Shown here: positions 1-64,000 of the stretch, piece by piece | How the letters are laid out: every line of letters begins with the position of its first letter | Numbering within the stretch: the stretch's first letter is position 1 | Assembly (NCBI GenBank): GCA_043798915.1 | Contig: JAZDOG010000101.1 | Coordinates: forward strand, 1 to 64,000 | DNA length: 64,000 nucleotides | Origin: Pseudomonadota bacterium | GTDB lineage: Bacteria; UBA10199; 2-02-FULL-44-16; JAAZCA01 | Direction of reading: 5' to 3' | Made by a program: the position numbers and the translations under genes | Notes under the pieces: model-generated | What the model was told of the DNA's origin: nothing | Databases searched by the model: none | The model's input: the letters and a program-made list of their open reading frames with translations, nothing else

Positions 1-2
1 TC

Positions 3-923
3 AGGAAGCTGGGCGGCCTGCACCGCTTCATGCACTGGGAGAGGCCCATCCTGACCGATAGCGGAGGCTATCAGATATTCTCGCTCGCCGATCTCCGCCG
101 AAAGTTCACGGAGGACGGCGTCGAATTCCAGAGCCACATCGATGGAGGCGAGCGCCATTTTTTGAGCCCCGAACTCGCGATCGAGATACAGGAGGCCCTG
201 GGCAGCGACATCATGATGGTCCTGGACGAGTGCACGCCCTATCCGGCCGACGAGTCCGCTGCGCGCGAGTCGATGGAGCTCTCGCTTCGATGGGCCGCAA
301 GATGCCTTACGGCGCGCACATCTTCGAATGCCTTGTTCGGCATTGTGCAGGGCGGGATGCATCCGCACTTGAGGAGGGAGTATATTGAGAGGATTCGGGA
401 CTCGAAGCCCGGGACTCGAGTCTCGGATTTTGACGGTTATGCCATCGGCGGCCTCTCCGTGGGCGAGCCGATTCCGCTCATGTATGAGATGGCCGGCATC
501 TGCACTTCGCTGCTTCCGGAGGACAAGCCGCGCTATCTCATGGGGGTTGGAACGCCGGAGGATATCGTCGAGTGCATCGACCTCGGGGTGGACATGTTCG
601 ATTGCGTCATGCCCACGCGCCATGCCCGAAACGGCACGCTCATCACGTCGTCGGGGGACTTAAACATTGAGAATGCCCGCTTCGCCGACGACAGCGGTCC
701 CATCGACGCGGGGTGCTCCTGCTACGCATGTCTCAATTACAACCGCGCCTATCTCCGGCATCTCTTCCAATCCAGGGAGATTCTGGCGGCCAGGCTCGCC
801 ACACTTCACAATTTACAATTCTATTTCGATCTGGTAGGTGGGGCTGCTCTTGCGATTGAGGAAGGCAGATACCCGGATTTTAAAAGGAATTTTCTCACCA
901 AACGAAAGGAGCAGGTATGTTGA
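3..923 (+). CDS. tgt: tRNA-guanine transglycosylase (5' end outside window)
   Basis: ILTDSGGYQIFSL, GIVQGG, YAIGGLSVGE, YLMGVG, DMFDCVMPTR and the C-x-C-x2-C/H zinc site; upstream of yajC-secDF. Confidence 0.97.
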   Translation, partial: RKLGGLHRFMHWERPILTDSGGYQIFSLADLRRKFTEDGVEFQSHIDGGERHFLSPELAIEIQEALGSDIMMVLDECTPYPADESAARESMELSLRWAARCLTARTSSNALFGIVQGGMHPHLRREYIERIRDSKPGTRVSDFDGYAIGGLSVGEPIPLMYEMAGICTSLLPEDKPRYLMGVGTPEDIVECIDLGVDMFDCVMPTRHARNGTLITSSGDLNIENARFADDSGPIDAGCSCYACLNYNRAYLRHLFQSREILAARLATLHNLQFYFDLVGGAALAIEEGRYPDFKRNFLTKRKEQVC

Positions 924-1264
924 TGAACTTAGGGCTGACAGCGGTTCTCGCGATGGCTGCCTCACCGGGCGGCGGCGCCGGCGGATCGCAGCAGGGAAAC
1001 ATGCTGACGTCGCTCGTGCCGCTGGCCGTCATCTTCGCCATATTCTACTTCCTGATGATCCGCCCGCAGCAGAAGCAGCAGAAGAAACACCGCGAAATGC
1101 TCTCGACGATCAAGAAGGGGGACCGCGTCGTCACTCGCGGGGGCCTCATCGGCACTGTCTATGGCATAGCCGAAAATATCGTCACGCTCGAGGTGGCCGA
1201 GAACGTCCGGGTCAAGTTCAACCGCGACGCGATCTCCGGGGTGCAGACGGAGAGCGGCCAATAA
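917..1264 (+). CDS. yajC: Preprotein translocase subunit YajC
   Basis: FYFLMIRPQQK...KGDRVVTRGGLIG motif; tgt-yajC-secD-secF order. Confidence 0.95.
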   Translation: MLMNLGLTAVLAMAASPGGGAGGSQQGNMLTSLVPLAVIFAIFYFLMIRPQQKQQKKHREMLSTIKKGDRVVTRGGLIGTVYGIAENIVTLEVAENVRVKFNRDAISGVQTESGQ

Positions 1265-1267
1265 ATT

Positions 1268-3001
1268 ATGCCCAGCTCATGGAAATGGAAAGTATGGCTT
1301 CTGGCGGCGCTCTCTGTGATCTCCGTTTATCTCCTCGTGCCAACGCTCTTTGGCTTTGCAGCGAAGAAAGAAGCTGCGGAGACTGAGGGAAGGGCTCTCC
1401 CGTGGTACTTCGCGGTCTTCCCGGAGAAGGGGATCAATCTGGGCCTCGATCTGCGCGGCGGCATCTATCTCGAGTTCGAGGTGGAGGCTGACAAGGCCGT
1501 TACGAACAAGGTCGACTCATTCGTCTCAGACTTCGAGCGCATCCTCAAAAAGGATGGGGTGCAGTTTGAATCGGTGAAGCAGGACGTCCGGACGCACACC
1601 ATCGTTATCACCGGCCTTTCCGGCGACGGCGCCGACAAGGTCTCATCCTATGCGCGCGAGTACTACGACCAGATGCTCGTCAAGGTCCCCACGTCGGCGG
1701 GCGCTTCATCCATCACCTTCGGTCTCACCGACAAGTCTCTGGATGACCTTCGCGACAAGATATCCAGACAGGCGCTCGAGAAGGTGCGAAACCGCATCGA
1801 TCGCTATGGAGTTGCGGAGCCGACGATCCAGCGCCTGGGCTCGAACCGCATCGCCGTGGAGCTCCCCGGCATGAAGGATCCGGACCGCGCCATCGGCCTC
1901 ATCAAGAAGGCCGGCCAGCTCGAATTCAAGATCGTGGACGAGACGATAGCCGATCCGGACCTGAAGACCATGGTTGCAGAGGCGCGCAAGGAAGGCAGCC
2001 TTCCTGACGACTACACATCCAGGACGATCGACCGTATAAACGAGCTTCTGCGCTCCAAGATTCCGGAGGACGATGAGATCGCGTTCGAGACGCAGTACGA
2101 TCCGGTGGCCAAGAAGGTCGTCGGCGGGGTCCCGTACCTCCTGCATCGCAAGGCTGAGGTGACCGGCGAGATGCTCAAGAGCGCGCAGGTGAACGTCAAC
2201 AACAACGAGCCCTACGTCGGCCTCGCGTTCGACGCTCAGGGGAGCACCCTCTTCGGCGAGACAACCACAAAGAACGTCAACAAGAAGATGGCCATCCTCT
2301 TGGACGGCACGGTGACCAAGGCCCCCGTCATCCGCGAGCCGATTTTGGGCGGACAGGCGCAGATCACGCTCGGATATGGCAACTATTCGAACCTCCTCAA
2401 GGAGGCCGAGGACCTGACGCTCGTGCTCCAGGAGGGCGCGCTGCCCGCGCAGCTCACCGAAGCGACGAAGACCGTCGTGGGCCCGTCGTTGGGCGCCGAT
2501 TCCATACACAAGGGCGTTCTCGCCACCCTCATCGGCGCTTTCATCGTGTGCGTCTTCATGGTCGTCTATTACAAGGGGTCGGGCGCCATTGCGGATACCG
2601 CGCTGGTGCTCAATTTCTTTTTCATCCTTGCTGCGCTGTCGCTCCTTCAGGCGACGCTCACGCTCCCTGGCATTGCGGGCATAGCCCTCACTCTGGGAAT
2701 GGCGGTGGACGCCAACGTCCTCATCAACGAGCGCATACGCGAGGAGCTTCGCGCGGGCAAGTCTGCCAGGGCCGCAGTGGACGCTGGCTACAGCAATGCC
2801 ATGAGGGCGATCATCGACTCCAACGTCACAACGCTCATCGCCGGGGTCGTCCTCTACCAGTTCGGCACCGGTCCTATAAAGGGCTTTGCTATCACGCTGA
2901 TCATCGGCCTCACGATCAGCATGTACACCGCCTGCATATGCACGCGGATGGTCTATGACTGGCTGCTGATCAAGAGGAAGATAACGAGAATAAGCGTATA
3001 G
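1268..3001 (+). CDS. secD: Protein translocase subunit SecD
   Basis: LGLDLRGG, RNRIDRYGVAEP, VGPSLG, GMAVDANVLINERIREE, GTGPIKGFA. Confidence 0.97.
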   Translation: MPSSWKWKVWLLAALSVISVYLLVPTLFGFAAKKEAAETEGRALPWYFAVFPEKGINLGLDLRGGIYLEFEVEADKAVTNKVDSFVSDFERILKKDGVQFESVKQDVRTHTIVITGLSGDGADKVSSYAREYYDQMLVKVPTSAGASSITFGLTDKSLDDLRDKISRQALEKVRNRIDRYGVAEPTIQRLGSNRIAVELPGMKDPDRAIGLIKKAGQLEFKIVDETIADPDLKTMVAEARKEGSLPDDYTSRTIDRINELLRSKIPEDDEIAFETQYDPVAKKVVGGVPYLLHRKAEVTGEMLKSAQVNVNNNEPYVGLAFDAQGSTLFGETTTKNVNKKMAILLDGTVTKAPVIREPILGGQAQITLGYGNYSNLLKEAEDLTLVLQEGALPAQLTEATKTVVGPSLGADSIHKGVLATLIGAFIVCVFMVVYYKGSGAIADTALVLNFFFILAALSLLQATLTLPGIAGIALTLGMAVDANVLINERIREELRAGKSARAAVDAGYSNAMRAIIDSNVTTLIAGVVLYQFGTGPIKGFAITLIIGLTISMYTACICTRMVYDWLLIKRKITRISV

Positions 3002-3024
3002 CTGACAGCTAAAAAGGCCACCTT

Positions 3025-3939
3025 ATGAAAACAAAGATAATAATTCCCTTTATCAAATACCGCTTCATCCTCATCGGCATCTCCGCGATCTTTTTCGCGG
3101 GCTCCATCGTGGCGATAGCGACGAAAGGGTTGAACTACGGGATCGATTTCAAGGGCGGCGCGAAGCTGGAGTACAAGTTCAACAACCAGGTGTCCGAAGG
3201 GGATATCCGCCAGGCGCTCGAGGGGGCTGTCGAGGGCAGCGCGTCCGTCGTCCGATTCGGCGCGGCGAAGGAAAACCGGATGAGCATCAAAGTGGAGCTG
3301 CCTGAGGAGCATGCCAAGATCGGCGAGACGGTAACGGCGGCTCTTGAAAAGGCCTTCGGACCCGGATCTATGGTTTTGGAGAAGGAGGAGACGGTGGGCC
3401 CGCGCGTGGGGGCTGAGCTTCGCAAGAAGGCGCTGCTGGCAACGATCTTCTCGTGGCTCCTGATGATGGTCTACATCGCCTACCGCTTTGAGTTCGTCTA
3501 TGCCCCGGGAGCGCTCCTGTCGCTCGTGCACGATACAGTCATCACCGTGGGCATCTTTGCCTTGCTTCAGAAGGAGATCGACCTCACGATTCTGGCAGCG
3601 CTGCTCACCCTCATAGGCTACTCGATCAACGATACGATAGTCGTCTTCGACCGCATAAGGGAGAACAAACACCGCATTGCGCCGGCGACCATATGGGAAG
3701 TGGTCAACGACAGCATAAACTCCACTTTCTCGAGAACGATCATCACCTCTCTCACCGTGTTCTTCATCGTCGTGGTCCTCTTCCTGAAAGGCGGCGGGAC
3801 GCTGCACGACTTCGCCTTCTGCATGATCATCGGCGTGATCATCGGAACCTATTCGTCCATCTTCATAGCATCGCCGATCTACATCGGCACGTATCACTAC
3901 TGGCCGATGGTTCAGAAGTTCATTAACAAGAAGCGGTAG
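3025..3939 (+). CDS. secF: Protein translocase subunit SecF
   Basis: GIDFKGG, VGPRVG, GYSINDTIVVFDRIRE, GTYSSIFIASP. Confidence 0.97.
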   Translation: MKTKIIIPFIKYRFILIGISAIFFAGSIVAIATKGLNYGIDFKGGAKLEYKFNNQVSEGDIRQALEGAVEGSASVVRFGAAKENRMSIKVELPEEHAKIGETVTAALEKAFGPGSMVLEKEETVGPRVGAELRKKALLATIFSWLLMMVYIAYRFEFVYAPGALLSLVHDTVITVGIFALLQKEIDLTILAALLTLIGYSINDTIVVFDRIRENKHRIAPATIWEVVNDSINSTFSRTIITSLTVFFIVVVLFLKGGGTLHDFAFCMIIGVIIGTYSSIFIASPIYIGTYHYWPMVQKFINKKR

Positions 3940-3941
3940 CT

Positions 3942-4013
3942 GGGCGATTAACTCAGCGGAAGAGTGCCATCCTTACACGGTGGAGGTCGCAGGTTCAAAT
4001 CCTGCATCGCCCA
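3942..4013 (+). tRNA. tRNA-Val(TAC), CCA not encoded
   Basis: Acceptor GGGCGAT/ATCGCCC, anticodon arm CCATC-CTTACAC-GGTGG, T loop GGTTCAAATCC. Confidence 0.95.
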
Positions 4014-4035
4014 CAAAAATAGGTTGCGTCCTTTC

Positions 4036-4070
4036 CCCCTCCTTTGTAAGGAGGGGGAAGGGGAGGTAGA
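4036..4070. repeat. Short palindromic repeat CCCCTCCTTTGTAAGGAGGGG-N-AAGGGGAGGTAGA (copy 1)
   Basis: 34/35 identical to 20269..20303; related element in opposite orientation inside suhB. Confidence 0.8.
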
Positions 4071-4133
4071 TCGCTGGGTTCGAGTCCCGTTACGCGTTGT
4101 CTGCAGAATTTGAAAACTTGGTGAGTACCCAGC

Positions 4134-4207
4134 GGGGACGTAGATCAATTGGTTGGATCGTCGCCCTGTCACGGCGAAGGTTGCGGGTTCGAGTCCCGTC
4201 GTCCCCG
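4134..4207 (+). tRNA. tRNA-Asp(GTC), CCA not encoded
   Basis: Acceptor GGGGACG/CGTCCCC, anticodon arm TCGCC-CTGTCAC-GGCGA, T loop GGTTCGAGTCC. Confidence 0.95.
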
Positions 4208-4351
4208 CTGGGTACTCGCTTTTTTGTATCCTGGTCCCCCAAATAGGCCTCCTAAAAAACTTTCTTCGTCAAAAAGACGGGACATACACACAGAAATTTT
4301 GACTGTGACCTCAGTTGCCACACCTGCAACCACGAGTGAGAAAAATATCGT

Positions 4352-5254
4352 TCAAAATTCATAGACAAATAACCCGCTCGATAGCTTCGGGGCGAACCAG
4401 GTGGATTTGGGGGGCATGATGCCGCCCTGGTCGGAGAGTGCGATGATGTCGGCCATCGTGACGTCGGCCTGCGGGCGTTCCTTCGGGTCGCCCGCCCAGT
4501 CGTAGCGATAGATCTTCACTTCGTCGTCCGGGAAGAGCACTGCCGGGAAAAAGTTGCAGGGCTCGTCGCCCCTGTACGACGGGTTCTTCGCGCGCTCAAC
4601 CGCGCGCACGCGCGAGGCCGCTGCGCTCCTGTGGTGGCCGTCGGCCACGTAGAGAGCTGCAACCCGCTCGAACGCCTTGCGTATGTCATCCGTCGCACTT
4701 GCCCGCCACAGGACGTGCCTCACGCCCTCCTTGTCTGTCACGTCGAAGAGCGGCTGCCCTCTCGCTCCTTCGGCCAGAAGGCGCTTTGTCGCCGCATCTG
4801 ACCGGAATACGAGAATCACCGGCTCCGCATGCGCCCCGATCGTGCAGGCGAAGCAAGTGCGGTCGTCCTCCTTGGGCTTGCGCGTCTTCTCGTGCTGCTT
4901 TATCTTCCCGGAGTCATATTCGTCCACAGATGCGCCGCAGACGAGGCCGGTCTGGACGTGTCCTCGATCTTCGAGCCTGTAGATATAAAAAGACGTCTGG
5001 TCGGGGAGGAGCCATCCCTCTTTTTTGAAGTTCTCATAGTTCTCGCGCGCCCTCGCATAGACGCGGTCGTCGTGCTCATCTATGTCCCCCGGCAGATCCA
5101 CCTCCGCCCTCGTCACGCGCAGGAGCGAACAGGGATTGCCGGAGACGAAGGCCCGCGCTTCATCGGCCGTTATGACATCGTATGGAGGGCATGCGATCCT
5201 GTGGACGAGAGATGCCTTTGGCAAAAGCGCCGGGAACGGAATTATCTTTGACAT
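4352..5254 (-). CDS. DUF1015 family protein (short variant)
   Basis: CPPYDVI, IKQHEKT, LYVADGHHRSAAA, MPPKSTWF motifs; next to serC/serA; start re-chosen at MSKIIPF. Confidence 0.85.
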   Translation of the reverse strand: MSKIIPFPALLPKASLVHRIACPPYDVITADEARAFVSGNPCSLLRVTRAEVDLPGDIDEHDDRVYARARENYENFKKEGWLLPDQTSFYIYRLEDRGHVQTGLVCGASVDEYDSGKIKQHEKTRKPKEDDRTCFACTIGAHAEPVILVFRSDAATKRLLAEGARGQPLFDVTDKEGVRHVLWRASATDDIRKAFERVAALYVADGHHRSAAASRVRAVERAKNPSYRGDEPCNFFPAVLFPDDEVKIYRYDWAGDPKERPQADVTMADIIALSDQGGIMPPKSTWFAPKLSSGLFVYEF

Positions 5255-5282
5255 GTCGCCGACTATAAATAAGATTCCGCCC

Positions 5283-6356
5283 ATGTCAACCAACCGCGTA
5301 TATAACTTCAACGCTGGCCCAGCTTGCCTTCCGCTCGAGGTGGTCGAGCAGGTGCGCGACGGCTTCATGGATTTCGGGGGGATGTCCGTCCTTGAGATCA
5401 GCCACCGCTCCAAGGCCTTCGAGGCGGTCCTCGACGAGGCACGCTCGCTCGTCGCGGAGCTCATGGGCGTGCCGAAGGGCTACCACATCCTCTTCCTCCA
5501 GGGCGGCGCGTCGCTCCAGTTCGCGATGGTCCCGATGAACCTCATGGGGGAGACCGCAGACTATGCGGTGACGGGATACTGGGCCAAGAAGGCCTTCGCA
5601 GAGTCGAAGCTCGTGGGCAGCCCGCGAATTGCGTTCTCCTCCGAAGAGACGGGCTTCGACCGCACCCCCGCGCCCTCTGAAATCAAGGTGAATGACGGCG
5701 CGAGCTACGTGCATATCACGACCAACAACACGATCTGCGGCACGCAGTACCGGGCATTCCCTGATACGGGCGGAGTTCCTCTCGTGGCCGACATGTCATC
5801 GGATATCATGTCCAGAGATGTCGACGTGTCCAGGTTCGGGCTGATCTATGCCGGGGCCCAGAAGAATATCGGGCCTGCGGGCGTCACGATGGTGATTATA
5901 CGCGACGATCTAGCGAAGGCGGCCGCAAGGCCCCTCCCGGCGATGCTTAAATATTCCACGCACGCCGATGGCGGGTCGCTCTTCAACACGCCGCCGGTCT
6001 TCGCAATATATGTGACGATGCTGATGCTCAGATGGGTCAAGCGCCAGGGCGGGTTGACCGCAATGGAGCGGGCAAACGAGGAGAAGGCGGCTCTCCTCTA
6101 CGATGCCATTGACCGCTCGAGCTTCTACAAAAGCAGAGTCGAGAAAAACAGCCGCTCGCGCATGAATGTGGTCTTCACGCTCCCTGACGAGGAGCTCACC
6201 AAGCGCTTCCTGGCGCTGGCCGGGGAGCGGGGGATGGTGGGGCTCAAGGGCCACCGCTCGGTCGGAGGCATCCGGGCCTCGATCTACAACGCCTTCCCGC
6301 GCGAAGGCGTCGAGGCGCTGGTGCAACTCATGAAGGAATTCGAAGCGAACGCGTGA
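5283..6356 (+). CDS. serC: Phosphoserine aminotransferase
   Basis: VYNFNAGPA, EISHRS, FLQGGAS, YAGAQKNIGPAG, GHRSVGGIRASIYNA; start at MSTNRVYNF. Confidence 0.97.
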   Translation: MSTNRVYNFNAGPACLPLEVVEQVRDGFMDFGGMSVLEISHRSKAFEAVLDEARSLVAELMGVPKGYHILFLQGGASLQFAMVPMNLMGETADYAVTGYWAKKAFAESKLVGSPRIAFSSEETGFDRTPAPSEIKVNDGASYVHITTNNTICGTQYRAFPDTGGVPLVADMSSDIMSRDVDVSRFGLIYAGAQKNIGPAGVTMVIIRDDLAKAAARPLPAMLKYSTHADGGSLFNTPPVFAIYVTMLMLRWVKRQGGLTAMERANEEKAALLYDAIDRSSFYKSRVEKNSRSRMNVVFTLPDEELTKRFLALAGERGMVGLKGHRSVGGIRASIYNAFPREGVEALVQLMKEFEANA

Positions 6357-6379
6357 ACGCAAAGAGCCAAGGAGATATA

Positions 6380-7948
6380 ATGGCACACAAGATCCTTTGC
6401 ACGGATGGCTTTGCCCAGGCCGGCATAGACGAGCTCAAGGGGTTTCCGTCCGTCGAGGCGGTGAACGAGAAATCGCTCTCGCATGAGGAACTCCTCGCAA
6501 AGATTCCTTCTTTCGACGGCCTCATCGTGCGCAGTGCTTCCAAAGTGGGCAGAGACGTCATCGAGTCCGGGGCCAGGCTCAAGATCGTCGCGCGCGCGGG
6601 CGTGGGCGTGGACAACATCGATCTCGGGGCGGCGACGGAGAAGGGTATCTTCGTTGTAAACACCCCGGCCGGAAACACGACGTCCACCGCGGAGCTCGCT
6701 TTTGCGATGCTGCTCGCCCTCTCGCGCCACGTCCCGCAGGCTGCGCGCCTGATGCTGGAAGGCGTCTGGGAGAAGAAGAAATTCATGGGCACGGAGGTAG
6801 CGGGCAAGACCCTGGGCATCGTGGGGCTGGGGCGCATAGGCCGGGAGGTTGCGAAGCGCGCCATGGCCTTCGGGATGAAGGTCATAGCCTGTGATCCGCT
6901 CCTCCCCGAGGAGCGGTTCGAGTCCTTTGGTGTCGCCAGGGTCGCGATCGACGAGCTCTGCAAAAACTCCGACTACATCACCATCCACGCTCAGCTTACG
7001 TCCGACACGGAAAACCTCATCGGGAAGCGCGAGTTCTGCCAGATGAAGAAGACGGCGCGGATCATCAATTGCGCGCGGGGCGGCATCGTAAACGAGGACG
7101 ATCTTGCGGAAGCATTGAGGGCTGGCACGATCGCCGGCGCGGCGCTCGATGTCTTTACCGAAGAGCCGTTCACCAGGCCCGTCTTTAAGGGGCTGGACAA
7201 TATTATCCTCACGCCGCACCTCGGCGCATCTACGAGGGAGGCTCAGGACGCCGTGGCGATAGAGGCCGCCCGAGCGGTCGGGCAGTTCTTCAGCGAGGGC
7301 ATGAGCGCGGGCGCCGTGAACCTTCAGGCTGGCGCCGGGATCGAGGGGCTCAAGGCCCACATCCGGCTCGCCGGGAAGCTTGGCGCGCTCCTCGCGCAGT
7401 GCTGCCGGGGATCCATCAGGCGCATCGCCATATGCGGCACCGAGGCGACGCCCGGGATTCTGGCGCTTGCAGCTGTCCAGGGCGCGCTATCGCGAGCCGG
7501 AGGGGAGCGCGTGACGCTCGTCAACGCAGGAGCTGTCGCGAAGAGGATGGGGATCGCAGTGGCGGAGGAGATAGTCCGGGGCGGGCAGGACTTTGCCGGC
7601 GCATTCGGCGTGGCGCTGGATTCGGATAGCGAAAAGCGGGAGGCGTGGGGCGCGGTGCTCTCGGACGGCACGGCCAGGATCGTGATGCTGGACGGCTACC
7701 GCGTCGAGATCGCGCCGAGCGGCCCGATCCTCCTCATACACAACAGCGACCAGCCGGGCGTCATAGGCCGCGTGAGTTCGATCCTTGGCGACGCGGGCGT
7801 CAACATCGCCGAGATGCAGAACGTGCGGAAGAAAAAAGGCGCCGAGGCCTTGACGATCATCAGGATCGACGGAGCGATGCCGGAGAAGACGCTCAAGGAG
7901 ATCGGCGCTGTTTCTGGCGTCACGAGCGCGGCGCTCGTGGAGCTGTAG
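6380..7948 (+). CDS. serA: D-3-phosphoglycerate dehydrogenase with C-terminal ACT domain
   Basis: RAGVGVDNID, GIVGLGRIG, INCARGG, TPHLGAST, ACT motif DQPGVIG; SD GGAG before ATG. Confidence 0.96.
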   Translation: MAHKILCTDGFAQAGIDELKGFPSVEAVNEKSLSHEELLAKIPSFDGLIVRSASKVGRDVIESGARLKIVARAGVGVDNIDLGAATEKGIFVVNTPAGNTTSTAELAFAMLLALSRHVPQAARLMLEGVWEKKKFMGTEVAGKTLGIVGLGRIGREVAKRAMAFGMKVIACDPLLPEERFESFGVARVAIDELCKNSDYITIHAQLTSDTENLIGKREFCQMKKTARIINCARGGIVNEDDLAEALRAGTIAGAALDVFTEEPFTRPVFKGLDNIILTPHLGASTREAQDAVAIEAARAVGQFFSEGMSAGAVNLQAGAGIEGLKAHIRLAGKLGALLAQCCRGSIRRIAICGTEATPGILALAAVQGALSRAGGERVTLVNAGAVAKRMGIAVAEEIVRGGQDFAGAFGVALDSDSEKREAWGAVLSDGTARIVMLDGYRVEIAPSGPILLIHNSDQPGVIGRVSSILGDAGVNIAEMQNVRKKKGAEALTIIRIDGAMPEKTLKEIGAVSGVTSAALVEL

Positions 7949-7977
7949 CTCTGTCGATATCCGCTTCGCCAATCTCC

Positions 7978-9231
7978 CTACTGCCCCATGACGATGAAGT
8001 CGAAGGGAAACATGCTTCCAGCGCCGGCACCGGCGCTCGGTTTTATGGTAAAGCCATCTGTTGTCTTGTCCGAAACTATCAGCCCGGCCGTGACGACCGT
8101 CGGAGCTTGGATCGTGTAGCGGTATTGCCCTGTGACTACCACGGCATAGTTAGCGCTGCCCATCTTTGTGTTGAAGGTTATCTCGCAATTACCACCATCC
8201 GAACAGGTTCCCAGCGATACATTGGCTCCAGTTATAACCGGAGAGGAACTATTAGTCACGCTGCCCCATGCGCTGGGGTAGAGGCGGCTGTTGATATCAT
8301 TCATAACTGTTGTATTTCCGGCCGCGATGTTTTGCTGCGCTTGTGACAGGACCAGTGCATCCTCCTGCTGCCGCGTCTGTGCTTCAGAGCTGATTGCTGC
8401 CTGGAGCTGCGCTTCCGCCTGTTGCCTGGCTGTCGCTTCACTCTCGATGCTGCTCTGCAGCGTTGCGTCCATGCTGCTGCGCGCCGTCGCCTCGCTTCCG
8501 ACGCTGCTCTGTAGCGTTGCATCCATGCCGCCGCGCGCCGTAGCCTCTGCGTCTATCTTCTCATCCCTTCGCTTGATTGCGCGGTCCAGGTCCGCGAGCG
8601 CGCCCTGCAGGTCGTTCGAGGCCGAGTAGACGAGGTTAGCCTTCACGCCTATCGTCGCTGCCGACGAAGGATCCCGAAGACCTTCCTTGAAGACGATGCC
8701 GCCCGCGCCCTTTTCGCCCGTGATCTCGCTTGAGAGCTGCCTGATCAGGTCACGGTTCAGGTCCGCATACCCGATTGAGCCATCGGCGATCGCCTTGCTG
8801 TCGATTGCGCCCTCCGCTGCAGAGAGCGCCTGATTCGCGTAGACTGCATATGGCACCGAGGCTATCTCCATAGGGCTCGTGGCGGGGAAGCCGTCGACCT
8901 GTGCTTCGAGATAGCGGCTGCCTGCGGGGTCGAGGACCGCAGAGGGAATTCCGCCTGCCGGGGCGCCCTGCGCGTTGAGGCCGTTTCCGACCAGCGCTGA
9001 GACGCCTCCCCTCACCGCGTCGAGGGATTGTTTCTCCTCGTAGAGGACCTGGTCCTTTGCATCCTTGACGCGAAATGTGATGCCGACGGAGCCGTCGGCG
9101 ATCGGGTTTCCGCCGTCGTCGAAGAGCAGCGACTGGAACGAAAGGACATTGGGAACCGCCTTCGTCTCGGCCCGCGCGACGCCGCCTGCCATGACCGCGA
9201 TGAGTGCCAGCACCAGACTCACAATTTTCAT
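7978..9231 (-). CDS. Secreted tail-fibre-like/adhesin protein with coiled-coil EATAR repeats
   Basis: Signal peptide; N-terminal SFQSLLFDDGGNP...LYEEKQ...SVPYA domain; repeated 18-aa EATARxxxDATLQSSI units; beta-rich tip ending FDFIVMGQ. Confidence 0.65.
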   Translation of the reverse strand: MKIVSLVLALIAVMAGGVARAETKAVPNVLSFQSLLFDDGGNPIADGSVGITFRVKDAKDQVLYEEKQSLDAVRGGVSALVGNGLNAQGAPAGGIPSAVLDPAGSRYLEAQVDGFPATSPMEIASVPYAVYANQALSAAEGAIDSKAIADGSIGYADLNRDLIRQLSSEITGEKGAGGIVFKEGLRDPSSAATIGVKANLVYSASNDLQGALADLDRAIKRRDEKIDAEATARGGMDATLQSSVGSEATARSSMDATLQSSIESEATARQQAEAQLQAAISSEAQTRQQEDALVLSQAQQNIAAGNTTVMNDINSRLYPSAWGSVTNSSSPVITGANVSLGTCSDGGNCEITFNTKMGSANYAVVVTGQYRYTIQAPTVVTAGLIVSDKTTDGFTIKPSAGAGAGSMFPFDFIVMGQ

Positions 9232-9259
9232 ACCGACCTCCCTTTTGCGCCTGCGCCCA

Positions 9260-9697
9260 TCAGCGCACGATGAACTCCACCCTCCTGTTTTTCCTCCAGG
9301 CCTCGCGCGTGTGGCGCGGGTCCAGAGGCCTCATCTTTCCATATGACACGACCATCACCATCCGGTCGCCGCCCACGCCTTCCTCGAGGAGCTTTGCCTT
9401 CACGCTGCGTGCGCGCCTGTCGCCGAGCTCCATGTTGAGCCGGTCGCTCCCGCGCTCGTCGCAGTGTCCTTCGAGGACGACGACCGCCCCGGGATTGTCG
9501 ATCATCCATCTGGCGTTTTTCTCCACGCCGCGCCGATCTTTTTTTGCGACGACGTCGCTGCCGGTGGGGAAGTGGACGCGGGGCGAGGGGATGTCCGCCT
9601 GCGCGCCCGGATGACCCGCGGTGCGAGGATTTCCCGTCCCGGCGCATGAGGCCGAGAGCAGGGCGATGGCGGCGAGCATTGCGGCGTGCGGTTTCAC
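9260..9697 (-). CDS. OmpA/Pal-like peptidoglycan-binding lipoprotein
   Basis: Lipobox SASC; LEGHCDERGS..NMELGDRRA..SYGK..NRRVEF; GTG start chosen. Confidence 0.9.
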   Translation of the reverse strand: MKPHAAMLAAIALLSASCAGTGNPRTAGHPGAQADIPSPRVHFPTGSDVVAKKDRRGVEKNARWMIDNPGAVVVLEGHCDERGSDRLNMELGDRRARSVKAKLLEEGVGGDRMVMVVSYGKMRPLDPRHTREAWRKNRRVEFIVR

Positions 9698-9699
9698 TT

Positions 9700-10098
9700 T
9701 TATTCCTTCCCCTCGGGGCCTGCCGCCGCGGCCAGGCGAGAGAGCTCGTCGCCGACGCTGCGGTAGGTCTCGATCAGGTCCGCGCACAGCGGGCCGTTGA
9801 TGAAGCGGCCATGGAGGTCGCGGCAGAACGAGAGCATGACGATCGCCTCCGTGCAGCGGAGGGCCGCCTCGCCGAGCGCCTGGGCCTTGCACGAGCTTGT
9901 GATGCCGGAGTGCAGGCCGGCGGCGATCAGCCTCGGAACCTCCCTGGCGGAGTGGCCGAGCTTCGTGCCCGTGTCGTCTCCCTCTGAAAGATAGGGCGCG
10001 ATGTTTCTGTGGACCGCGATCGACGCGCTGTAGCTCTGGCGATAGAGCGGGTCGTCCAGCGTCGCCATGATTCCCTCTGCCGATGTCATGTCTGCCAT
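9700..10098 (-). CDS. Four-helix-bundle-like protein (23S rRNA IVP/TIGR02436-like)
   Basis: 132 aa, all helical; YRQSY...KLGHSAREVPRLIAAG...EA pattern resembles the family QLRRAAxSIPxNIAEG motif. Confidence 0.5.
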   Translation of the reverse strand: MADMTSAEGIMATLDDPLYRQSYSASIAVHRNIAPYLSEGDDTGTKLGHSAREVPRLIAAGLHSGITSSCKAQALGEAALRCTEAIVMLSFCRDLHGRFINGPLCADLIETYRSVGDELSRLAAAAGPEGKE

Positions 10099-10108
10099 TT
10101 TCTTCCCC

Positions 10109-12232
10109 CTATCTGGTCTCGACGGCGCCCATATCGTAGCCGCCGCCCTTGGGTCTCGGCGCCCCGCCGAAGTCCACGAACACCGAGCCCATATCCTGCG
10201 CGCTCGCGTTGAGGCCCTGGTCGACGCCGGACGAACCAGCCAGCGCATACGAGGCATCGACGAGCCCCGACGGATCGGCTCCGGAAAGAATCGCGTTGGA
10301 TGACACTGCGGCATTACCCATCGGGAACGATCCGGCGCCTGCGGCATATCCCATCCCGTCGCAGTCGATCACGATGGAGGCGCCGCTCTCCGACGGAAAG
10401 CGCGCGAGGATGTTGTTCTTGATCGCCGAGCCCGCCGCCGGGGCGTCGCCCAGGCAGATCAGGGCATACTGGTCCGGCGCGTCTCCTGTGAAGACGACGT
10501 TGTTGACGAGGACGGGCGATGCTCCCGAGAGCTCCACGCCCTCGGCCACACCCAGATTGGCGTTTCCGGACCTCGCGTCTATCGTGTTGTTGACCGCGAT
10601 CGGAGCCGCGTTCTCAATCCGCAGGCCCGTCGCGAATCTTCCGCTGCCTGCGATGACTATGTTGTCAGTGACCGCGGTGATGCCGCCCTCGATCGAGACG
10701 CCCATGCTTTCGCTTCCGCTCGCGTCCCGGCCGCCGCCGCTCACCCTGTTTCGCGTTATCTTCGCGGTGCCGGAGGCGACGCGGATGCCGATGCCTCTGA
10801 GCGAATTGGCGTTGCCTGCGATCGTGTTGCGTTCGATCGATGCGGAGCCGCTCCTCACGTCCACCGCGACGGAGGGATTGACTGCATCAAAGGACGTCGC
10901 TGCGTTCTCGATGTGAAAGCCGTCTATGACGACCCCGTCTGCGCCGAGCGCCAGGGTCGTCGGGGCGTCGCTCCTCGTCAGGATGGTCTTGAAGACCGGG
11001 GCGTCGCTCCTCACATCGCGGGAGGCGAAGCGCCTGGCGGCATCCGCGTCGTTTGCAAACCCGCCATAGAGCCGGACCGCCGTCGTGATCAGGGCGTTCG
11101 ACACGTCATATATGCCCGCCGCAACGTAGACGGGGAGGCTCCGCGCCTGTGCGATCCTGACCGCCGCGGCTATCGATGCGACAGGCGTAAGGCGCGTGCC
11201 GCGCCATCCGTCAGAGCCGTGCGCGATATCGACGAAGACCGCCTTCACATCGTCGCCCACTCCTGGATCGCTGTCGTCCAAGTCGCACTCGATTGGGACT
11301 CCGTCGCCATCCGCGTCGGCCGTGAGCTGCCTGGGATTGGCCACATATGGGCAGTTGTCGGAGGCGTTGGGGATTCCGTCGCCGTCGATGTCCGGATCAC
11401 AGGCATCGCCCACGCCGTCGTCGTCCCTGTCGGCCTGATCCGGATTCGACACATAGGGGCAGTTGTCCTTCTCGTTCGGTATGCCGTCGCCGTCGATATC
11501 GGGATCGCATGCGTCGCCGATCCCGTCGCCGTCGGCGTCCTCCTGATCCGGATTGGCGCCAAGCGGGCAGTTGTCCTTTCCATCCGGCACGCCGTCGCCG
11601 TCCGTGTCGGGATTGGGCGGATTGATGTCGAGGCTCGCCTCGTTTGCTTTATCAGGATCGCATGCGTCGCCGATCCCATTGCCATTGGCGTCCTTCTGAT
11701 CCTGGTTGGCGCCAAGCGGGCAGTTGTCCTTTCCATCCGGCACGCCGTCGCCGTCCGTGTCGGAATTTCGCGGATCGGTGCCCTTGACCAGCTCGTCGAC
11801 GTTCGGGAGGCCATCGCTGTCGTCGTCGGAGGTGAAGTCGTACGCCGTGGCAGCGACATCGGGCAGAACCGCGCTCTCCTCTGATGTGAGCGGCACGGAC
11901 ACGACTGCCAGCAGGATATCCTGCGCTGCCGAATGCCGGAATTCGATCCTCAGGGTTGCGCCTGTGTCCGGTATCGCTGCGATCGGCAGGATGGAGAAAC
12001 TCCATGTGCCATTGCTCAGCTGCCCGTCCGCCGGGGCGGAGAGCACGGATTCCCCCGGCCCGATGAGCGTCGCCTTCGCCTTGAGCTCCGAGGCGTATAT
12101 CGAGAGCTTGTCCGGATAGGAGGCGCTGAATTTATACTCTCTCGCGCCGCTTCCGCTGCCGCTTCCACTCCCGCCTCCGCAGGCTGCGGCAGCAAGCGCG
12201 AAGAAAATTGCGATCATCATTGTCTTTCGCAT
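10109..12232 (-). CDS. Lipoprotein with thrombospondin type-3-like Ca-binding repeats and beta-helix domain
   Basis: Lipobox AAAC; repeated DTDGDGVPDGKDNCP..NPDQ.D.DGDGIGDACD; C-terminal DFGGAPRPKGGGYDMGAVE. Confidence 0.85.
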   Translation of the reverse strand: MRKTMMIAIFFALAAAACGGGSGSGSGSGAREYKFSASYPDKLSIYASELKAKATLIGPGESVLSAPADGQLSNGTWSFSILPIAAIPDTGATLRIEFRHSAAQDILLAVVSVPLTSEESAVLPDVAATAYDFTSDDDSDGLPNVDELVKGTDPRNSDTDGDGVPDGKDNCPLGANQDQKDANGNGIGDACDPDKANEASLDINPPNPDTDGDGVPDGKDNCPLGANPDQEDADGDGIGDACDPDIDGDGIPNEKDNCPYVSNPDQADRDDDGVGDACDPDIDGDGIPNASDNCPYVANPRQLTADADGDGVPIECDLDDSDPGVGDDVKAVFVDIAHGSDGWRGTRLTPVASIAAAVRIAQARSLPVYVAAGIYDVSNALITTAVRLYGGFANDADAARRFASRDVRSDAPVFKTILTRSDAPTTLALGADGVVIDGFHIENAATSFDAVNPSVAVDVRSGSASIERNTIAGNANSLRGIGIRVASGTAKITRNRVSGGGRDASGSESMGVSIEGGITAVTDNIVIAGSGRFATGLRIENAAPIAVNNTIDARSGNANLGVAEGVELSGASPVLVNNVVFTGDAPDQYALICLGDAPAAGSAIKNNILARFPSESGASIVIDCDGMGYAAGAGSFPMGNAAVSSNAILSGADPSGLVDASYALAGSSGVDQGLNASAQDMGSVFVDFGGAPRPKGGGYDMGAVETR

Positions 12233-12244
12233 GACATCCTCCGT

Positions 12245-13006
12245 TCAGCGGTTTGAAAGCCCCGTGAGGCTCGACGATTGCCTGTTCCTGTTCGCCGATG
12301 CGGCTGCAAACGGCGCCGGATGCCGCTTCGTCCCGTCCAGAAGCGTGACCTCCACGCTCGAGGAGCGCCCGGTCACCAGATCGCGCACGGTGAATTTGTG
12401 GCTTCCGGGAGTGAGGAGCTTGGAAGAGATGCGGCCGAGCCCGGTCGCTTCGTCGAGGTGTATCTCCTCCAGGTTCGTATCGGCATCGACGATAGCGCCG
12501 GAAATAGAATCCTCGACAGCGAGATGATGCGTCGGATCCGAGAAGAGCCGCATCGCGAGCCGCGTGTTGTCGATCGTGCCCTTGTCCCTTATGTTGACGA
12601 AGATGGGCACGGCTTCCAGCGCAATCCCGACCTCCGTCACGCCGCTGCCTGTTTCGACGCCGCTCTTCTCGCCGGCGAGGATGATCGCGTCGTTTGGGTT
12701 CAGCGCCTCGACGGAGACCGTGCGGCCGCCGCCGGAAGGGATGCCGTCGATAGTGCCTTCGGTCGCGTCGCCCGAAAACTCACCGGTGATGGGATCGGTT
12801 ATTCCAGCGCCCTCGACCTTCACGCGGTAGCTCTTGACGACCCCCGGCTCGATGCTCGGATTGAAATCCTTTGCGCCAGTAACGGCTATGGCGAGCGCGC
12901 CTGTGCCTCCGGAGGATGTGCCGGTTGTGTTTCCGCCGCCGCCGCATCCGGCGATCGCGATGAGTCCCAGGAGGGTCAGCACTTTTTTGATCTCTTCAGC
13001 AGTCAT
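12245..13006 (-). CDS. Hypothetical lipoprotein (Ig-like/beta-rich)
   Basis: Lipobox IAGC followed by Gly/Ser linker; same operon. Confidence 0.75.
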   Translation of the reverse strand: MTAEEIKKVLTLLGLIAIAGCGGGGNTTGTSSGGTGALAIAVTGAKDFNPSIEPGVVKSYRVKVEGAGITDPITGEFSGDATEGTIDGIPSGGGRTVSVEALNPNDAIILAGEKSGVETGSGVTEVGIALEAVPIFVNIRDKGTIDNTRLAMRLFSDPTHHLAVEDSISGAIVDADTNLEEIHLDEATGLGRISSKLLTPGSHKFTVRDLVTGRSSSVEVTLLDGTKRHPAPFAAASANRNRQSSSLTGLSNR

Positions 13007-13019
13007 ATTTTTTTCCTCT

Positions 13020-14312
13020 TTATTTAAAAGATACCTTCAAGCTCCCCGGTCCGCCCGAATCTCCACCTGACATGGCTGCGGCGATGCCGCCGCCCACGGC
13101 GCCTGCGGCGAGCGCCCCCACGATCCCCCAGAAGATCGGGTTTTTGTGGAGCGGACGCCTGCGCTTGTCGAGGAGCGATGGATCTCCGATGCCGAGCGGT
13201 TTCGCCCTGTGCGCCGGATCGGAGGAGATATCGGCGATCGTCTGGTCCGCGAGAAGCCTGGCCATCCTTGCGAGCTTTGCCGCGCGTTGATTGTCGCCAT
13301 CATTGAGTGCGATGATGATCGGCGGCTGGCCCACGCCCAGTCGTCCATCCACCATCCGCGCCTCGATTTTATTTTTGCTGCCGGAGGCGGCGACATTCAC
13401 GAGGACCACCTTGTCGGCCTTCATCTGATTTGCGATCCTCAAACCCTCGCGCACGAGCGCTGCTTCATTCTCGGCCTTGGGCAGGTTCGCCCGGCGGCTC
13501 TCCTTCGCCCAGCCGAGCTTCTCTCGGAGGGCAACGCGCGCGCCGGCGGTGACCTCGACCGTGCGCTTCACCGGGGCGTATTTGCCGGCCCGGATTTCGA
13601 GGCTGTAGCTTCCGGCGGGGAGGTCCTTGATTTCGGTTGGAGTCACGCCGCGCTGGATGCCGTTTACGAAGACCTCTGCGGCCTTAGGATTGGTCTCGAC
13701 TGCGATCGATCCGGTTGGCCCGCTCTTTACCTGGCGGCTGACTTCATTGAAGAGCGAGACGAGGCTGGGTGGATAGTTCTCGGCCGCGAGATTGAGAGCC
13801 GGGTTTATGCGCAGCGCATCCGAAAGCGACTGACGCGCCTGGGCCTCGCTGCCGCGGGACCTTGCGAAGACGGCCCGGGAGACATACGCGTCGGCAAGCG
13901 GCGCTCCGGCTTCGGCCATGTTGCCCCGTTTTTTTTCGAGGAGCGCAATGGCGCGACCCAACTCCTTCTCCGCCTCCGCATACCGGAACTGGAAATAGCG
14001 CTCCTTTGCCAGAGAGAGGGCCTCTTCGGCCTCGCGCAGATCGGCGGGGCGATCGGTGCCGTAGTCATTGTATTTGAGGATCTCCGCGGAGAGATCGGAT
14101 TCAACTATATGATGGTTCGTGATGAGTTTGAGGGACGACCCGAGTTCTTGCGCAAGCTCGCGGCTCTCGGCATCGCTGTCGCCATCAGAGACAGGAACCA
14201 CTGCGATCGAAAGAGGGTGCCTCTCAACCGGCGAGGCGTGAACGGGAGGGATCGGAGAGACTATCGACACCGTCAGGATCGATATAAAAACTTTGCGGAT
14301 GAATGGACGCAC
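13020..14312 (-). CDS. TPR + PEGA domain protein with C-terminal membrane segment
   Basis: TPR-like helices; PEGA motif GSIAVETNPKAAEVFVNG..GVTP..LPAGSY; C-terminal KNPIFWGIVGALAAG; start uncertain (GTG 14312). Confidence 0.8.
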   Translation of the reverse strand: MRPFIRKVFISILTVSIVSPIPPVHASPVERHPLSIAVVPVSDGDSDAESRELAQELGSSLKLITNHHIVESDLSAEILKYNDYGTDRPADLREAEEALSLAKERYFQFRYAEAEKELGRAIALLEKKRGNMAEAGAPLADAYVSRAVFARSRGSEAQARQSLSDALRINPALNLAAENYPPSLVSLFNEVSRQVKSGPTGSIAVETNPKAAEVFVNGIQRGVTPTEIKDLPAGSYSLEIRAGKYAPVKRTVEVTAGARVALREKLGWAKESRRANLPKAENEAALVREGLRIANQMKADKVVLVNVAASGSKNKIEARMVDGRLGVGQPPIIIALNDGDNQRAAKLARMARLLADQTIADISSDPAHRAKPLGIGDPSLLDKRRRPLHKNPIFWGIVGALAAGAVGGGIAAAMSGGDSGGPGSLKVSFK

Positions 14313-14324
14313 GCAGCGTTCATT

Positions 14325-14340
14325 AGCAAACTTCGTGCCA
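14325..14340 (-). promoter_or_regulatory. Putative sigma54 (-24/-12) promoter of the surface-protein operon
   Basis: Minus strand TGGCACG-AAGT-TTGCT matches the TGGCACG-N4-TTGCW consensus exactly. Confidence 0.7.
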
Positions 14341-14596
14341 CGTCCTGGGCCCACGCATCGGAAATCTTAAAACCATCCGCATTTCAAAGGTGAACCCGGC
14401 CGGATTCTGGTGGAGGTAGGCCCCAACATTTCGCCATCTGTTCAACACGCGGCGCACATAAATCGAACAGGTTGTGTTGATTAGCGAACAGGGTTTTCAC
14501 GCAACCGCCAGACGAAACAAATGTTATGTATCAATTTTTATAAGAAAATTTAGGTTGATTATTTCTTTAATTCCCAATATAATAGGAGTTAGGGAT

Positions 14597-15226
14597 ATGA
14601 AATGCACAGAATTCAAAAAGAAACTGCGTAAATACCCATATATTACGACCGCGGTATTCGGTTCTTTCCCCGGGTCTCAAAAAACGCTCTACAATCAAAT
14701 CAACCAATGGGTCAAAACTGGCGAAGTTGTAAAGCTCCGCAGGGGGTTGTACACGTTGAACGAGGATGATCGAAAGGTCGGCCTTTCATTGAATCTGGCT
14801 GCCAACGCCATCTACTCCCCGTCATATGTGAGCCTGGAGTCCGCCTTGAGCCATTACGGCATGATCCCCGAGGCCGTTTTCGCGGTCACATCGGTGACGG
14901 CAAAAAAGACTCAGAGTTTTTCAAATCCTCTCGGGCAATTCATATACAGGAGCGTCAAGAAGGCCGCTTTCTTCGGTTTTACAGCTGTCAGGGACGAATT
15001 CGGTTTTGATTGCCTCGTTGCTCTACCGGAAAAGGCGTTGCTCGATTATCTCTACTTCAACGCCCCGTCGCGCGGGCCGGCGTGGGTATCATTTTTTGAT
15101 GAGTCTATGCGCCTCCAGAACGCGGATCAGCTGGATTTGAAAAAAATCGAGGAGATGGCCGCAAAGATGGGGAGCAGAAAACTGACAGGTGCGATTGCAG
15201 CGCTAAAGAAATGGATGAAGCGATGA
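14597..15226 (+). CDS. AbiEi-like type IV TA antitoxin / transcriptional regulator
   Basis: KLRRGLY, YSPSYVSLESALSHYGMIPE, ALPEKALLDYLY; ATGA overlap with the next gene. Confidence 0.85.
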   Translation: MKCTEFKKKLRKYPYITTAVFGSFPGSQKTLYNQINQWVKTGEVVKLRRGLYTLNEDDRKVGLSLNLAANAIYSPSYVSLESALSHYGMIPEAVFAVTSVTAKKTQSFSNPLGQFIYRSVKKAAFFGFTAVRDEFGFDCLVALPEKALLDYLYFNAPSRGPAWVSFFDESMRLQNADQLDLKKIEEMAAKMGSRKLTGAIAALKKWMKR

Positions 15227-16026
15227 GAGAGGTCATTGCGGAGAAATTGAAAACCGTTTCATCGTCTGGGGAGAAGTACAACATCCTCCGGGAATACCTG
15301 CAGGCCCTCGTCCTAAAGTGCATCGAGGAGAAGAGACATGTGGGGAGGATCGCGTTTGTGGGCGGCACTGCGCTAAGGTTCCTTTTCGATCTGAGGAGAT
15401 TTTCGGAGGACCTCGATTTTTCGCTGGTGCGCCCTGAAGGCTTCGACTTCGAGGAGCTGCTCGCGGATGTCGGGGCCTCATTCGAAGCGTGGAATATCGT
15501 CGTCGAGTTCAAATCAAAGGCTGCGGGGGCCGTCGTAAACTCTTTTTTGAAATTCCCCGATCTCATGTTTGAAAACGGGCTCGCCCACAGGAGGGACCAG
15601 AAACTTTTCATCAAGCTCGAGATCGACTGCAACCCGCCGGAGGGCTTCACCACCGGGTTCAGCTTCAATCAAAAATATCTGCCGATGAATATCTTCCATT
15701 ATGACCTGCCATCCATGTTCGCAGGAAAGCTGCACGCGATCCTCCTCAGGCAGTTCACGAAGGGGCGGGATTTTTTCGATCTGATGTGGTTTCTGGGAAA
15801 AAAGGTCGAGCCGAACCTCGTGCAGCTTGAGAACGCAATCCGCCAGACGACGGGCGAGGATGTCAAACTCACCCCGGCAATTTTAAGGGAGAGCCTCAAA
15901 AAGAGGATCTCGGAGGCTGACTTTAAAAAGATTCGGAATGAGCTGGTCGTATTCGCGGAAGACAAGGACGACGTCAAATATGTGACCAGGGACGCGCTGA
16001 TGCAACTCGTGGGGCAGGCGATGTGA
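15223..16026 (+). CDS. AbiEii-family nucleotidyltransferase toxin
   Basis: FVGGTALR..RFSEDLDF, IKLEID, GKLHAIL..KGRDFFDL. Confidence 0.9.
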   Translation: MREVIAEKLKTVSSSGEKYNILREYLQALVLKCIEEKRHVGRIAFVGGTALRFLFDLRRFSEDLDFSLVRPEGFDFEELLADVGASFEAWNIVVEFKSKAAGAVVNSFLKFPDLMFENGLAHRRDQKLFIKLEIDCNPPEGFTTGFSFNQKYLPMNIFHYDLPSMFAGKLHAILLRQFTKGRDFFDLMWFLGKKVEPNLVQLENAIRQTTGEDVKLTPAILRESLKKRISEADFKKIRNELVVFAEDKDDVKYVTRDALMQLVGQAM

Positions 16027-16093
16027 TGCGGTATTGCATTCCCTTCAGCCGATGCTATAGTCCCGACAACCTCATGTCTTTACGGGAGATTTC

Positions 16094-17713
16094 ATGGGTT
16101 TCGGCCGTCGCCTTATTTCAATTATAATAATGATGCTGCTGGCGGCGACCTTTGCGTCCTGCTCCGGCAAACACACCCCTCGCATAGCGAAGCCAGAGGC
16201 CAAGGAGAAGGACGATCCCTATTTCCAATTCATCCGCGCCGACCTCCTGGCGATGAAGGGGGAGACGCAGAAGTCGACCGCGGAGCTTTTGAAGCTCACG
16301 AAGCGCTATCCGCGCATGGCGTTCTTTTATCTTCTCCTCGCCCACAACTACGGCCAGGAGCATCGCCTCCAGGAGGCCGTGAACGCGTGCAAGGAAGCGG
16401 TCGAGGTCTCGCCCGGCTTTGCCGAGGCGAGGATATACCTCGGCAAGCTCTACGCATCGCAGGAGATGCACTCTGAGGCCGTGCGCACGCTCGCTGATGT
16501 CGTCCGCGATTTTCCAAAGGAGGAGGACGTCTATCCTCTGCTCGCCAGCGAGCATGTGATCATGCGCGAGTACGGCAGGGCCGTCGAGGTCCTGAAACAG
16601 ATGATCTCTTTCGACCCCGATGCACTGATCGCATACTTTTACCTGGGCCAGATATACGAGGAACACCTGGGAAAGAGTGAGATGGCGCTCCAGATGTACC
16701 GCGAGGCGCTCTCCATCGACCCCGGAAACGTGGGCGTCCAGAGCGCAATCGCGGAGTCATACCTCAGACACAAACAGCTGGGCAAAGCGCTCGACAAGTA
16801 CCAGGATATCCTGCATGAGGCGCCCGACGAGATCGCCGTCGCCCTGCGCATCGCCCTCATACACTACGAGCTCAAGGAGTATGACGAGGCCATCGCGATG
16901 TTCGTCGATATCCTCAAGAAGAATGCGGACGCGGACAAGATAAGGTTCTATCTGGGCGTCCTCTACGAGAGCACGAAGGATCCTGATAAGGCGATAGTGG
17001 AGCTTTCGCAGGTGCCGGCCAACTCGAGCTATTTCAAGGACGCGCGCCTGCATATCGCATCGATGGATCGCTCTGCCGGCCGTGTCGACGAGGCCGCGGC
17101 GGCGCTTCGCGACGGCATAGAGAAGAAGGGCCAGATCCCTGAGTTCTATGAATACCTGGCCGCGATCTACGAAGAAAACCGGGATTACAAGCAGGCCATC
17201 GCCGTCCTCGAGGAAGGGCACAAGGCGCTTCCGGGCGACGAGAAGATGGTCTTCCTGCTGGCCATCATCTGCGAGAAGGCGCGCGACCGCGACCGCGCGG
17301 TTGCGGCCATGCGCGATGTGCTGAAGATCAACCCCAAGAACGCGAGCGCGCTCAACTATATCGGCTACACCTATGCGGAGAAGGGCGAAAATTTAAGCGA
17401 AGCGCTGGAGATGGTCCAGCAGGCCCTCGTGCTCAAGCCAGACGACGGCTACATCACCGACAGCCTGGGCTGGGTCTATGTGAGGCAGGGCGACCTGGAG
17501 CACGGGCTCAAGTATCTGCTCAGGGCAAACAGCCTCGTACCTGGCGAGACGACGATCCTCTATCACTTGGGCGAGGCGCTCTACGGGCGCGGCGAAATGA
17601 AGGGCGCCCTCAAATATTACGAGCAGGCTCTGGACGCCGGGGCAAAGAAGCCCGAGACGGATGAAGAAGAATTGGAAAAGATAAAGAAGAGGATAGAGGA
17701 ACTAAAGAAATAG
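16094..17713 (+). CDS. Tetratricopeptide-repeat lipoprotein
   Basis: Lipobox FASC; many TPRs; ALNYIGYTYAE and YITDSLGWVY motifs. Confidence 0.9.
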   Translation: MGFGRRLISIIIMMLLAATFASCSGKHTPRIAKPEAKEKDDPYFQFIRADLLAMKGETQKSTAELLKLTKRYPRMAFFYLLLAHNYGQEHRLQEAVNACKEAVEVSPGFAEARIYLGKLYASQEMHSEAVRTLADVVRDFPKEEDVYPLLASEHVIMREYGRAVEVLKQMISFDPDALIAYFYLGQIYEEHLGKSEMALQMYREALSIDPGNVGVQSAIAESYLRHKQLGKALDKYQDILHEAPDEIAVALRIALIHYELKEYDEAIAMFVDILKKNADADKIRFYLGVLYESTKDPDKAIVELSQVPANSSYFKDARLHIASMDRSAGRVDEAAAALRDGIEKKGQIPEFYEYLAAIYEENRDYKQAIAVLEEGHKALPGDEKMVFLLAIICEKARDRDRAVAAMRDVLKINPKNASALNYIGYTYAEKGENLSEALEMVQQALVLKPDDGYITDSLGWVYVRQGDLEHGLKYLLRANSLVPGETTILYHLGEALYGRGEMKGALKYYEQALDAGAKKPETDEEELEKIKKRIEELKK

Positions 17714-17736
17714 TGAAATATTGAGGATACACGCGC

Positions 17737-17801
17737 TGTCATTCCCGCGAACGCGGGAATCCCATGGAGGCAATTAGATTCCTGCTTTCGCAGGAATGAC
17801 A
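17737..17801. repeat. REP-like palindromic element TGTCATTCCCGCG...GGAATGACA (copy 1)
   Basis: Terminal inverted repeats with two internal hairpins; 27 bp identical to the copy at 41490..41548. Confidence 0.8.
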
Positions 17802-17865
17802 AAAAAAGTATCCATTATCAGTTAAAATAAATAAGCAGCCACAGTTTGACCCTTCAAAGATCATT

Positions 17866-18660
17866 ATGCGTAAATTTTATATCATCTGCGCCGCGATGGC
17901 GCTACTTGCTGTCGGATGCGCCAAAACACCCTCTCGCGTGGCGATTCCGCGCGAGGCGGGCGTGGCGACAGCCGAAGCCGGGTCTCTTGCAAACCGCATA
18001 AAGTTATATCGCCAGGAAACCAGGGCCGTCAGGGCGATGGCCTGGATATTGCTCGGCGATGCGGAGGAGGAGAGACAGACCGATGCGGCCATGGCGATCG
18101 TCCGCCCGGAGCATATCCGCGTCGACGCGATGGACGCGCTCGCCGATGTCTGGGCCCAGGCGGCAAGCGACGGCAGGACTATGTGGCTCTATCTGCCGGC
18201 GAAGTCCAGGCTCTACTCCGGCAGGGCGACGGTGAAGAACCTCCATCGCCTGGCCCGGTTTGATTTCGAGGTGCCGGAGATCGTGGACCTGCTCGCGGGT
18301 TCGCCGCCGATCGGCGCGGATGCGTCGCTCGTCCAGGTGGGCAGCGGAAAAGATGCGCACTTCCGCGTCGAGGGCACGAACGTCGATCTCTGGACCGGCG
18401 GGAAGTCCGGCAAGATTGTGAGGCTCGCGCGCTTCGGCAACGACGGAACGGAGGTCGAATACTCCGTCGCATACGACGACTACAGGCGGGTGGGCCGCGT
18501 CTTTTTCCCGTTCCGCATCGAGGCGACCTTTCCATCGCGCGGGGCGAGGATCGTCGTGGTCTACAAGACGGTGGAACTGGGCGCCTCGCCTGAAGCGGCG
18601 GCATTCCTGCCGCCTGCCTCCGGCCGCGCCGGGAAAGTTCATTCTCTGGACGGCCCATGA
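17866..18660 (+). CDS. Lipoprotein, LolB/DUF4292-like
   Basis: Lipobox AVGC; beta-rich, with YDDYR...FPFRIEA segment; follows the TPR gene. Confidence 0.65.
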   Translation: MRKFYIICAAMALLAVGCAKTPSRVAIPREAGVATAEAGSLANRIKLYRQETRAVRAMAWILLGDAEEERQTDAAMAIVRPEHIRVDAMDALADVWAQAASDGRTMWLYLPAKSRLYSGRATVKNLHRLARFDFEVPEIVDLLAGSPPIGADASLVQVGSGKDAHFRVEGTNVDLWTGGKSGKIVRLARFGNDGTEVEYSVAYDDYRRVGRVFFPFRIEATFPSRGARIVVVYKTVELGASPEAAAFLPPASGRAGKVHSLDGP

Positions 18661-20258
18661 AAAGTGTTAGGATAGCAGCGCTCGTTTGGACGGCGCTCGC
18701 AATTGCCGCGGCCTGCTCATCGTGCGACTGGCGCGTGACGCGCGATCCCGACGTCCTCGCCGATTCGCTCCCTGCGGACCCTCCGACTCTCAATCCCATC
18801 CTTGCGACCGAAGTCACCGCTGGCGCCATCAACAAGTATGTCTATGAGTCGCTGCTCGATCTCGACAACAGGACGCTCGAGTTCAAGCCGAAGCTGGCCA
18901 GGCGCTGGGAGGTGTCGCCCGATCATCTCTCGTACACATTCTGGCTGCGGGGCGGCGTCCAATGGCACGACGGAGAGCCCTTCACGGTCGACGACGTCAT
19001 CTACTCATTCGAGAGGATACGCGACCCCAAAGTGGACGCGGCGCCGCTGCGCAACTATTTCCGCGACGTGAAGCGCATCGAAAAGGTCGGGAACGATGCG
19101 GTGAGGTTCCTCTATGCGAGGCCCTACTTCAGGGCGCTGGAGATGCTTGGGGGCATGACGATCATTCCGAGGCACGTCTTCGGCGACGGCGCCGATTTCA
19201 ACAGCCACATGGCGGGCCGCGAGCCCATAGGCACCGGGCCCTTCAGGTTCGCCGGCTGGAAGACCGGCCGCGAGATAAGGCTTGAGAGGTTCGATGGATA
19301 CTGGGGAGATGCCCCCGCGTTCAAGGGCATCGTCTACAGGATCATCCCGGACCAGATGTCCGCATTCCAGCTCCTCAAGAAGGGCGCGCTGGATATCGGC
19401 TCCCTGCGCGCGATACAGTGGGTGAGGCAGACGGAGAGCCCGGCCTTCGGCGAAAAATTTGCGAAGCATCGCTACTTCCTCCCCAACTGCTCGTTCATCG
19501 GCTGGAACATGGGGAGGCCCTTATTCTCCGACAGGCGCGTGCGCATAGCCATGACGATGCTCGTCAACAGACAGGAGATACTCAAGCAGGCGCTGTTCGG
19601 ACAGGGAGAGGTTATAGCAGGCGACTTCTACCGCTTCGGCCCTGACTACGATGCCTCGCTTCAGCCATACCCCTACGATCCGAAAGAGGCGGCGCGGCTC
19701 CTCGACGAGGCCGGCTGGATCGACCACGACGACGACGGCGTGCGCGATCACGACGGCGTTCCCTTCCGGTTCACGATACTCTCGCCGGCGGGAGGCCAGC
19801 TGGGCAGGAGCCTGAGCCTCTTTCTGCGCGAGGAACTCTCGAAGGTGGGGATAGTCGCCGACATCCAGCAGCTGGAGTGGGGGACGATGCTCGAACTCAT
19901 CGGCCGGCGCGACTTCGACGCCGCCATCTTCGGCAGGAGCATGCCGCTGAACCATGACCCGTATCAGGTCTGGCATTCGACGCAGGTGGCGGAGGGTTCG
20001 AACTTCGTCGGGTTCAAGGACAAGAGGGCAGACAGGCTGATGGAGCAGGCCCGCATGGAGTTCGACCCGAAGAGGCGCTCCGCCTTCTACCGCGAGTTCC
20101 AGAGGATAGTCCAGAGGGAGGAGCCGTACACGTTCCTCTTCACCAACCCTTCTCTCGTCGCGGTTGCGAAGCGCTTCGAGAACGTGCGCGACTACAGGCT
20201 GGGCCTGGATGCCCTCGAATGGAAGGTGGGTCCCTGGCCGATTCTTACGGAGTGGTAG
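18657..20258 (+). CDS. ABC transporter peptide-binding protein (family 5)
   Basis: DPPTLNP, LARRWEVS, LRGGVQWHDGEPFTVDDV, PIGTGPF, DRRVRIAM. Confidence 0.93.
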   Translation: MKSVRIAALVWTALAIAAACSSCDWRVTRDPDVLADSLPADPPTLNPILATEVTAGAINKYVYESLLDLDNRTLEFKPKLARRWEVSPDHLSYTFWLRGGVQWHDGEPFTVDDVIYSFERIRDPKVDAAPLRNYFRDVKRIEKVGNDAVRFLYARPYFRALEMLGGMTIIPRHVFGDGADFNSHMAGREPIGTGPFRFAGWKTGREIRLERFDGYWGDAPAFKGIVYRIIPDQMSAFQLLKKGALDIGSLRAIQWVRQTESPAFGEKFAKHRYFLPNCSFIGWNMGRPLFSDRRVRIAMTMLVNRQEILKQALFGQGEVIAGDFYRFGPDYDASLQPYPYDPKEAARLLDEAGWIDHDDDGVRDHDGVPFRFTILSPAGGQLGRSLSLFLREELSKVGIVADIQQLEWGTMLELIGRRDFDAAIFGRSMPLNHDPYQVWHSTQVAEGSNFVGFKDKRADRLMEQARMEFDPKRRSAFYREFQRIVQREEPYTFLFTNPSLVAVAKRFENVRDYRLGLDALEWKVGPWPILTEW

Positions 20259-20268
20259 GATGAAATCA

Positions 20269-20303
20269 CCCCTCCTTTGTAAGGAGGGGCAAGGGGAGGT
20301 AGA
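20269..20303. repeat. Short palindromic repeat (copy 2)
   Basis: Near-identical to 4036..4070. Confidence 0.8.
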
Positions 20304-20311
20304 CATCGAAG

Positions 20312-20370
20312 CTGTCATCGCGAGGAGCCCTTCGGCAGACTCGGGGCGACGTGGCGATCCCGTGGAGGCC
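20312..20370. repeat. Left arm of a GTCATCGCGAGG...GATGAC-type palindromic element
   Basis: Complementary to 27088..27160 (GATCCCGTGGAGGCC vs GGCTTCATGGGATC; CTGTCATCGCGAGG vs CCTCGGGATGACAG). Confidence 0.6.
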
Positions 20371-20485
20371 CGGCCATAATCCGCCGGCAAACGGTGTGCG
20401 CGCAGGGTTTTTAAGGCGGTTGCAGAGATATAAAGAGTGTCGTAGGATCATTTTTGGCGTAAAAAGACCATCTTGATGAGAACGT

Positions 20486-20699
20486 GATAAACAATGGAAC
20501 CGATAAGGTCCTCGCTTCGGCTCGCCGCCTCAGAAGTCGGCGGCTCGCCTGCGCCTCACTCGCCGAGCTTTTAGGCTTCTGTTTTCGGCTCGTGCCCCGC
20601 AGCGCGGATTCCCACGCTGCGGGACTTCGGCGTTAGATAGATCTTCCTGTCGGAAGGTCGCAGACGCCGCTCGGCACCTCATCGGTTCCATTGCTTATC
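20486..20699. mobile_element. MITE-like hairpin element, left copy
   Basis: 19-bp terminal IR with one mismatch (GATAAACAATGGAACCGAT/ATCGGTTCCATTGCTTATC); body is the reverse complement of 28538..28685 plus a ~65-bp insert. Confidence 0.7.
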
Positions 20700-20869
20700 C
20701 AGAGCCCGCCGACCGGCCAAAAGCGAGGCGTTGCGCTCGCGGGGCCCAGCGGTGTATAAATTGTGAAATTATTAAGGCTTGAGTGGTTCTCATATTTCAT
20801 GAGTAGTTGAAGCGTTAGCTCAGTGCCTTTTTGTTCCGTGATAGAAGGTTTCAACAACAGAGGATTAAA

Positions 20870-22639
20870 ATGTGGCCAGACAAAGAGTCGAGTAGTGATT
20901 ATCTAAATTTTGGAGAAGTTTCCCAGCTTGCAGTTGATATCTTAACTTCACCTCCCATGTTGCCTGTTTCTCTGGGAGTGTTTGGTAATTGGGGTGCCGG
21001 GAAGTCTTCTCTTTTGAAGTTGATCGAGAATGGTTTGCAATCGGATGGCGCGGATCGACTGGTAATAAATTTTGATGCTTGGTTGTATCAAGGATATGAT
21101 GACGCTCGCGCAGCTTTGCTTGAAGTTATAGCCAGAAATTTGCATAAGGCCGTTAAGGATAATGAAAGTCTTCTTCAAAAAACAAAAAGGCTTTTAGCCA
21201 GAGTAGACGGTTTTCGAATGCTTGGCTTTATCGCGGAGGGCGTTGCATTAGTTCATGGCGTTCCTACAGGAGGTATCCTATATCGTGGCGTTTCTGCAAT
21301 TTCAAATTTAACTGATGGCATTCAAGGCGAAGAGTATCAGGATTTAACAAGATCAGCGTCAGAAGTTATTGGAGAAGTAAAGAAGCTCATCAAGCCACCC
21401 CCCGATGAAACGCCACCACAGCAAATTGAAGCCTTCAGAAAAGAGTATAGCGAAATCCTAAACGAACTAGGCAAACCACTTATAGTAATCATTGATAATC
21501 TTGACAGGTGTCTTCCTTCAAATGCTATTCATACTCTGGAAGCGATTCGTTTGTTTTTATTTTTACCTAACACTGCTTTTGTTATTGCAGCAGATGAGGA
21601 GATGATAAGAATTGCGGTTGCAGAATATTTTAAGGGGTCGTCAGGACGACACCATATTGATTACCTAGATAAGCTTATTCAGGTTCCAATTAATGTTCCT
21701 AAAGCTGGTTTACTCGAAATTCGTTCGTACCTTTTTATGCTTTTTGCCATAGAACACGGAGTGGAAAGCGATCAACTAGAAACCTTACGTAAGGGACTGG
21801 AAGTTTCACTGCAAAGGTCCTGGAATGAAGATCCTATTTCTAAAGATGCTGCACTTAAGCTAACTGGAAAATCTGAGGATGGAAAACTAGCTACGGCATA
21901 TGAGTTGGCCGATAGAATTGCGCCAATATTAGCAACGTCGCCCATTATTCACGGAAACCCTAGAATTGTTAAACGTCTGCTCAATGTAGTAAGAATGCGG
22001 AGCAAAATTGCAAGGCGGCGTGAGATGCCCCTTAGCGAAGAAGTAATTACAAAACTAGTGATTTTTGAACGTTGCGCTGGAGTAGAGGCTACCACCGAAC
22101 TTTATAAGTTAGTTGATGCAGAATCTGGAAAACCAAAAATTCTGACTCAGCTGGAAAGTGCCGGCACAGAAGAACTTCCGTCTGATGCTCCAAATAGCTG
22201 GGGCAATAATCCCACGACCAAAAAATTCATTTTGGATTGGATAAAGCTTGAACCATCGCTCAAAGATAAAGACCTGCGTCCAGCTATTTACCTTTCACGG
22301 GAAACAATGCCTATAGGTGCCTATGTTATAGGGTTGTCTCCTAAAAGTCGGGAAGCTTTAAATACTCTGGCAAATGTTAGTGCAATCTCGTCTCCTGAGG
22401 GAAAGAAAACGGCAGAAAGCATACCATTAGAAGATAGGGTTCCTGTTATGGAGGGAATTGTTGATCATCTACGCGAAGTTGCAGATTGGTCGAAACAACC
22501 AAAGGGATTTGCTGGGGCTGTGTTGCTAGCTGAGATTTCCCCAGATGCAGCCAAAATATTTAAAAGGTTTGCCGATGGTTTAGGCAACAAGAAACCGTGG
22601 ATGAACGCTATGATTAAGGATAAAGAATGGAATAGGTAA
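20870..22639 (+). CDS. qatA: Qat anti-phage system KAP-family P-loop NTPase
   Basis: MWPDKES..DYLNF start; Walker A GNWGAGKSS; FDAWLYQGYDDA; Walker B IIDNLDRC; YLDKLIQVP; GNPRIVKRLLN. Confidence 0.88.
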   Translation: MWPDKESSSDYLNFGEVSQLAVDILTSPPMLPVSLGVFGNWGAGKSSLLKLIENGLQSDGADRLVINFDAWLYQGYDDARAALLEVIARNLHKAVKDNESLLQKTKRLLARVDGFRMLGFIAEGVALVHGVPTGGILYRGVSAISNLTDGIQGEEYQDLTRSASEVIGEVKKLIKPPPDETPPQQIEAFRKEYSEILNELGKPLIVIIDNLDRCLPSNAIHTLEAIRLFLFLPNTAFVIAADEEMIRIAVAEYFKGSSGRHHIDYLDKLIQVPINVPKAGLLEIRSYLFMLFAIEHGVESDQLETLRKGLEVSLQRSWNEDPISKDAALKLTGKSEDGKLATAYELADRIAPILATSPIIHGNPRIVKRLLNVVRMRSKIARRREMPLSEEVITKLVIFERCAGVEATTELYKLVDAESGKPKILTQLESAGTEELPSDAPNSWGNNPTTKKFILDWIKLEPSLKDKDLRPAIYLSRETMPIGAYVIGLSPKSREALNTLANVSAISSPEGKKTAESIPLEDRVPVMEGIVDHLREVADWSKQPKGFAGAVLLAEISPDAAKIFKRFADGLGNKKPWMNAMIKDKEWNR

Positions 22640-22643
22640 TAAA

Positions 22644-23396
22644 ATGGGAACATCTCAATCAAGCCCAGGTCCCGTTGGCATATCTCCCTTGGTGCCGCCA
22701 TGGGGAGATGATCAGCCACAGAAACCCTTACCCCCACCTGAACCTCGAAGGTTTGCGAGCTTTCGACAATCGCTTGGAAGCTTTGTTAAGGACAGAGACC
22801 TGGGGAAACTTAAGTCAGTGCTTGGTCACTATGCATCCACTGCATCTGGTGGTGGTAAGATAGTTGCTCGTCGCATGAACGGTGCAGCGCAGGCTGGCGC
22901 AGATCTGTATAATTTTCTCAGTGGAGTTCAAAAGTCTACTATCAAAGAGGCCGCGTTTAATTTAGCTGCATTGGCCAATCAACCATGCGAAGTGGCAATC
23001 AACATAATTGTTCAGGCGCTCACTGAAGATGGAGGAGATGCTGATAAAAATCGAGCATCCATGACAAATGCATTATGTGAAGCTCTCGATGGGATTGACA
23101 CTTTTGATCCAATGAAAATTACGGATGAGATTATCCTCACTACGATGATTTGTTTTCTGACTGAAAGTATTTTTCATCAAATAGTAATGGATGCTGGTAA
23201 AGCGTGGAACAAAGCAGACACCCCTTCAAAAGTCGTGAATGCTGAAAATGATTTGAGAGAACTTATTAAGGCAGTCGTCGATAAATATATGGCCCCCAGT
23301 TTATCAGGAAAAGTTAATTCATTTACTCGTCAGAGGATGCTTCGACTTGAGAAAGAAGTGTTGGTTAACGTATGGGCGGAATGGGAGACCTATTAG
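22644..23396 (+). CDS. qatB: Qat anti-phage system protein QatB
   Basis: Characteristic N-terminus MGTSQSSPGP...PLVPPW; position between the KAP NTPase and the QueC-like gene. Confidence 0.85.
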   Translation: MGTSQSSPGPVGISPLVPPWGDDQPQKPLPPPEPRRFASFRQSLGSFVKDRDLGKLKSVLGHYASTASGGGKIVARRMNGAAQAGADLYNFLSGVQKSTIKEAAFNLAALANQPCEVAINIIVQALTEDGGDADKNRASMTNALCEALDGIDTFDPMKITDEIILTTMICFLTESIFHQIVMDAGKAWNKADTPSKVVNAENDLRELIKAVVDKYMAPSLSGKVNSFTRQRMLRLEKEVLVNVWAEWETY

Positions 23397-24691
23397 TGAC
23401 AAGAGTGATAATTCATCATGATTGCAATAAGCTTCCACGCCAACGAAAAAGGTTGGTCTCGGTGCACATTTATGGCTTGGGCAATGGAAACTGTTCTAGT
23501 ATTGGTCATCCTCTAATCGAAAAAATTAAGCGGCTCGGTATAACACTGTCTCCGGCTGTGATGGATTTCCTTACGATTGCCTTGGCGGTTAATGCGGCTG
23601 ATTCGTTTGTTAAACGCCGAGAAATGGTTGATGGATGGACACGAGAAATTATTTTGCAGGTTTCGCTTTGTGAACCAGAGTCATGGTTAAAGGTAAAAAG
23701 TAGGCTTGAAAAAACTCTACGCTTTCTAAGCGGCGATTTATGGAAGTTGGAAATTAATGATAATGGCTTCAAACCACCCAAACCATATAGAAGCCAAGAT
23801 CGTTTTAAGTTGTTAAGATTGAAAGGGCTTGATTCTGTTAGCCTGTTTTCGGGTGGGCTAGATAGCGCAATAGGTGTTATTAATTTGCTAAATGAAGGCA
23901 AAAAACCACTTTTGGTTAGCTATGCATACAGAGGTGACAAGTCTCATCAAAACGCTGCTGAAAAGTATCTTCAAGGTGAATATTCAAGGTTTTGGGCTAA
24001 CGCGTATCCTCAATCAGCTAATGGAGAATATGAAATTAGCATGCGCACTCGTAGCATTAACTTTCTCGCCTTAGGGATAATTGGATGCTACGCTGTTGGA
24101 TATGTGAATGGTTTAAAGAATCTTCCCCTTTATGTGCCGGAAAATGGTTTTATATCACTTAATGTGCCCTTAACGCCACGCCGCATTGGTTCATTGAGTA
24201 CACGAACTACACATCCATATTTTCTATGTTCTATTGAGGAAATTTTACAATGTGTTGGCATTAATAGTAAAATAATTAACCCTTACCAGTTTCAAACAAA
24301 GGGAGAAATGGCGCAGTTATGCAGCAACCTGAATATCCTGAAGAATATGGTTTCGAAAACAGTATCGTGTGGCCACTGGAAAAGAAGGAACAAACAATGT
24401 GGCTGCTGTGTTCCCTGTATAATAAGGAGGGCGGCTATTAAACAAGCTGGATTGAATGAACCTGCACTATATCATTTTCAAGACCTTAAGAGCGTACTTA
24501 ATGACGATAATACGAAAGATGACCTCTTTGCTCTTTCAAACGCAATATCTCACTTGTCATCGCGAAATATAAACTCATGGATAATGAATAGTGGGCCTAT
24601 ACCATCGAAGCAATTTGAAGATTATAAATCGCTCTTTACGCGAGGATTGAAGGAAGTCGAAAGTTTCTTGCTGGGCGAGCATGTATTATGA
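23396..24691 (+). CDS. qatC: Qat anti-phage system QueC-like protein
   Basis: DFLTIALAV..AD..DGWTR, PP-loop LFSGGLDS, RTRS, PENGFISLN, STRTTHP, NPYQFQTKGEM, SCGH..CGCCVPCIIRR. Confidence 0.9.
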   Translation: MTRVIIHHDCNKLPRQRKRLVSVHIYGLGNGNCSSIGHPLIEKIKRLGITLSPAVMDFLTIALAVNAADSFVKRREMVDGWTREIILQVSLCEPESWLKVKSRLEKTLRFLSGDLWKLEINDNGFKPPKPYRSQDRFKLLRLKGLDSVSLFSGGLDSAIGVINLLNEGKKPLLVSYAYRGDKSHQNAAEKYLQGEYSRFWANAYPQSANGEYEISMRTRSINFLALGIIGCYAVGYVNGLKNLPLYVPENGFISLNVPLTPRRIGSLSTRTTHPYFLCSIEEILQCVGINSKIINPYQFQTKGEMAQLCSNLNILKNMVSKTVSCGHWKRRNKQCGCCVPCIIRRAAIKQAGLNEPALYHFQDLKSVLNDDNTKDDLFALSNAISHLSSRNINSWIMNSGPIPSKQFEDYKSLFTRGLKEVESFLLGEHVL

Positions 24692-24773
24692 CATTAATGT
24701 TAATCTCTACTCAAAATCTGATTCACCGTGTCACTTTGTTAAAGACGTAGAAATGCAAGGAGCGATAAACAAT

Positions 24774-25892
24774 ATGAAAAGTTCTGAAGCAACCAAGTTA
24801 AACATCGATTCATCACCGTCGATTTTGCCACGTCCAATACTCGTGGCAAGCTTTACTCAGAGAATGGATTCGTGCCTGTCTGGTGACTCCCTACAACCTC
24901 TCCTCCTTCTCGGCAACGCACGAACCGTCCTTGACCAATTCCCTACATCATCCATCGATTTTGCTATGACCTCGCCGCCATATTGGGGAAAACGTGAGTA
25001 TGAAAGCGGAGGTATTGGTCTTGAGAATAACTACGGGGATTTCATCCGTAATCTGTCGGATGTGTTTATGGCACTTTCTCGTGTTCTTAAACCAGAGGGC
25101 TCATTCTGGCTCAACATAGGCGACACTTACCAGGATAAAAAATTGGTGGGTATTCCTTGGAGGGTAGCACTAGAACTTACAGATAAACAGGGCTGGATTC
25201 TTCGTAATAGTGTAATCTGGAATAAAATCAAGAGTGGAATGGACAACACTAAAGATAGGCTCGGAAATATTCACGAACATGTATTTCACTTTGTTAAACA
25301 ACCAAAATATTATTACGATGCTGATGCTATTCGCTCAAAACCAAGAGAGGCACGAATAGTGAATGGCGCTGTTGTATCTGCTACCGGAGTATCAGGCGTT
25401 CGCTACAAGCGACAAATCGAACTCTCTACATCATTGAATAAAGAGGAAAAACAGGCGGCTTCCAAGGCGTTGAGCCAGATTCTGACAGATGTAGGTGCAG
25501 GAAAAATCTCAGATTTTCGAATGATTATTCGCGGACAACAACGTGCAACACACTCTGACAAAGAAAAGGTGTCAGGAAGGGCAAAGGAATTGCGTGATAA
25601 AGGATTCTACTTCCTTCGGTACCATCCAAACGGAAGCAAGCCAGCCGACGTGTGGGATATTATGCCAGAAGATACACAACAAAGGAAGATGCATTATGCA
25701 TCGTATCCAGTCGACTTATGTCGGATTCCTATTCTTGCAACTTGTCCTCCCGGAGGCGTGGTGCTCGATCCGTTCTGTGGAACCGGTACAACACTTATTG
25801 CAGCTCGTAACCTTGGGCGAAAGTCAATTGGAATTGACATATCAAGTCAATACCTGAAAATTGCGGAGGAAAGATGCACGACGCTTCTATGA
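24774..25892 (+). CDS. Site-specific amino-DNA methyltransferase (beta class, probably N4-C)
   Basis: Motif IV TSPPYW precedes motif I VLDPFCGTGT; start uncertain (24681, 24753 or 24774). Confidence 0.92.
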   Translation: MKSSEATKLNIDSSPSILPRPILVASFTQRMDSCLSGDSLQPLLLLGNARTVLDQFPTSSIDFAMTSPPYWGKREYESGGIGLENNYGDFIRNLSDVFMALSRVLKPEGSFWLNIGDTYQDKKLVGIPWRVALELTDKQGWILRNSVIWNKIKSGMDNTKDRLGNIHEHVFHFVKQPKYYYDADAIRSKPREARIVNGAVVSATGVSGVRYKRQIELSTSLNKEEKQAASKALSQILTDVGAGKISDFRMIIRGQQRATHSDKEKVSGRAKELRDKGFYFLRYHPNGSKPADVWDIMPEDTQQRKMHYASYPVDLCRIPILATCPPGGVVLDPFCGTGTTLIAARNLGRKSIGIDISSQYLKIAEERCTTLL

Positions 25893-26740
25893 GTACAGTT
25901 GTCGAACTATTTGGTCATGCCGTTGATAGCCAGCGGAAAGATTGGGCACGTGTTGTACGTAATCAGCAATGTCCATTTTTAGAAAAGACATGTTACAAGG
26001 TTCGAAAGAGCGATCCTAATATCTCAATAGGTTCATGTACTGTACTCTACGGTAGGACCAAAGAACCTGTTGTTATCTGCCCAACACGCCTTCTTGAACG
26101 ACACCAGATATTCACCGATTGCTTGCATCTTTTAACCATGCATGAGCCGGGGAATGAGCTCCACATTATTCCCGAAGTTTCAATACCTGGTGGAAGCGTT
26201 GATTATTTCTTGGCTTCCGCGCTAAAGGGAAAGGTAAAAGATTTCGTTGGTATCGAGATTCAGACGTTGGATACTACAGGTACCGTGTGGCCGGAACGTC
26301 AGCGACTGCTCAAAAAACTTGGAATTCCGCGTAGAGACAAAGAAGAGTTATCCAACAAGTCCTACGGTATGAACTGGAAAATGACCGCCAAAACGATCTT
26401 AGTCCAGATGCACCATAAGATTCAAACTTTTGAGCATGTCAACAAAAAGCTAGTACTTATCTTACAGGATAAACTTTTCCAGTACATGACTAATGAATTT
26501 ACATTTGGACATTTAAATAAACCGGCAATCCTGGGCGATTCAATGCATATGCATGTGTATCAATTAGAAAAGCAGGTTAACCGACTGTTTAAGTTAGGGA
26601 TGAATGCTCGATTAAGCACGGACTCCGAAGGAATTGCGGCATGCCTTGGTCTCCAAGCGGAAGCTCGAGTTGAGTTGACTCAAATTGTTGCTGCTCTTGA
26701 AGCGAAGCTATCTCCAAGCACGCTTCTCAAGCCAGTATAA
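25889..26740 (+). CDS. NotI-family type II restriction endonuclease
   Basis: Four-Cys cluster CPF..C.K...GSC...CPTR, followed by PD-(D/E)xK-like VDYFL...GIEIQTLDTTG and GMNWK; ATGA-coupled to the methyltransferase. Confidence 0.8.
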   Translation: MSTVVELFGHAVDSQRKDWARVVRNQQCPFLEKTCYKVRKSDPNISIGSCTVLYGRTKEPVVICPTRLLERHQIFTDCLHLLTMHEPGNELHIIPEVSIPGGSVDYFLASALKGKVKDFVGIEIQTLDTTGTVWPERQRLLKKLGIPRRDKEELSNKSYGMNWKMTAKTILVQMHHKIQTFEHVNKKLVLILQDKLFQYMTNEFTFGHLNKPAILGDSMHMHVYQLEKQVNRLFKLGMNARLSTDSEGIAACLGLQAEARVELTQIVAALEAKLSPSTLLKPV

Positions 26741-26878
26741 CTGTGGTTGTTCCAAAAGGCATCGGCCTTAGAAAAAGAGTTTCCCGATGTGGAAGTTGTT
26801 GAAGATGTTGGTTTTTAAATGGGGGTGCTGCAAAAGTGGTCAGTTGTGAGCAATTGATGCAGATGTTATTTCAGCGCG

Positions 26879-27061
26879 GTTACTGAGGACTGCATAACTT
26901 ATTGCGCAGATGACACAGGATGATGAGCCGAGACAAGGAAGATGAGCAAAAAGCGCGGAGGCGTAGCCATAGCTACGTTGAGCACTTTTTGCGAAATCTG
27001 ACGCAGTCGCAGGCCATCAGCCGAAGTCAGATGTGTAATAAGTTATGCAGTCCTCAGTAAC
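26879..27061. mobile_element. MITE-like element with 25-bp perfect terminal inverted repeats
   Basis: GTTACTGAGGACTGCATAACTTATT ... AATAAGTTATGCAGTCCTCAGTAAC; internal hairpin CGTAGC-CATA-GCTACG; non-coding. Confidence 0.8.
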
Positions 27062-27087
27062 ATATGCTAACCAAACGGTGCGAGCTG

Positions 27088-27160
27088 GCTTCATGGGATC
27101 CCCGCGGCGCTCCTCGGTTGCCACGATCTCCATGGCAAAACCCGCGCCTCGGGATGACAG
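27088..27160. repeat. Right arm of the split palindromic element
   Basis: Complementary to 20312..20370. Confidence 0.55.
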
Positions 27161-27290
27161 GCAGGGGGAGAAATGAGCAGTTTGCTCGTTCATTCAAGGC
27201 CGACTGGCTGATTTGCTCCTGCCACTAAACCTCCGGCGGGCAGGTAGGGCGCGGCAATCGGGGGAGAGCAAGAGACCTAGAGGCCATAAT

Positions 27291-28304
27291 ATGAAACTAG
27301 TCAAACGATTGGATAATCAATTCGCCGAAGTTGTAAGGATGATTCATGAGGCCCGGTACAATGCTATCAAGAGCGTCAACACCGAGCTGGTCAAACTATA
27401 TTGGAGCATAGGCGGGTATGTCAGCAGAAAGATCGAATCCGCGGAATGGGGCGATGCCGTTGTGGACAGCCTTGCCGATTTCATTCAAACTAACGACCCG
27501 GAATTTAAGGGTTTTACGCGACGGAGCCTTTACAGGATGCGCCAGTTTCATGAAACATACCCGCAGAAGAAATTTGTGTCGGCAGTGCTGACACAAATCA
27601 GCTGGACCAACCACCTGCTCATACTCTCCAAAACTAAATCAATGGAGGAGCGTAAATTTTACCTGATGTTATCCGTGAAGGAAAAATATAGTTCGCGCGA
27701 GCTTGAGCGTCAGATAGACAGCGGTTATTATGAACGAGCAATGCTTTCCAGGAAAAAAGTGTCGCCAGCGCTGATACAAATTCACCCTGGTATAACAGAC
27801 GTTTTCAAAGACATCTACGTTTTGGATTTCCTGAGTCTCCCAGCGATGCACAGCGAAAAAGACCTTCAAACAAGTATTGTTGCCAATTTAAGGGACTTTA
27901 TCCTTGAATTCGGCAAGGATTTTACATTCATCGGCCAAGAATATCGAATTCAAGTGGGTAAGAACGACTATTTCATTGATCTTTTATTCTTTCACCGAGG
28001 ACTGAAATGTCTCGTTATGATCGAATTGAAGATAACCGATTTTAAGCCGGAGTATCTTGGCAAGCTGAATTTCTATTTGGAAGCGCTGGACCGCGATATT
28101 CGAAAAGAGGGAGAAAATCCAAGCGTAGGCATTATTCTATGCAAGTCAAAAGACGATGAAGTTGTGGAATACGCGCTCAGCCGCAATCTATCGCCTGCCA
28201 TGATTGCTGAATATAAAACAAAGCTCATCCCTAAAAAAATATTGCAGAAGAAGCTACACGAGTTGTTTATGCTAAACGAACCAGACATAAAGAATGACAG
28301 GTAA
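27291..28304 (+). CDS. DUF1016/YhcG-family PD-(D/E)xK nuclease
   Basis: LYWSIG, WGDAVV, SLYRMRQF, SSRELERQI, FKDIYVLDFL, IDLLFFHR..IELK, GKLNFYL. Confidence 0.92.
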   Translation: MKLVKRLDNQFAEVVRMIHEARYNAIKSVNTELVKLYWSIGGYVSRKIESAEWGDAVVDSLADFIQTNDPEFKGFTRRSLYRMRQFHETYPQKKFVSAVLTQISWTNHLLILSKTKSMEERKFYLMLSVKEKYSSRELERQIDSGYYERAMLSRKKVSPALIQIHPGITDVFKDIYVLDFLSLPAMHSEKDLQTSIVANLRDFILEFGKDFTFIGQEYRIQVGKNDYFIDLLFFHRGLKCLVMIELKITDFKPEYLGKLNFYLEALDRDIRKEGENPSVGIILCKSKDDEVVEYALSRNLSPAMIAEYKTKLIPKKILQKKLHELFMLNEPDIKNDR

Positions 28305-28466
28305 TTGAGTGAGCGGGGATACGATACTTAATTCGTCGCACTACTGGCAACGGGAGCTATAAAGCAAAAGGGACCCAGTGAAGGGCCCCCAAGCTCTAGA
28401 ATTAGTGATCTTGCGATCGTCTTAAGACTAACAGAGTGTGCTGAATAAATCAAGCCCAGCTGGAGA

Positions 28467-28532
28467 GGGTTGTATGAAAAATCAGTTGTTAGGAATTTCC
28501 GAATAACTGCCGCAGATGGGAAGAGTTATGAC
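28467..28532 (+). pseudogene. Fragment of a RhuM-family gene
   Basis: Translates GLYEKSVVRNFRITAADGKSYD, the conserved RhuM-type segment; no start codon; cut by the adjacent hairpin element. Confidence 0.6.
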
Positions 28533-28537
28533 ATGGG

Positions 28538-28685
28538 GAAAGTGATGGAACCGATGATTTGTCGAGCGGCGTCTGAGCGAGCCGAAATCAGCAGCCTTAA
28601 AAGCTCGGCGAGCGAGGCGCAGGCGAACCGCCGGCGTCTGAGGCGGTGAGCCGTAGCGAGACATATCACCGGTTCCATCACTTTC
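28538..28685. mobile_element. MITE-like hairpin element, right copy (inverted relative to 20486..20699)
   Basis: 16-bp perfect terminal IR GAAAGTGATGGAACCG/CGGTTCCATCACTTTC; body homologous to the left copy. Confidence 0.7.
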
Positions 28686-28689
28686 ACAG

Positions 28690-30006
28690 ATGTCCATGGT
28701 TACACTCCTCAGATTCATAGTCTGGTTCTTGGGGTGGGCGGCGAGGCCTTTCAGGCGCAAGTGGCGCCCCGGTATGCCCATCGAGTGCCTCGTCGTCGGC
28801 TATGGCGGCGCCAACAACACGGGCGCTGAGGCGAGGACGGTCGAGGCGATCCGGCAGATGCTCGATGCCGATCCCCGCATCCGCGTCACGCTCACCTCGC
28901 TCGACAGGGGGCAGACCCTTCGCTACATCGAGGAAGCGGAGCGCCTTCGCGTGGCCCAGATCGATCCGGTCTTTCTCGTGAGCGTCCTCCTCCTCGTCCT
29001 TCGCTCCGACATCGTGGTGCTGGTAGAGGGGAGCTGCTTCAAAGAAAACTTTTCCTCGGCGCTCCTGTGGTTCTTCCTCTATGCGGCGGACCTGGCCCAC
29101 AGGTTCGGGCTGCCTACGGTCTCCTACGGGGTGGACGCCGGCAAGCTGTCGAAGAAAAACCGGGGCTGGGCCGCAGCGGTTGCCAATCGCATGGACCTGC
29201 TGATGGTCAGGACCGCCGCCGCCGCGCGCGTCCTGCGCTCGATGGGAGTGGGGCGCGAGATAGCCGTGACGACCGACACCGCCTTCACGATCCGGCCGGA
29301 AGGACGGGAGTGGGTCGAGACGATCCTTACATCTCAAGGCATAGACCTCAAGAGGCCCGTCGTGGGGATCGCCTTCGAGGAATTCTTCTGGTGGCCGGTC
29401 GTGCCGTCGATCTGGCGCGCCATCCTGGGGGTCAAGAAGGACCGCTACAAATCGATCTATTACCACTCGTGGGGTACCGAAGGGAAGGTGAAGAGCCTCC
29501 TCATGAGGGAGCAGGTGGCTTCCTACGCAGACTGGGCCGCGTCGGAACTCGGCGCGCAGGTGATCTTTTTTGCGATGGAGAGGCTAGACATCGGTCCTTG
29601 CCGCGACGTGCAGTCGCTGATGAAATCGAAATCCATCCTGATCGACTCGGACCACGCGAACGCGCGCCAGGTCGCGGCGCTCCTGCGCTCGCTCGACTGG
29701 CTTGTCACGTGCAGATATCACGCGCTGGTGCTGGCCATGGGGGGCTCCGTGCCGACCATCGGGCTTGCGCACGACGAGCGCATCACGGCGATCATGGATG
29801 AGTTGGGCTTCATCGACGAGGGTTTCATCTCTCACGAGGAGCGGCGGGTGTTCGATCTCCTGAAGGAGAAGACGCTCCTGCTCAGGCGCGATTCCGCTCG
29901 CTTCCGGCGCGCCATCGAGCACGCGATGCCGGGCTATCTCGACCGCATGGCCGAGAACGGCAGGCGCTTCGCAGCCCTCGTCAAAGAAAGATTCCCTTCG
30001 GAATAG
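28690..30006 (+). CDS. Polysaccharide pyruvyl transferase family protein
   Basis: VGYGGANNTGAE near the N-terminus and TCRYHALVLA near the C-terminus. Confidence 0.8.
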   Translation: MSMVTLLRFIVWFLGWAARPFRRKWRPGMPIECLVVGYGGANNTGAEARTVEAIRQMLDADPRIRVTLTSLDRGQTLRYIEEAERLRVAQIDPVFLVSVLLLVLRSDIVVLVEGSCFKENFSSALLWFFLYAADLAHRFGLPTVSYGVDAGKLSKKNRGWAAAVANRMDLLMVRTAAAARVLRSMGVGREIAVTTDTAFTIRPEGREWVETILTSQGIDLKRPVVGIAFEEFFWWPVVPSIWRAILGVKKDRYKSIYYHSWGTEGKVKSLLMREQVASYADWAASELGAQVIFFAMERLDIGPCRDVQSLMKSKSILIDSDHANARQVAALLRSLDWLVTCRYHALVLAMGGSVPTIGLAHDERITAIMDELGFIDEGFISHEERRVFDLLKEKTLLLRRDSARFRRAIEHAMPGYLDRMAENGRRFAALVKERFPSE

Positions 30007-30068
30007 CGATGAGACGCCCTGTTTTTCCCCTATGAAACGGTTTTTTTTCCTGCTACAGGCAACGCTCG

Positions 30069-32473
30069 ATGCGACCGGAGATGCGCGACATACTGCCCTC
30101 AGTGAGAAGCCCGTTCCGCTACATCGGCGGCGAGGTGGGGGCGCGTGCGAAGTCGTGGGACGCGGCGGACGTGCGGATATGCCTCGCCTTCCCGGAGGTA
30201 TATGAGCTCGGGATGAGCCATCTGGGGCTCGCGATCCTCTATCATATTATCAATGACCAGCCCCGGATGCTCGCCGACCGTGTCTTTGCCCCCTGGCATG
30301 ACATGGAGGCGGAGCTTTCGCGCTGCAATGTCCCTCTCTTTGCGCTTGAGTCCGAGCGCCCCCTCTCGGAGTTCGACATCATAGGTTTTTCCCTGGGGTA
30401 TGAGCTCACGTACACGAACGTCCTCAATATGCTGAAGCTGTCCGGCATCCCATTGCGTTCCGAAGAACGGTCTCGAGTCTCAGGTCTCGAGTCTCAAGTC
30501 CCGGTAATTATCGCCGGCGGCCCCTGCACGTTCAACCCGATGCCGATGTCTCCATTCTTCGACGCGATGGTCATCGGCGACGGCGAGGGTGCGATAATCG
30601 GAATAGCGAACGCTGTTGCGGAATGGAAGGGGAGCGATGTGCCGCGCCTTGCCCTCTTGAAGAAGCTGGCAACGATCAAGGGCGTCTATGTGCCTCTTAT
30701 TCGAGACTCGAGTCCCGGCAAGGCCCACGTCTCCGATCTCGATTCAGCTCCATTTCCAGGTGTGCCCCTCGTCCCGCATGCCGCTACGCAGGAGCGCGTG
30801 GCGGTCGAGGTCGCTCGCGGCTGCGCGCGTGGTTGCCGGTTCTGCCAGGCCGGATACATCTACAGGCCGGTCAGGCAGCGCTCGGCTGCGCGCGCTGCGG
30901 GGCTCGCATGCGACGGGCTCATGGCGACGGGCAACGAGGATTTTTCGTTCCTCTCGCTCTCGATCGGCGACTGGCCGCCGCTCACGGAGGCGCTCCTCTC
31001 GGTGCATGACGGCATCGGGGGTCTCCCGGTCAACGCGTCGCTGCCCAGCCTGCGCGCCGAATCGCTCACACAGCCGGTGATCGATGCGCTCGGCCGCGCG
31101 CGGTCCGGCAGCTTCACGCTCGCGCCCGAGGCTGGCAGCGAGAGGATGAGGCGCTTCATCAACAAGGGCAACACGGACGACGACCTCTACGCATCGGCAG
31201 AAAAAGTTTTCAAGAGCGGCTGGCACGCGATCAAGCTCTATTTCATGATCGGCCTGCCCGGAGAGACGCCGGACGATATCGAAGGGATCATCCGTATATC
31301 AAACCGTTGCCTCGACATCGGCAGGCGGCATTGCAGGCGCCCCGAGGTCACGGTTTCAACATCGACGTTCGTTCCGAAGGCGCACACGCCATTTCAGTGG
31401 GAGAGGCAGATATCGATCGATGAGGCCCAGGCGATCCAGGGTGAGCTCAAAAGGCGCCTGAGGCGTCCCGGCCTTTTCTACAGGTGGCACGATGCCGGGA
31501 TGAGTTTTCTGGAGGGGGTGTTCGCACGCGGCGGTCCCGAGATCGCTCGCGCCGTCGAACTGGCGCACGAGAAGGGGGCGCGCCTGGACGGCTGGGAGGA
31601 GTTCTTTGATCTGGCGAGATGGAGGGAGGCCTTTGCGGAGGCGGGGGTGGCGCCGGAGGCCTGTCTCGAGGCGCGCGACACCGACGCAGCGCTGACGTGG
31701 GATCATCTGGGCGTGGGTCCCTCGCGCGAGTTTCTGATCCGCGAGCGCGAGAAGGCCCATGCGCTAGAACCCACGGAGGATTGCACTATCGGAAAGTGCT
31801 CCGCGTGCGGGGTGTGCGATTTTGAAGAGGTGAAGAATAGAATTGTAGATTCGACTGGAACTCGTTTCGAAACGCTGCGAGGGGTGACTCCTCCTGGGGA
31901 AGCTGGGGAGGGGAACCGACGCGCAAGCGGCGGGGAGGGGGTTTCCCCCTCCGAAGTTGCTTCCCAAGGAGGAGTCACCCCGAAGCAGCGCTATCGCTTT
32001 CGCTATCGCAAGATCGGCCGCGCCGCGTTCCTGGGTTCCATCGAGGCGCTGGACGCAATCCGCCGCGCGCTCAGGGCGTCGGGCCTCAAGCTCAACTACA
32101 GCGAGGGTTTTCATCCGCGCGCTAAAATAAGCGCAGGGCCGGCGCTTCCGGTGGGTATCGAGAGCGAGGCGGAGTTCATCGATGTCGAAATATGCGGCGG
32201 CGCCGATCCGGCCGATATCATGAGCCGGCTCGCGGGCCGCCTGCCGGACGGGATGGAAATAGCCGAGGCGGGCGCGCTTGCACCGCCGTACAGTTCCATA
32301 GAGGGATCGATAGCCTCGACCAATTACGAGGTTTACCTCCAAGGCGGCAGCGTGATAAGGGTCTCCATCCTGAACGCAAAGCCTCTGAAAAAAATCAAGG
32401 ATGTGCTGGCTGAGGAGCATGGCCTGGACGGCGATGCGCTCAAATCGGCGATAATAAGAAAGGTCGGAATAGA

Positions 32474-32492
<19 letters not shown>
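30069..32492 (+). CDS. TIGR03960-type B12-binding radical SAM protein fused to a DUF2344 domain
   Basis: PFRYIGGE, FPEVYELGMSHLG, EVARGCARGCRFC, IKLYFMIGLP; C-terminal YSEGFHPRAKIS..ALPVG; upstream of rne/rng. Confidence 0.9.
31873..31990. repeat. In-frame palindromic element inside the radical SAM gene
   Basis: GGGGTGACTCCTCCTGGGGAAGC ... GCTTCCCAAGGAGGAGTCACCCC (22/23 complementary) with outer CGCTGC/GCAGCG. Confidence 0.8.
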
Positions 32493-34000
<1,508 letters not shown>

Positions 34001-34079
34001 GTTGACTTTGAGGAGGGGGATGGGCTAGGTAACCCCGCTCATTGGGCGCATAAACGTGTCAGAAATAAAGGAGTTTACC

Positions 34080-34391
34080 GTGTACGCGGTCATAAAAACA
34101 GGCGGCAAGCAATACAGGGTGACCGAGGGGATGAACCTCAAGGTCGAAAAACTCGAAGGCGACATCGGGGCCAAGCTCTCGCTCGATGAGGTTCTCATGG
34201 TCGGCGGCGACGGTGAGCCGAAGATCGGCACCCCCCTGGTCTCGGGCGTTGCGGTCGCGGCCGAGGTCGTGAAACAGGCCAAGGACAAAAAGATCCTCGT
34301 TTATAAAAAAGAGCGGCGGAAGGGCTATGAAAAGAAATATGGCCACCGCCAGCAATATACGGAACTCAAGATAACGAAGATCAATGCATGA
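34080..34391 (+). CDS. rplU: 50S ribosomal protein L21
   Basis: YAVIKTGGKQYRV...GHRQ; GTG start with SD AAGGAG. Confidence 0.97.
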   Translation: MYAVIKTGGKQYRVTEGMNLKVEKLEGDIGAKLSLDEVLMVGGDGEPKIGTPLVSGVAVAAEVVKQAKDKKILVYKKERRKGYEKKYGHRQQYTELKITKINA

Positions 34392-34411
34392 CAGCATGAG
34401 TGGAGTGAGCG

Positions 34412-34675
34412 ATGGCACATAAAAAATCAGGCGGTGCAGCGAAGAACGGCCGCGACAGCCACGGCCAGAGGCGCGGCGTCAAGCGCTATGCGGGCCAGTT
34501 CGTGAAATCCGGCAACATCATAGTCAGGCAGTGCGGCACGCGCGTCCATCCTGGAAAGAACGTAGGTTTGGGCAAGGACTATACGATCTACGCGACGGCC
34601 GACGGAATAGTCGAATACAAGCGCGGCCGGAATGATCGCAATTTTGTGAGCATCATCCCGCAGATAAGTGAATGA
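34412..34675 (+). CDS. rpmA: 50S ribosomal protein L27
   Basis: MAHKK..G...NGRDS..RRGVK..GNIIVRQ. Confidence 0.97.
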
Positions 34676-34703
34676 TGACATTGGCGCATGACTGAATAAG
34701 TCG

Positions 34704-34733
34704 AAACCCTCTGGCATCCAGAGGGTTTTTTAT
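34704..34733 (+). terminator. Intrinsic terminator between rpmA and obgE
   Basis: AAACCCTCTGG-CAT-CCAGAGGGTTT followed by a T run. Confidence 0.7.
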
Positions 34734-34740
34734 TTAAAAT

Positions 34741-35745
34741 ATGAAATTCATAGACGAAGCCATAGTTGAAGTCATTGCCGGCGACGGCGGCAAAGGGTGC
34801 GCGAGCTTCCGGAGGGAGAAGTACGTCCCGAAGGGCGGGCCCGATGGCGGCGACGGCGGGCGCGGCGGCAGCGTGATCTTCCGCACGGATGGCGGGCTCA
34901 CCACGCTCATGGATGTGAAGTTTCGCCACCGTTTCAAGGCCCAGAGCGGCGGGTACGGCAAGGGAAAACAGATGACGGGTTTAAGCGGGGAGGATGTTGT
35001 CATTCGAATTCCGGTCGGCACGGTCGTCTTCGATGACGATAGCGGCGAGGTGCTCTTCGACCTCGACAGGAAAGGGGCCGACTGGATCGCGGCAAAGGGC
35101 GGCAAGGGCGGCCTGGGCAACATGCACTTCGCATCATCGACCCATCAGGCGCCGCGGGAATTCACCGAGGGCAGGAAGGGAGAGCAGAGGCGCTTGAGGC
35201 TCGAGCTCAAACTTCTCGCGGACGTGGGGCTCGTGGGGCTTCCAAACGCTGGCAAGTCGACGCTCATCTCGTCTGTTTCAAACGCGCGGCCGAAGATCGC
35301 AGATTATCCGTTCACGACAATAACTCCGTGTCTGGGCCTCGTGAAATTCTCCGAGGAACAAAGCTTCGTGATGGCCGATATTCCCGGCCTCATCGAGGGC
35401 GCGCACGATGGCGCGGGGATGGGGGTCCAGTTTTTAAAGCACATCGAACGGACGCGGGTGCTCGTCCATCTGATCGACGTTACAGATCCTGCCCATCCGG
35501 ACCCGGTGAAGAGTTATAAGACCATTCGCCGGGAGCTTAAATCGTTCAAGGCAGATATTACAAAACGTCCGGAGATCGTCGTCCTGACGAAGATGGATAT
35601 CACGGAGGCGCGCGAGGTGTGCGACGATGTGAAGAAGAAGCTGAAAAAAGCCGGCGCAAAAAAAGTGCTGGCGGTCTCCGCACCGGTGCACGAGGGGCTG
35701 ACCGCGCTGCTCGGGGAGATTGCGAAATCGCTGTCAAAAGGTTAA
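34741..35745 (+). CDS. obgE: GTPase ObgE/CgtA
   Basis: FRREKYVPKGGPDGGDGG, GLPNAGKST, DYPFTT, DIPGLIEGA. Confidence 0.97.
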   Translation: MKFIDEAIVEVIAGDGGKGCASFRREKYVPKGGPDGGDGGRGGSVIFRTDGGLTTLMDVKFRHRFKAQSGGYGKGKQMTGLSGEDVVIRIPVGTVVFDDDSGEVLFDLDRKGADWIAAKGGKGGLGNMHFASSTHQAPREFTEGRKGEQRRLRLELKLLADVGLVGLPNAGKSTLISSVSNARPKIADYPFTTITPCLGLVKFSEEQSFVMADIPGLIEGAHDGAGMGVQFLKHIERTRVLVHLIDVTDPAHPDPVKSYKTIRRELKSFKADITKRPEIVVLTKMDITEAREVCDDVKKKLKKAGAKKVLAVSAPVHEGLTALLGEIAKSLSKG

Positions 35746-35780
35746 TATGCTACAGATTATTTCAAAAGGATGAGCCATCT

Positions 35781-36152
35781 ATGAAAAAAGAAAAGTTTGC
35801 CACATCCCGCGCGCTGGCGAAGAGGATCGCAGAGATCGCCGATGACCACAAGGCGGTCGACATCGTCGTCCTCGATCTCAAGAAGCTCACGAGCTTCACG
35901 GATTACTTCGTCATAGCCAGCGGCGCGTCGGATCGCCAGGTGCAGTCGGTCGCCGGCGCGATATCGGAGGAGCTCAAAAAAGCTGGCAGACGCCCTTTGG
36001 GCGAAGAGGGTTTAGGGAGCGGACAGTGGGCGCTCATCGACTATGGCGAGGTCGTCGCGCACATCTTCTATCACGAAGAACGCGATCACTATCAGCTCGA
36101 AAAGCTTTGGCACGATGCCCCGCGCGTCGTCTTCAAGGGGATAAATTCGTAG
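35781..36152 (+). CDS. rsfS: Ribosome silencing factor
   Basis: KAVDIVVLDL, DYFVIASG, WALIDYG..HIF..Y.LEKLW. Confidence 0.95.
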   Translation: MKKEKFATSRALAKRIAEIADDHKAVDIVVLDLKKLTSFTDYFVIASGASDRQVQSVAGAISEELKKAGRRPLGEEGLGSGQWALIDYGEVVAHIFYHEERDHYQLEKLWHDAPRVVFKGINS

Positions 36153-36243
36153 ATGAGTTACAAAATTCGCTTGACAGCGATCCCCGCTTTGTACTAGTAG
36201 GCCGCCTCTTGTTGGCAGTGCCCTGAAAAAGTCTGCAAAAAAC

Positions 36244-36272
36244 CACGCAACTTTTTTGAGAAACGGACGATA
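36244..36272 (+). promoter_or_regulatory. Putative sigma28-like promoter (copy 1)
   Basis: CACGCAACTTT-N11-GACGATA; same motif and spacing as 46187..46215. Confidence 0.55.
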
Positions 36273-36349
36273 CATGGGTTCTCCTCCGCGTTGAGGAGGC
36301 CAGCCAACCAGTCAAATAGTGCGAATCAACCGCAGAGGAGGATGTGATC

Positions 36350-37759
36350 ATGGGTAAGGAATCAATGGGACCAGTGGAAAGACTTGTGCCAGGCGTTTTA
36401 AGGGCGTCTCATTTGCCCAATTCGCTGGGTGAGCACGATGCGGATAAAGTCAACGCAGCTTTGGATGCGCTCGGGTGGGGGGATACCGCCATCAGAACGG
36501 TCGATGAGTTTCTTGAATCCAATCGCAGGGCGTGGACGCCTGCGGGGTTGAAGCGTCTGTCATCGCGCAGATCCTCTGTTTCTGACGCTCAGGGATTCTC
36601 TTTTTCTGGCGCTCAGCGGCGATTCTGGATGGCAGCGATTCCAGGCCTTCCGGAGTCCGGCCATGTGGATGGACGGCATTATACATTATCTTCTCTCCTC
36701 AGTGCTAAAATCCCCCAAGGCGCCTTTGCAGCGATGCTGAGGGATGTTTTGAAGCAACGGTTTAAGGGCGATATTTTTGCTATGGGTGCGACGCTGGGAA
36801 TGAGAGATGAAAAAGGGAAAATTTCTCCGGACCGTCTGGCTGAGTTGGAAGGGTATATGTCTGGCAATAAACTCCCTGAGAAATATGCCAAGGTGGTGAA
36901 TCTTTCCAGAATATTCAATGTGGATGAGGCTGACAGATTCACCTATGCCTGGCTCTCCGATGCCTACAGGGCTTCTGGGGGCTTCGTTTCCAGGCCGCGC
37001 CCTGAAGCGGTGCGCTTTGAAATCCTCCTCTTTGCGGTGCCCAGGATGCTGGGCACCGAGGGTTTTGATATCAGCGACGGAATAACGCCTGAGCTCATCG
37101 GCAGTGTCATGTTAAATGCCGAGCGAGCTGGTTTTGACATGAACAAGGTTTCCAATGTTGTGCACCAATATGCTTCCCTTTTCCCCGCATTGGCGGCCTA
37201 CCGGCCGCAGGTGCGCAAGAGAGGGCCATTATTAGGTGCGCTGATGACCGCCTTCGGCGCTTCGGCGGGGGTGGTGCTGGAGAAGGGGCCGGCCGCGGCG
37301 AAATCGGTCGCGGCGCTGGAGGATGAGGACGACGCCCCCATTGAGGTCGTTACCGATTCTGAAACGTTTAGGTCGGTTCGCAGATATGCTTCGGTGCGTG
37401 ACCTGGTTGAACATCTTAAATCCACCTTCGAGAGGGACGTCGTAAGATTATTTGGCATGTCTTTTCCGCAGATATGGAAAAATATTATAGACGGGAACAG
37501 ACAGGACCTTGTGCGGCGCGCCTTGAAGGTAGCGGCGTGCGAATCGACAACACGACAAATTGCGCTCTTGCGTTTCAAGATAGCGCTGCTTCAAATGGCC
37601 AAAGCGGACGGGCTTACGCATCATCACCCTTCGGCTGCCGCGCGTGCGCACCTTGAAAACTCTGGCGAAGGCGCTGCTGCTGATGAGGCTCAGGCTGCTG
37701 CGGCTCAGGCGGCTGTTGCGGCGCCTGCGGGGGCAGTTGTTCCAGTGCCAGCGTTATAG
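36350..37759 (+). CDS. Orphan protein, possible degenerate Xre-like HTH, Ala-rich C-terminal tail
   Basis: Long ORF with SD GGAGG and a downstream terminator; atypical codon usage; no family recognised. Confidence 0.7.
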   Translation: MGKESMGPVERLVPGVLRASHLPNSLGEHDADKVNAALDALGWGDTAIRTVDEFLESNRRAWTPAGLKRLSSRRSSVSDAQGFSFSGAQRRFWMAAIPGLPESGHVDGRHYTLSSLLSAKIPQGAFAAMLRDVLKQRFKGDIFAMGATLGMRDEKGKISPDRLAELEGYMSGNKLPEKYAKVVNLSRIFNVDEADRFTYAWLSDAYRASGGFVSRPRPEAVRFEILLFAVPRMLGTEGFDISDGITPELIGSVMLNAERAGFDMNKVSNVVHQYASLFPALAAYRPQVRKRGPLLGALMTAFGASAGVVLEKGPAAAKSVAALEDEDDAPIEVVTDSETFRSVRRYASVRDLVEHLKSTFERDVVRLFGMSFPQIWKNIIDGNRQDLVRRALKVAACESTTRQIALLRFKIALLQMAKADGLTHHHPSAAARAHLENSGEGAAADEAQAAAAQAAVAAPAGAVVPVPAL

Positions 37760-37774
37760 GAGCTTGAATTCACA

Positions 37775-37820
37775 GGCCGGCCCTCCCCTGGATCCGTCGA
37801 AAGGGAGGGCCGGTTTTTTT
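37775..37820 (+). terminator. Intrinsic terminator
   Basis: GGCCGGCCCTCCC...GGGAGGGCCGG followed by TTTTTTT. Confidence 0.8.
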
Positions 37821-37857
37821 ATGGCCGTGAAGCGGCGCATGTGCTTTGCTTTCCGGC

Positions 37858-38532
37858 ATGCTTCTCAAGACGCTCAGACGCGCTGCGGGTTTCGCCGCCG
37901 ATGCGCTCTATCCGCCGCGGTGCCCGCTCTGCGATGCGTTCGTGGCCGCGCGCGACGAGCCATGTGAAGATTGCTCCGCTTCCCTCAATATCCTCGAAGC
38001 CGATGCCTGCCTTTTGCATCTTTCCCGCAGCTGGTTTTTGCGCTGCCGCTCCCGCTTTGCGTATGACGGTCCGATCAGGAATGCGCTCCAAGGTTTCAAA
38101 TATGGCGAGAGGCTCGATCTCTTGAGATTTTTGACCGCGGCGCTTGCGGAGGAAGCCCGCCGGATGGGCGGGCTGAACCTCGTGGTTCCCGTTCCCCTGC
38201 ATCCGAAGAGGCTCGGAAACCGCGGTTTCAACCAGTCCGCGCTCCTTGCCACGAGGCTGGGAAAAATATCTGGCGCGCAGGTCGAACTGGGCGCCCTCCT
38301 GCGCACGCGCGACATAGCGCCTCAGGTCGGCCTCGAGAGGGCGGAGCGGATGGAAAATGTGAAGGGGGCATTCGCGGTCGATGAGAAGCGGACTGCGAAG
38401 ATAGCTCTGAGAGACATCCTCCTCATCGACGACGTCCTCACCACCGGCGCCACCGTCAACGAGTGCGCTCGCGCCCTCATGAAATCCGGCGCGAATTCCG
38501 TATCCGTCCTCACAGTTGCGCGAACACTGTGA
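37858..38532 (+). CDS. comF: ComF family protein (zinc ribbon + PRTase)
   Basis: PPRCPLC..CEDC, VPVPLH..RGFNQS, LLIDDVLTTGAT. Confidence 0.9.
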   Translation: MLLKTLRRAAGFAADALYPPRCPLCDAFVAARDEPCEDCSASLNILEADACLLHLSRSWFLRCRSRFAYDGPIRNALQGFKYGERLDLLRFLTAALAEEARRMGGLNLVVPVPLHPKRLGNRGFNQSALLATRLGKISGAQVELGALLRTRDIAPQVGLERAERMENVKGAFAVDEKRTAKIALRDILLIDDVLTTGATVNECARALMKSGANSVSVLTVARTL

Positions 38533-38599
38533 AGGAGGCATCTCATATTGACTGTCGTTGGGCGTCCGTGCTATCTTGGCGTAAATTCAGGGGAATATC

Positions 38600-39415
38600 G
38601 TGAATGACATTTTAAAAATAATGGAGGATCTGGCCAGGCGCGCGGGCAGGATCCAAATGGAGCGCCTGGGGCACGCCCATAAGATCGAGTACAAGGGCTC
38701 GATCAACCTCGTCACAGAGGTCGATCACGAATGCGAAGAGCTGATCGTCTCCGGCATCCAGAAGAATTTTCCCGGCGACGATTTTTTGGCGGAAGAGGGG
38801 ACTGTTGGTCACCCTCCCCTTCATCCCCTCCCATCGAGGGAGGGGAAAAAGAGTAAATGGATCATCGACCCGCTCGACGGCACGGTCAACTACGCTCACG
38901 GTTTTCCTTTTTTCTGCGTTTCCATTGCGCTCGAGCGCGATGGAGAGCTCGCGGCAGGCGTGATATACGACCCGAACCGCGACGAGCTTTTTGCTGCGGA
39001 AAAAGGCCGCGGGGCGACGATGAACGGGGCGCATATCCGCGTGTCGGCAGCGCCCATCCTCAAGCAGTCGCTCCTGGCCACCGGATTTGCCTATCACGAC
39101 TACAACGCTGGTTCAAACGAGCCGGTGGCAAACTTCGACAACTTCGAAAACTTCGTGAGGCGCTCGCGCGCCGTCCGCCGACCCGGATCCGCCGCGACCG
39201 ATCTGGCGTGGGCCGCATGCGGCCGGATCGACGGCTTCTGGGAACTCTATCTCAAACCATGGGATATGGCTGCCGGCGCCGTGATCATCCGGGAGGCAGG
39301 GGGCAGCGTGACAGCGTTTGACGGCGGCCCGTTCGACCTGTATGGTGACGAAATCCTGGCATCGAATGGCAGGATACATGATGAGATGATCGAAGTGCTT
39401 AAGGCAAAGAGATGA
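38600..39415 (+). CDS. suhB: Inositol monophosphatase family protein (SuhB-like)
   Basis: LVTEVD, LAEE, WIIDPLDGTVNYAHG, RRPGSAA, LKPWDMAAG. Confidence 0.9.
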   Translation: MNDILKIMEDLARRAGRIQMERLGHAHKIEYKGSINLVTEVDHECEELIVSGIQKNFPGDDFLAEEGTVGHPPLHPLPSREGKKSKWIIDPLDGTVNYAHGFPFFCVSIALERDGELAAGVIYDPNRDELFAAEKGRGATMNGAHIRVSAAPILKQSLLATGFAYHDYNAGSNEPVANFDNFENFVRRSRAVRRPGSAATDLAWAACGRIDGFWELYLKPWDMAAGAVIIREAGGSVTAFDGGPFDLYGDEILASNGRIHDEMIEVLKAKR

Positions 39416-40077
39416 TCGATCCGAATAAAAAAGATCCCACGTCGGTTTCGCCTTCGGATGTCTGCTACAGGGCCTTCGAGCTCATGGCCGCAAAGCAGTA
39501 CGTCGATGCGGAGAAGCTCCTGGCGGCCAACATGTCGCGCTCCGACGACGACGCAGCAATCGCCCTCTACCATTCCGCGATGGGGGTCCTCTTCAAGATG
39601 CAGGGGGAGTATAAGACCGCCTGGAAGCACTACGAGCGCGCCGAGAAACTCCTCCCGGATGACCCTGCGCTCAAGATCATCTCGGCCAGGCTCCTCATCG
39701 AACAGTTCGCCGAGTACGGTCAGGCGATAAAGAGGGCGAAGAAGGTCCTTGATCTGATACCCGGCAACCCCGTTTTCGCGCATCAGGCCTATACCACCAT
39801 GGGGCTCGCCCACATCCGCAAGGGCGACAGGAAGAAGGCGGTGAAGATGCTGGGTCTCTCGCAGTGCGATGACTTCAGGGGGTTCGTCTCAGCGAAGAAC
39901 GTCGACTTCGGGCTCGTCGAGGCGCTCGTCAAGCGCGGCGTCGGCATCGAGGCGTGCAGGGTCTTTCTCACGAAGGCGAAGGCCTTTGCCGAAGCGACGC
40001 GGGAGCAGCAATATATAAATCTCCTCGACCGGATGCTCGCTGCCTTCGACACAGAATATTCCTCCAAAGAAATATGA
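39412..40077 (+). CDS. Hypothetical TPR-like protein
   Basis: ATGA overlaps on both sides; helical repeats such as MGVLFKMQGEYKTAWKHYERA. Confidence 0.75.
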   Translation: MIDPNKKDPTSVSPSDVCYRAFELMAAKQYVDAEKLLAANMSRSDDDAAIALYHSAMGVLFKMQGEYKTAWKHYERAEKLLPDDPALKIISARLLIEQFAEYGQAIKRAKKVLDLIPGNPVFAHQAYTTMGLAHIRKGDRKKAVKMLGLSQCDDFRGFVSAKNVDFGLVEALVKRGVGIEACRVFLTKAKAFAEATREQQYINLLDRMLAAFDTEYSSKEI

Positions 40078-41465
40078 CTCAAGCCAGGCTGATAGACACC
40101 CACGCCCACCTCACATTTCCGGAGTTCGACTCGGACCGCGCCGCGGTCCTTGAGCGCGCATGGGAGACGGGCCTCGATGACATTGTCCTCGTCGGCGCCG
40201 GCGAGGGGTTGGAAGGCAACGCGCGCGCGCTTGAGCTCGCCCGCACGGACGAGCGCCTCTTCGCGATCGTGGGCGTGCATCCGCACGACGCGGGGAAGAT
40301 GGAGGTCTCGTGGCTGGGGGAGCTGGAAAAGTTCGCTGCGGACGAGAAGGTGGTGGCGATCGGCGAGGTCGGGCTCGATTATCACCACAAGGAAACCGAT
40401 CCGGATGTCCAGCGTAAATGTTTCAGGGGGATGCTCGCCCTGGCGGAAAGGGCGGGCAAGCCCGTCGTCATACACGATCGCGAGGCGCACGACGACGTGT
40501 GGCGGATCATCGAGGAGGTCGGCGTCCCGAAGCGGGGCGGCCTCTTCCATTGCTTCTCCGGGGATTCCAGGTTTGCCGGCTGCGTGACGGAGGCAGGTTT
40601 TCATATCTCCATTCCCGGGGTGGTGACGTTTAAAAACGCGAGGATCCTTCAGGAGGTGGTAGCCGACATTCCGCTCGAGCGCATGGTGATAGAGACGGAC
40701 TGCCCCTTTCTCGCCCCGGAGCCGCACAGGGGAAAGCGGAACGAGCCGGCCTTCGTCTCTCTGGTGGCGAAGAAGATCGCCGAGATCAAGGGGCTCTATC
40801 CCGAAGATGTCGCGCGCGTGACGACCTTGAACGCCAGGCGCCTCTTCGGTCTGCCCGGCTGCGAGCTCGAGCCCCACATCGCCTATCGGATCCGCAATTC
40901 GCTCTATCTGAACATCACTAACAGGTGCAATCTCGCCTGCCGCTTCTGCCCGAAGTTCACCGACTACGAGGTGAAGGGATATTACCTGAGGCTCCACACC
41001 GAGCCGGACGTCGAACAGATATTCCAGGCGATGGGCCAGCCCGAGAACTACGACGAGGTCGTCTTCTGCGGGTACGGCGAGCCGACGCTACGCATCGAGG
41101 TGCTCAAGGCCATCGCAAAGCGCATGAAGGAGAAGGGGGTCGCCAGAGTCCGGCTCAACACCGACGGGCTGGCGTGTCTCCTCTATGGGCGCAACGTCCT
41201 TCTGGAGCTCGCCGGGCTCATCGACGCCGTCTCCGTCTCGCTCAATGCCTCCGATGCAGAGACCTACACGAATAATTGCCCTTCCAGATTCGGGCTCGAT
41301 GCGTACAATGCTGTCTGCGCGTTCATCGCGGAAGCGAAGCGCCACATCCCGGAGGTTACAGCGTCGATCGTCGCGCTTCCGGGCATCGATGTCGAGGCGT
41401 GCCGCAGGAAGGCCGCGGAGCTGGGAGTGCCTCTGCGCGTGAGAGAATACATGAATGTTGGGTGA
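40074..41465 (+). CDS. tatD: TatD-family DNase fused to a TatD-associated radical SAM domain
   Basis: IDTHAHL, GVHPH, IGEVGLDY, HCFSG, ETDCPFL; then LYLNITNRCNLACRFC and FCGYGEP. Confidence 0.92.
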   Translation: MTQARLIDTHAHLTFPEFDSDRAAVLERAWETGLDDIVLVGAGEGLEGNARALELARTDERLFAIVGVHPHDAGKMEVSWLGELEKFAADEKVVAIGEVGLDYHHKETDPDVQRKCFRGMLALAERAGKPVVIHDREAHDDVWRIIEEVGVPKRGGLFHCFSGDSRFAGCVTEAGFHISIPGVVTFKNARILQEVVADIPLERMVIETDCPFLAPEPHRGKRNEPAFVSLVAKKIAEIKGLYPEDVARVTTLNARRLFGLPGCELEPHIAYRIRNSLYLNITNRCNLACRFCPKFTDYEVKGYYLRLHTEPDVEQIFQAMGQPENYDEVVFCGYGEPTLRIEVLKAIAKRMKEKGVARVRLNTDGLACLLYGRNVLLELAGLIDAVSVSLNASDAETYTNNCPSRFGLDAYNAVCAFIAEAKRHIPEVTASIVALPGIDVEACRRKAAELGVPLRVREYMNVG

Positions 41466-41489
41466 CTATTCAGTTCCGCTTAGCCAGGT

Positions 41490-41548
41490 TGTCATCCCAG
41501 CGGGTGTAAGCTGGGATCCAATGGATTCCTGCTTTCGCAGGAATGACA
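41490..41548. repeat. REP-like palindromic element (copy 2)
   Basis: TGTCATCCC...GATTCCTGCTTTCGCAGGAATGACA, shared with 17737..17801. Confidence 0.8.
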
Positions 41549-41596
41549 AACAAGAAGCACCTGAATAGTTACTAAATTGATAAAGATAAAGGGAAC

Positions 41597-41628
41597 AAAA
41601 AAGGCGCCCCCAGGAGGGCGCCTCTTTT
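41597..41628 (-). terminator. Intrinsic (possibly bidirectional) terminator between tatD and HU
   Basis: AAAAAAGGCGCCC-CCAGGA-GGGCGCCTCTTTT. Confidence 0.75.
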
Positions 41629-41650
41629 GCAAACTCTTTGAGAGCAGGCT

Positions 41651-41923
41651 TTACAGTACCCAATCCTTCAGCTGTTTGCCCGGCTTGAAGCGCGGAACGC
41701 TGCGAGCCTTGATCTGGATCTCAGCCCCCGTCTGCGGGTTGCGGCCGGTGCGAGCGCGACGCTTCGACACATAGAACGTCCCGAAGCCCGTCAGCGTGAT
41801 CTTGTCCTTCTTGCGCAGGCACTTTCCGATGTTGTGCGTGACCGTATTGAGAACGTTCTCCGCCATCGACTTGGAGATCTTGCAGTCCTTCGCGATATAG
41901 TTGACCAATTCGGCTTTCGTCAT
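41651..41923 (-). CDS. hup: HU-family DNA-binding protein
   Basis: MTKAELV, GFGTF, RARTGRNPQTG, PRFKPGKQLKD. Confidence 0.95.
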   Translation of the reverse strand: MTKAELVNYIAKDCKISKSMAENVLNTVTHNIGKCLRKKDKITLTGFGTFYVSKRRARTGRNPQTGAEIQIKARSVPRFKPGKQLKDWVL

Positions 41924-42013
41924 TTGGTTTCACCCCCTTCCTGGAATAGATTCATGCGACAGCTGTCTACGAAAACATTGGTGCGCGTGCATCTGCTGCC
42001 GTACGTTGCGTGA

Positions 42014-42042
42014 AAAATACGCAAGCGTCCCCTCCGTGTCAA
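42014..42042 (-). promoter_or_regulatory. Putative sigma70 promoter of HU
   Basis: Minus strand TTGACA-N17-TATTTT. Confidence 0.55.
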
Positions 42043-42141
42043 ACAAAAAGATTCGGCGGACGTCGATTTTTTCTATGCTGGCGAGTGAGGAACATGTTGC
42101 GGCGGTCGAGCGAAGCGACCCGCAGTCGAAACACAGCTGTC

Positions 42142-42157
42142 GGCAAAAAGCGTGCCA
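42142..42157 (-). promoter_or_regulatory. Putative sigma54 promoter upstream of HU
   Basis: Minus strand TGGCACG-CTTT-TTGCC. Confidence 0.55.
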
Positions 42158-42261
42158 AGGCAGCTTTGCGGTCTCTCATCCCTTCAAGAATTCCTTGAAC
42201 TTACCGTTGACATTTGGGGATTCAGCGTGCAATTTAGCTGCCTCCAATAGCGAGGCAAGCA

Positions 42262-44693
<2,432 letters not shown>

Positions 44694-44697
<4 letters not shown>

Positions 44698-45521
44698 CGC
44701 GTAAAATTACAATCGGTGTCATGGTCTGCATCGTTCTCTTTAGCCTGCAGGGCTGCAAGCCCAGGGGCTTTGATGCGGATTTCAAAGCGGCAGAGGCGGC
44801 GGTCGGAATTGGCGACAACGACGGCGCGCTGAACGCCTACCGCGCCGTGGTCGATCGCTACCCGGCCGATCCGCGCCGGTGCGGCGTCCTCCTCAAGATC
44901 GCAGATATCTACGACACCTCCCTCCACGACGACATCTCCGCCGCCCGCGCCTATGCGAGGGTGATAAAGGAATATCCGCTCTCCGATGTGTCGGTGCCGG
45001 CTCGCGAGCGCCATGCGCTGCTCATGGAGAAGAAGGGCGATTTCGACGGCGAGATCGAGGACTATTCCGATCTGCTCAAACACTTTCCCGAGAGCCCCGA
45101 CAGATACAGATACCGCGTGCTCATGGCCGGCGCTTATCTTTCTCAGCGGAACTTCGGGCAGGCCAGGATGGAGATCAAGCCCCTGCTCGATGACAGACAG
45201 ATTCCGCCTGAGGTGCGCGAGCAGGCGCTCTTCGTCGCCGGCGAGAGCTTCTTTCTCGAGGACCATCCGGAGAAGGCCGCGCCATATTATCAGCAGATGC
45301 TCAGGGAGTTCCCGAATTCAAAGCTGGCGTCCGAGGCCGAGCTCCACTTCGCGACGTGCGCCGAGGAGATGGGCTATCTTGGGACGGCCCGCGACATCAC
45401 GAGGGACGCCGCACGCGACTATCCCAACAAAAAGGTGATCGATGCGAAGCTCAAGAGCATAAAGGAGCGGGCCACAAAGCACGCCGAGCCGGCACCGCCG
45501 GCAGGACAGAAGAAGCCCTGA
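44694..45521 (+). CDS. TPR lipoprotein (BamD/CpoB-like)
   Basis: Lipobox LQGC; repeats of the type Y..V...YP.S. Confidence 0.8.
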
Positions 45522-45596
45522 ACCATCTAAAAAGCGGTTTACAAACAGCGCCACCATGGGTTAGCCTCCGGCGCCTTGAAAGGAAAAGGAGATCAT

Positions 45597-46031
45597 ATGG
45601 CAAACGAACGCACGCTGGCCATAATCAAGCCCGATGCCCTCGAGAAGGGGATCATCGGCGAGATATGCAGGAGGATCGAGGACGCCAGCCTCAAGATCGT
45701 CGGCATGAAGATGTTGAAGCTTGAGCGCCAGCGCTCCGAGGGTTTCTATGCCGTCCACAAGGGCAAGGTCTTCTTCGAGAGCCTCACCAAGTTCATGACA
45801 TCCGGCCCCTGTGTCGTGATGGCGCTCGAGGGTGCAGGTGCGATCAAGAAGTGGCGCGAAACGATGGGTGCCACGAACCCGGAGGAAGCGGCCGAAGGGA
45901 CGATACGCCGCGACTGGGGGACGAACATCGAGCGCAATGCCGTGCACGGTTCCGACGCCCCGGACACAGCAAAGTTCGAGATCGCATATTTCTTCGAGTC
46001 GAATGAGATAGTGCAGTATGAGTGGGTGTAG
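45597..46031 (+). CDS. ndk: Nucleoside diphosphate kinase
   Basis: [24 protein letters not shown]. Confidence 0.97.
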
Positions 46032-46052
46032 AACCCGTCGCTCGTGACTCGT

Positions 46053-46121
46053 GTGTATCAAATCATCGACCATACCGCCGATGCAGGCCTCTGGCATGCG
46101 CAGGTGATCTTCGACATCTGA
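46053..46121 (+). pseudogene. Archease remnant: 22-codon ORF joining the N- and C-terminal motifs
   Basis: GTG-YQIIDHTADAG-LWHAQVIFDI-stop; DHTAD and terminal VIFDI are archease hallmarks. Confidence 0.7.
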
Positions 46122-46186
46122 AATCCCCTTTTAAAAGTCCTTTAATGTCAATAACTTGAACGCCGGGAAACGTCCCCTGCATTTTT

Positions 46187-46215
46187 CACGCAACTTTGTC
46201 TGAAACCCGCCGATA
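46187..46215 (+). promoter_or_regulatory. Putative sigma28-like promoter (copy 2)
   Basis: CACGCAACTTT-N11-GCCGATA(A); GCCGATAA is the FliA -10 consensus. Confidence 0.6.
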
Positions 46216-46259
46216 AATGAGGTGGAGCAGAACCTTCCCCTGTTTATCAGGAGGTAAAG

Positions 46260-48500
46260 ATGGCGGTCTGTGGAAGGAATCGAATCAAGTGCAAAACCTT
46301 GGCTGATCTTCCGGTCTGCGACCCCCAAAAGGACTGGAATTTGCTCAAGCTTGACCCGCTCAGCATGGAGACTCCGGAGTGGATGGGGATCGATCACCTG
46401 CTTGTAAATAAGACCGCCACTCGAGGCACGGTCCTTCGTTTTGTCCGACCGGAATTATTGGAAGATTTGAAAGCGTCGTTATCCGAAGGATTTCGCCCGA
46501 CCGAACCTGCAGAGCTGGATGAATTCATATCCCAGGATACTGTCAGAGCACACGGATATGCCGGCTTCTGCAAATCTACGCATGTGATTAAGGATGATGG
46601 CAGGCAGCTGTGGGGCGTATACAAGTGGCACGGCACTCCCAGTGAATATCTCGCTGTTTTCAACAAGTACAATTCCGACAAACACATCCAGATGGAGTCC
46701 AACGGTTTCGAACTCTCCGTCGAGGAGATGACGGGCTTGATCGGGGCGCTGAAACTCGGAAGCAAGGACTACTACTGCGACGGAGATGGTTGTCCCCGCG
46801 AACTGCCTGTCCAATCGCAGAGCGCCTGCGGATCCAACTACACCAAGGGCACCTATTTTTTCACATCGAAACCCGAACGCCTCAATAACCTGATCGAGAT
46901 GCTCGGGAAGAAAAAAGAGGGGGATGGCTATCAGCTGAAGGTCGGCGGTCTCGCCGATCTCCGCCGGGAGGAGTTGATCAAACATTTGAAGGACATCCTG
47001 CCCAAACCGTCGGAGCAGAAAACGCCACAGTACGTATGGTGGCTTGTTGGCACCAATTTCCTGGTGGCTGCGGCCATCGTGGGCCCCCAGCTCAAGGAAC
47101 TCTATCGGTGGTGGAGGGGCAGGGTGAAGACGGTGGATTTTGGGGCCATCGTGAAAAAGAAGATCGAGGCCGATTCCTCATATACGGTGAAGGGCCGCGA
47201 GGCCGAGGCGAGGGAGGCCTGGAAGATGACGGACGCGGATCCAGGAATCGATGAATTTCCGCATCTGCTGATCGATCTCGCGACCGGCGAGGGCAAGGAC
47301 AAGCTTTACGAGGAGATGATAATCCTCAAGGAGAAGGGCGACCCGTCCGTGCCGGAAAGATGGCGGAACGCCGCCGTCGTGGATGTGGATCCTGCCAGCT
47401 TTCAGTCCGACACCAAATGGCGCGGCAATGTGGCCGACAAGGTGACCGAGATCGGGGAAAAAGCCAGGAAGGGCCCGTTGGTAGTGAGGATGCGCGAAGG
47501 GGATAAAATATTCCTGAGCGGGGGGGCTTCAAGCAGCGACTCCGAGGTGGTCGCCGGGCTCATGCTCGCGAAGCTGGAGGAGCCAGGGGTGCGCGAAAAC
47601 CTCCTTCTGGTGATAACCACGAGCCGCGGCGATGAGATGATTGCGAAACATCCGGATCTTTTCCGCCGCTTCAACAAGCCCGGGCTTCACATCTTCAGCG
47701 TGGCCGAAGTGATCGATGCCCTCGACGGGCCCACCAGGAAGGCATACGAAAAGAAACGAGGCGTCAAGATTCCGCGCGAGGTTATCGGCGCGGCTGCGCG
47801 CATTGCTGAATCCTATTACCGGCCATCGAGGGTCGTCGTGAATGCAACGACAAGAAAAGAGTTCATGCTTGCGCGCTTCGACGCCACGAAGAACCTCCTG
47901 TCCGATGCCGCAAAGATGGCCGCGAAACGCGGCAAAGGAACGGTTGTCACGGTCAGCGACGTCATCGCCGCGGCAGAGGGGCGCATCGGCAAAAAGCTCG
48001 ATCACGGTCAGGTCGAGGCCAGGATCGAAAAAGAAAGAGGGGTGGAGGAGGCGGCCAAGGCCAGGGCGGGCACGGAAGCGGCGCCAGCAAAGGGTGGTGC
48101 GCCTGTGTGCAGGGCGGACGAGGCCCCTGGCGAGCGGCCGGCTCCCGTTGATAACAGGACTGAGGCCTTGCGCCTTGTGATCGTTGCAGACAGAGAGTTG
48201 TCCACCCGGCTGCCGCGATACGACGATTTGCCTGAGGCAAGAAAAAGAGCGATTGTGGACTGCTTATATAAAACTTTGTTGGATAATGGCTTCAGGCAGA
48301 CATATGTCCGGGATGGCAGAATAACGGCTGGGGGCTTAGAACAATTGATCGCTCGCGTAAAAGGGTATGCATCAGTCGCCGCGCCGGAAGGGCCGGTGCG
48401 TCCTGAACGAGCGGCCGATGCTGATGGTGCTGATAAGGATGGCAGAAAAAAGGACACTGAACGTGATAAGGGGCGAAGGGGCGAAGTTCCGGGCAAATAG
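46260..48500 (+). CDS. Orphan membrane-anchored protein with a degenerate ClpA/B-type AAA+ domain and shared C-terminal module
   Basis: SD AGGAGG; Cys-containing N-domain; TM segment YVWWLVGTNFLVAAAIVG; Clp NBD1-like region 47187..47912. Confidence 0.75.
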   Translation: MAVCGRNRIKCKTLADLPVCDPQKDWNLLKLDPLSMETPEWMGIDHLLVNKTATRGTVLRFVRPELLEDLKASLSEGFRPTEPAELDEFISQDTVRAHGYAGFCKSTHVIKDDGRQLWGVYKWHGTPSEYLAVFNKYNSDKHIQMESNGFELSVEEMTGLIGALKLGSKDYYCDGDGCPRELPVQSQSACGSNYTKGTYFFTSKPERLNNLIEMLGKKKEGDGYQLKVGGLADLRREELIKHLKDILPKPSEQKTPQYVWWLVGTNFLVAAAIVGPQLKELYRWWRGRVKTVDFGAIVKKKIEADSSYTVKGREAEAREAWKMTDADPGIDEFPHLLIDLATGEGKDKLYEEMIILKEKGDPSVPERWRNAAVVDVDPASFQSDTKWRGNVADKVTEIGEKARKGPLVVRMREGDKIFLSGGASSSDSEVVAGLMLAKLEEPGVRENLLLVITTSRGDEMIAKHPDLFRRFNKPGLHIFSVAEVIDALDGPTRKAYEKKRGVKIPREVIGAAARIAESYYRPSRVVVNATTRKEFMLARFDATKNLLSDAAKMAAKRGKGTVVTVSDVIAAAEGRIGKKLDHGQVEARIEKERGVEEAAKARAGTEAAPAKGGAPVCRADEAPGERPAPVDNRTEALRLVIVADRELSTRLPRYDDLPEARKRAIVDCLYKTLLDNGFRQTYVRDGRITAGGLEQLIARVKGYASVAAPEGPVRPERAADADGADKDGRKKDTERDKGRRGEVPGK

Positions 48501-48511
48501 GAGGACATGCT

Positions 48512-49327
48512 ATGACGGTATACAATATTGATCCGACGACAAAAGTTGTGCTGGATGGTCCATACCAAGGGGAGATCGTGGCGCCCTGCTCCGAGCTCTC
48601 CGGCACGATGCGCCTGCCTGATGTGCTCTTGTCCAGGGATGAAGGCGTGGCGATACGTTCCCGGCACAATCTGAACACATCGCAATTCCATCTGGATATC
48701 GAGTCGCCGGTGAATGGTGTTTACTGCATGGCGTATAAAAATCCCTCGATGAACAAGTCGTTCGTTGACAATTTCAAGTGTTCCTACGTGGGAGAATCGC
48801 CCGTGATGGCATGGTTCCGCGACTTGGTGCCTTTTATGGAGACATCCAGATGCTCGACAGTGAAAAAGGGCATGAAGCCTTTTCTTCCGCACGAGGAGCC
48901 CGGGGAACTCGCTAAACTCTGGGATGGCACTCGCAACGGTCTGACGTTTGCCGTTGGCATGGCCATCGTGGACAGGGTGCTGAAGAGGTATGCCGGCTGG
49001 TCTCCGCTGGAATCGGCTTTGAAGACTGCCGCAAACTGGATGGGAAGGGGTGGGCCTGGGAGCGCAGGCGGCGCGGGCGGTGCAGCAAGCGGCGCAGGCG
49101 AAGGCTCCGGGGCCAGTGGGGCGCCACCTGCTGCCGAGGCCCCCGGAGGTCCTCCACAATCAACTTTCAGTCTTCCTTCGATCCCTGTTCCAACGCCGGA
49201 AGAAGCCGCAAAGATAGGAACATGGATGTTGATTATGGGGATTATGGGAATTATGCTCGACAGTGCATTGAAGGCAGCGTGTCCAGTCTTTATAATAAGG
49301 CCCGCCGAAGAGAGAGTGGAGGCCTAA
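48512..49327 (+). CDS. Orphan protein with hydrophobic segments and a Gly/Ala-rich linker
   Basis: SD GGAGG; co-oriented in the cluster; no family recognised. Confidence 0.7.
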   Translation: MTVYNIDPTTKVVLDGPYQGEIVAPCSELSGTMRLPDVLLSRDEGVAIRSRHNLNTSQFHLDIESPVNGVYCMAYKNPSMNKSFVDNFKCSYVGESPVMAWFRDLVPFMETSRCSTVKKGMKPFLPHEEPGELAKLWDGTRNGLTFAVGMAIVDRVLKRYAGWSPLESALKTAANWMGRGGPGSAGGAGGAASGAGEGSGASGAPPAAEAPGGPPQSTFSLPSIPVPTPEEAAKIGTWMLIMGIMGIMLDSALKAACPVFIIRPAEERVEA

Positions 49328-49352
49328 AGATAGTTGGAATGGAGGAAGTCCT

Positions 49353-50729
49353 ATGGCTGGCCCAGATGGCAAAATACCCAAGGCACCTGGTTCGCCTGGC
49401 GTCGAAATCGATAGTGATTATGCACGCCAGTTAGGTTGCAGGCCGGGTGAAGAAGATCCTCCCGCCGATGCATGCCGGACTGCAATAGAGCCTGACAGGT
49501 ATACGTCGGCGAGCCTCCCCACTCCGCCCCCCACTGCTCCATTTGCACCGCCAGGGCGTTTTGCGCCTGCCCCGCCAACGGCATCAAACGCAGCAAGCGA
49601 GGCAGCGACAGCTACAGGCTCGGCGGTCTCCGGGAAAGGCCCTCTCGAGACTGCCAGGTTTTTTAGAGAACTCGCTGCCGAAACTCTGCAGGAAACAAAG
49701 AGGCCAGGCGTAAATGTATCCGCTTTAGAGGCGCAGGCAGCTGTGCTTATTCTCGACGCGGTTGTATTGGAGCAGGAAAATGGCGGGTCAAGCGCGCGAT
49801 TTACAGGGGGACTCAGGCAGGTTGCAAAAAATAGAGCCGATTCCATTTTAGATGAAGCCCGCAGGGCACAGAGGTCAGGAGCGGAGAGGTTGAGGTCAAG
49901 CGACGACGGGAAATTCTCCGAGGGGTTGGATTTAATTATGGCCGCCAGCAGAGGATATGATCTAGCGCGCCTGCTCTTCGAAACCATCGATCTTGACCTC
50001 GAGAGCGCAATTCGTGGCTCGGAGCAGGTTGATTTCTTGAGGAAGGCGGCGGAAAAAGCGTTTTCACGCAAGAAGTATCTACAACAGGCCCTCGACTTGT
50101 TTGACCTGGCTTTGCAAGCAAGCGGTGGCAGTGGTGATTCCCTGGAAAAACTCAGGATTATAAGAACCCAAACCGGAGGTACCAAGAAGCTTGTGAGATT
50201 CTATCAAAAAGCGCTTTCTTCGCCTGTTCCGCAACTTTTACAGCAACGACAATTTTCTTTGCCTGGATACGACAATGCCGGGCCTGTAGATATGAGCAAG
50301 GCTTTTGCGAATTTACGTCGTTTCAGGATTGCTCCGGACTCTCCTCTGCCGCCTCAAGCCTTGCCGTTGGCAAGTTCCCCGCAGACGCTCGAGGCTGAGG
50401 CCATCAGTCTTACGGCCGATGCAGTCAGTGAGTTGCCCAGCCGGTTGCCGGGATACCGCGATTTGCTTCCGGAGAGAAAGGCAGAGATTGAGGGCTCCAT
50501 ATATAAAAATTTATTGGATGGGGACTTCAGGAGTGCATATATCCGTGATGGCAGAATAACGGCTGAGGGTTTCGAACAATTGGCTGCCCGCGTAAAAGGG
50601 TCTGCATCAGTCGCCGCGCCGGCAGGGCCGGTGCGGCCTGAGCGAGCGGAGGATGATCGGCCGGTCAGGGACGACAGGGATGGCAGAGAGGACGTTGAAC
50701 GCGCAAAGGGCAAAGTTTTTGGCAAATAG
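49353..50729 (+). CDS. Orphan helical protein with shared C-terminal module
   Basis: SD GGAGG; Pro-rich N-terminus; C-terminal ~100 aa paralogous to 46260..48500. Confidence 0.7.
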   Translation: MAGPDGKIPKAPGSPGVEIDSDYARQLGCRPGEEDPPADACRTAIEPDRYTSASLPTPPPTAPFAPPGRFAPAPPTASNAASEAATATGSAVSGKGPLETARFFRELAAETLQETKRPGVNVSALEAQAAVLILDAVVLEQENGGSSARFTGGLRQVAKNRADSILDEARRAQRSGAERLRSSDDGKFSEGLDLIMAASRGYDLARLLFETIDLDLESAIRGSEQVDFLRKAAEKAFSRKKYLQQALDLFDLALQASGGSGDSLEKLRIIRTQTGGTKKLVRFYQKALSSPVPQLLQQRQFSLPGYDNAGPVDMSKAFANLRRFRIAPDSPLPPQALPLASSPQTLEAEAISLTADAVSELPSRLPGYRDLLPERKAEIEGSIYKNLLDGDFRSAYIRDGRITAEGFEQLAARVKGSASVAAPAGPVRPERAEDDRPVRDDRDGREDVERAKGKVFGK

Positions 50730-50791
50730 GAGATGGAGTTTCGAGGCATTCCAGTGGGCCGATCCCGAAATGCTGAAAGAAATGCTGAATC

Positions 50792-50829
50792 AGGGGACGT
50801 TTCTCCCCCCGAAAAGAGAAACGTCCCCT
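50792..50829. repeat. Hairpin AGGGGACGTTTCTC...GAGAAACGTCCCCT between convergent genes
   Basis: 14-bp perfect inverted repeat; one arm recurs at 46167..46179. Confidence 0.65.
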
Positions 50830-50857
50830 TTATCCTGGAGAGGTGTGACTTTGGTTG

Positions 50858-51988
50858 TTAGAATATGAGCTGATATTTAGTTGCCGGTCCCTTCCCCTTT
50901 TTCTGCAGAAAGCGTTCCTCCAGCAATATATTCAAGGCATAAACCGCGGTGCGCCGCGGAATTTTAGTGTATTTCACAACATCCCCTGTGCCGAGCTTTT
51001 CTTCCGGATGCTCCTTGAAACAGGCAAGGACCTTCCTGGGCGCCTCTGCCAGACTCAGGAAATCATCGTATCTTCTGGCGTAGAATTCAATGTCATGCCG
51101 CAGAGCGGCGGAGATCATTTTGAGCATGAAGGTCAGGAAATATTCGATTTTGTATTTCTTCGGGTCCTGCAGGAATCTCCCTTTCGAACACTTTCTCAGG
51201 ACCAGATAATATTCCTCCTTGTTCTTTTCGATGTGCCGGTCGAGCGCGATATATGGCATGATTCCAGCCAGGTTTTTGTCGTCTGACTGAAGGATTGCGA
51301 GGGCAAAGAGACTTCGCCCGATGCGTCCGTTTCCGTCCTGAAAGGGATGTATTGCCAGAAAACGGAAGACGAGTTCGCATGCGACGGCGATGCTCCATGG
51401 ATGCGCCTTGAGATTTGCGTTGTACCAGTCGATGAGTTCATGCATTGCCGCGATCGTGACCGGGCCCGGATCGGCAGTCTTGAGGACATCCTTCACTGTG
51501 TTGGTGCCCAGGATCATCTCGATCACGCTGTTCGGAGAGGTCTTGTATTTGCCGAGGTAATGCGCAGCAGGAGGGTAAAAACGGAGCAGCTCGGCATGCA
51601 GTCCTCTGACGGTCGTTTCCGAGAGCGGAAACAGCTCTCTCGCCTGCGCATAGACGATGGTGAGCATATTGCGGCAGCCAGCGACCTCCTCGACGCTCCT
51701 CTCGCTCTCTTTCGAGAGCTTGTTTTCGATGTATTTCTTTTTCTGAATGAAGGCGGTCGGCCTGCCGTCCTGGCTGAGCATTTCATCCATCCAGTCGATT
51801 TCGACGTCAGTGAGGATGGCATTTTCGATCCTGGTCGTGGAGCCTATCGTGCTTATCAGGGCATATCTATGAATTGACTGTTGATGGTCAGGGGAGAGGG
51901 TATCGAGAAATGCCCGCTTTTCAGCAGATAAATCAGTGATTTCTTTAAGTTTTTTTGTCAGATCGTCTGTGATGTTGAAAGAAAGCAT
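50858..51988 (-). CDS. Fic family protein with C-terminal HTH
   Basis: Fic motif HPFQDGNGRIGR; N-terminal inhibitory-type STTRIEN; C-terminal winged HTH (IPRRTA...GKGPATKY). Confidence 0.93.
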   Translation of the reverse strand: MLSFNITDDLTKKLKEITDLSAEKRAFLDTLSPDHQQSIHRYALISTIGSTTRIENAILTDVEIDWMDEMLSQDGRPTAFIQKKKYIENKLSKESERSVEEVAGCRNMLTIVYAQARELFPLSETTVRGLHAELLRFYPPAAHYLGKYKTSPNSVIEMILGTNTVKDVLKTADPGPVTIAAMHELIDWYNANLKAHPWSIAVACELVFRFLAIHPFQDGNGRIGRSLFALAILQSDDKNLAGIMPYIALDRHIEKNKEEYYLVLRKCSKGRFLQDPKKYKIEYFLTFMLKMISAALRHDIEFYARRYDDFLSLAEAPRKVLACFKEHPEEKLGTGDVVKYTKIPRRTAVYALNILLEERFLQKKGKGPATKYQLIF

Positions 51989-51999
51989 GCAGATAGATT

Positions 52000-52048
52000 G
52001 TGCAATATTGTGCAACTATATGCAACTATTTATTGCACAATATTGCAC
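52000..52048. promoter_or_regulatory. Operator-like inverted repeat upstream of fic
   Basis: GTGCAATATTGTGCAA / TTGCACAATATTGCAC perfect 16-bp IR with additional TGCAA repeats. Confidence 0.65.
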
Positions 52049-52207
52049 GATACTGCACATCTAAATCATCTGCCGGTTTCACTTTCGTCCATCTCTTCTC
52101 ATTCCACGCATGGTTGCGCCACAGGAGGATATTGAGGGAGACGAAGATTGCGGCGTTGTAGAGGAACAGCGCGCCGTTGAGCAGCGCCGAACGTATTTTT
52201 TGTTTTA

Positions 52208-52894
52208 TCATTCCAAGAGCTCCAAAAGCGTGTGCGAGATCTGCTGCCCCAGGCGCCTTGCCTGCGATGTGAGTTTTCTCAGTTCCGTCTTCGTGAGAGG
52301 CTCGATCGTGCCCATCGAGCTCACGAGATAGGCGATGTGGGCGACGTGCTCCAGGTGCTCCATCCGATTGAAAGCGTCTTCGAGGTCCCGGCCCAGCACC
52401 AGCACGCCGTGCCGCTGAAGGAGGAACGCGTTGTGCTTCTCGAGCAGGGGCCTCAGCACCACCGCCATCTCGTCCGTGCCGGGCGTGGCGTACGGAACCG
52501 ATGGCACGGGTCCGATGTAGATCGCGAGCTCCGGCAAAAGCATCTCAGTGAGGGAGATGTCCGCCAGCGAGCAGGCGAGGCAATAATGGGGATGGGCATG
52601 GATAGCGGCGCCGACATCGCGGCGGAGCTTGTACACCGTGCGGTGCATCGAGGTTTCGGACGAGGGGCGGGTCTTCGGATCGTGCGGCGCGCCATTCGCG
52701 TCGCAGGCGACAATCTTCGAGGGGATCACGGCGTCCTTGCGCGTGGCGGCTGGCGTGATGAGAAAGCCTTTTTCATCGCGCACCGACACGTTGCCGCTGG
52801 TCGCCACAAGGTAGCCGCGATCGTACAGGCGGTGGCATACATCGGCCATCGCCGCGCGGGGATCCTGCTCCCATTGTTTGGCTTCGGAATGCAT
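52208..52894 (-). CDS. Class II aldolase/adducin family protein
   Basis: SGNVSVR, ITP, PSSE..MH..Y, IHAHP, LLQRHGV; start at MHSEAK overlapping the upstream stop. Confidence 0.9.
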   Translation of the reverse strand: MHSEAKQWEQDPRAAMADVCHRLYDRGYLVATSGNVSVRDEKGFLITPAATRKDAVIPSKIVACDANGAPHDPKTRPSSETSMHRTVYKLRRDVGAAIHAHPHYCLACSLADISLTEMLLPELAIYIGPVPSVPYATPGTDEMAVVLRPLLEKHNAFLLQRHGVLVLGRDLEDAFNRMEHLEHVAHIAYLVSSMGTIEPLTKTELRKLTSQARRLGQQISHTLLELLE

Positions 52895-53910
52895 CACACC
52901 TCTTCGATCAGCTCCTCTTCCGCCCAGACTTTTTTGCGCTCGTGGGCGCCGAGGAAGACTAACCCTAAGGCTATCCAGAACGCGGCCCTGAGCCGCTTTG
53001 CAATCTGAATCGTGATGCCCAGCGCCGGGTCGAGGTGCAGCAGATAGAGCACGCCGCTGTATGCGCCCTCCATGACGCCGAAGGCGCCAGGGACGAACGT
53101 GAAGACCGCGTTGACCATCGGCGCGAGCGCCGTGAGCACCAGCGCCGCGAAGAGCGTGAAGTCGTCCGAGACGACGCGGCCGATGGCATATATCTCGATG
53201 ATGCCGATCGCTCTCCCGGCGATGTGGTAGCCGAGAGCTATCAGGAAGCCCCTGTGGCTCTCCTCGTAGAAGTCGATGATGTGGGTGTCGAGCTCGGTGA
53301 ATCTCCTCACGGTCTTTTCCGAAAACTCGCGCTTGATCCCCAAACGCTGGCAGAGGTTGAATATCAGGCTGAAGAAGCCGCGCCGCTGGTGGATAAATAT
53401 GAAGGCGATGAATGCTGTCGAGATGAGGACGACGATCGGGACGCCGTACTTGATGTTCGACGGCAGCGCGTCGAAGGTGACGAAGGACGCCACGATCCCG
53501 GCGAGGATAACGATGAGCGTCGCCGCGCTGTGGAGCGTTCTGTCGACGACGACGGAGGCCGCGCCCTCCGACATCCTGAAGTTCTTCTTGAGGAGATGGA
53601 TGCGCATCGGATCGCCGCCGATGAAGTTGGCTGGCGTCATCGTGTTCACCGCCTCGCCCATGATCTTTATGCGGAAGAGATCCCAGAATCCGATGCCGTC
53701 GCCCAGACGGTGCAGGAACTGCATCCAGGCGGCGGTGTAGAGGGCATACCAGCAGGCGGACATGATGAGTATCGGAACGAAGAGCCATCCGATCTCGGTC
53801 ATGTTCGCGATGATGGTGTGGATGCCGATTTTTCTGACGAGTGCGACAAGCAGCGCGATGCCGATCGCGAGGCAGATATAGCGGAGCTTTTTTGCGAGAT
53901 AGGATGTCAT
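52894..53910 (-). CDS. Lysylphosphatidylglycerol-synthase TM/flippase-like membrane protein
   Basis: Multi-TM; N.MTPANFIGGDPMR, VVVDR, VPGAFGVMEG. Confidence 0.85.
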   Translation of the reverse strand: MTSYLAKKLRYICLAIGIALLVALVRKIGIHTIIANMTEIGWLFVPILIMSACWYALYTAAWMQFLHRLGDGIGFWDLFRIKIMGEAVNTMTPANFIGGDPMRIHLLKKNFRMSEGAASVVVDRTLHSAATLIVILAGIVASFVTFDALPSNIKYGVPIVVLISTAFIAFIFIHQRRGFFSLIFNLCQRLGIKREFSEKTVRRFTELDTHIIDFYEESHRGFLIALGYHIAGRAIGIIEIYAIGRVVSDDFTLFAALVLTALAPMVNAVFTFVPGAFGVMEGAYSGVLYLLHLDPALGITIQIAKRLRAAFWIALGLVFLGAHERKKVWAEEELIEEV

Positions 53911-54629
53911 CTGAGATAGTCCGGGTTCGCGTTGAGCGTCGATTCGGCGTTCGCCAGATCATCCGGCGTGTCGACCTCGAGCCATTTTATGCCTGTGGCG
54001 TCGCAGATGTTCACCGGGCAGCCTTCGCCCTCGAGCTTTGCGAGCGCGCACTCCACCGATGCCGCGTCGCCTTCGGAACTCCTCGCTGTTCCGACCGAAC
54101 GGCGGTAAGCGGGGAGGCTCGCTTTATCGCAGCAGGTCATCCCGATATATCCGCCGTCGAAGTCGGCGAGCTCCTTGTGTATGCGCGCGAGGCTGCCGTC
54201 CGGGCCCAGCTTCACCTTCATGTCGTCGGCGACGAGCGCCCTGTCGAAATCGCAGACGGCCGAGATGCCATTTTTGCGTTCGGCGATTCGCATCATGAGC
54301 CGCCTGGGGTAGATGTGGTCGACGTTCATCACGAGCAGGTCGGAGCAGGCCAGCGGCAGGGCCGTCTCTATGCTCCTGATGCTGCCGTCCCTGAAATGCG
54401 GGTTGTGTGACGTCTTCGCGTCCGGCCTGTGTTCCTTGAGGAACGATTCAAGGCGCTCCGCGCCGAAGCCGGTCACGACGATCCTCTCCGTGATCATGGG
54501 ATTGTCGAGAAAGTCCATCACGCGGAGAATCAGCTCGCGGCCGGCGACGCGCACGAGCGCCTTCGGGCTCTCGCTCGTCAGATCGCCCAGCCTCACTCCC
54601 ATCCCGGCTGCAAGAATGATTGCCTGCAT
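53907..54629 (-). CDS. Phosphocholine/sugar-phosphate cytidylyltransferase family protein
   Basis: AIILAAGMGVRL..PKAL, DDMKV, WLEVDTPDDL. Confidence 0.88.
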   Translation of the reverse strand: MQAIILAAGMGVRLGDLTSESPKALVRVAGRELILRVMDFLDNPMITERIVVTGFGAERLESFLKEHRPDAKTSHNPHFRDGSIRSIETALPLACSDLLVMNVDHIYPRRLMMRIAERKNGISAVCDFDRALVADDMKVKLGPDGSLARIHKELADFDGGYIGMTCCDKASLPAYRRSVGTARSSEGDAASVECALAKLEGEGCPVNICDATGIKWLEVDTPDDLANAESTLNANPDYLR

Positions 54630-55273
54630 CAGAACATCCCTTTCAGCTCCGATAAATTCGCGATCACTTTGACGTCGCCGAATTTTTCAATGAATTGATG
54701 GCGCGTGAAGGTGCCTTCCTTGCCGATGAAGGTGATGCCGGAATCCCTCGCGCGCTCGCCGTCCTTGATGGAATCGCCGACGAAGGCGATCGAGGAGCGA
54801 TCGACGCAAAATTTCCGCTCCACCGCAGCGAAGTGATCCTCGCCCTTCTCGAAGTTCTCCTTAAACCCCATCACCATGTCAAATTCAAGCCCCGCGTTGT
54901 TCACATATCTTTCCACGAGCTCCTGAAAATTGTTGGAGGAGATCGCCATCCTGATGCCGCGGCCCTTGAGATAGGCGAGCGTCTCCGGGGCATCTTCGAA
55001 GAGCGGCTCCCTGAAGTATCCTGCGAGCTTTGTCTTTTCGAACTCCTGGGCGGTCGCCGCGTTGGCTGGATCGCCTGGGAACAGCGCCTCCAGCTGCTGG
55101 AAGAACGGGAGGCCGGATGTCTCGAGGTATAGGCGCCTTGCCTCCGCGCTGTCCACGGGCAGACGCCTGGGCATGACTTCCGCAGCGATGTCGGCGAAGG
55201 CCTCCATCGAATTGACGAGCGTGCCGTCGAAGTCGAAGACAAGAACGTCGCTTGTGACTCGTCGCTCGTTCAT
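54629..55273 (-). CDS. HAD family hydrolase
   Basis: VFDFDGTLVNS, ISSN, FVGDSIKD; start at MNERR. Confidence 0.9.
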   Translation of the reverse strand: MNERRVTSDVLVFDFDGTLVNSMEAFADIAAEVMPRRLPVDSAEARRLYLETSGLPFFQQLEALFPGDPANAATAQEFEKTKLAGYFREPLFEDAPETLAYLKGRGIRMAISSNNFQELVERYVNNAGLEFDMVMGFKENFEKGEDHFAAVERKFCVDRSSIAFVGDSIKDGERARDSGITFIGKEGTFTRHQFIEKFGDVKVIANLSELKGMF

Positions 55274-56649
55274 GCGGTTTCTGCCTCCGGATTCGTCTGC
55301 ACGGCAAACTGCATGTCGGGCCTCGCCGCCAACGGTTTGGCTGCAGGCGCCGCGTGCTTTTCCGGTGTCAGGCTGAGATACGTGAGAATGATCGCAGACA
55401 CCGTCGTGCCGAAGGCCGTGATGAAGAGCCACCAGTAGAGGACCCCCGCCACCGCAAAGAGGAGAAATGCGAAGGAGAAGACGTCCTTCTTGAGCGTGTA
55501 TTTGCCGTATTTAATAAGGATGAGGAGCCAGCGCGGCTGCCCCGAGAGCTTCTGCAGGTATTCCGTGTCGAAGGTGACGAAGCTCGCCGACTGCGTGTTT
55601 CTCTTGAGATATCTGATCATCCAGAAGAACGTGATTGCGGTCGAGATGAGCATGATAGCCCCGGCCAGATAGGCCACGTGCGAGTGGGTGTGGCGCCAGT
55701 AGCCAGCGATGAGGCCAGTCATGAAGCTGCCGAGGGAGAGGTTGTCGGAGATCGAGTCGATGTATTGTCCGAACTTGCTCGTCCGGAACGTGAGCTTTGC
55801 CACCTCGCCGTCGCATCCGTCGGCTATTGAGGCGATCTGGAAGAGGATTGCGCCGAGGAGTATGACGTCGTAGCGATGCCCGTCGGCGACGAATACGCCG
55901 GAGAAGAGGCCGATCACGATGTTGACCGCCGTGATCGCGTTTGGGCCCACCCAGAGCTTGGAGAGCAGGATGCTTACGGGGAGCGAGAAGCGCTTGTTGA
56001 TGTATTTGGCGACCGGCCCCTGGGCTGAGTGCCGGATGGCCTCGGTGAGGAATTTTTCGGCCACGGCGCGGTCCCTGCGTCTCTTCACCAGGAACGTGTT
56101 GATGGCGAGCGGCTTTTCTACGAAGCGCGCCGAGCCCGCTTCCACCAGGCGCCGGAGGCAGCTCTCGATAGAGCGAGGCCGCTCCTCCGTGAAGGCCTCG
56201 AGCGCCCTCCACACCGATTGAGCGACGTCGATGACCGGGAGAGGAAGCACGCCTTCACGGCAGGTGATGACGCCTCCGTTCGCCAGAGGCGCGGCCCTGA
56301 TCGTCGACACCATCTCCTTTTCAAAGAGGAGGTTCGCGTTGATGACAAGACATCGGTTGTCCGCTTCGTCGGCGAGGCGCCGTGCGATCTCCGGGCTCAC
56401 CCGGTAGGGCTCGTCATAGCTTATCATCTCGATCGCCGGGAGCTGGCTATCTCTGTATCTCTCGAGAAAGTGCCCTATCTTCTCCCGCTGCGTTTCGGCG
56501 ACGAGGAGGATCACCCGTTCGATCCCGGCCTGGGCGAGCGTCATGATGCCGCGGACGATGATCATGATGCCGGCCACCTTGTCGGTGGCCATCATCATCG
56601 CCTCCGGCGTATCGGAGGGGACATATAAAATAGCCTGGCTGTTCTTCAT
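55270..56649 (-). CDS. CDP-alcohol phosphatidyltransferase with degenerate N-terminal nucleotidyltransferase-like domain
   Basis: PNAIT and DGCDGEVAKL...GQYIDSISD signature; C-terminal TM helices. Confidence 0.9.
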   Translation of the reverse strand: MKNSQAILYVPSDTPEAMMMATDKVAGIMIIVRGIMTLAQAGIERVILLVAETQREKIGHFLERYRDSQLPAIEMISYDEPYRVSPEIARRLADEADNRCLVINANLLFEKEMVSTIRAAPLANGGVITCREGVLPLPVIDVAQSVWRALEAFTEERPRSIESCLRRLVEAGSARFVEKPLAINTFLVKRRRDRAVAEKFLTEAIRHSAQGPVAKYINKRFSLPVSILLSKLWVGPNAITAVNIVIGLFSGVFVADGHRYDVILLGAILFQIASIADGCDGEVAKLTFRTSKFGQYIDSISDNLSLGSFMTGLIAGYWRHTHSHVAYLAGAIMLISTAITFFWMIRYLKRNTQSASFVTFDTEYLQKLSGQPRWLLILIKYGKYTLKKDVFSFAFLLFAVAGVLYWWLFITAFGTTVSAIILTYLSLTPEKHAAPAAKPLAARPDMQFAVQTNPEAETA

Positions 56650-56746
56650 GCAGAAGTTCTAGCTAACTAGCAGAAATCATTGAAACTTGTAAAGAAAATT
56701 CAATTGACTGTGGAAAACCGCTGTGGTAGCCGAAGCACCCTGTCAT

Positions 56747-57700
56747 ATGCGCCATAAATCGCCACCAACCCTCCGGGGCCTCTGGTATTACCTCCGATGC
56801 AATATGAGGAGGTCCCCTCTCCTTGTAAATCTGGAATTTACAAAACATTGCAACGCCAGGTGTTCGTTCTGCACGTGCTGGCAGGCGGACTCGGCCGGGG
56901 AGCTTGCGGACTACGGCCCTGTGATCCGGAAATTCAAGCCGGTCGTGGTCTCGGTCTCCGGGGGAGAGCCGCTCCTCAGAAAGAACTACGCGGAGCTGCT
57001 CAAAGGCATCCGGCCATGTTGTCATTATCTCGTGATCATCACCAACGGCGCGCTGCTCAACGCCCATTCGGCCGAAAAGCTCCACGACGCCGGCGTCGAT
57101 CAAATCTGCGTTTCGCTCGATTTTCTCGGAAAAAAGCACGACGAGAACCGGCAGGTGGAGGGCCTCTATGACCATCTGGCCAGCACGATCCCGGCGCTCA
57201 CGAAGGCTGGCTGCCGGATTGTGCTCAACACCGTCATCATGGAGTCGAACCTGGGGGAGGTCCTGCCGATCGCCTATCGCGCGAAGGAGTGGGGCGCGAT
57301 GCTCTCCTATTCCGCGTATTGCGCGCTCAAGAGCGACAGCGATGACGGGATGGTGAGGGCCGGGCGCTACACGCAGCTCATCGGAATCGTGGATGAGATC
57401 CGAAAGCTCAAGCGCAAGCTCGGGCACATCAAGAATTCGGACTATTACCTCAAGGCGCTGCCGGCCTACTTTCGCGATGGGAGCATGCCGGGTTGCCGGG
57501 CGGGCTATCGCTGGCTTCAGGTGACGCCGGACGGCTACGTCCAGCAGTGCTCGGAGCTCCCGAGGCTCTGCCACTATACGGAATTCACGAGGGAGAAGCT
57601 CAAGCCCGCTGTGTGCACGAAATGCTGGTATACCTGCCGGGGCGAGGCGGAGGCGTCGCATCTGAAACCGGGGCGGCTGATCGAGCTGATCAGGGCGTAA
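56747..57700 (+). CDS. Radical SAM protein with SPASM/twitch-like C-terminus
   Basis: CNARCSFC, SGGEPLL, ITNG, C.AG...PDG.V..C...CTKCW..C. Confidence 0.9.
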   Translation: MRHKSPPTLRGLWYYLRCNMRRSPLLVNLEFTKHCNARCSFCTCWQADSAGELADYGPVIRKFKPVVVSVSGGEPLLRKNYAELLKGIRPCCHYLVIITNGALLNAHSAEKLHDAGVDQICVSLDFLGKKHDENRQVEGLYDHLASTIPALTKAGCRIVLNTVIMESNLGEVLPIAYRAKEWGAMLSYSAYCALKSDSDDGMVRAGRYTQLIGIVDEIRKLKRKLGHIKNSDYYLKALPAYFRDGSMPGCRAGYRWLQVTPDGYVQQCSELPRLCHYTEFTREKLKPAVCTKCWYTCRGEAEASHLKPGRLIELIRA

Positions 57701-57813
57701 AGACGGCATTTTATGTTTTCCCTTGCACGACCTTGAGATTGCCGTTATAAACACGCGGATTTTTCGCGCACGATAACTATACCGTTACAAACGGTGGAAA
57801 GGAGATGGTTAGC

Positions 57814-58038
57814 ATGAAAAAGATTCTCGCAGTGGCCGTAGCGCTGACGATCTGCAGCCTCTATGGGCTGGGATGTCAGAAGAAAGCGGTGGACCAGAAG
57901 GCAGGGGGACCGGCGAAGATGGAGCAGAAGTTGATGCCGCCACCGCCACCGCCACCGCCACCGACGCCGACGCCGCCAGCTGGCGCGGAGCAGCCGGCAG
58001 CGCCTGCAGCGCCTGCAGCACCGGCGCCTGGCAAGTAA
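57814..58038 (+). CDS. Small Pro/Ala-rich lipoprotein
   Basis: Signal peptide with lipobox GLGC; poly-Pro. Confidence 0.65.
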   Translation: MKKILAVAVALTICSLYGLGCQKKAVDQKAGGPAKMEQKLMPPPPPPPPPTPTPPAGAEQPAAPAAPAAPAPGK

Positions 58039-58116
58039 CAGGCAAGTTGAGCAAAGGTGTGTTGTTATCTGAAACACAAGTTTCCGCCGATCGAGGCGGG
58101 AGAGGAGAAAGTAACT

Positions 58117-58569
58117 ATGAAGTTATTGAAAGTGGTAGTGATAGCTTTGGTCCTTTCGGTTCCGGCACTTGTCATGGCGCAGGCCCCGTCCGCATCCACA
58201 TCGCCTTCGAAGGCGACCGACACGGCAGCGGCGAAGGCCCCGACGACGTCGCCTTCAGCGACGACGGCAACGAACGCCCCGACGACGTCGCCCTCAGCGA
58301 CAGCGACGAAGGCCACGACAACGACGGCAGACACAGCGGCGAACAAGGTTGCTTCGACGCCAGATACGAAGACGTTCGAAGGGACGATCAGCAACATCAA
58401 CAAAGAGAAGAACAGCTTCACGCTCAAGGACAACACCGGCAGCACGCAGGACATCGCCTACAATATGCTCAGCACGCTGAAGACCGGCGATAAGGTGAAG
58501 GTCAACGTGAAGAAGGATGGCAGCAACTGGACAGCGACCAAGGTCGAGTCCACGACGACCACGAAGTAA
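58117..58569 (+). CDS. Secreted Thr/Ala-rich protein with small OB-fold-like domain
   Basis: Signal peptide; FEGTISNI...LKTGDKVKV..ATKVE. Confidence 0.75.
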   Translation: MKLLKVVVIALVLSVPALVMAQAPSASTSPSKATDTAAAKAPTTSPSATTATNAPTTSPSATATKATTTTADTAANKVASTPDTKTFEGTISNINKEKNSFTLKDNTGSTQDIAYNMLSTLKTGDKVKVNVKKDGSNWTATKVESTTTTK

Positions 58570-58596
58570 TGTGATCGTTATCTGAAATCTGCAGAT

Positions 58597-58632
58597 GCAG
58601 CGGCCGCCCACAAGGCGGCCGCTGTTGTTTTT
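58597..58632 (+). terminator. Intrinsic terminator
   Basis: CAGCGGCCGCC-CACAA-GGCGGCCGCTG followed by TTGTTTTT. Confidence 0.8.
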
Positions 58633-58730
58633 AAATGGTTTTCATCGAGATAATCCTGTTTTGGTTTAAATAAGTTCTTATATGTAAAGCATAAGTTGAC
58701 ATATTAATATTATATTAAACTAATGGGTTA

Positions 58731-58776
58731 GGATAATAATGTTTACACATATAGATATATGGTGCTATTATTATCC
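58731..58776. promoter_or_regulatory. Operator-like inverted repeat upstream of the AbiE pair
   Basis: GGATAATAAT ... ATTATTATCC directly before the ATG, in an AT-rich promoter region with TTGACA at 58696. Confidence 0.6.
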
Positions 58777-58778
58777 AT

Positions 58779-59387
58779 ATGGGGAAGACTGATATCTTCA
58801 TGAAGGCGGAGGTGATCTTTCGGGCTCGTGGAGGGATCCTTCGGACATCCGAAGCGATCGAACTTGGGGTCCACCCCCGCACGCTCTACGCAATGAGAAG
58901 CGAAGGTTGGATAGTCGAACTGGCGCGTGGTCTCTATCGGCTCGCTAAATTCCCTGACCTCAAGTCCCCTGACCTTGCGATTGTTGCATCGAAATGTCCG
59001 GGTGGAGTCATCTGTCTCATTTCAGCCCTTTCCTTTCATGGAGTCACGACACAGATCCCGCATCAGGTCGACGTCGCGCTCATGAGGGGACGGCGCCCGC
59101 CGAGGATCACCTATCCCCCCATCAGGGTCTTCCGATTTGGCAAGGAAGCATTCGGGGACGGGATCGAAACCCACACGATCGATCACGTCACGGTCCGGGT
59201 GTACAGCGTGGCGAAGACGATCGCCGATTGTTTCAAATTTCGCAATCGCATCGGGATCGATGTGGCTGTCGAAGCTCTCAAACTCAGCCGCGAGCGCCGC
59301 AAGGCCACGCCGGCAAAAATCATGGAATACGCCCGCATCTGCAGGGTGGAGCGGGTGATTCAACCCTATCTGGAGGCAATGATATGA
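58779..59387 (+). CDS. AbiEi-family type IV TA antitoxin
   Basis: LARGLYRL, ICLISALSFHG.TTQIP, VYSVAKTIADCFKFRN. Confidence 0.9.
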   Translation: MGKTDIFMKAEVIFRARGGILRTSEAIELGVHPRTLYAMRSEGWIVELARGLYRLAKFPDLKSPDLAIVASKCPGGVICLISALSFHGVTTQIPHQVDVALMRGRRPPRITYPPIRVFRFGKEAFGDGIETHTIDHVTVRVYSVAKTIADCFKFRNRIGIDVAVEALKLSRERRKATPAKIMEYARICRVERVIQPYLEAMI

Positions 59388-60298
59388 AGGCAGAAGCCAA
59401 AAGGAACATGGCTCACTCCGTCCATCAGCGTCTGCTCAATGTTGCGCGCGGGACGATGCGCCCTTTCAATGAGTTGCTGCAGCACTACGCCATCGAACGC
59501 TTCCTGTATCGCATCGGGAGGTCGAAACATGCCGAAAAGCTCTTGTTGAAAGGAGCGTTGCTCCTCCGTGTCTGGAACGTCCCGATGGCCCGGCCCACGA
59601 TGGACATCGATCTCCTTGGCAGGGTGACTGGAACGCAAGATGAGCTCGCTGTGATTCTCAAGGATTGCATGCAGATCGAGGTAGAGGACGATGGCCTCGT
59701 CTATCTGCCCGACACTCTCAGGATTGAAGCGATCACGAAAGAGGCCGATTATCAGGGGACGCGGATGAGGTTCACCGCAAAACTCGGCAACGCACGCGTC
59801 CAGGTACAGGTGGATGTGGGTGTCGGTGATATCGTGTATCCCCGTCCCGTCTGGATCGACTTCCCTACGATTCTCGGGAACGAATCGCCTCATCTTCTGG
59901 CATACACACCAGAGAGCGCCATCGCCGAAAAGTTTCAAGCGATGGTGGCGCTGGGTATGGCGAATAGCCGAATGAAGGACTATCACGACATCTGGATGCT
60001 GGCGAATACCCTTGAATTCGACGGGAAGATTTTCTCAGAAGCGATCAGGAGGACGTTTGATCGGCGAGAGACACGGCTTCCAGAATTGACGCCACCTGCC
60101 CTGAACGAAAAGTTTCATTCAGACGAGACGAAGAGGACTCAATGGAGCGCTTTCATCCGTGGACTGAAGCTCAAGGATGCATTGGCCCTGGAAAATGTGG
60201 TCGTCCTTGCGGCTCAAATGCTGATGCCTCCGTCGATCGTGATGTCGGCGAACAAACCATTCGAGATGAAGTGGAACCCCGGCGGGCCGTGGAAATAG
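59384..60298 (+). CDS. AbiEii/AbiGii-family nucleotidyltransferase toxin
   Basis: ERFLYRI, LLKGA..RPTMDIDL, IAEKFQAM..NSRMKDYHD; ATGA overlap. Confidence 0.9.
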   Translation: MKAEAKRNMAHSVHQRLLNVARGTMRPFNELLQHYAIERFLYRIGRSKHAEKLLLKGALLLRVWNVPMARPTMDIDLLGRVTGTQDELAVILKDCMQIEVEDDGLVYLPDTLRIEAITKEADYQGTRMRFTAKLGNARVQVQVDVGVGDIVYPRPVWIDFPTILGNESPHLLAYTPESAIAEKFQAMVALGMANSRMKDYHDIWMLANTLEFDGKIFSEAIRRTFDRRETRLPELTPPALNEKFHSDETKRTQWSAFIRGLKLKDALALENVVVLAAQMLMPPSIVMSANKPFEMKWNPGGPWK

Positions 60299-60404
60299 CA
60301 TTCGGTGAAGACCTCAAAAGCTCATCAAACGGAGCAAATGTGCTGATTGTTTAAGGCCTTGTTATTAAAAACTTGTTTTTGATCCGTCTGATGGTTTTTT
60401 TAGT

Positions 60405-60627
60405 GCCGAGGATCGGAGCCCCCTCCGTAGACGACCCGCCACGACTGCGCAACGTCGTGGCGGGTCACTCCGGGGACCCGCATCCCTAACGACACCGGCT
60501 GTACAAAACACAGCCGCTTTCGTAAGGGCTGCGTGTCGCCCCGACTCTTCATGGGCAGGTCGTCGGTTCGATTACGACCAGGACGCAAAAAGCAACGCCC
60601 CCTAAAAAATGGGAGCGTTGCTTTTTG
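60405..60627. mobile_element. Structured mini-element at the 3' end of tRNA-Thr, bounded by a 13-bp att-like repeat
   Basis: GCCGAGGATCGGA at 60405..60417 and 60629..60641; internal hairpins; inverted tRNA fragment at 60555..60573. Confidence 0.55.
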
Positions 60628-60700
60628 AGCCGAGGATCGGAATCGAACCGACGACCTGCTGATTACGAATCAGCTGCTCTACCAGCTGAGCTACCTCGGC
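60628..60700 (-). tRNA. tRNA-Thr(CGT)
   Basis: Reverse complement GCCGAGGTAGCTCAGCTGGTAGAGCAGCTGATTCGTAATCAGCAGGTCGTCGGTTCGATTCCGATCCTCGGCT. Confidence 0.95.
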
Positions 60701-60805
60701 GAATTTTTTCCCGATACACGATATTCGATATACGAATATCGAAATTTTGCGCCAGCATAATCCGTATATCGTGTATCGGAACAAATTTCGCTAGCGCGAA
60801 ATTTG

Positions 60806-60889
60806 TGCCGCCCCCCGGAATTGAACCGGGACGGGATTGCTCCCTCGTGATTTTGAGTCACGCGCGTCTGCCAGTTCCGCCAGGGCGGC
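60806..60889 (-). tRNA. tRNA-Leu(CAA)
   Basis: Anticodon arm CGTGA-CTCAAAA-TCACG, long variable arm, T loop GGTTCAATTCC. Confidence 0.95.
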
Positions 60890-60903
60890 GAATAACACAT
60901 GCA

Positions 60904-61131
60904 TTATGATGCAGTCTTCTTCTTGGAACGCTTGCCATTCACTTCCTCTGTCACCTGGCGGACCTTGCCGTCGGCTATTTCGCGCAGCGAGATGACCGAC
61001 TCGCGATTTTTGCAGTTCACGATTGGTTTTGAGCCCTTGTAGAGCTGCTTGGTGCGCTGGGCGGCGAGGTGCACGAGCGAGAAGCGGTTGTCGACGTAAT
61101 CGAGGCAATCCTCAACGGTGACGCGTGCCAT
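60904..61131 (-). CDS. rpoZ: RNA polymerase omega subunit
   Basis: [20 protein letters not shown]...SLREIA. Confidence 0.95.
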
Positions 61132-61275
61132 TGCAAACCTCCAATAAACCTGCCTGTAAGTGTACGAGAGACTACTTTTACGGGGTGTCCCCCTCTAGTA
61201 GGATTGTCGCAGAAAGTCAAGGAGTTCGAGCTGTTTGACTTAGGAAGCGAGGGCATGGTACCTCTTTGATATCCC

Positions 61276-62136
61276 ATGGGCTTCAGGTTTGCCGACAAGG
61301 TCCTATCCGTCCTCTCTGCCATTCGGGCCGCCGGTTTTTTTTCACGGCAGCGCGAGAAGGCTCTCTTCAAGTCGGAGTTTCTGGCGACGATAAGCCACGA
61401 GCTGCGCACGCCCCTCACGGCCATCATCGGATTTTCCGAGCTCCTCATGGAGGGCGTGATGGGCGAGCTTACGGAGGAACAGAAGGAGTGCCTGGGCGAG
61501 GTCCTCCATAATTCGGCGGACCTCCAGCGCCTCATCAACAGCCTCCTGGATATCACGAAGATCGAGGCGGGGAGGATGAGGCTGGATGTGCATGAATTTG
61601 ACCTCACGGAGACTGTGAGGAGGGTCTGCCGCTCGATTGCCCCTTTTGCAGAGAAGAAGCGGCAGGAACTCCAGATCAAGCTTCCGGATGGCAAGTTGTC
61701 CGTGTGCGGCGACGAGCGAAAGATTCAGCGATCCATTTCAAGCCTCCTTGCCAACGCCAACAAGTTCACGGAGGAGGGGGGGCACATAAGGGTGGGCGTC
61801 CGAAGCTTTGGCTCGTGGGGCGAGATCAGGGAGCGCGCGGGGTGGTGGCGGCGCCCGGCAAAAGGCGCAGACGTCTTCCGTTCCGGGTGCGTGGAGATCT
61901 CCGTGGAGGATGACGGCATAGGCATTCAGGAGAATCAGCTGGACCGTGTCTTCGAGGCGTTTCATCAGGTGGATGGCGGAGTGACGCGAAGCTTCGGCGG
62001 CACCGGGGTGGGTCTGGCGCTTGCGCGGAAGTTCGTCGAGATGCACGGCGGCTTCATCTGGGCGGAGAGCGAGCTTGGCAAGGGGGCGAAGTTCACGGCG
62101 GTGTTGCCGCTGAAATCCGTGAATCGTGAATCGTGA
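61276..62136 (+). CDS. Histidine kinase (HisKA + HATPase) without a sensor domain
   Basis: ISHELRTPL, NANKFT, DDGIGI, FHQV, GTGVGLAL. Confidence 0.88.
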   Translation: MGFRFADKVLSVLSAIRAAGFFSRQREKALFKSEFLATISHELRTPLTAIIGFSELLMEGVMGELTEEQKECLGEVLHNSADLQRLINSLLDITKIEAGRMRLDVHEFDLTETVRRVCRSIAPFAEKKRQELQIKLPDGKLSVCGDERKIQRSISSLLANANKFTEEGGHIRVGVRSFGSWGEIRERAGWWRRPAKGADVFRSGCVEISVEDDGIGIQENQLDRVFEAFHQVDGGVTRSFGGTGVGLALARKFVEMHGGFIWAESELGKGAKFTAVLPLKSVNRES

Positions 62137-62204
62137 ATCGTGGATTTTTCTGTTTTATCTTGCATCCTTAACGTGTATAATCCGTCGCAACAGGGGATAC
62201 TTTG

Positions 62205-63170
62205 ATGGGAGGAATAATCCGCCAGTATTCATGGATTGTCGATCTGGTGGGGATTCTGCTCTGCTCTTTCTTTCTGGCAAAGATTACGGGCATCTATGTC
62301 GGCCGAGGCATAGAGATCAAGCGCTCTGTAGGGGTTTTAAAGCCGGCCGATATTGCACCGGCTGAGAAGAAACAGATCGATGCCTCGACGTACGCAGTCA
62401 TCGGAGAACGCAATATCTTCGATGCCTCGGAGAGGGCTGCGCAGGGTGAAGGAGGCGAGGGTGCGGGTGTAGTTGAGGCAGAGACCGTGCCCACCGGCGA
62501 GGCCGTGAAGACTAGCCTCAATATCGCCGTCCTCGGCGTGCTGGTCGTGGGCGACGGTCGCGACACCCGCTCGACAGCCACTGTTTCGGGAGGCGGGGGC
62601 GGCAAGGAGAAGGACAAGGGGAAAGCGGCCGTCTACGCGGTGGGCGATACCGAGAGCTTTGCACCAGGCACCAAACTCACGCGCGTGCAGCCAGACCGGA
62701 TTGAGTTCGTAAACAGCGGGCGGTTGGAGTATGCCGAGGTCGCCTCGGAAGTCGGCGCCAGTATCTTCGGGCCGCCGAAGCGGGAAGAGGTGGTTGCCAA
62801 GGAGCCCGCGGCCAAGGCGGAGACCAAAGGCCCCCTGGTCAAGGGCGAGGCGCCGGGAAAATTTACTGTCGACCAGCGCGAGATAGACGAGGCGATGCAG
62901 AACCTGGACCGCCTCTACACAGACATAAGGGCGGTGCCTAACTTCTCAGGCGGCAAAGTCTCCGGCATGAAGATACTTTCGGTGAAGGGCGACTCGCTGT
63001 TCGCAAAGCTGGGTTTGAGGCGCGGCGACGTCCTTCAGAAGATAAACGGCATGGAGCTGGACGTGAAGCGCGGTTTTGAGATATTCAATCAGCTCAAAGA
63101 CCAGAAGAACATAACACTCGACCTTCTGCGGCGGGGGCAGGCGACAACACTTGATTATGAGATACGATAA
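62205..63170 (+). CDS. gspC: Type II secretion system protein C
   Basis: N-terminal TM, RNIF motif, HR domain, C-terminal PDZ (LGLRRGDVLQKING); upstream of the secretin. Confidence 0.88.
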   Translation: MGGIIRQYSWIVDLVGILLCSFFLAKITGIYVGRGIEIKRSVGVLKPADIAPAEKKQIDASTYAVIGERNIFDASERAAQGEGGEGAGVVEAETVPTGEAVKTSLNIAVLGVLVVGDGRDTRSTATVSGGGGGKEKDKGKAAVYAVGDTESFAPGTKLTRVQPDRIEFVNSGRLEYAEVASEVGASIFGPPKREEVVAKEPAAKAETKGPLVKGEAPGKFTVDQREIDEAMQNLDRLYTDIRAVPNFSGGKVSGMKILSVKGDSLFAKLGLRRGDVLQKINGMELDVKRGFEIFNQLKDQKNITLDLLRRGQATTLDYEIR

Positions 63171-64000
63171 AAATAAAATCGTCGCTCGCTGGATGGTTCT
63201 CATTGCGCTGCTGGCACTGCCGATCGCAGCCCATGGGCAGCCGACCTCAGGCGCTCCTGCTGCAACGACGCAGGGCGGGGTTCGTCTTCCCACGCCGCAG
63301 CCTGCCCCTCCGCCGGCAGCGGTTCCGACACCGGCTCCGGCCAAGGAAGCCAAGGGCGGCGATGAGGCAGCTGGCGGCGAGGCAAGAGAGAAAGAGAATG
63401 GGCAGGCCGCGGCCGGGGAGATCCCGGGCAACAGCGACATGGTCTACCTCAACGTTCAGGACCAGGAGATCAAGGACGTCATCAAGCAGATCAGCAAGGC
63501 TACGGCCAAGAACTTCATCATAGACGACAAGGTGCGCGGCAAGGTCACGATCATGTCTGAGAAGACGATGACCAAGGAGGAGGCCTATCAGGCATTTCTC
63601 TCCGCGCTCGAGGTGGTCGGCTTCACCACAGTGATAGGGCCGGGCGGCATCATCAAGATCGTGGCGCTCAAGGACGCCGTCACCGCGCCGATTCCGATCC
63701 ATGTCGATTCGACGCCCTATACCGACAGCTATGTGACGAGGCTCATCGCGCTGAGGAACATAAGCGCGCTCGAGATGTCGAACGCCATCAAGGGGCTCAT
63801 CTCCAAGTCCGGCAACATGTTCGCCTATCCCGCCACGAACACCCTGATCATCACCGATTCGGGCACGAACATAGACAGGCTCATGAAGATCATCAAGGAG
63901 CTTGATCAGGAGGGCCCCCAGCAGGTGCTGGAGATCATCCCGGTCAACTACGCGGATGCGAAGGATGTAGCCGCGAAGGTACTGCAGCTCTTTGAACTGG
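63157..64000 (+). CDS. gspD: Type II secretion system secretin GspD (3' end outside window)
   Basis: Not in the ORF track because it has no stop in the window; signal peptide, then LNVQDQEIKDVIKQISKATAKNFIIDDKVRGKVTI and TNTLIITD. Confidence 0.9.
   Translation, partial: MRYDKNKIVARWMVLIALLALPIAAHGQPTSGAPAATTQGGVRLPTPQPAPPPAAVPTPAPAKEAKGGDEAAGGEAREKENGQAAAGEIPGNSDMVYLNVQDQEIKDVIKQISKATAKNFIIDDKVRGKVTIMSEKTMTKEEAYQAFLSALEVVGFTTVIGPGGIIKIVALKDAVTAPIPIHVDSTPYTDSYVTRLIALRNISALEMSNAIKGLISKSGNMFAYPATNTLIITDSGTNIDRLMKIIKELDQEGPQQVLEIIPVNYADAKDVAAKVLQLFEL

Follow-up and report, generated by a model that had tools for sequence, protein, structure and literature searches.

QatABCD is an anti-phage system, reportedly described by Gao and colleagues in 2020. 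A survey found the full qatABCD form in 98.1% of loci (n = 619); the other forms named in the available part of that source are qatD-only, qatBCD, qatABBCD, qatCD, qatABD and qatABCCD, and a qatABC-only form is not among them (PMC13434339). According to the available text of PMC13279940, the MGTS motif of QatB is conserved and its G2 is essential, and QatBC alone protects against lambda-vir in the systems of two species. Moreover, QatBC suffices for defence against some phages, and fewer phages are covered when QatA or QatD is deleted (PMC13279940; likewise PMC13376578 and PMC13434339, in the sections available). A contact between QatD and QatB is reported (PMC13434339, discussion section), and catalytic QatD mutations lower defence in the original study, as quoted in an excerpt of PMC13376578. 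In E. coli, qatABCD co-localises non-randomly with CBASS I, and the accessible text of that study names no restriction-modification (R-M) type as a partner (10.1101/2022.08.21.504612). Our literature search on Qat and R-M returned no described Qat-restriction hybrid.

Here, we analysed a stretch of 64,000 nucleotides (the window) from a Pseudomonadota genome that is 97% complete, with 105 contigs and 3.3% contamination. A preliminary description of this DNA had recognized five co-oriented genes in an AT-richer block and proposed that qatABC without qatD is continued by a methyltransferase and a NotI-family endonuclease as a hybrid defence operon. The ORF check bore out all five genes, their coordinates and their location on the + strand, and the block has a GC content of 0.40-0.48 versus 0.58-0.65 in the flanks. 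PADLOC, Pfam and NCBIfam matches likewise agree with the identities assigned to the five products, namely a KAP NTPase, an MGTS protein, a QueC-like protein, a beta-class methyltransferase and a nuclease.

As in the described QatABCD systems (structures and genetics in PMC13279940, PMC13376578, PMC13639016 and PMC13434339, as far as their available text goes), full-length QatA, QatB and QatC are encoded in the canonical order, and the genes overlap slightly, as is usual. The proteins also share the MGTS N-terminus, PP-loop and cysteine cluster. The qatA gene (20870..22639, +) encodes a KAP-family P-loop NTPase with a C-terminal extension (589 aa from ATG 20870), in an ORF that opens at TTG 20831. 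Its match to PADLOC PDLC02210 (6e-278) spans positions 1-592 of the 593 in the profile and begins at ORF residue 14, which corresponds to ATG 20870; Pfam KAP_NTPase also matches (1e-49). The qatB gene (22644..23396, +) encodes the predicted substrate protein with the MGTS N-terminus and matches PADLOC PDLC02212 (1e-95) over the entire profile (positions 1-248 of 248). The QueC-like PP-loop enzyme encoded by qatC (23372..24691, +) is recognized by PADLOC PDLC02214 (3e-125), Pfam QueC and NCBIfam QatC (398.8 bits, cut-off 280). QatA and QatB fall below the strict NCBIfam equivalog cut-offs (386 versus 600 and 98.6 versus 100, respectively). We then considered columns that are at least 90% conserved (for QatA, among 102 homologues). 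QatA keeps 70/70 of these, including the Walker A motif G..GxGKS, and QatB 15/15, including G2, T3, S4, P18 and W20, so that the glycine motif pointed out in the preliminary description is indeed present. QatC keeps 65/67, including SGG.DS and the C333/C343/C346/C349 cluster, its two departures being Q289E and L410I. Together, 150 of 152 conserved columns are kept and all three ORFs are intact. The closest QatC relatives share 60% identity in metagenome contigs and 54% in genomes, and none was found in viral contigs. Five relatives are longer proteins, two of them fused to a tyrosine recombinase and three carrying an extension of no assigned family; a NotI-type domain is on record in none of the five.

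Unlike QatABCD, the locus lacks a qatD gene, which is also absent from the rest of the genome. No match was found in the island either with the PADLOC model or with a QatD profile that we built from 64 verified QatDs. Genome-wide, the QatD model picks out a single gene at 40080-40844 of the window, ∼15 kb downstream of qatC; it encodes a housekeeping-type TatD, which scores 73 bits versus 163-340 bits for full-length QatDs; the model also matches in 13 of 14 control genomes. No qatD fragment was found elsewhere in the assembly. The place where qatD usually starts is taken by a spacer (24692..24773, +), which can be read through in the methylase frame starting at ATG 24681, shows no qatD homology and lies outside the methylase in relatives. 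Any piece of at least 8 aa in 24660-24780 and 26735-27215 scores at most -0.1 bits with the QatD profile, no more than is seen among 683 island peptides used as controls. A 5' qatD remnant at the ORF start 24681, suggested by a faint N-terminal likeness seen by eye, was rejected as the profile gives the 24-residue N-terminal peptide no score. The absence of QatD therefore makes this locus a truncated Qat and not a full member of QatABCD.

The rarity of this situation emerged from a census of 160 other QatC loci (80 genomes and 80 metagenome contigs). An intact qatD lies directly downstream of qatC on the same strand in 143 loci, is intact but inverted in one, and is partial or broken in 13, at least five of which are cut by contig ends; two loci have no room for the gene. 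In total, QatD sequence adjoins qatC in 157 of the 158 other loci with room, which agrees with the preliminary statement that QatABCD normally ends in QatD. The remaining one, the metagenome locus L198, has qatA, qatB and qatC and lacks qatD like the window, but its D slot is vacant and a convergent two-component system with housekeeping-type regulators follows qatC. Since L198 is not the sister of the window in the QatC tree, its qatD would have been lost independently. In this tree, the window is sister to L174 (support 0.97) within a 12-leaf clade (0.97), and qatD is present in 11/11 other members; the loss in the window is thus placed by the tree on the terminal branch, as a tip event. None of the 160 loci contains a homologue of the window methylase (M) or endonuclease (R) in the fetched DNA (up to 5-9 kb on either side). 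In 35 of 117 loci, the gene after qatD is recognized by a PADLOC model, and in 6 of these it is an R-M part. Qat loci commonly abut other defence genes.

The fourth gene encodes a beta-class amino-DNA-methyltransferase (24774..25892, +; alternative start 24753) that matches Pfam N6_N4_Mtase (1e-47) and PADLOC MTase_II (1e-67). Its motifs follow the beta-class order, with IV (SPPY) preceding I (FCGTG). Over at least residues 30-403, it shares 76-82% identity with the methylases of the closest stand-alone pairs (L090-L098 and L105). A search for sequencing runs with this DNA listed no RNA run and one DNA run with 8% of the words, which yielded two 151-nt contig pieces, located within the methylase gene and far from the junction with qatC.

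The fifth gene encodes a NotI-fold type II restriction endonuclease (25874..26740, +), and overlaps the methylase stop by 19 nt. NotI itself cuts GCGGCCGC, a site that is not transferable to the window endonuclease. In the genome, the most avoided palindromic 6-mer is AGATCT (ratio 0.50), and nothing in palindrome avoidance could be tied to the window R-M pair. The NotI family named in the preliminary description received backing from Pfam NotI, which is above its cut-off (23.9 bits versus 22), and from structure; PADLOC REase_II also matches (1e-12). In an AlphaFold model with a mean pLDDT of 81.7, the top four Foldseek matches in the PDB were NotI chains (3c25/3bvq; E 6e-10 to 9e-8, probability 1.00), with TM scores of 0.58-0.61 on the query, and the NotI fold is thus confirmed at the level of the predicted structure. 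NotI was also the sole match of a PDB sequence profile search, but with an E value of 0.77. The endonuclease shares with NotI-family pairs (NotI structures 3BVQ/3C25; RefSeq name 'NotI family restriction endonuclease') the fold, the N-terminal four-cysteine cluster, a putative metal site, and an E-x-Q-T-x-D block that aligns with NotI; as in these pairs, a methylase gene lies immediately upstream, its stop overlapping the endonuclease start. C33, C40, C55 and C69 do not vary across 23 homologues, and a profile alignment pairs three of these residues with cysteines of NotI. In contrast, the protein is shorter (288 aa versus 383 aa for the solved NotI chain) and only 16-18% identical to NotI. 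Its stand-alone relatives are up to 84% identical and collinear over residues 1-288.

The junction between the two parts depends on where the methylase starts. The preliminary description placed the methyltransferase ORF over the qatC stop, and this ORF can indeed be read from ATG 24681, in frame through the spacer. However, in L090, L092 and L093, the closest three homologues whose frames are informative, in-frame stops lie upstream of the positions matching window residues 21-30, and the first Met aligns with window residues about 27-32. These stops and first Met positions make ATG 24774, which is preceded by AAGGAG 11 nt upstream, or ATG 24753 the most likely start, and not 24681. With either of these, a spacer of 61-82 nt would follow qatC and there would be no overlap. 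The claim that no terminator separates qatC from the methylase needs a similar nuance: a consensus scan listed one weak terminator-like hairpin with a 5-bp stem at 24667-24679, but such sites are no commoner in the island than in shuffled sequences (9 versus 8.0 +/- 3.5), and the same applies to promoter-like sites (16 versus 14.9 +/- 4.5). Five co-oriented genes with this short spacer and no convincing terminator or promoter make a single transcript plausible, and transcription from the qat promoter may read through into the R-M cassette. No repeat was found at the qatC/M-R junction.

We then looked at 80 other loci with relatives of the endonuclease (55-84% identity, from many phyla). A methylase lies directly upstream of the endonuclease gene in 78 of them, and the other two begin at a contig end. 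In 79/80, there is no Qat gene within 7 kb. Relatives of the pair are also present on one viral contig and on small plasmids, where they are annotated as NotI family endonuclease and site-specific DNA-methyltransferase. Judging from these genomic contexts, the M-R pair is independent elsewhere. In the 64 R-M loci that have 1.5 kb or more of upstream sequence, a crude ORF caller found the upstream ORF co-oriented in 48, with a gap of at most 100 nt in 19; tight packing in the window is therefore not special. The one locus of the 80 with Qat nearby, L125 from a Vampirovibrionales MAG, resembles the window in that Qat and the same M-R family are co-oriented in one defence island. However, it carries a complete QatABCD with a QatD of 314 bits, a tyrosine recombinase stands between QatD and M, the R-M pair is ∼1.1 kb downstream, and a DndB-like gene follows R. 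This proximity exceeds what is expected of a random genome position, yet it fits the clustering of defence islands. We also considered whether the M-R pair might be an integron-type gene cassette, looking for core-site-like inverted repeats at its two ends, an attC-like element and a tyrosine recombinase close by. One sub-threshold Rfam match to sRNA-Xcc1 was seen in L125. In L090, L092 and L093, a 12-nt inverted repeat is present with one copy on each side of M-R. These three loci and L125 encode a recombinase within 2 kb of M-R, which L095 and L096 do not. In the window, no recombinase is encoded, the left copy of the repeat has 4/12 mismatches, and a right copy was not found.

The five genes belong to a 7.8-kb low-GC island with host repeats at both ends. 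The left boundary is a palindromic MITE-like host repeat (20486..20699) with its own inverted termini (20486-20509 and 20676-20699). An inverted copy forms the right boundary (28538..28685), the two being 85-90% complementary, and extra copies exist on other contigs of the same genome and in related genomes. No tRNA or known RNA was found at the island ends. As the DNA from qatA to the endonuclease gene had no match in the 30 related genomes searched, where only repeats and yhcG paralogues were hit, the island appears to be foreign and horizontally acquired. In a comparison aimed at an empty insertion site, we searched 15 related genomes; 7 carry an orthologue of the right-flank gene, and in none of them are the left-flank genes within 1.5 kb of it. 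A second MITE-like palindromic repeat (26879..27061; 56-nt arms, 79% complementary), which recurs on contig C99 of this genome and in 11 of 30 related genomes searched, separates the R-M pair from a yhcG-type PD-(D/E)xK gene (27291..28304, +). The product of the latter is a full two-domain match to YhcG/DUF1016 proteins (Pfam DUF1016_N and YhcG_C) and to the PADLOC candidate PDC-S02 (5e-133). A second copy, 95-99% identical, is split across contigs C68 and C57, more distant paralogues are also present, and the GC3 of the island gene is 0.51 versus 0.33-0.42 for the five genes. Being multi-copy, separated by a MITE and of another composition, yhcG lies outside the five-gene block.

Taken together, these data make it likely that the locus is a horizontally acquired mosaic defence island of three separate modules: a qatD-less QatABC, an autonomous R-M system and yhcG. 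This corresponds to the fallback reading of the preliminary description, a truncated Qat beside an independent R-M system. The first module would be a canonical QatABC that lost qatD on the terminal branch, with a QatB-QatC core that is probably still working, and without QatD its phage spectrum would probably be narrower. In the second, the beta-class methyltransferase would shield host DNA while the endonuclease, with a NotI fold, four cysteines and a PD-(D/E)xK-type site, would cut unmodified incoming DNA; the third would be a multi-copy yhcG-type nuclease gene. As for the order of events, the R-M cassette would have been inserted with deletion of qatD. From their sequences, Qat and R-M look like island neighbours and not a new hybrid machine. 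There is no sign of mutual dependence in the sequences. No adaptation is visible: M and R match their stand-alone versions and the Qat proteins span their profiles from end to end.

A quite improbable alternative is that the loss of qatD disabled Qat, leaving an inert remnant beside an R-M system that defends alone, perhaps with yhcG. The retention of qatD in nearly all loci with room suggests that it matters in nature, catalytic QatD mutations weaken defence in the original study (as quoted in the excerpt of PMC13376578), and QatA and QatB score under the strict cut-offs. However, intact ORFs with almost all conserved columns kept are unexpected for decaying genes, and the QatBC pairs of two species protect against lambda-vir on their own (PMC13279940, available text). 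Conservation together with this published defence by QatBC suggests, by analogy with deletions in other species, that the window QatABC is probably active.

We regard as quite improbable the reading that the two systems work as one, whether the methylase-guarded NotI-like endonuclease replaces QatD as the nuclease arm of Qat or QatABC senses an attack on R-M and backs it up. The R-M pair does stand exactly in the qatD slot, co-oriented and closely following qatC with no convincing terminator between them, L125 offers a second neighbourhood of Qat and the same R-M family, and the reported QatD-QatB contact puts a nuclease partner within the logic of the system (PMC13434339, discussion section). 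Moreover, Qat and R-M share a low GC3 (0.33-0.42), whereas the closest R-M relatives have a GC of 0.53-0.58; both modules were thus probably together for long in a low-GC donor, and their junction may be old and maintained. That the NotI-like endonuclease behind such a junction stands in for the TatD nuclease as the nuclease arm of Qat in this lineage, recruited or licensed by modified QatB, is a proposal to which we give equally little credence. The preliminary idea of a hybrid Qat variant did not hold in the surveys: the arrangement occurs once among 160 QatC and 80 endonuclease loci, all the closest qatABC homologues carry qatD, and L125 retains QatD and has a recombinase gene between the systems. 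Neither M nor R has an added domain, and both are full-length, collinear with stand-alone pairs and as much as 82-84% identical to them. The homologues do not back a translational overlap, and in published deletions QatD is non-essential, so a replacement is unneeded. Finally, a chimeric qatC/M-R join in this metagenome-assembled genome, with qatD at the true locus, is extremely improbable, since despite a fragmented assembly and abundant repeats around the island, the junction itself has no repeat, the same unusual composition is found on both sides of it in one long contig flanked by host sequence, and no qatD fragment occurs in the rest of the assembly.

The mosaic reading describes an ordinary defence island, and its importance is small in this respect. 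It nevertheless supplies a natural example of QatABC without qatD, although the system keeps QatD in about 98-99% of loci, in agreement with laboratory data indicating that the QatB-QatC core can act without QatD, and it would provide a case of a compact M-R cassette landing in place of a lost operon gene. It also calls for caution in automated defence-system calling, as a truncated system abutting another can mimic a new hybrid. Loss of qatD without replacement is unusual, given its retention elsewhere, and raises the question of compensation. If the hybrid reading were true, QatBC cores could be wired to different nucleases, with a bearing on the effector step of Qat, and a sensor core that tags proteins would be coupled, within one defence system, to a restriction enzyme with sequence specificity.

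The five genes of the preliminary description were all borne out, on the + strand, by PADLOC, Pfam, NCBIfam and fold matches, and only the methylase start was corrected. QatA (20870-22639) matches its PADLOC model at 6e-278 with the profile covered end to end, QatB (22644-23396, with an MGTS start) at 1e-95 and QatC (23372-24691) at 3e-125, the last also exceeding the NCBIfam QatC cut-off. The fourth gene, starting at 24774 or 24753, encodes a beta-class amino-methyltransferase (N6_N4_Mtase, 1e-47) in which SPPY precedes the FCGTG motif. The fifth encodes an endonuclease of 288 aa that scores barely above the Pfam NotI threshold (23.9 bits vs 22), and a profile of 23 endonuclease homologues has NotI as its sole PDB sequence match, at a non-significant E-value of 0.77. 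The best Foldseek matches of its AlphaFold model (mean pLDDT 81.7) are four NotI chains (E 6e-10 to 9e-8, probability 1.00), the next entry being SfsA at 9e-4; this predicted fold settles the enzyme as NotI-type. Among homologues whose alignment spans ≥85% of the query, columns with ≥90% conservation are kept at 70/70 positions in QatA (102 homologues), 15/15 in QatB (72 homologues) and 65/67 in QatC (130 homologues), where both departures are conservative changes. Since the methylase and endonuclease are moreover collinear with their stand-alone versions, without an additional domain, both modules look functional and unmodified.

These genes lie in a block of GC 0.40-0.48 (20.5-28.7 kb) within DNA of GC 0.58-0.65, and their third-position GC is 0.33-0.42 vs 0.75-0.85 in flanking host genes. 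Palindromic MITE-like repeats of 150-210 nt mark the block: two mutually inverted copies of one family, at 20486-20699 (left edge) and 28538-28685 (right edge), bracket it exactly, and a repeat of a second family (26879-27061) separates the restriction-modification (R-M) pair from a yhcG-type gene. Both families also occur on other contigs of the genome and in several related genera. No DNA matching qatA through the endonuclease was found in the 30 related genomes searched, whose matches to the block are confined to the repeats and yhcG paralogues, which identifies it, on sequence grounds, as a horizontally acquired island. The yhcG-type PD-(D/E)xK gene (27291-28304, +; PADLOC candidate PDC-S02), downstream of the second repeat, belongs to a family that is multi-copy in this small genome (contigs C68, C57, C32, C66 and C10), with at least three more distant paralogues. 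Because a further copy, 95-99% identical and split over the ends of contigs C68 and C57, is present and the composition differs from that of the five genes, we treated it as a separate insertion.

The absence of qatD noted in the preliminary description was confirmed. In the whole 97%-complete genome, the PADLOC QatD model has one match (40080-40844, 73 bits); in other genomes, full-length QatDs adjoining qatC reach 163-340 bits. Ordinary TatD triggers this model as well, since it is positive in 13/14 control genomes. The matching gene is a housekeeping-type TatD-family gene ∼15 kb downstream of qatC, inside a 530-codon open frame. A profile built from verified QatDs finds no QatD in the island, including short pieces near the qatC and endonuclease stops, and we regard qatD as missing from the genome.

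It had been proposed that the R-M pair fills the qatD slot in a hybrid Qat variant, with a truncated Qat beside an independent R-M system as the fallback. We compared 80 QatC loci from species-representative genomes (best QatC identity to the window 54%) and 80 from metagenome contigs (60%). An intact qatD lies directly downstream of qatC on the same strand in 143 of the 160 and is adjacent and inverted in one (L051); it is cut by a contig end in five, and in eight others it is broken, has an internal deletion or lies close to a contig end, while two leave no room to judge and one (L198) has none despite room. A homologue of the window methylase or endonuclease was found at none of the 160, within the DNA fetched around each. 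Near-universal retention of qatD does make its uncompensated loss unusual, a point in favour of the hybrid. A published census agrees with these counts (PMC13434339): it classes 98.1% of clusters (n = 619) as full qatABCD and, in its available text, lists qatD-only, qatBCD, qatABBCD, qatCD, qatABD and qatABCCD as further forms, with no mention of qatABC-only.

Among the 158 loci with room, L198 (2559-6452) is the sole other qatABC locus lacking qatD; it encodes a longer QatC (500 aa), and the genes that follow, for a response regulator and a histidine kinase, are convergent. A FastTree phylogeny was built from 131 QatC sequences, after exclusion of 30 loci for which the best alignment either spanned <85% of the query or contained a stop. 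The window is sister to L174 (support 0.97), within a 12-leaf clade (0.97) whose 11 other members all have qatD, which places the loss in the window at the tip of the tree; as L198 is not its sister, the two losses are independent. Several QatC loci show other arrangements. In L051, the intact qatD (10158-10919) is convergent with qatC on the opposite strand and is followed by a yhcG-type gene; such genes lie near Qat in 5/160 loci. Downstream of qatC in L025 and L215, one open frame matches QatD profile positions 1-73 and 175-213 only, and these QatDs may be internally deleted. In the protein clusters P0001 and P0002 (775-797 aa), a QatC 40-42% identical to that of the window is joined, without a break in the frame, to a tyrosine recombinase domain; these may be true fusions, or a recombinase gene may adjoin qatC in the usual place of qatD. 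Qat operons commonly adjoin other defence genes, as judged by model matches: the gene right after qatD matches a PADLOC model (1e-8) in 35 of 117 loci examined, one of 118 having been excluded by a size limit; among the matches are four type I endonucleases, one type III endonuclease and one type II methylase.

On the R-M side, the best 80 of 181 endonuclease relatives (55-84% identity) come from Nitrospirota, Planctomycetota, Pseudomonadota, Acidobacteriota, Bacteroidota, Chloroflexota and others. In 78 of these best 80, the methylase stands directly upstream of the endonuclease, and the remaining two start at a contig end; 79 have no Qat gene within 7 kb. The exception, L125 (1-10100, a Vampirovibrionales MAG island), carries a complete QatABCD (QatD 314 bits), a tyrosine-recombinase gene, the methylase, the endonuclease and a DndB-like gene, in this order and all co-oriented. 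A 316-aa co-oriented gene is also present, and the island ends near a sub-threshold Rfam sRNA-Xcc1 match (9995-10083; 38.9 bits vs a gathering score of 53). The pair is found on one viral contig and on small plasmids as well, where RefSeq names a NotI family restriction endonuclease and a site-specific DNA-methyltransferase. Loci of the closest clade carry a 12-nt inverted repeat once on either side of the pair (L090, 5840-7896; L092, 943-2998; L093, 5845-7899), and a tyrosine recombinase lies ≤2 kb away in 3/5 of the closest loci examined. Together these features suggest an integron-type or similar R-M cassette moved by a recombinase. The recombinases of L090, L092 and L093 have Phage_int_SAM_4 and Phage_integrase domains, and in L093 ∼100 nt of the left flank is repeated downstream of the pair. 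The window has degenerate versions of the flanking 12-nt repeats and lacks a recombinase. By crude ORF calling, the preceding ORF is co-oriented in 48 of the 64 R-M loci whose upstream sequence extends ≥1.5 kb and ends ≤100 nt before the methylase start in 19, so the cassette often sits snugly behind unrelated genes.

At the junction with qatC, the methylase ORF had been described as overlapping the qatC stop; the frame is indeed open from an ATG at 24681, 11 nt ahead of the qatC end, but homologues put the start downstream. In L090, a stop codon immediately precedes the residue aligned with window methylase residue 30; the open frame of L092 and L093 begins one codon ahead of the residue aligned with residue 21; the first Met falls opposite residues 27-32 in all three. 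ATG codons occur in the window at 24753 and 24774, the second of them having AAGGAG 11 nt upstream, and the alignments thus place the true gap at 61-82 nt, without translational coupling. Nucleotide similarity to the closest cassettes (73-77% identity) starts at 24861 and ends no more than a few bases from the endonuclease stop codon, and protein similarity extends back to about methylase residue 21-30. Sites resembling promoters or terminators occur throughout at the frequency expected by chance, and a predicted co-transcription of qatABC with the pair is plausible. A faint likeness, noticed by eye, of the first codons from 24681 to the QatD N-terminus has no QatD-profile score and was dropped.

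Low third-position GC is common to Qat and the R-M pair, vs GC 0.53-0.58 in the closest R-M relatives, a difference suggesting that the two modules resided together for long in a low-GC donor and that the block was transferred whole. L125 moreover brings the two families together a second time, independently. With these points, a functional hybrid, beyond adjacency, stays a very improbable reading. The comparisons support the fallback rather than the hybrid: a truncated member of a known system, Qat, beside an ordinary, mobile R-M pair in a mosaic defence island.

QatB and QatC form a complex. Essential features are the MGTS N-terminus and G2 of QatB and, in QatC, the active site; protection against some phages needs no more than QatBC, and the range is narrower once QatA and QatD are removed (PMC13279940; PMC13376578; PMC13434339). 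By analogy, QatABC of the window would keep the core activity with a reduced spectrum, and the R-M pair is predicted to work like any classical type II system. Our guess for the methylase product is m4C, because N4-cytosine methylases have SPPY more often than N6-adenine methylases do. A 57%-identical pair lies at 1908-3873 of the 9-kb plasmid pBspH9 (L258) in Acinetobacter sp. NEB 394, a strain that, judging by its name, may serve enzyme production; the recorded specificity of this pair, if any, would give a first guess at the target of the family.

Follow-up and report, generated by a model that had tools for sequence, protein, structure and literature searches.

Organization of the locus

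The window analyzed here is the whole stretch of 64,000 nucleotides of bacterial DNA. The gene under study, P0001, encodes a protein of 746 amino acids and is the first of a cluster of three genes on the forward strand. The following features were assigned:

46249 to 46254, + strand: Shine-Dalgarno sequence AGGAGG, read from the sequence, with the ATG at 46260 located 5 nt further on
46260 to 48500, + strand: P0001, putatively membrane-anchored single-ring AAA+ protein of the Clp D1 type, 746 aa (intact open reading frame; PDB, profile and Foldseek matches)
46260 to 47030, + strand: N-terminal domain of P0001, residues 1-257, family-specific (family alignments; model pLDDT 73)
47031 to 47087, + strand: hydrophobic helix, residues 258-276, putative membrane anchor (hydropathy, model)
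47127 to 48029, + strand: AAA+ module of the Clp/Hsp100 D1 type, large and lid subdomains, residues ~290-590 (sequence, NCBIfam, Foldseek)
47286 to 47300, + strand: deviant Walker A motif G-E-G-K-D, residues 343-347, Lys kept and Thr replaced by Asp
47412 to 47426, + strand: D1 pore loop T-K-W-R-G, residues 385-389, opposite AKYRG in the alignment with the genome's own ClpB
47478 to 47498, + strand: deviant Walker B strand L-V-V-R-M-R-E, residues 407-413, with R412 at the Asp position and the catalytic Glu kept as E413
47619 to 47621, + strand: sensor-1 Thr, T454 (Thr in 41 of 49 aligned family rows)
47664 to 47669, + strand: Arg fingers (R469, R470), opposite ERRF in the ClpB alignment and Arg in 46 and 48 of 49 family rows
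48123 to 48497, + strand: C-terminal module shared with other proteins, residues 622-746, three predicted helices and a basic tail ending in RRGEVPGK
48512 to 49327, + strand: P0002, downstream gene, 271 aa, beginning 11 nt past the P0001 stop codon
49353 to 50729, + strand: P0003, third gene of the cluster, 458 aa, helical, with the C-terminal module at 50355 to 50726

The position of the AGGAGG sequence fixes the N-terminus of P0001. The open frame comprises 759 amino acids and begins only 13 codons before the ATG, which leaves no room for a signal peptide. In the AlphaFold model the AAA+ module has pLDDT values of mostly 80-93, and the C-terminal module was modeled with low confidence (pLDDT 30-63).

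An initial annotation, made from the DNA sequence, had placed a transmembrane helix ahead of the AAA+ domain. A helix was indeed found at residues 258-276, but it is only moderately hydrophobic (Kyte-Doolittle value 1.44) and ranks among the less hydrophobic ones in the family, in which the equivalent segment reaches at least 1.4 in 36 of 43 members. In the model this segment lies inside one long helix covering residues 259-286. Summed counts of Lys and Arg are 86 before the helix and 154 after it, with the Lys/Arg-rich flank on the C-terminal side, which would place the ATPase in the cytoplasm. If the positive-inside rule is valid here, the 257-residue N-domain would be located outside without the aid of a signal peptide.

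Homology of the AAA+ module to Clp D1

The AAA+ module of P0001 is a homolog of the first nucleotide-binding domain (NBD1, or D1) of the Clp proteins, as had been proposed on the basis of nine Clp-like motifs aligned by eye. All nine are present in the translation, at residues 310-551, which correspond to window positions 47187 to 47912. A phmmer search of the PDB with P0001 retrieved the Clp ATP-binding subunit 6lsy_A with an E value of 1.9e-6 (query residues 342-525), as well as ClpC (1e-3) and ClpA (0.06-0.09); the 701-residue subunit in 6lsy is presumably ClpL. BLASTP against the ClpB encoded in the same genome gave 26% identity over 182 amino acids (E 1e-6), pairing GEGKD with GVGKT, TKWRG with AKYRG, RMRE with FIDE, VVRMRE with ILFIDE, and LFRRF with LERRF. 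A profile constructed from 12 family members reached canonical ClpA, ClpB and ClpC proteins at about 1e-30 through profile positions 270-545. The Foldseek comparison of an AlphaFold model that the annotation had recommended returned the D1 domains of ClpC, ClpA, ClpC1, ClpB and Hsp104, with E values from 1.5e-12 to 1e-10 over about 300 columns.

The NCBIfam ClpA model TIGR02639 matches P0001 at E 8e-5, but its 21 bits are far below the curated cut-off of 993, and the ClpB model TIGR03346 gives 15.7 bits against a cut-off of 1232. The Pfam search of P0001 returned no family at E≤1, Clp_N, AAA_2/D2 and Peptidase_M41 included, which agrees with the assignment of a protein that has neither a Clp N-domain nor a second nucleotide-binding domain. 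P0001 falls short of Pfam AAA (PF00004), which the homologs P0004, P0006, P0007 and P0029 pass with 22.8-39.5 bits (cut-off 21.2). Recognizable AAA+ superfamily features of P0001 are K346, E413, T454, R469/R470 and the helical lid; each has its counterpart in the alignment with Clp D1 and is conserved in the family.

According to the family profile there is one AAA region per protein, and the remaining 150 residues are made up of the shared C-terminal module. The ClpP-docking loop [LIV]-G-[FL] is a feature of ClpA and ClpC, and the coiled-coil M-domain is a feature of ClpB and ClpC. The tripeptide [LIVM]-G-[FL] is absent from all 746 residues of P0001, and there is no room for an M-domain since only about 50 residues separate the DATKNLL motif of the lid (residue 541) from the lid end.

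A small, lineage-restricted family

The protein had been called an orphan, which does not hold. A word-indexed homolog search with full-length P0001 found only the protein itself, but genome-wide and exhaustive profile searches revealed a family. In the exhaustive profile search about 50 clusters at 50% identity rank above the canonical Clp matches, and a paralog with the same domain plan is encoded on another contig (C71) of the same genome. The common plan consists of a new, Cys-containing N-domain followed by the helix, the D1 module and a basic tail. Homologs aligned over their full length share 33-36% identity with P0001. Of 41 related genomes, 19 contain a match to P0001, among them 11 of the 12 genomes of its own taxonomic family, and the N-domain profile matches 14 of the 93 genomes of one small phylum. 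The family is small and lineage-restricted. It is also undescribed, as the annotation had supposed: Pfam gives no match, the NCBIfam scores lie far under the cut-offs, and neither a description of such a family nor a GK-D type Walker A motif in an AAA+ protein was found in the papers searched, which were those outside subscription journals.

Alignments of the N-domain show conserved cysteines, with C104 nearly invariant, and an invariant P179. No known fold was recognized in this domain: the best Foldseek match in the PDB had an E value of 0.18, the wide search with VIA gave a best Z of 3.5, and all structure neighbors in the Atlas had TM scores below 0.35.

A tree of 149 D1-type domains places all 46 deviant ones behind a single branch with support 0.90; it was read as an unrooted split only, because midpoint rooting was uninformative. 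As far as the tree and alignments reach, the deviant nucleotide site is old and fixed throughout the family.

A rewired nucleotide site

The Walker A Thr and the Walker B Asp were reported as lost in P0001, and their positions are indeed occupied by D347 and R412, respectively. Retained are W387-R-G of the pore loop and both Arg fingers (R469, R470). The family-wide pattern was quantified in 54 domain rows of a profile-anchored alignment. The Walker A Lys is present in 53 of the 54 rows. It is followed by Asp in 43 rows, by Glu in 4 and by Phe in 2; the canonical Thr occurs in only 5 rows, which come from three canonical-looking outliers. The Walker B Glu is conserved in 50 of 51 rows, and the two Arg fingers are Arg in 46 and 48, respectively, of 49 aligned rows. 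In the pore loop Gly is found in 52 of 54 rows. The pore-loop position of W387 is aromatic (Tyr, Phe or Trp) in 26 of 54 rows; the aromatic loop is conserved in the subfamily of P0001, and the position is aliphatic in a second subfamily.

The changes in the two Walker motifs are coupled. Where Asp, Glu or Phe follows the Walker A Lys, a Walker B Asp is never found (0 of 46), and a Thr after the Lys is always paired with Asp or Glu in Walker B (5 of 5). Furthermore, an Asp is located at Glu+2 in 28 rows and at Glu+3 in 15 rows. This pattern speaks for a nucleotide site that has been rewired, not for one in decay, and the coupled replacement together with the new Asp near the Glu looks like compensation. 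Within its subfamily P0001 itself deviates most at Walker B, with VVRMRE against the consensus VVYISE and thus two Arg in the strand. The alignment to 6lsy slips by one residue and positions E413 under the Walker B Asp; in that register P0001 would have no catalytic Glu. The register with R412 at the Asp position is favored by the alignments to ClpC, to the genome's own ClpB and to the profile, as well as by the end of the predicted strand (residues 407-412).

A survey of P-loop NTPases describes two residues as strictly conserved, the Ser/Thr of Walker A and the Asp of Walker B, with activity abolished if either is replaced (PMC9599734). By that rule a site of the P0001 type should classically be dead.

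Neighboring genes and the C-terminal module

P0002 consists of an N-domain of about 130 residues with two invariant cysteines, a hydrophobic helix, a Gly/Pro-rich linker and a second hydrophobic helix. A gene of this type is located directly downstream of the family AAA+ gene in 8 genomes from at least 7 genera. For P0002 only a sub-threshold Pfam match to Prophage_tail (E 0.096) was found, and nothing in the Atlas. A kinship between P0002 and the N-domain of P0001 was considered and dropped (BLASTP E 0.66). A complex prediction with residues 1-610 of P0001 and P0002 ended with a score of 0.00 and no answer, which counts neither for nor against a complex.

The C-terminal module also ends four other proteins of the genome, with 48-58% amino acid identity, which gives five otherwise unrelated bearers. 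Among 5.8 billion proteins it was matched only in this genome and in one protein of another genome (G018), and a widespread signal domain was therefore rejected. A comparison of the module and its basic tail with type IV secretion signals was dropped; VirD4 and VirB4 were not found.

Comparison with known systems

P0001 has the fold of the D1 domains of ClpA, ClpB and ClpC, and its sequence is recognizably similar to theirs across about 300 residues. A GR motif stands ahead of Walker A, the P-loop reads GxGK and the pore loop (K)-aromatic-R-G, and the sensor-1 Thr, the RR Arg fingers and a lid of the AAA_lid_9 type are likewise shared. In contrast to these proteins P0001 has one ring, without Clp_N, M-domain, D2 and ClpP-docking loop, it is putatively membrane-anchored behind the new 257-residue N-domain, and its C-terminus is extended and ends in a basic tail. 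In the P0001 family, moreover, the Walker A motif has the GK-D form and Walker B lacks its Asp.

Msp1/ATAD1 and FtsH resemble P0001 in that an N-terminal membrane anchor, putative in P0001, precedes one AAA+ ring; in these machines the ring threads substrates at the surface of the membrane. Both are classic AAA-clade proteins with canonical Walker motifs, FtsH carries a C-terminal M41 zinc protease for which P0001 has no Pfam match, and the top structure and sequence matches of P0001 are Clp D1 domains rather than Msp1 or FtsH. Msp1 is described as pulling membrane proteins from bilayers and FtsH as acting in membrane protein quality control.

According to an article on Torsins, these proteins are Clp-related and membrane-associated, have a GXXXXGKN Walker A motif and hydrolyze ATP when activated, with an activity that is low and regulated (PMC7175109). 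P0001 is similar in being Clp-related, single-ring and putatively membrane-associated, and in that the residue next to the Lys of Walker A is non-canonical. However, the same text describes Torsins as lacking aromatic pore loops, as depending on LAP1/LULL1 for their Arg fingers, and as working in the ER lumen (PMC7175109). The P0001 family keeps both features, with RR fingers and a Trp/Tyr pore loop. A Torsin was not found among the top phmmer matches in the PDB or the top Foldseek matches.

Possible functions of P0001

The own N-domain, the anchor, the operon partner and the conserved Lys, Glu, sensor-1 Thr and Arg fingers point to an autonomous function. We suggest, with about an even chance of being right, that P0001 is a functional, autonomous, membrane-anchored threading ATPase derived from Clp D1, with a non-canonical and probably slow or regulated nucleotide site, and that it works together with P0002. 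The hydrophobic helix would tether the protein to the cytoplasmic membrane, with the D1 module on the cytoplasmic side forming a ring of its own, in which the Clp-type pore loop could grip and thread a polypeptide. The N-domain and the P0002-type membrane protein with its two helices would serve as partner, adaptor or substrate. In the nucleotide site the Mg-binding Thr that follows the Lys of Walker A is replaced by Asp and Walker B has lost its Asp, with a new Asp positioned two or three residues past the catalytic Glu. Because the Lys, the Glu, the sensor-1 Thr and both Arg fingers stay, ATP binding and turnover by P0001 are most likely preserved, probably at a slow rate or in a regulated manner. 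A more specific version, which we consider tentative, is a motor that hydrolyzes ATP without the Ser/Thr (Walker A) and Asp (Walker B) pair by means of a carboxylate on the P-loop (GK-D) and a helper Asp past the Glu, and whose ring pulls or inserts P0002 and the proteins that bear the C-terminal module.

If the site is active, it would be a natural counter-example to the indispensability of the Walker A Ser/Thr and Walker B Asp. The coupled natural swaps and the canonical relatives in the family would then provide a test system for the handling of Mg2+ and the catalytic proton in P-loop ATPases. If it is inactive, a full set of motor residues would have been retained for a non-motor role. Since the family is confined to one candidate phylum of uncultured bacteria its reach is narrow and its general impact limited. 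Either way, the Clp/Hsp100 tree gains a bacterial, putatively membrane-anchored single-ring branch whose members combine a new N-domain with a conserved membrane partner; Msp1 and Torsin, its closest functional analogs so far, are eukaryotic.

The main rival of the threading ATPase is a scaffold that binds nucleotide but is dead in hydrolysis, with ATP as an assembly or switch signal; it would serve the N-domain, the partner and the C-terminal module as a static platform or adaptor at the membrane, with no threading at all. The replacement of both residues described as strictly conserved and essential in PMC9599734 argues for such a scaffold, as do the two Arg in the Walker B strand of P0001 and the second subfamily that lacks pore-loop aromatics; conservation of the Lys and Arg fingers could be explained by ATP binding alone, and the one-residue-shifted 6lsy register, if right, would remove the catalytic Glu. 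Yet a dead scaffold has no need for a nearly invariant Walker B Glu, a sensor-1 Thr or the KYRG-type pore loop seen in the 26 aromatic rows, and the compensation-like swap with its conserved new Asp beside the Glu is also unexpected for it. Torsins tolerate a residue other than Thr after the Lys together with regulated hydrolysis (PMC7175109). We regard the scaffold as unlikely, though still to be taken seriously. A different type of explanation, which we judge improbable, is that P0001, its neighbors and the module bearers are exported as effectors, for example by a non-flagellar type III system, insert in a target membrane and use ATP of the target. This would account for an N-domain with an 'outside' signature in a protein without a signal peptide, for the moderate hydrophobicity of the helix, and for a module with basic tail common to five otherwise unrelated proteins of the genome. 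Genes for type III export (SctV, SctJ, an SctN-type ATPase, SctS and SctL) are present and a flagellar rod protein was not found. However, SctV/FlhA occurs in 91 of the 93 genomes of the phylum against 14 of 93 for the family, so there is no specific co-occurrence; with FHIPEP that widespread, co-occurrence was discarded as evidence. The type III cluster is located on another contig (C20) than P0001 (C98), and known type III secretion signals are N-terminal, not C-terminal. Markers of other export routes, namely the type IV coupling protein VirD4, VirB4 and the type VI sheath protein VipB, were not found in this genome, which is 97% complete.

The initial annotation had favored a catalytically impaired Clp mimic that joins Clp/Hsp100 hexamers of the cell itself, a prey or a host, and poisons or redirects them. 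A D1 fold and Arg fingers are common to P0001 and the Clp proteins, and the one class-I Hsp100 of the genome, ClpB (contig C12; TIGR03346, 1361 bits against the cut-off of 1232), would be a possible target. We nevertheless consider this very improbable. Identity to the D1 of that ClpB is just 26%, and P0001 has no D2 ring, M-domain or ClpP-docking tripeptide by which to fit a two-tier Clp particle. The family is monophyletic and old, with a deviant site fixed throughout, and it possesses a conserved N-domain, an anchor, a partner gene and a tail of its own; it would also be hard to rationalize why 11 of the 12 genomes of the taxonomic family retain a protein that poisons their own chaperone. 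Finally, a decaying pseudogene, which the annotation had named as the finding that would undo its proposal, or a chance open reading frame could be suspected from the lack of a Pfam match and from the Walker B motif of P0001, which diverges more than that of any other member of the subfamily. This reading is already contradicted: the frame of 746 codons is intact and preceded by a consensus ribosome-binding site, homologs align with it from end to end at 33-36% identity, the key motifs are all still present, and the gene sits in a conserved gene pair.

Clp D1 homology of P0001

The gene for P0001, a Clp-D1-type AAA+ protein with a putative membrane anchor, is followed closely by two further genes:

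46260..48500, + strand: P0001, intact ORF of 746 codons
5 nt upstream of the P0001 ATG, + strand: AGGAGG, read from the sequence
48512..49327: P0002, starting 11 nt past the P0001 stop codon
25 nt past P0002: start of P0003

Upstream, after a gap of 228 nt, lie gyrA, a TPR lipoprotein gene and ndk. The nine Clp motifs listed in the initial annotation were all located in residues 310-551 (window 47187..47912), and the resemblance to the first ATPase domain (NBD1, or D1) of Clp/Hsp100 proteins is statistically solid by phmmer, NCBIfam, BLASTP and Foldseek. Against PDB sequences, phmmer matched the Clp ATP-binding subunit 6lsy_A with E 1.9e-6 (query 342-525), ClpC with ~1e-3 and ClpA with 0.06-0.09. 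The NCBIfam ClpA model matched P0001 with E 8e-5, far under its membership cut-off. By BLASTP, P0001 shares 26% identity over 182 residues (E 1e-6) with the ClpB of the same genome, which itself scores 1361 bits on TIGR03346, over the cut-off. An AlphaFold2 model (mean pLDDT 66, ATPase part mostly 80-93) matched ClpC, ClpA, ClpC1, ClpB and Hsp104 chains in Foldseek at E 1.5e-12 to 1e-10 over ~300 columns, and covered a ClpC1 chain of 268 residues at TM 0.82. As noted earlier, there is no Clp N-domain and no second NBD: Pfam gave no match of any kind at E<=1, and Clp_N and AAA_2 are absent. Docking of ClpA, ClpC and ClpX onto ClpP uses an [LIVM]-G-[FL]-type tripeptide, and none occurs in the P0001 sequence.

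Family and distribution

P0001 had been considered an orphan, which proved incorrect, as a profile search uncovered a family of roughly 50 members and the same genome encodes a paralogue. A word-indexed homologue search with P0001 returned nothing besides P0001 itself. Six-frame searches gave matches in 19 of 41 related genomes, the genome under study (G000; 2.34 Mb, 97% complete) counted; these 19 include all but one of the 12 further members of its own taxonomic family. The best homologues show 35-42% identity in open frames of 790-1080 aa. A family profile built from 12 sequences and run against 1.84 billion representatives gave 9565 matches at E<=1e-3, 60 of them reaching E<=1e-30; roughly the top 50 are family members. 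From the match P0058 onward the list consists of canonical proteins with Clp_N, AAA, AAA_lid_9, AAA_2 and ClpB_D2-small domains, found at ~1e-30 over profile positions 270-545. A search with the N-terminal domain profile by itself, which cannot cross-match to Clp, placed the family in 14 of the phylum's 93 genomes. These are G000, 11/12 genomes in family f1 and the single genomes of f3 and f9 (1/1 each), with zero matches in the remaining 21 families.

The paralogue, on contig C71 of G000, has 716 aa and the same plan as P0001, with 28% identity over 530 aligned residues (BLASTP). These two proteins and ClpB are the only D1-bearing proteins of the genome, which has two clpP genes. No Pfam model covers the AAA+ family, and NCBIfam offers sub-threshold ClpA/ClpB matches only. 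In the literature outside subscription journals, neither the family nor an AAA+ protein with a GK-D Walker A was found described.

Nucleotide-binding site

The top 53 proteins were aligned to the family profile; after removal of rows lacking the Walker A region, 54 domain rows remained.

Conservation of active-site and pore-loop positions
Walker A Lys: 53/54 rows
Residue after the Walker A Lys: D 43, E 4, F 2, T 5
Walker B Asp position: S 18, P 18, E 5, D 4, K 3, R 2 (P0001 has R), A 1
Walker B Glu: 50/51 aligned rows
Sensor-1 Thr: 41/49 aligned rows
Arg fingers: 46/49 and 48/49 rows
Pore-loop Gly: 52 rows

The changes in Walker A and Walker B are strictly coupled. Of the 51 rows that are aligned at both sites, 46 have D, E or F behind the Lys, and none of these has the Walker B Asp (0/46); T pairs with D or E at the Walker B position in all five cases; these five rows trace to three canonical-looking proteins (P0049, P0051 and P0052). 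An extra Asp is present at Glu+2 (28 rows) or Glu+3 (15 rows), where Clp proteins have His. In an unrooted FastTree of 149 D1-type domains (30 of 179 rows removed for >35% gaps), drawn from the top family-profile matches and thus biased in sampling, all 46 deviant domains and one canonical domain (P0049) fall behind one branch with support 0.90. For P0001 the assignment of R412 to the Asp and E413 to the Glu position follows from the alignments with ClpC, the genome's own ClpB and the profile including canonical rows, together with the predicted strand 407-412; the 6lsy alignment is shifted by one residue and places E413 under the Walker B Asp.

Two subfamilies can be distinguished. Subfamily A, to which P0001 belongs, carries TGEGKD ... 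K-Y-R-G ... YISEID ... GTTSRG ... RRFNW, and subfamily B, which includes the C71 paralogue, GESGxGKD ... I-R/V-G ... YFPELAD ... GSTT ... RR.P. An aromatic residue occupies the pore-loop position in 26 rows (Y in 21, F in 4, W in P0001), an aliphatic one in most others. P0001 is the outlier of subfamily A at Walker B, with VVRMRE versus VVYISE. A member of 891 aa in genome G012 has GKT and DE and keeps the N-domain and helix.

The initial annotation called P0001 catalytically impaired. This is the textbook expectation, since a large structural survey describes the Walker A Ser/Thr and Walker B Asp as strictly conserved and hydrogen-bonded, with activity abolished when either is replaced (PMC9599734). 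Simple decay of the site is opposed by the near-invariance of all other catalytic residues and by the coupled, compensatory-looking pattern. The Torsins, Clp-related and membrane-associated proteins with GXXXXGKN, have weak, regulated hydrolysis according to PMC7175109, which indicates that a non-hydroxyl residue after the Lys is compatible with such activity.

N-domain, membrane helix and C-terminal module

Residues 1-257 of P0001 form a family-specific domain that in alignments shows conserved Cys (C104 nearly invariant) and an invariant Pro179. Modelled alone (pLDDT 73), it found no match in the PDB (best Foldseek E 0.18, best VIA Z 3.5). The helix preceding the ATPase module, residues 258-276, has only moderate hydrophobicity (Kyte-Doolittle 1.44). 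Of the 43 members scanned, 36 have a hydrophobic segment with a score >=1.4 at 45-90 residues upstream of the GR motif; the other 7 of 50 lacked the search pattern. Summed over 15 residues on either side of the segment, K+R amount to 86 before and 154 after, which predicts that the ATPase is on the cytoplasmic side. This orientation formally places the N-domain outside, which contradicts the lack of a signal peptide.

Residues 622-746 constitute a C-terminal module of three helices, predicted with low confidence, and a basic tail. It also ends four other G000 proteins, with 48-58% protein and 69-80% DNA identity: the C71 paralogue, P0003 and the products of two adjacent C31 genes. The only carriers found in other genomes are family members from G018 and G004. 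The last residue is K or R in 35 of 50 family proteins, and 12 end in GK. The C31 pair (L030:7194-11354, -) encodes a TPR-like protein of 467 aa, whose first ~70 residues are common to P0003, and a 919-aa protein without Pfam match that contains an internal tandem duplication of ~170 residues.

Putative operon partner

Of the 41 related genomes, with G000 counted, 9 have a P0002-type gene. In eight of these (G000, G004, G006, G007, G009, G011, G012, G017) it lies directly downstream of a family AAA+ gene; in G018 the gene sits behind an unrelated one. Several AAA+ loci (G001, G005, G008, G010) have no such neighbour or are cut by a contig edge. The encoded proteins have a common plan. Two invariant Cys mark an N-domain of ~130 aa, behind which comes a hydrophobic helix with K/R after it; a linker rich in Gly and Pro, carrying the motif GPK(D/G)P, then leads to another hydrophobic helix. 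On C71 (L029:9178-14061) an ORF of 1628 aa without Pfam match, with Gly/Ala-rich hydrophobic stretches, replaces the P0002-type gene right after the paralogue gene. The predicted N-termini of AAA+ and partner proteins in relatives (L011, L012, L013, L020, L021, L034, L036) often read M-x-S/G-A/G-G-E. This may simply come from translating through a GGAG ribosome-binding site when the genuine start lies a few codons further on, so that start codons in these relatives are uncertain.

Possible functions

In view of the above, several roles can be considered. We judge the chances to be about even that P0001 is an autonomous, membrane-tethered, single-ring Clp D1 derivative that keeps the nucleotide-cycle machinery and works with its N-domain and a two-helix membrane protein. 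The ring would retain what is needed for a nucleotide-driven cycle, subfamily A would also retain the machinery for gripping polypeptides, and the ring would cooperate with its own N-domain and the P0002-type protein. The closest functional analogues are Msp1 and FtsH, membrane-anchored rings acting on membrane-protein substrates, and Torsin, with its deviant Walker A and regulated activity. P0001 has a familiar fold and general logic, but its architecture, its partner and the coupled rewiring of its P-loop site are unfamiliar. The serious rival, less probable, is a scaffold that binds nucleotide without hydrolysing it.

Poisoning of Clp hexamers, suggested in the initial annotation, is supported by the shared Clp fold and nothing further; the family is conserved and monophyletic with its own domains and partner, and P0001 lacks a second tier or docking element, which makes this model highly improbable. 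An exported effector would explain the paradoxical topology as well as the sharing of the C-terminal module; its support is circumstantial, and we consider it unlikely. The type III export genes of G000 (loci L027 and L032) are non-flagellar and lie apart from each other: SctV is isolated beside secA on C42, and a cluster on C20 comprises SctS, an EscN-type ATPase, SctL, a FliG-like protein, SctJ, a TPR protein (chaperone-like gene) and a sigma factor. SctV/FlhA occurs in 91 of the phylum's 93 genomes, so that its presence carries no specific information on the AAA+ family. A flagellar rod protein, VirD4, VirB4 and VipB were not found in G000. That P0001 is a pseudogene is practically excluded.

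Other features of the window

A low-GC stretch (0.42-0.48 versus ~0.6 elsewhere) resembles an acquired island for defence or DNA modification, and AbiEii-type and Fic/DOC-family genes occur at further positions:

20000-28300: low-GC stretch with genes for a KAP-family P-loop NTPase, a protein that partially matches QueC, an N6/N4 DNA methylase and a YhcG-type PD-(D/E)xK nuclease, and three ORFs without Pfam match (22644-23396, 25874-26740 and 20831-side neighbours)
15211-16026: AbiEii-type nucleotidyltransferase toxin gene (type IV toxin-antitoxin family by Pfam), preceded by a 250-aa ORF without Pfam match
58994-60298: second AbiEii-type nucleotidyltransferase toxin gene of the same Pfam family
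50858-52015, - strand: Fic/DOC-family protein with the motif HPFxxGNGR, convergent to the P0001-P0003 cluster

Follow-up and report, generated by a model that had tools for sequence, protein, structure and literature searches.

The known bipartite signals of type IV secretion, as described in the sections of two reports used here (PMC6509941, PMC8740702), consist of a folded domain of ∼80 to 120 residues, a flexible tail of 26 to 42 residues or more, and a constrained extreme C-terminus. The XVIPCD of the VirD4-interacting Xanthomonadales effectors (X-Tfes) is presented in the relevant section of PMC8740702 as a conserved fold followed by a flexible tail of variable length with a physicochemically conserved extreme end, joined to diverse effector bodies. 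The C-terminal domain (CTD) of type IX secretion appears in the corresponding part of PMC11285876 as an immunoglobulin-like beta-sandwich. The BID domain with its short, net positive tail, a bipartite VirB/VirD4 signal, comes from Bartonella Beps, alpha-proteobacterial toxins and relaxases. The C-terminal module described here resembles such type IV signals (PMC6509941, PMC8740702) in layout, being a predicted folded domain with a flexible charged tail and a conserved extreme terminus. We found it at the ends of ORFs W746 and W458 in the 64,000-nucleotide stretch of DNA analysed here (the window), which has the following features.

42262..46031, + strand: synteny anchors gyrA, a TPR lipoprotein gene and ndk (TPR and YfiO-like Pfam matches)
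46260..48500, + strand: W746, 746-aa ORF preceded by an AGGAGG ribosome-binding site; N-terminal region with the Cys motif, one membrane helix, ClpA/B-D1-like degenerate AAA+ body, C-terminal module, tail
47031..47087, + strand: predicted membrane helix of W746 (residues 258-276, YVWWLVGTNFLVAAAIVGP)
47346..47819, + strand: AAA+ like core of W746 (residues 363-520), matching ClpA and ClpB D1
48147..48377, + strand: folded part of module copy A (four helices and a short hairpin in the AlphaFold2 model)
48378..48497, + strand: tail of copy A, 40 residues, charged, predicted disordered, ending PGK
48498..48520, + strand: stop codon and ∼20 nt common to the copies, within which the next gene has its ribosome-binding site and start
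48512..49327, + strand: W271, partner membrane protein gene without the module; N-terminal domain with two invariant Cys, hydrophobic segment, Gly/Pro-rich stretch, second hydrophobic segment
49353..50729, + strand: W458, 458-aa ORF; Pro-rich N-terminus with a vestigial Cys motif, no membrane helix, orphan body, module, tail
50382..50612, + strand: folded part of module copy B, aligned to copy A
50613..50726, + strand: tail of copy B, ending FGK

A first-pass annotation of this DNA had described the two C-terminal segments as paralogous, and the peptides that it quoted are indeed present in the ORF translations where it had placed them. In BLASTP, residues 628-739 of W746 and 342-454 of W458 are identical at 61 of 113 positions (54%, E 2e-26), and no other segment of the two proteins aligned below E 1. 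Similarity at the DNA level runs from ∼48160/50395 to a few bases beyond the stop codons, and GGCAAATAGGAG is identical at both stops, as had been reported. The annotation was also right that both tails are highly charged, with K+R/D+E counts in the last 30 residues of 10/8 for W746 and 9/10 for W458, and that a Sec signal peptide is lacking, neither protein having a hydrophobic N-terminal signal. Where it saw two copies, the similarity stands but the number does not: the window's own genome (G000, 97% complete) carries five modules, in W746, W458, C31_467, C31_919 and C71_716. The module was matched in nine of the 22 genomes sampled from the order, with copy B scoring E 1.8e-36 against profile A4 in a search of genomes across the order.

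Among 1.84e9 protein representatives, 27 matched the module at E<=1e-3 and 24 of these were judged genuine; the best-matching stretch ends no more than 45 residues from the protein end in 18 of the 24 credible clusters. The profile search that had been proposed as a check for a tag came out partly positive: the module does lie at or near the C-termini of differing bodies (five in G000, and 24 credible among the 27 representatives). Its carriers are not unrelated. Scanned against Pfam at E<=10, 13 module sequences gave only eight unrelated single-member matches (E 0.03 to 0.17), the PDB held no sequence match, and neither Foldseek (best E 1.7) nor VIA-align (best Z 7.4, generic helical) returned a clear fold match. 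The module is a new domain family without a Pfam entry or PDB relative, comprising 24 clusters in 1.84 billion proteins. We judge it to be old because it is spread over these nine genomes and because its clusters include carrier-specific lineages. Since more than these two copies exist and the module matches no known catalytic or structural domain, neither of the outcomes that the annotation had named as fatal to its idea, a local duplication with only two copies or a match to a known domain, was found.

In an AlphaFold2 model of copy A (m23dbe398dc57, segment 48138-48497), built from 13 sequences, residues 4-80 are folded, most of this part having block pLDDT of 88-94, whereas pLDDT falls below 50 at residues 81-116 and 118-120. 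The module of ∼80 residues is predicted to run helix-helix-helix-hairpin-helix, and its best conserved element is this folded part, with Gly residues that hardly vary and a D-G-x-I-T hairpin. The tail that follows comprises 30-110 residues, is charged, rich in K/R/D/E/G and predicted to be disordered. Its last residue is K or R in 23 of 24 carriers and its ending [GVPIF][KR] in 21 of 24, compared with 20% and 5.8%, respectively, among 1250 long ORFs of G000. The five G000 tails are charge-balanced (K+R/D+E of 10/8, 7/9, 9/6, 8/8 and 9/10 in the last 30 residues), whereas tails outside this genome are net positive (P0007 14/4, P0022 10/1, P0024 12/3, P0030 13/3). A type IX secretion CTD was rejected as an identity for the module because the module is predicted to be helical, and an encapsulin cargo-loading peptide because the shell gene (PF04454) had no match in G000.

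Most carriers share an N-terminal Cys motif, common to carrier subtypes, and one membrane helix, followed by a variable body. The body is a degenerate ClpA/B-like AAA+ domain, TPR-like or an orphan, and no toxin or enzyme domain could be recognised in any of them. A candidate helix is present in 18 of 22 full-length carriers, with hydropathy of at least 1.7 in 15 of the 18. Counted over 15 residues on either side of the helix, K+R is higher C-terminally in 16 of these 18, with two ties (sums of 25 on the N side and 59 on the C side), and 60 Cys lie before the helix and 13 after it. The W746 helix, whose best 19-residue hydropathy window is 1.44 and whose flanks hold three K+R on the N side and five on the C side, is weaker than those of most relatives. 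From these sequence statistics (flanking charges and Cys distribution) and from the AAA+ and TPR-like bodies, we infer an outward N-terminal domain and a cytoplasmic module. Counting against this, N-terminal domains as long as 250-390 residues are not usually moved outward when a signal peptide is lacking. The architecture is not uniform, since three of the five G000 carriers (W458, C31_467 and C31_919) have no membrane helix; in these, the N-terminal motif and the module would occupy one compartment. Over its N-terminal 55 residues, W458 shares 47% identity with C31_467. In their bodies, by contrast, W458 (residues 60-345) and C31_919 have no relative among 5.8e9 clusters, and such singletons are typical of interaction proteins that evolve fast.

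Residues 363-520, in the body of W746, matched NCBIfam ClpA at E 8.1e-5. Stronger matches came from other members of its subfamily, P0010 to ClpB (1.6e-24) and P0016 to ClpA (1.4e-23), with AAA_lid_9 present in P0010 and P0018. The subfamily shows sequence similarity to the ClpA/ClpB D1 AAA+ module and lid, covering D1 positions only (∼135-456 of the ClpA/ClpB models) and giving no Clp_N or AAA_2 match. The canonical motifs (Walker A GxxxxGK[ST], Walker B hhhhDE) were not found in it upon alignment with G000's own ClpB: W746 reads GEGKD instead of GVGKT and lacks the D-E pair of Walker B, and across the subfamily GK is followed by D, A or G and the Walker B position reads MREGD, FPEF, FIDH, FIDG or ISEI. 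The upstream parts of W746 and W458, which had earlier looked unrelated, show no BLASTP similarity below E 1 but are not wholly unrelated, W746 belonging to this membrane-anchored, ClpA/B-D1-like subfamily and W458 keeping a vestigial form of the family Cys motif.

The window cassette is compact, with intergenic gaps of 11 and 25 nt. Its anchors gyrA, the TPR lipoprotein gene and ndk also lie 5' of the cassette on two contigs of other genomes, G007:C97 and G012:C5, with GyrA 79% identical. The former carries gyrA, ndk, a small module protein, an AAA-like gene and a W271-like gene; the latter carries gyrA, the TPR lipoprotein gene, ndk, archease, a small module protein, an 891-aa AAA-like gene, a W271-like gene and a 534-aa module protein. 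The cassette is vertically inherited and chromosomal, and it is syntenic beside gyrA-ndk in two genera. Relatives of W271 lie directly 3' of module-bearing or AAA-like genes in five genomes (G004, G006, G007, G011 and G012). Eight of the 22 genomes have both the module and a W271-like gene, one has the module alone (a weak match), two have a W271-like gene alone and 11 have neither; in six of the eight co-occurring genomes, both are on one contig and no more than 6 kb apart.

Within G000, the modules are more alike than the proteins that carry them: W746 and C71_716 are 23% identical in the body and 56% in the module. In contrast, W746 and P0014 from another genus are 38% identical in the body, whereas their modules could not be aligned by BLAST. 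In the module tree, the five G000 modules cluster together (support 93/91), while elsewhere modules cluster by carrier type. Synonymous divergence between the G000 copies is only 0.18-0.49, and homology reaches ∼20 nt past the stop (TAGGAGGACATGCTATG after W746, TAAGATGGCATGCTATG after C31_919, TAGGAGAACATGTTGTG after C71_716). Read from the sequences, these patterns show homogenisation of the five modules, and it is largely for this reason that dissimilar proteins look tagged. The dN/dS of the module among G000 copies is ∼1 (0.57-1.66 for 10 pairs of ∼80 codons, as estimated from short sequences with codon bias and mosaic conversion), a value that would be expected of a protein in an arms race rather than of a docking surface under tight constraint.

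The shared segment is best read as the signature C-terminus of a small, previously undescribed superfamily of envelope proteins that is restricted to a single lineage. Its full architecture comprises an N-terminal Cys-motif domain, one predicted membrane helix, a variable body, the 80-residue four-helix module and a disordered charged tail of 30-110 residues whose last two positions are a small or hydrophobic residue and Lys/Arg. As to the role of the shared segment, it is quite possible, though short of probable, that module and tail form a putative common handle for docking, in the cytoplasm, within an envelope complex specific to this lineage. The folded part and the terminal motif on its flexible tether would bind one common partner, or each other, and would thereby gather the differently equipped cassette subunits, the W271-like protein included, into one membrane-associated complex. 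Gene conversion is proposed to keep the copies alike within a genome because all of them must fit the same partner. The module would not be an addressing tag for type IV-like secretion.

An export role, as the first-pass annotation had suggested, appears unlikely. Module and tail would then be a bipartite C-terminal translocation or targeting signal like BID or XVIPCD with their tails, read by an unrecognised export or insertion route, perhaps one built by the cassette's own membrane proteins. Its cargo, the carriers, would be effectors that leave the cell and in some cases insert into a target membrane. The layout is that of known signals (folded domain, flexible tail, constrained extreme C-terminus), bodies vary among carriers, with two singletons, several membrane helices are just moderately hydrophobic and Gly/Ala/Ser-rich, some carriers have no helix at all, and the dN/dS near 1 would fit. 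On the other side, the check for a co-occurring secretion apparatus that had been proposed gave none of the three families looked for in G000: VirB4 (PF03135) and VirD4 (PF02534) had no match in this genome, while control genomes were matched, nor did VipB/TssC (PF05943) of the T6SS sheath, and G000 has a single FlhA and a single FtsK. Charges and Cys predict a membrane-resident protein whose module faces the cytoplasm, the N-termini are conserved as well, and the G000 tails are about neutral rather than positive. That the carriers are effectors of a delivery system is unsupported, 18 of 22 being helix-bearing with a module predicted to be cytoplasmic, their bodies being degenerate AAA+, TPR-like or otherwise not recognisable as enzymes or toxins, and the cassette being a vertically inherited chromosomal neighbour of gyrA-ndk. 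Nothing found shows an export-tag role for the module. More doubtful is that the cassette encodes an undescribed export or insertion route of its own, in which the pseudo-AAA+ and W271-like proteins would serve as receptor or conduit and the module with its [G/V][K/R] terminus would be the address for fast-evolving cargo (W458, C31_467, C31_919); the earlier export idea would then be right in kind, with machinery unrelated to type IV secretion.

It is rather improbable, if less so than such a cassette-encoded route, that the tail matters more than the module. Its basic-tipped disordered chain would bind a polyanion (acidic lipids, RNA/DNA or ribosomes) or act as a regulatory or degradation handle, each protein being tethered or tuned independently, without a common protein partner. 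Strongly basic tails outside G000, the predicted disorder and the nearly invariant terminal K/R agree with this, but the best conserved element is the folded part with its Gly residues and hairpin, the G000 tails are charge-balanced, the tmRNA tag of G000 ends LAA, unlike the tails, and independent tethers would leave the within-genome homogenisation of the folded part unexplained. We give very little credence to the similarity being a functionless by-product of recent local partial duplication or conversion. The low dS, the dN/dS near 1 and the homology into non-coding DNA past the stop speak for such an event; against it stand the module's breadth across genomes and carrier-specific clusters, its high-confidence fold from 13 sequences, and its conserved position and terminal motif.

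If the docking reading is true, the module would be a natural example of a shared docking ending, made of a folded domain, a flexible tail and a two-residue terminal motif, that holds together a multi-subunit envelope complex of one uncultured lineage and whose copies gene conversion keeps compatible. The cassette beside gyrA-ndk, the W271-like protein and the pseudo-AAA+ subunit provide candidate partners for testing. If export were true instead, bacteria without type III (non-flagellar), IV or VI systems would have an export signal at the C-terminus of a new kind. Practical reach is limited by the tiny size of the family and by the organisms being uncultured.

Compared with BID, the module is likewise a C-terminal helical domain before a charged tail, on proteins with different N-terminal parts. 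It differs in length (∼80 residues, against ∼100 for BID), in its tails of 30-110 residues with mixed charge, and in that its carriers mostly have a membrane anchor and a module placed by prediction in the cytoplasm; neither BID nor another secretion-signal family was among the Pfam matches of the 13 module sequences, and no BID structure was among the Foldseek or VIA-align matches listed for the model. The module shares with XVIPCD a conserved folded region, a flexible tail and diverse bodies, but XVIPCD is alpha-alpha-beta-beta-beta with a glutamine-rich tail, whereas the module is nearly all-alpha with a K/R/D/E/G-rich tail, and X-Tfes have recognisable hydrolase domains and immunity genes, whereas module carriers have neither. 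Identity with XVIPCD was rejected on the helical model, the lack of a Pfam or PDB sequence match, the tail composition and the absence of VirD4 from G000. In contrast to ClpA and ClpB, the W746 subfamily has a single AAA+ domain and no Clp_N, D2 or protease domain. FtsH is a membrane-anchored AAA+ protein, and the subfamily resembles it in placing the AAA+ domain after a membrane helix. The chemoreceptor NWETF pentapeptide, which recruits CheR/CheB, and the acidic tip of SSB each combine a disordered linker with a short terminal motif through which a shared partner is drawn to many different carriers in the cytoplasm. The module tail is built in the same way, as a predicted disordered linker ending in a short conserved motif, here [G/V]-[K/R]; unlike those two, it stands next to a dedicated folded domain.

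The first-pass annotation had proposed that two window proteins of 746 and 458 residues (W746 and W458) share a C-terminal module, read as a candidate export or targeting tag. The shared segment was confirmed: BLASTP aligned residues 628-739 of W746 with residues 342-454 of W458 (54% identity over 113 columns, E = 2e-26) as the sole significant segment, and a DNA alignment covering the same stretch ran through both stops, which are spanned by GGCAAATAGGAG. The two genes are separated by that of a membrane protein lacking the module (W271), with intergenic gaps of 11 and 25 nt, and a promoter and terminator scan of 45500-51200 gave no signal relevant to operon structure that exceeded shuffled sequence. 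The features of the locus are as follows.

42262-44697, + strand: gyrA, the first of the genes preceding the cassette
44694-45521, + strand: TPR lipoprotein gene, between gyrA and ndk
45576-46031, + strand: ndk, directly before the cassette region
46260-48500, + strand: W746, a co-oriented open reading frame 3' of ndk; carries the module
48512-49327, + strand: W271, a co-oriented open reading frame between W746 and W458
49353-50729, + strand: W458, a co-oriented open reading frame; carries the module
50858-52015, - strand: Fic-domain gene, convergent with W458 (Pfam Fic, E = 2.7e-14)

Several observations concern the surroundings. The Fic protein matched the PADLOC model SoFic over nearly its whole length (E = 4.8e-30), which makes it a candidate single-gene anti-phage defence protein at the cassette end. 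Between ndk and W746, positions 46053-46121 (+) hold a 22-codon remnant, VYQIIDHTADAGLWHAQVIFDI followed by a stop, that matches the first and last residues of the 138-residue archease gene lying between ndk and the cassette in G012, another genome of the order (the G012 protein scores E = 6.3e-39 against Pfam Archease); the remnant resembles the product of an internal deletion in which start and stop were retained. Just past the window end and about 14 kb downstream of the cassette, C98:64765-67363 encodes a secretin (853-aa frame) beside a GspE-type ATPase (574-aa frame). Window positions 20001-28000 have a G+C content of 0.42-0.48, against 0.55-0.65 in the rest of the window, and may be an island of foreign origin.

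The module was not confined to the two window copies. The genome, G000 (2.34 Mb in 105 contigs, 97% complete), contained five, all C-terminal: the two in the window and the following three.

C31:25190-27949: copy in a carrier of 919 aa (C31_919)
C31:27950-29353: copy in a carrier of 467 aa (C31_467)
C71:14841-16991: copy in a carrier of 716 aa (C71_716)

At E ≤ 0.001, a 13-sequence profile (A4) matched in 9 of the 22 genomes of the order, with none found in 13; by family, matches occurred in 8/13 genomes of the window's own family and in 1/4, 0/4 and 0/1 of the other three. The narrower 5-sequence profile (A3) had no matches in a sample of 39 genomes from elsewhere in the class, and none of the 326 pattern matches from its search of genome contigs was confirmed as a related locus; searching for related loci with two database relatives returned nothing (P0011) or the query's own contig only (P0010). 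Among 1.84 billion representative proteins, A4 gave 27 matches at E ≤ 0.001. On reading the sequences we set aside P0017 and P0019 as leucine-rich-repeat-like and P0020 as a tandem repeat, leaving 24 that were taken as module proteins. The matched stretch ended at most 45 residues from the protein end in 18 of these; the other six had a further region between it and the basic end, with a second, weaker module copy in three. Cassette proteins of two other genomes, at G005:C14 3739-6072 (+) and G007:C97 1245-3734 (-) (loci L105 and L102), have only a module-like stretch that is weak and divergent (W-F...L, then F..A.....G), yet end in GGK or SRK; the family thus extends beyond what the profile detects.

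An AlphaFold2 model from the 13-sequence alignment predicted four helices (residues 4-24, 33-48, 50-56 and 64-80; block pLDDT 88-94) and a two-strand hairpin at the conserved D-G-x-I-T. An EF-hand was rejected on reading the sequence, as this stretch lacks the other ligand positions. The possibility that the module is a known catalytic or structural domain found no backing in Pfam, NCBIfam or PDB sequences, none of which gave a match. Foldseek against the PDB returned nothing at E ≤ 0.001, and an Atlas search gave no usable feature match (TM < 0.5). The highest Z from VIA-align over 48,161 chains was 7.4; sigma-factor region 2, SRI and MLLE domains were among the rows, all of which lie within the background stated for helical bundles. 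A predicted homodimer (residues 1-88, two copies, A4) scored 0.36 against a mark of 0.42 and weighs neither for nor against. No description of the domain appeared among the titles and abstract openings listed by full-text literature searches, which is weak evidence that it is unpublished, since a nameless domain escapes a word search.

After the module comes a tail of 30-110 residues rich in K, R, D, E and G, predicted to be disordered because residues 81-120 have pLDDT below 50. Tail sequence is not conserved between genera and its end is: among the 24 module proteins K/R is last in 23 and the pair [G/V/P/I/F][K/R] in 21, against 20% and 5.8% in 1250 G000 open reading frames of at least 300 codons, the family members being related and hence not independent trials. 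The terminal pair nevertheless persists where the remaining tail is not alignable. We rejected an ssrA-like degron in view of the tmRNA tag, ANTEPMALAA, and an encapsulin cargo peptide because G000 has no shell gene. Braun lipoprotein is covalently linked to peptidoglycan through its C-terminal Lys; such attachment was also rejected, given that Arg is the last residue of roughly one carrier in four and that the module is predicted to be cytoplasmic.

Sequence comparison indicates that the carriers are one superfamily. One candidate membrane helix was present in 18 of 22 full-length carriers (15 at a mean hydropathy of at least 1.7), preceded across subtypes by a region with a cysteine cluster and the motif G-[I/L/V]-C-[R/Y]...[W/Y]-x-[Y/F]. 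W458 and C31_467, both without the helix, still show a vestige of the form V-C-R...D-R-Y, have a linker rich in Pro, and are 47% identical over about their first 55 residues; the membrane-anchored TPR-like subtype (A6) aligned with them in nothing but the module. The bodies are ClpA/B-D1-like AAA+ in W746, C71_716, P0010, P0014, P0016 and P0018 (up to E = 1.6e-24 against ClpB), TPR-like in C31_467 and the P0007 type, absent in a small type of 240-310 aa, or orphan; those of W458 and C31_919 had no relative among 5.8 billion clusters. The small subtype was modelled (A7) at a mean pLDDT of 57, and its beta-alpha-beta-beta N-terminal part, at 62-77, was too weak for a fold search. Carriers matched no PADLOC defence family, and in PHROGs only AAA-type families and, marginally (E = 0.002-0.008), two families of unknown function.

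Aligned to the ClpB of G000, the AAA+ bodies have GK[D/A/G] as Walker A and a degenerate Walker B. In the subfamily of W746 (46260-48500, +) and C71_716 (C71:14841-16991), the Gly-Lys of Walker A is kept, as are a TT/TS resembling sensor 1 and the finger-position Arg; Asp, Ala or Gly stands in place of the Walker A Thr, and the Walker B Asp-Glu pair is lost. These bodies look as if they bind nucleotide and hydrolyse it little or not at all.

For K+R in the 15-residue helix flanks, the C-side count was the larger in 16 of 18 carriers and equal to the N-side count in two (sums 25 on the N side versus 59 on the C side); of the carrier cysteines, 60 precede the helix and 13 follow it. Combined with the AAA+ and TPR-like nature of the bodies, these statistics argue for an N-terminal domain outside and for a cytoplasmic location of module and tail. 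Lacking a signal peptide, N-terminal domains of 250-390 residues would be unusual passengers. No single topology scheme fits the three helix-less carriers of G000.

W746 and C71_716, which are old paralogues, share 23% identity in their bodies and 56% in their modules. The W746 body is nearer to that of P0014, a protein from another genus (38%, E = 1e-57), the modules of this pair not being alignable by BLAST; C71_716 and P0016 are 33% identical in the body and 31% in the module. A maximum-likelihood tree of 23 modules placed the five G000 copies together (support 93/91), in a clade that also holds a very long G006/G011 branch whose placement the tree does not settle. Elsewhere modules grouped by carrier type (small 95/96, TPR-like 90/89, P0011 type 99/98), as did one AAA subtype (91/89). 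Synonymous divergence among the G000 copies was 0.18-0.49, the tails of the adjacent C31 pair were 92% identical in DNA, and at three loci homology ran about 20 nt beyond the stop, reaching the next gene's ribosome-binding site and start. From these identities, the tree, the low synonymous divergence and the post-stop homology, we infer that the G000 modules were homogenised by conversion, or spread recently, across genes with long-diverged bodies.

The cassette, partner gene included, is conserved. In G007, gyrA (79% identical) and ndk precede the genes for a small module protein, an AAA-like protein of 829 aa and a W271-like protein, in that order. In G012 the series gyrA, TPR lipoprotein gene, ndk and archease leads into the genes for a small module protein, an AAA-like protein of 891 aa, a W271-like protein and a module protein of 534 aa. 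The window keeps this frame, with ndk, W746, W271 and W458. The W271-like profile (A8) matched in 10/22 genomes of the order: module and W271-like protein occurred together in eight, on one contig within 6 kb in six of them, the module alone in one (G003, E = 9e-4), the W271-like protein alone in two and neither in 11, counts given without a statistical test because kin are not independent. In the W271-like proteins, an N-terminal domain holding two invariant cysteines is followed by one hydrophobic segment, the motif K-G-P-K-D-P-P, a stretch rich in Gly and Pro, and another hydrophobic segment. Among the named genomes listed, drawn from several phyla, none had a GyrA more than 66% identical to that of G000. 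Directly downstream of the 919-aa carrier gene lies an IS200-like Y1 transposase gene (C31:24085-24813, -; Pfam Y1_Tnp, E = 6.9e-7). The C71 locus is flanked by two large orphan paralogues (C71:17177-22063, +, 1628 aa; C71:24817 onward, >898 aa), which share 25% identity across 370 residues and both open with a Gly-rich N-terminus and a C-x-x-C; the 1628-aa protein matched no Pfam family.

The descriptive side of the result is firm. As to function, we tentatively favour, at somewhat short of even confidence, that module and tail act as a cytoplasmic docking handle, which would join the differently equipped subunits of the cassette to one partner or to each other; homogenisation within a genome would then reflect the need to fit a common partner. 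Against docking, dN/dS of the folded part was 0.57-1.66 in 10 pairwise comparisons of ~80 codons each among G000 copies. This points to no clear purifying selection between paralogous copies and, we flag, speaks against a tightly constrained interface. That the module is a functionless duplication seems highly improbable, given its recurrence in related genomes.

A function centred on the tail alone is improbable. An export signal, as first proposed, is unlikely, if more credible than a tail-only function. A co-occurring secretion apparatus was looked for in the 97% complete genome, and VirB4, VirD4 and the T6SS sheath had no match; it holds one FlhA, one FtsK, five T2SS-type ATPases and four secretins, and recognition of C-terminal domains is not known for any of these systems. 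On the side of export, carrier bodies evolve very fast and helix-less carriers are present. The arrangement of module plus tail is also the same as that of BID plus tail (PMC6509941) and XVIPCD plus tail (PMC8740702).
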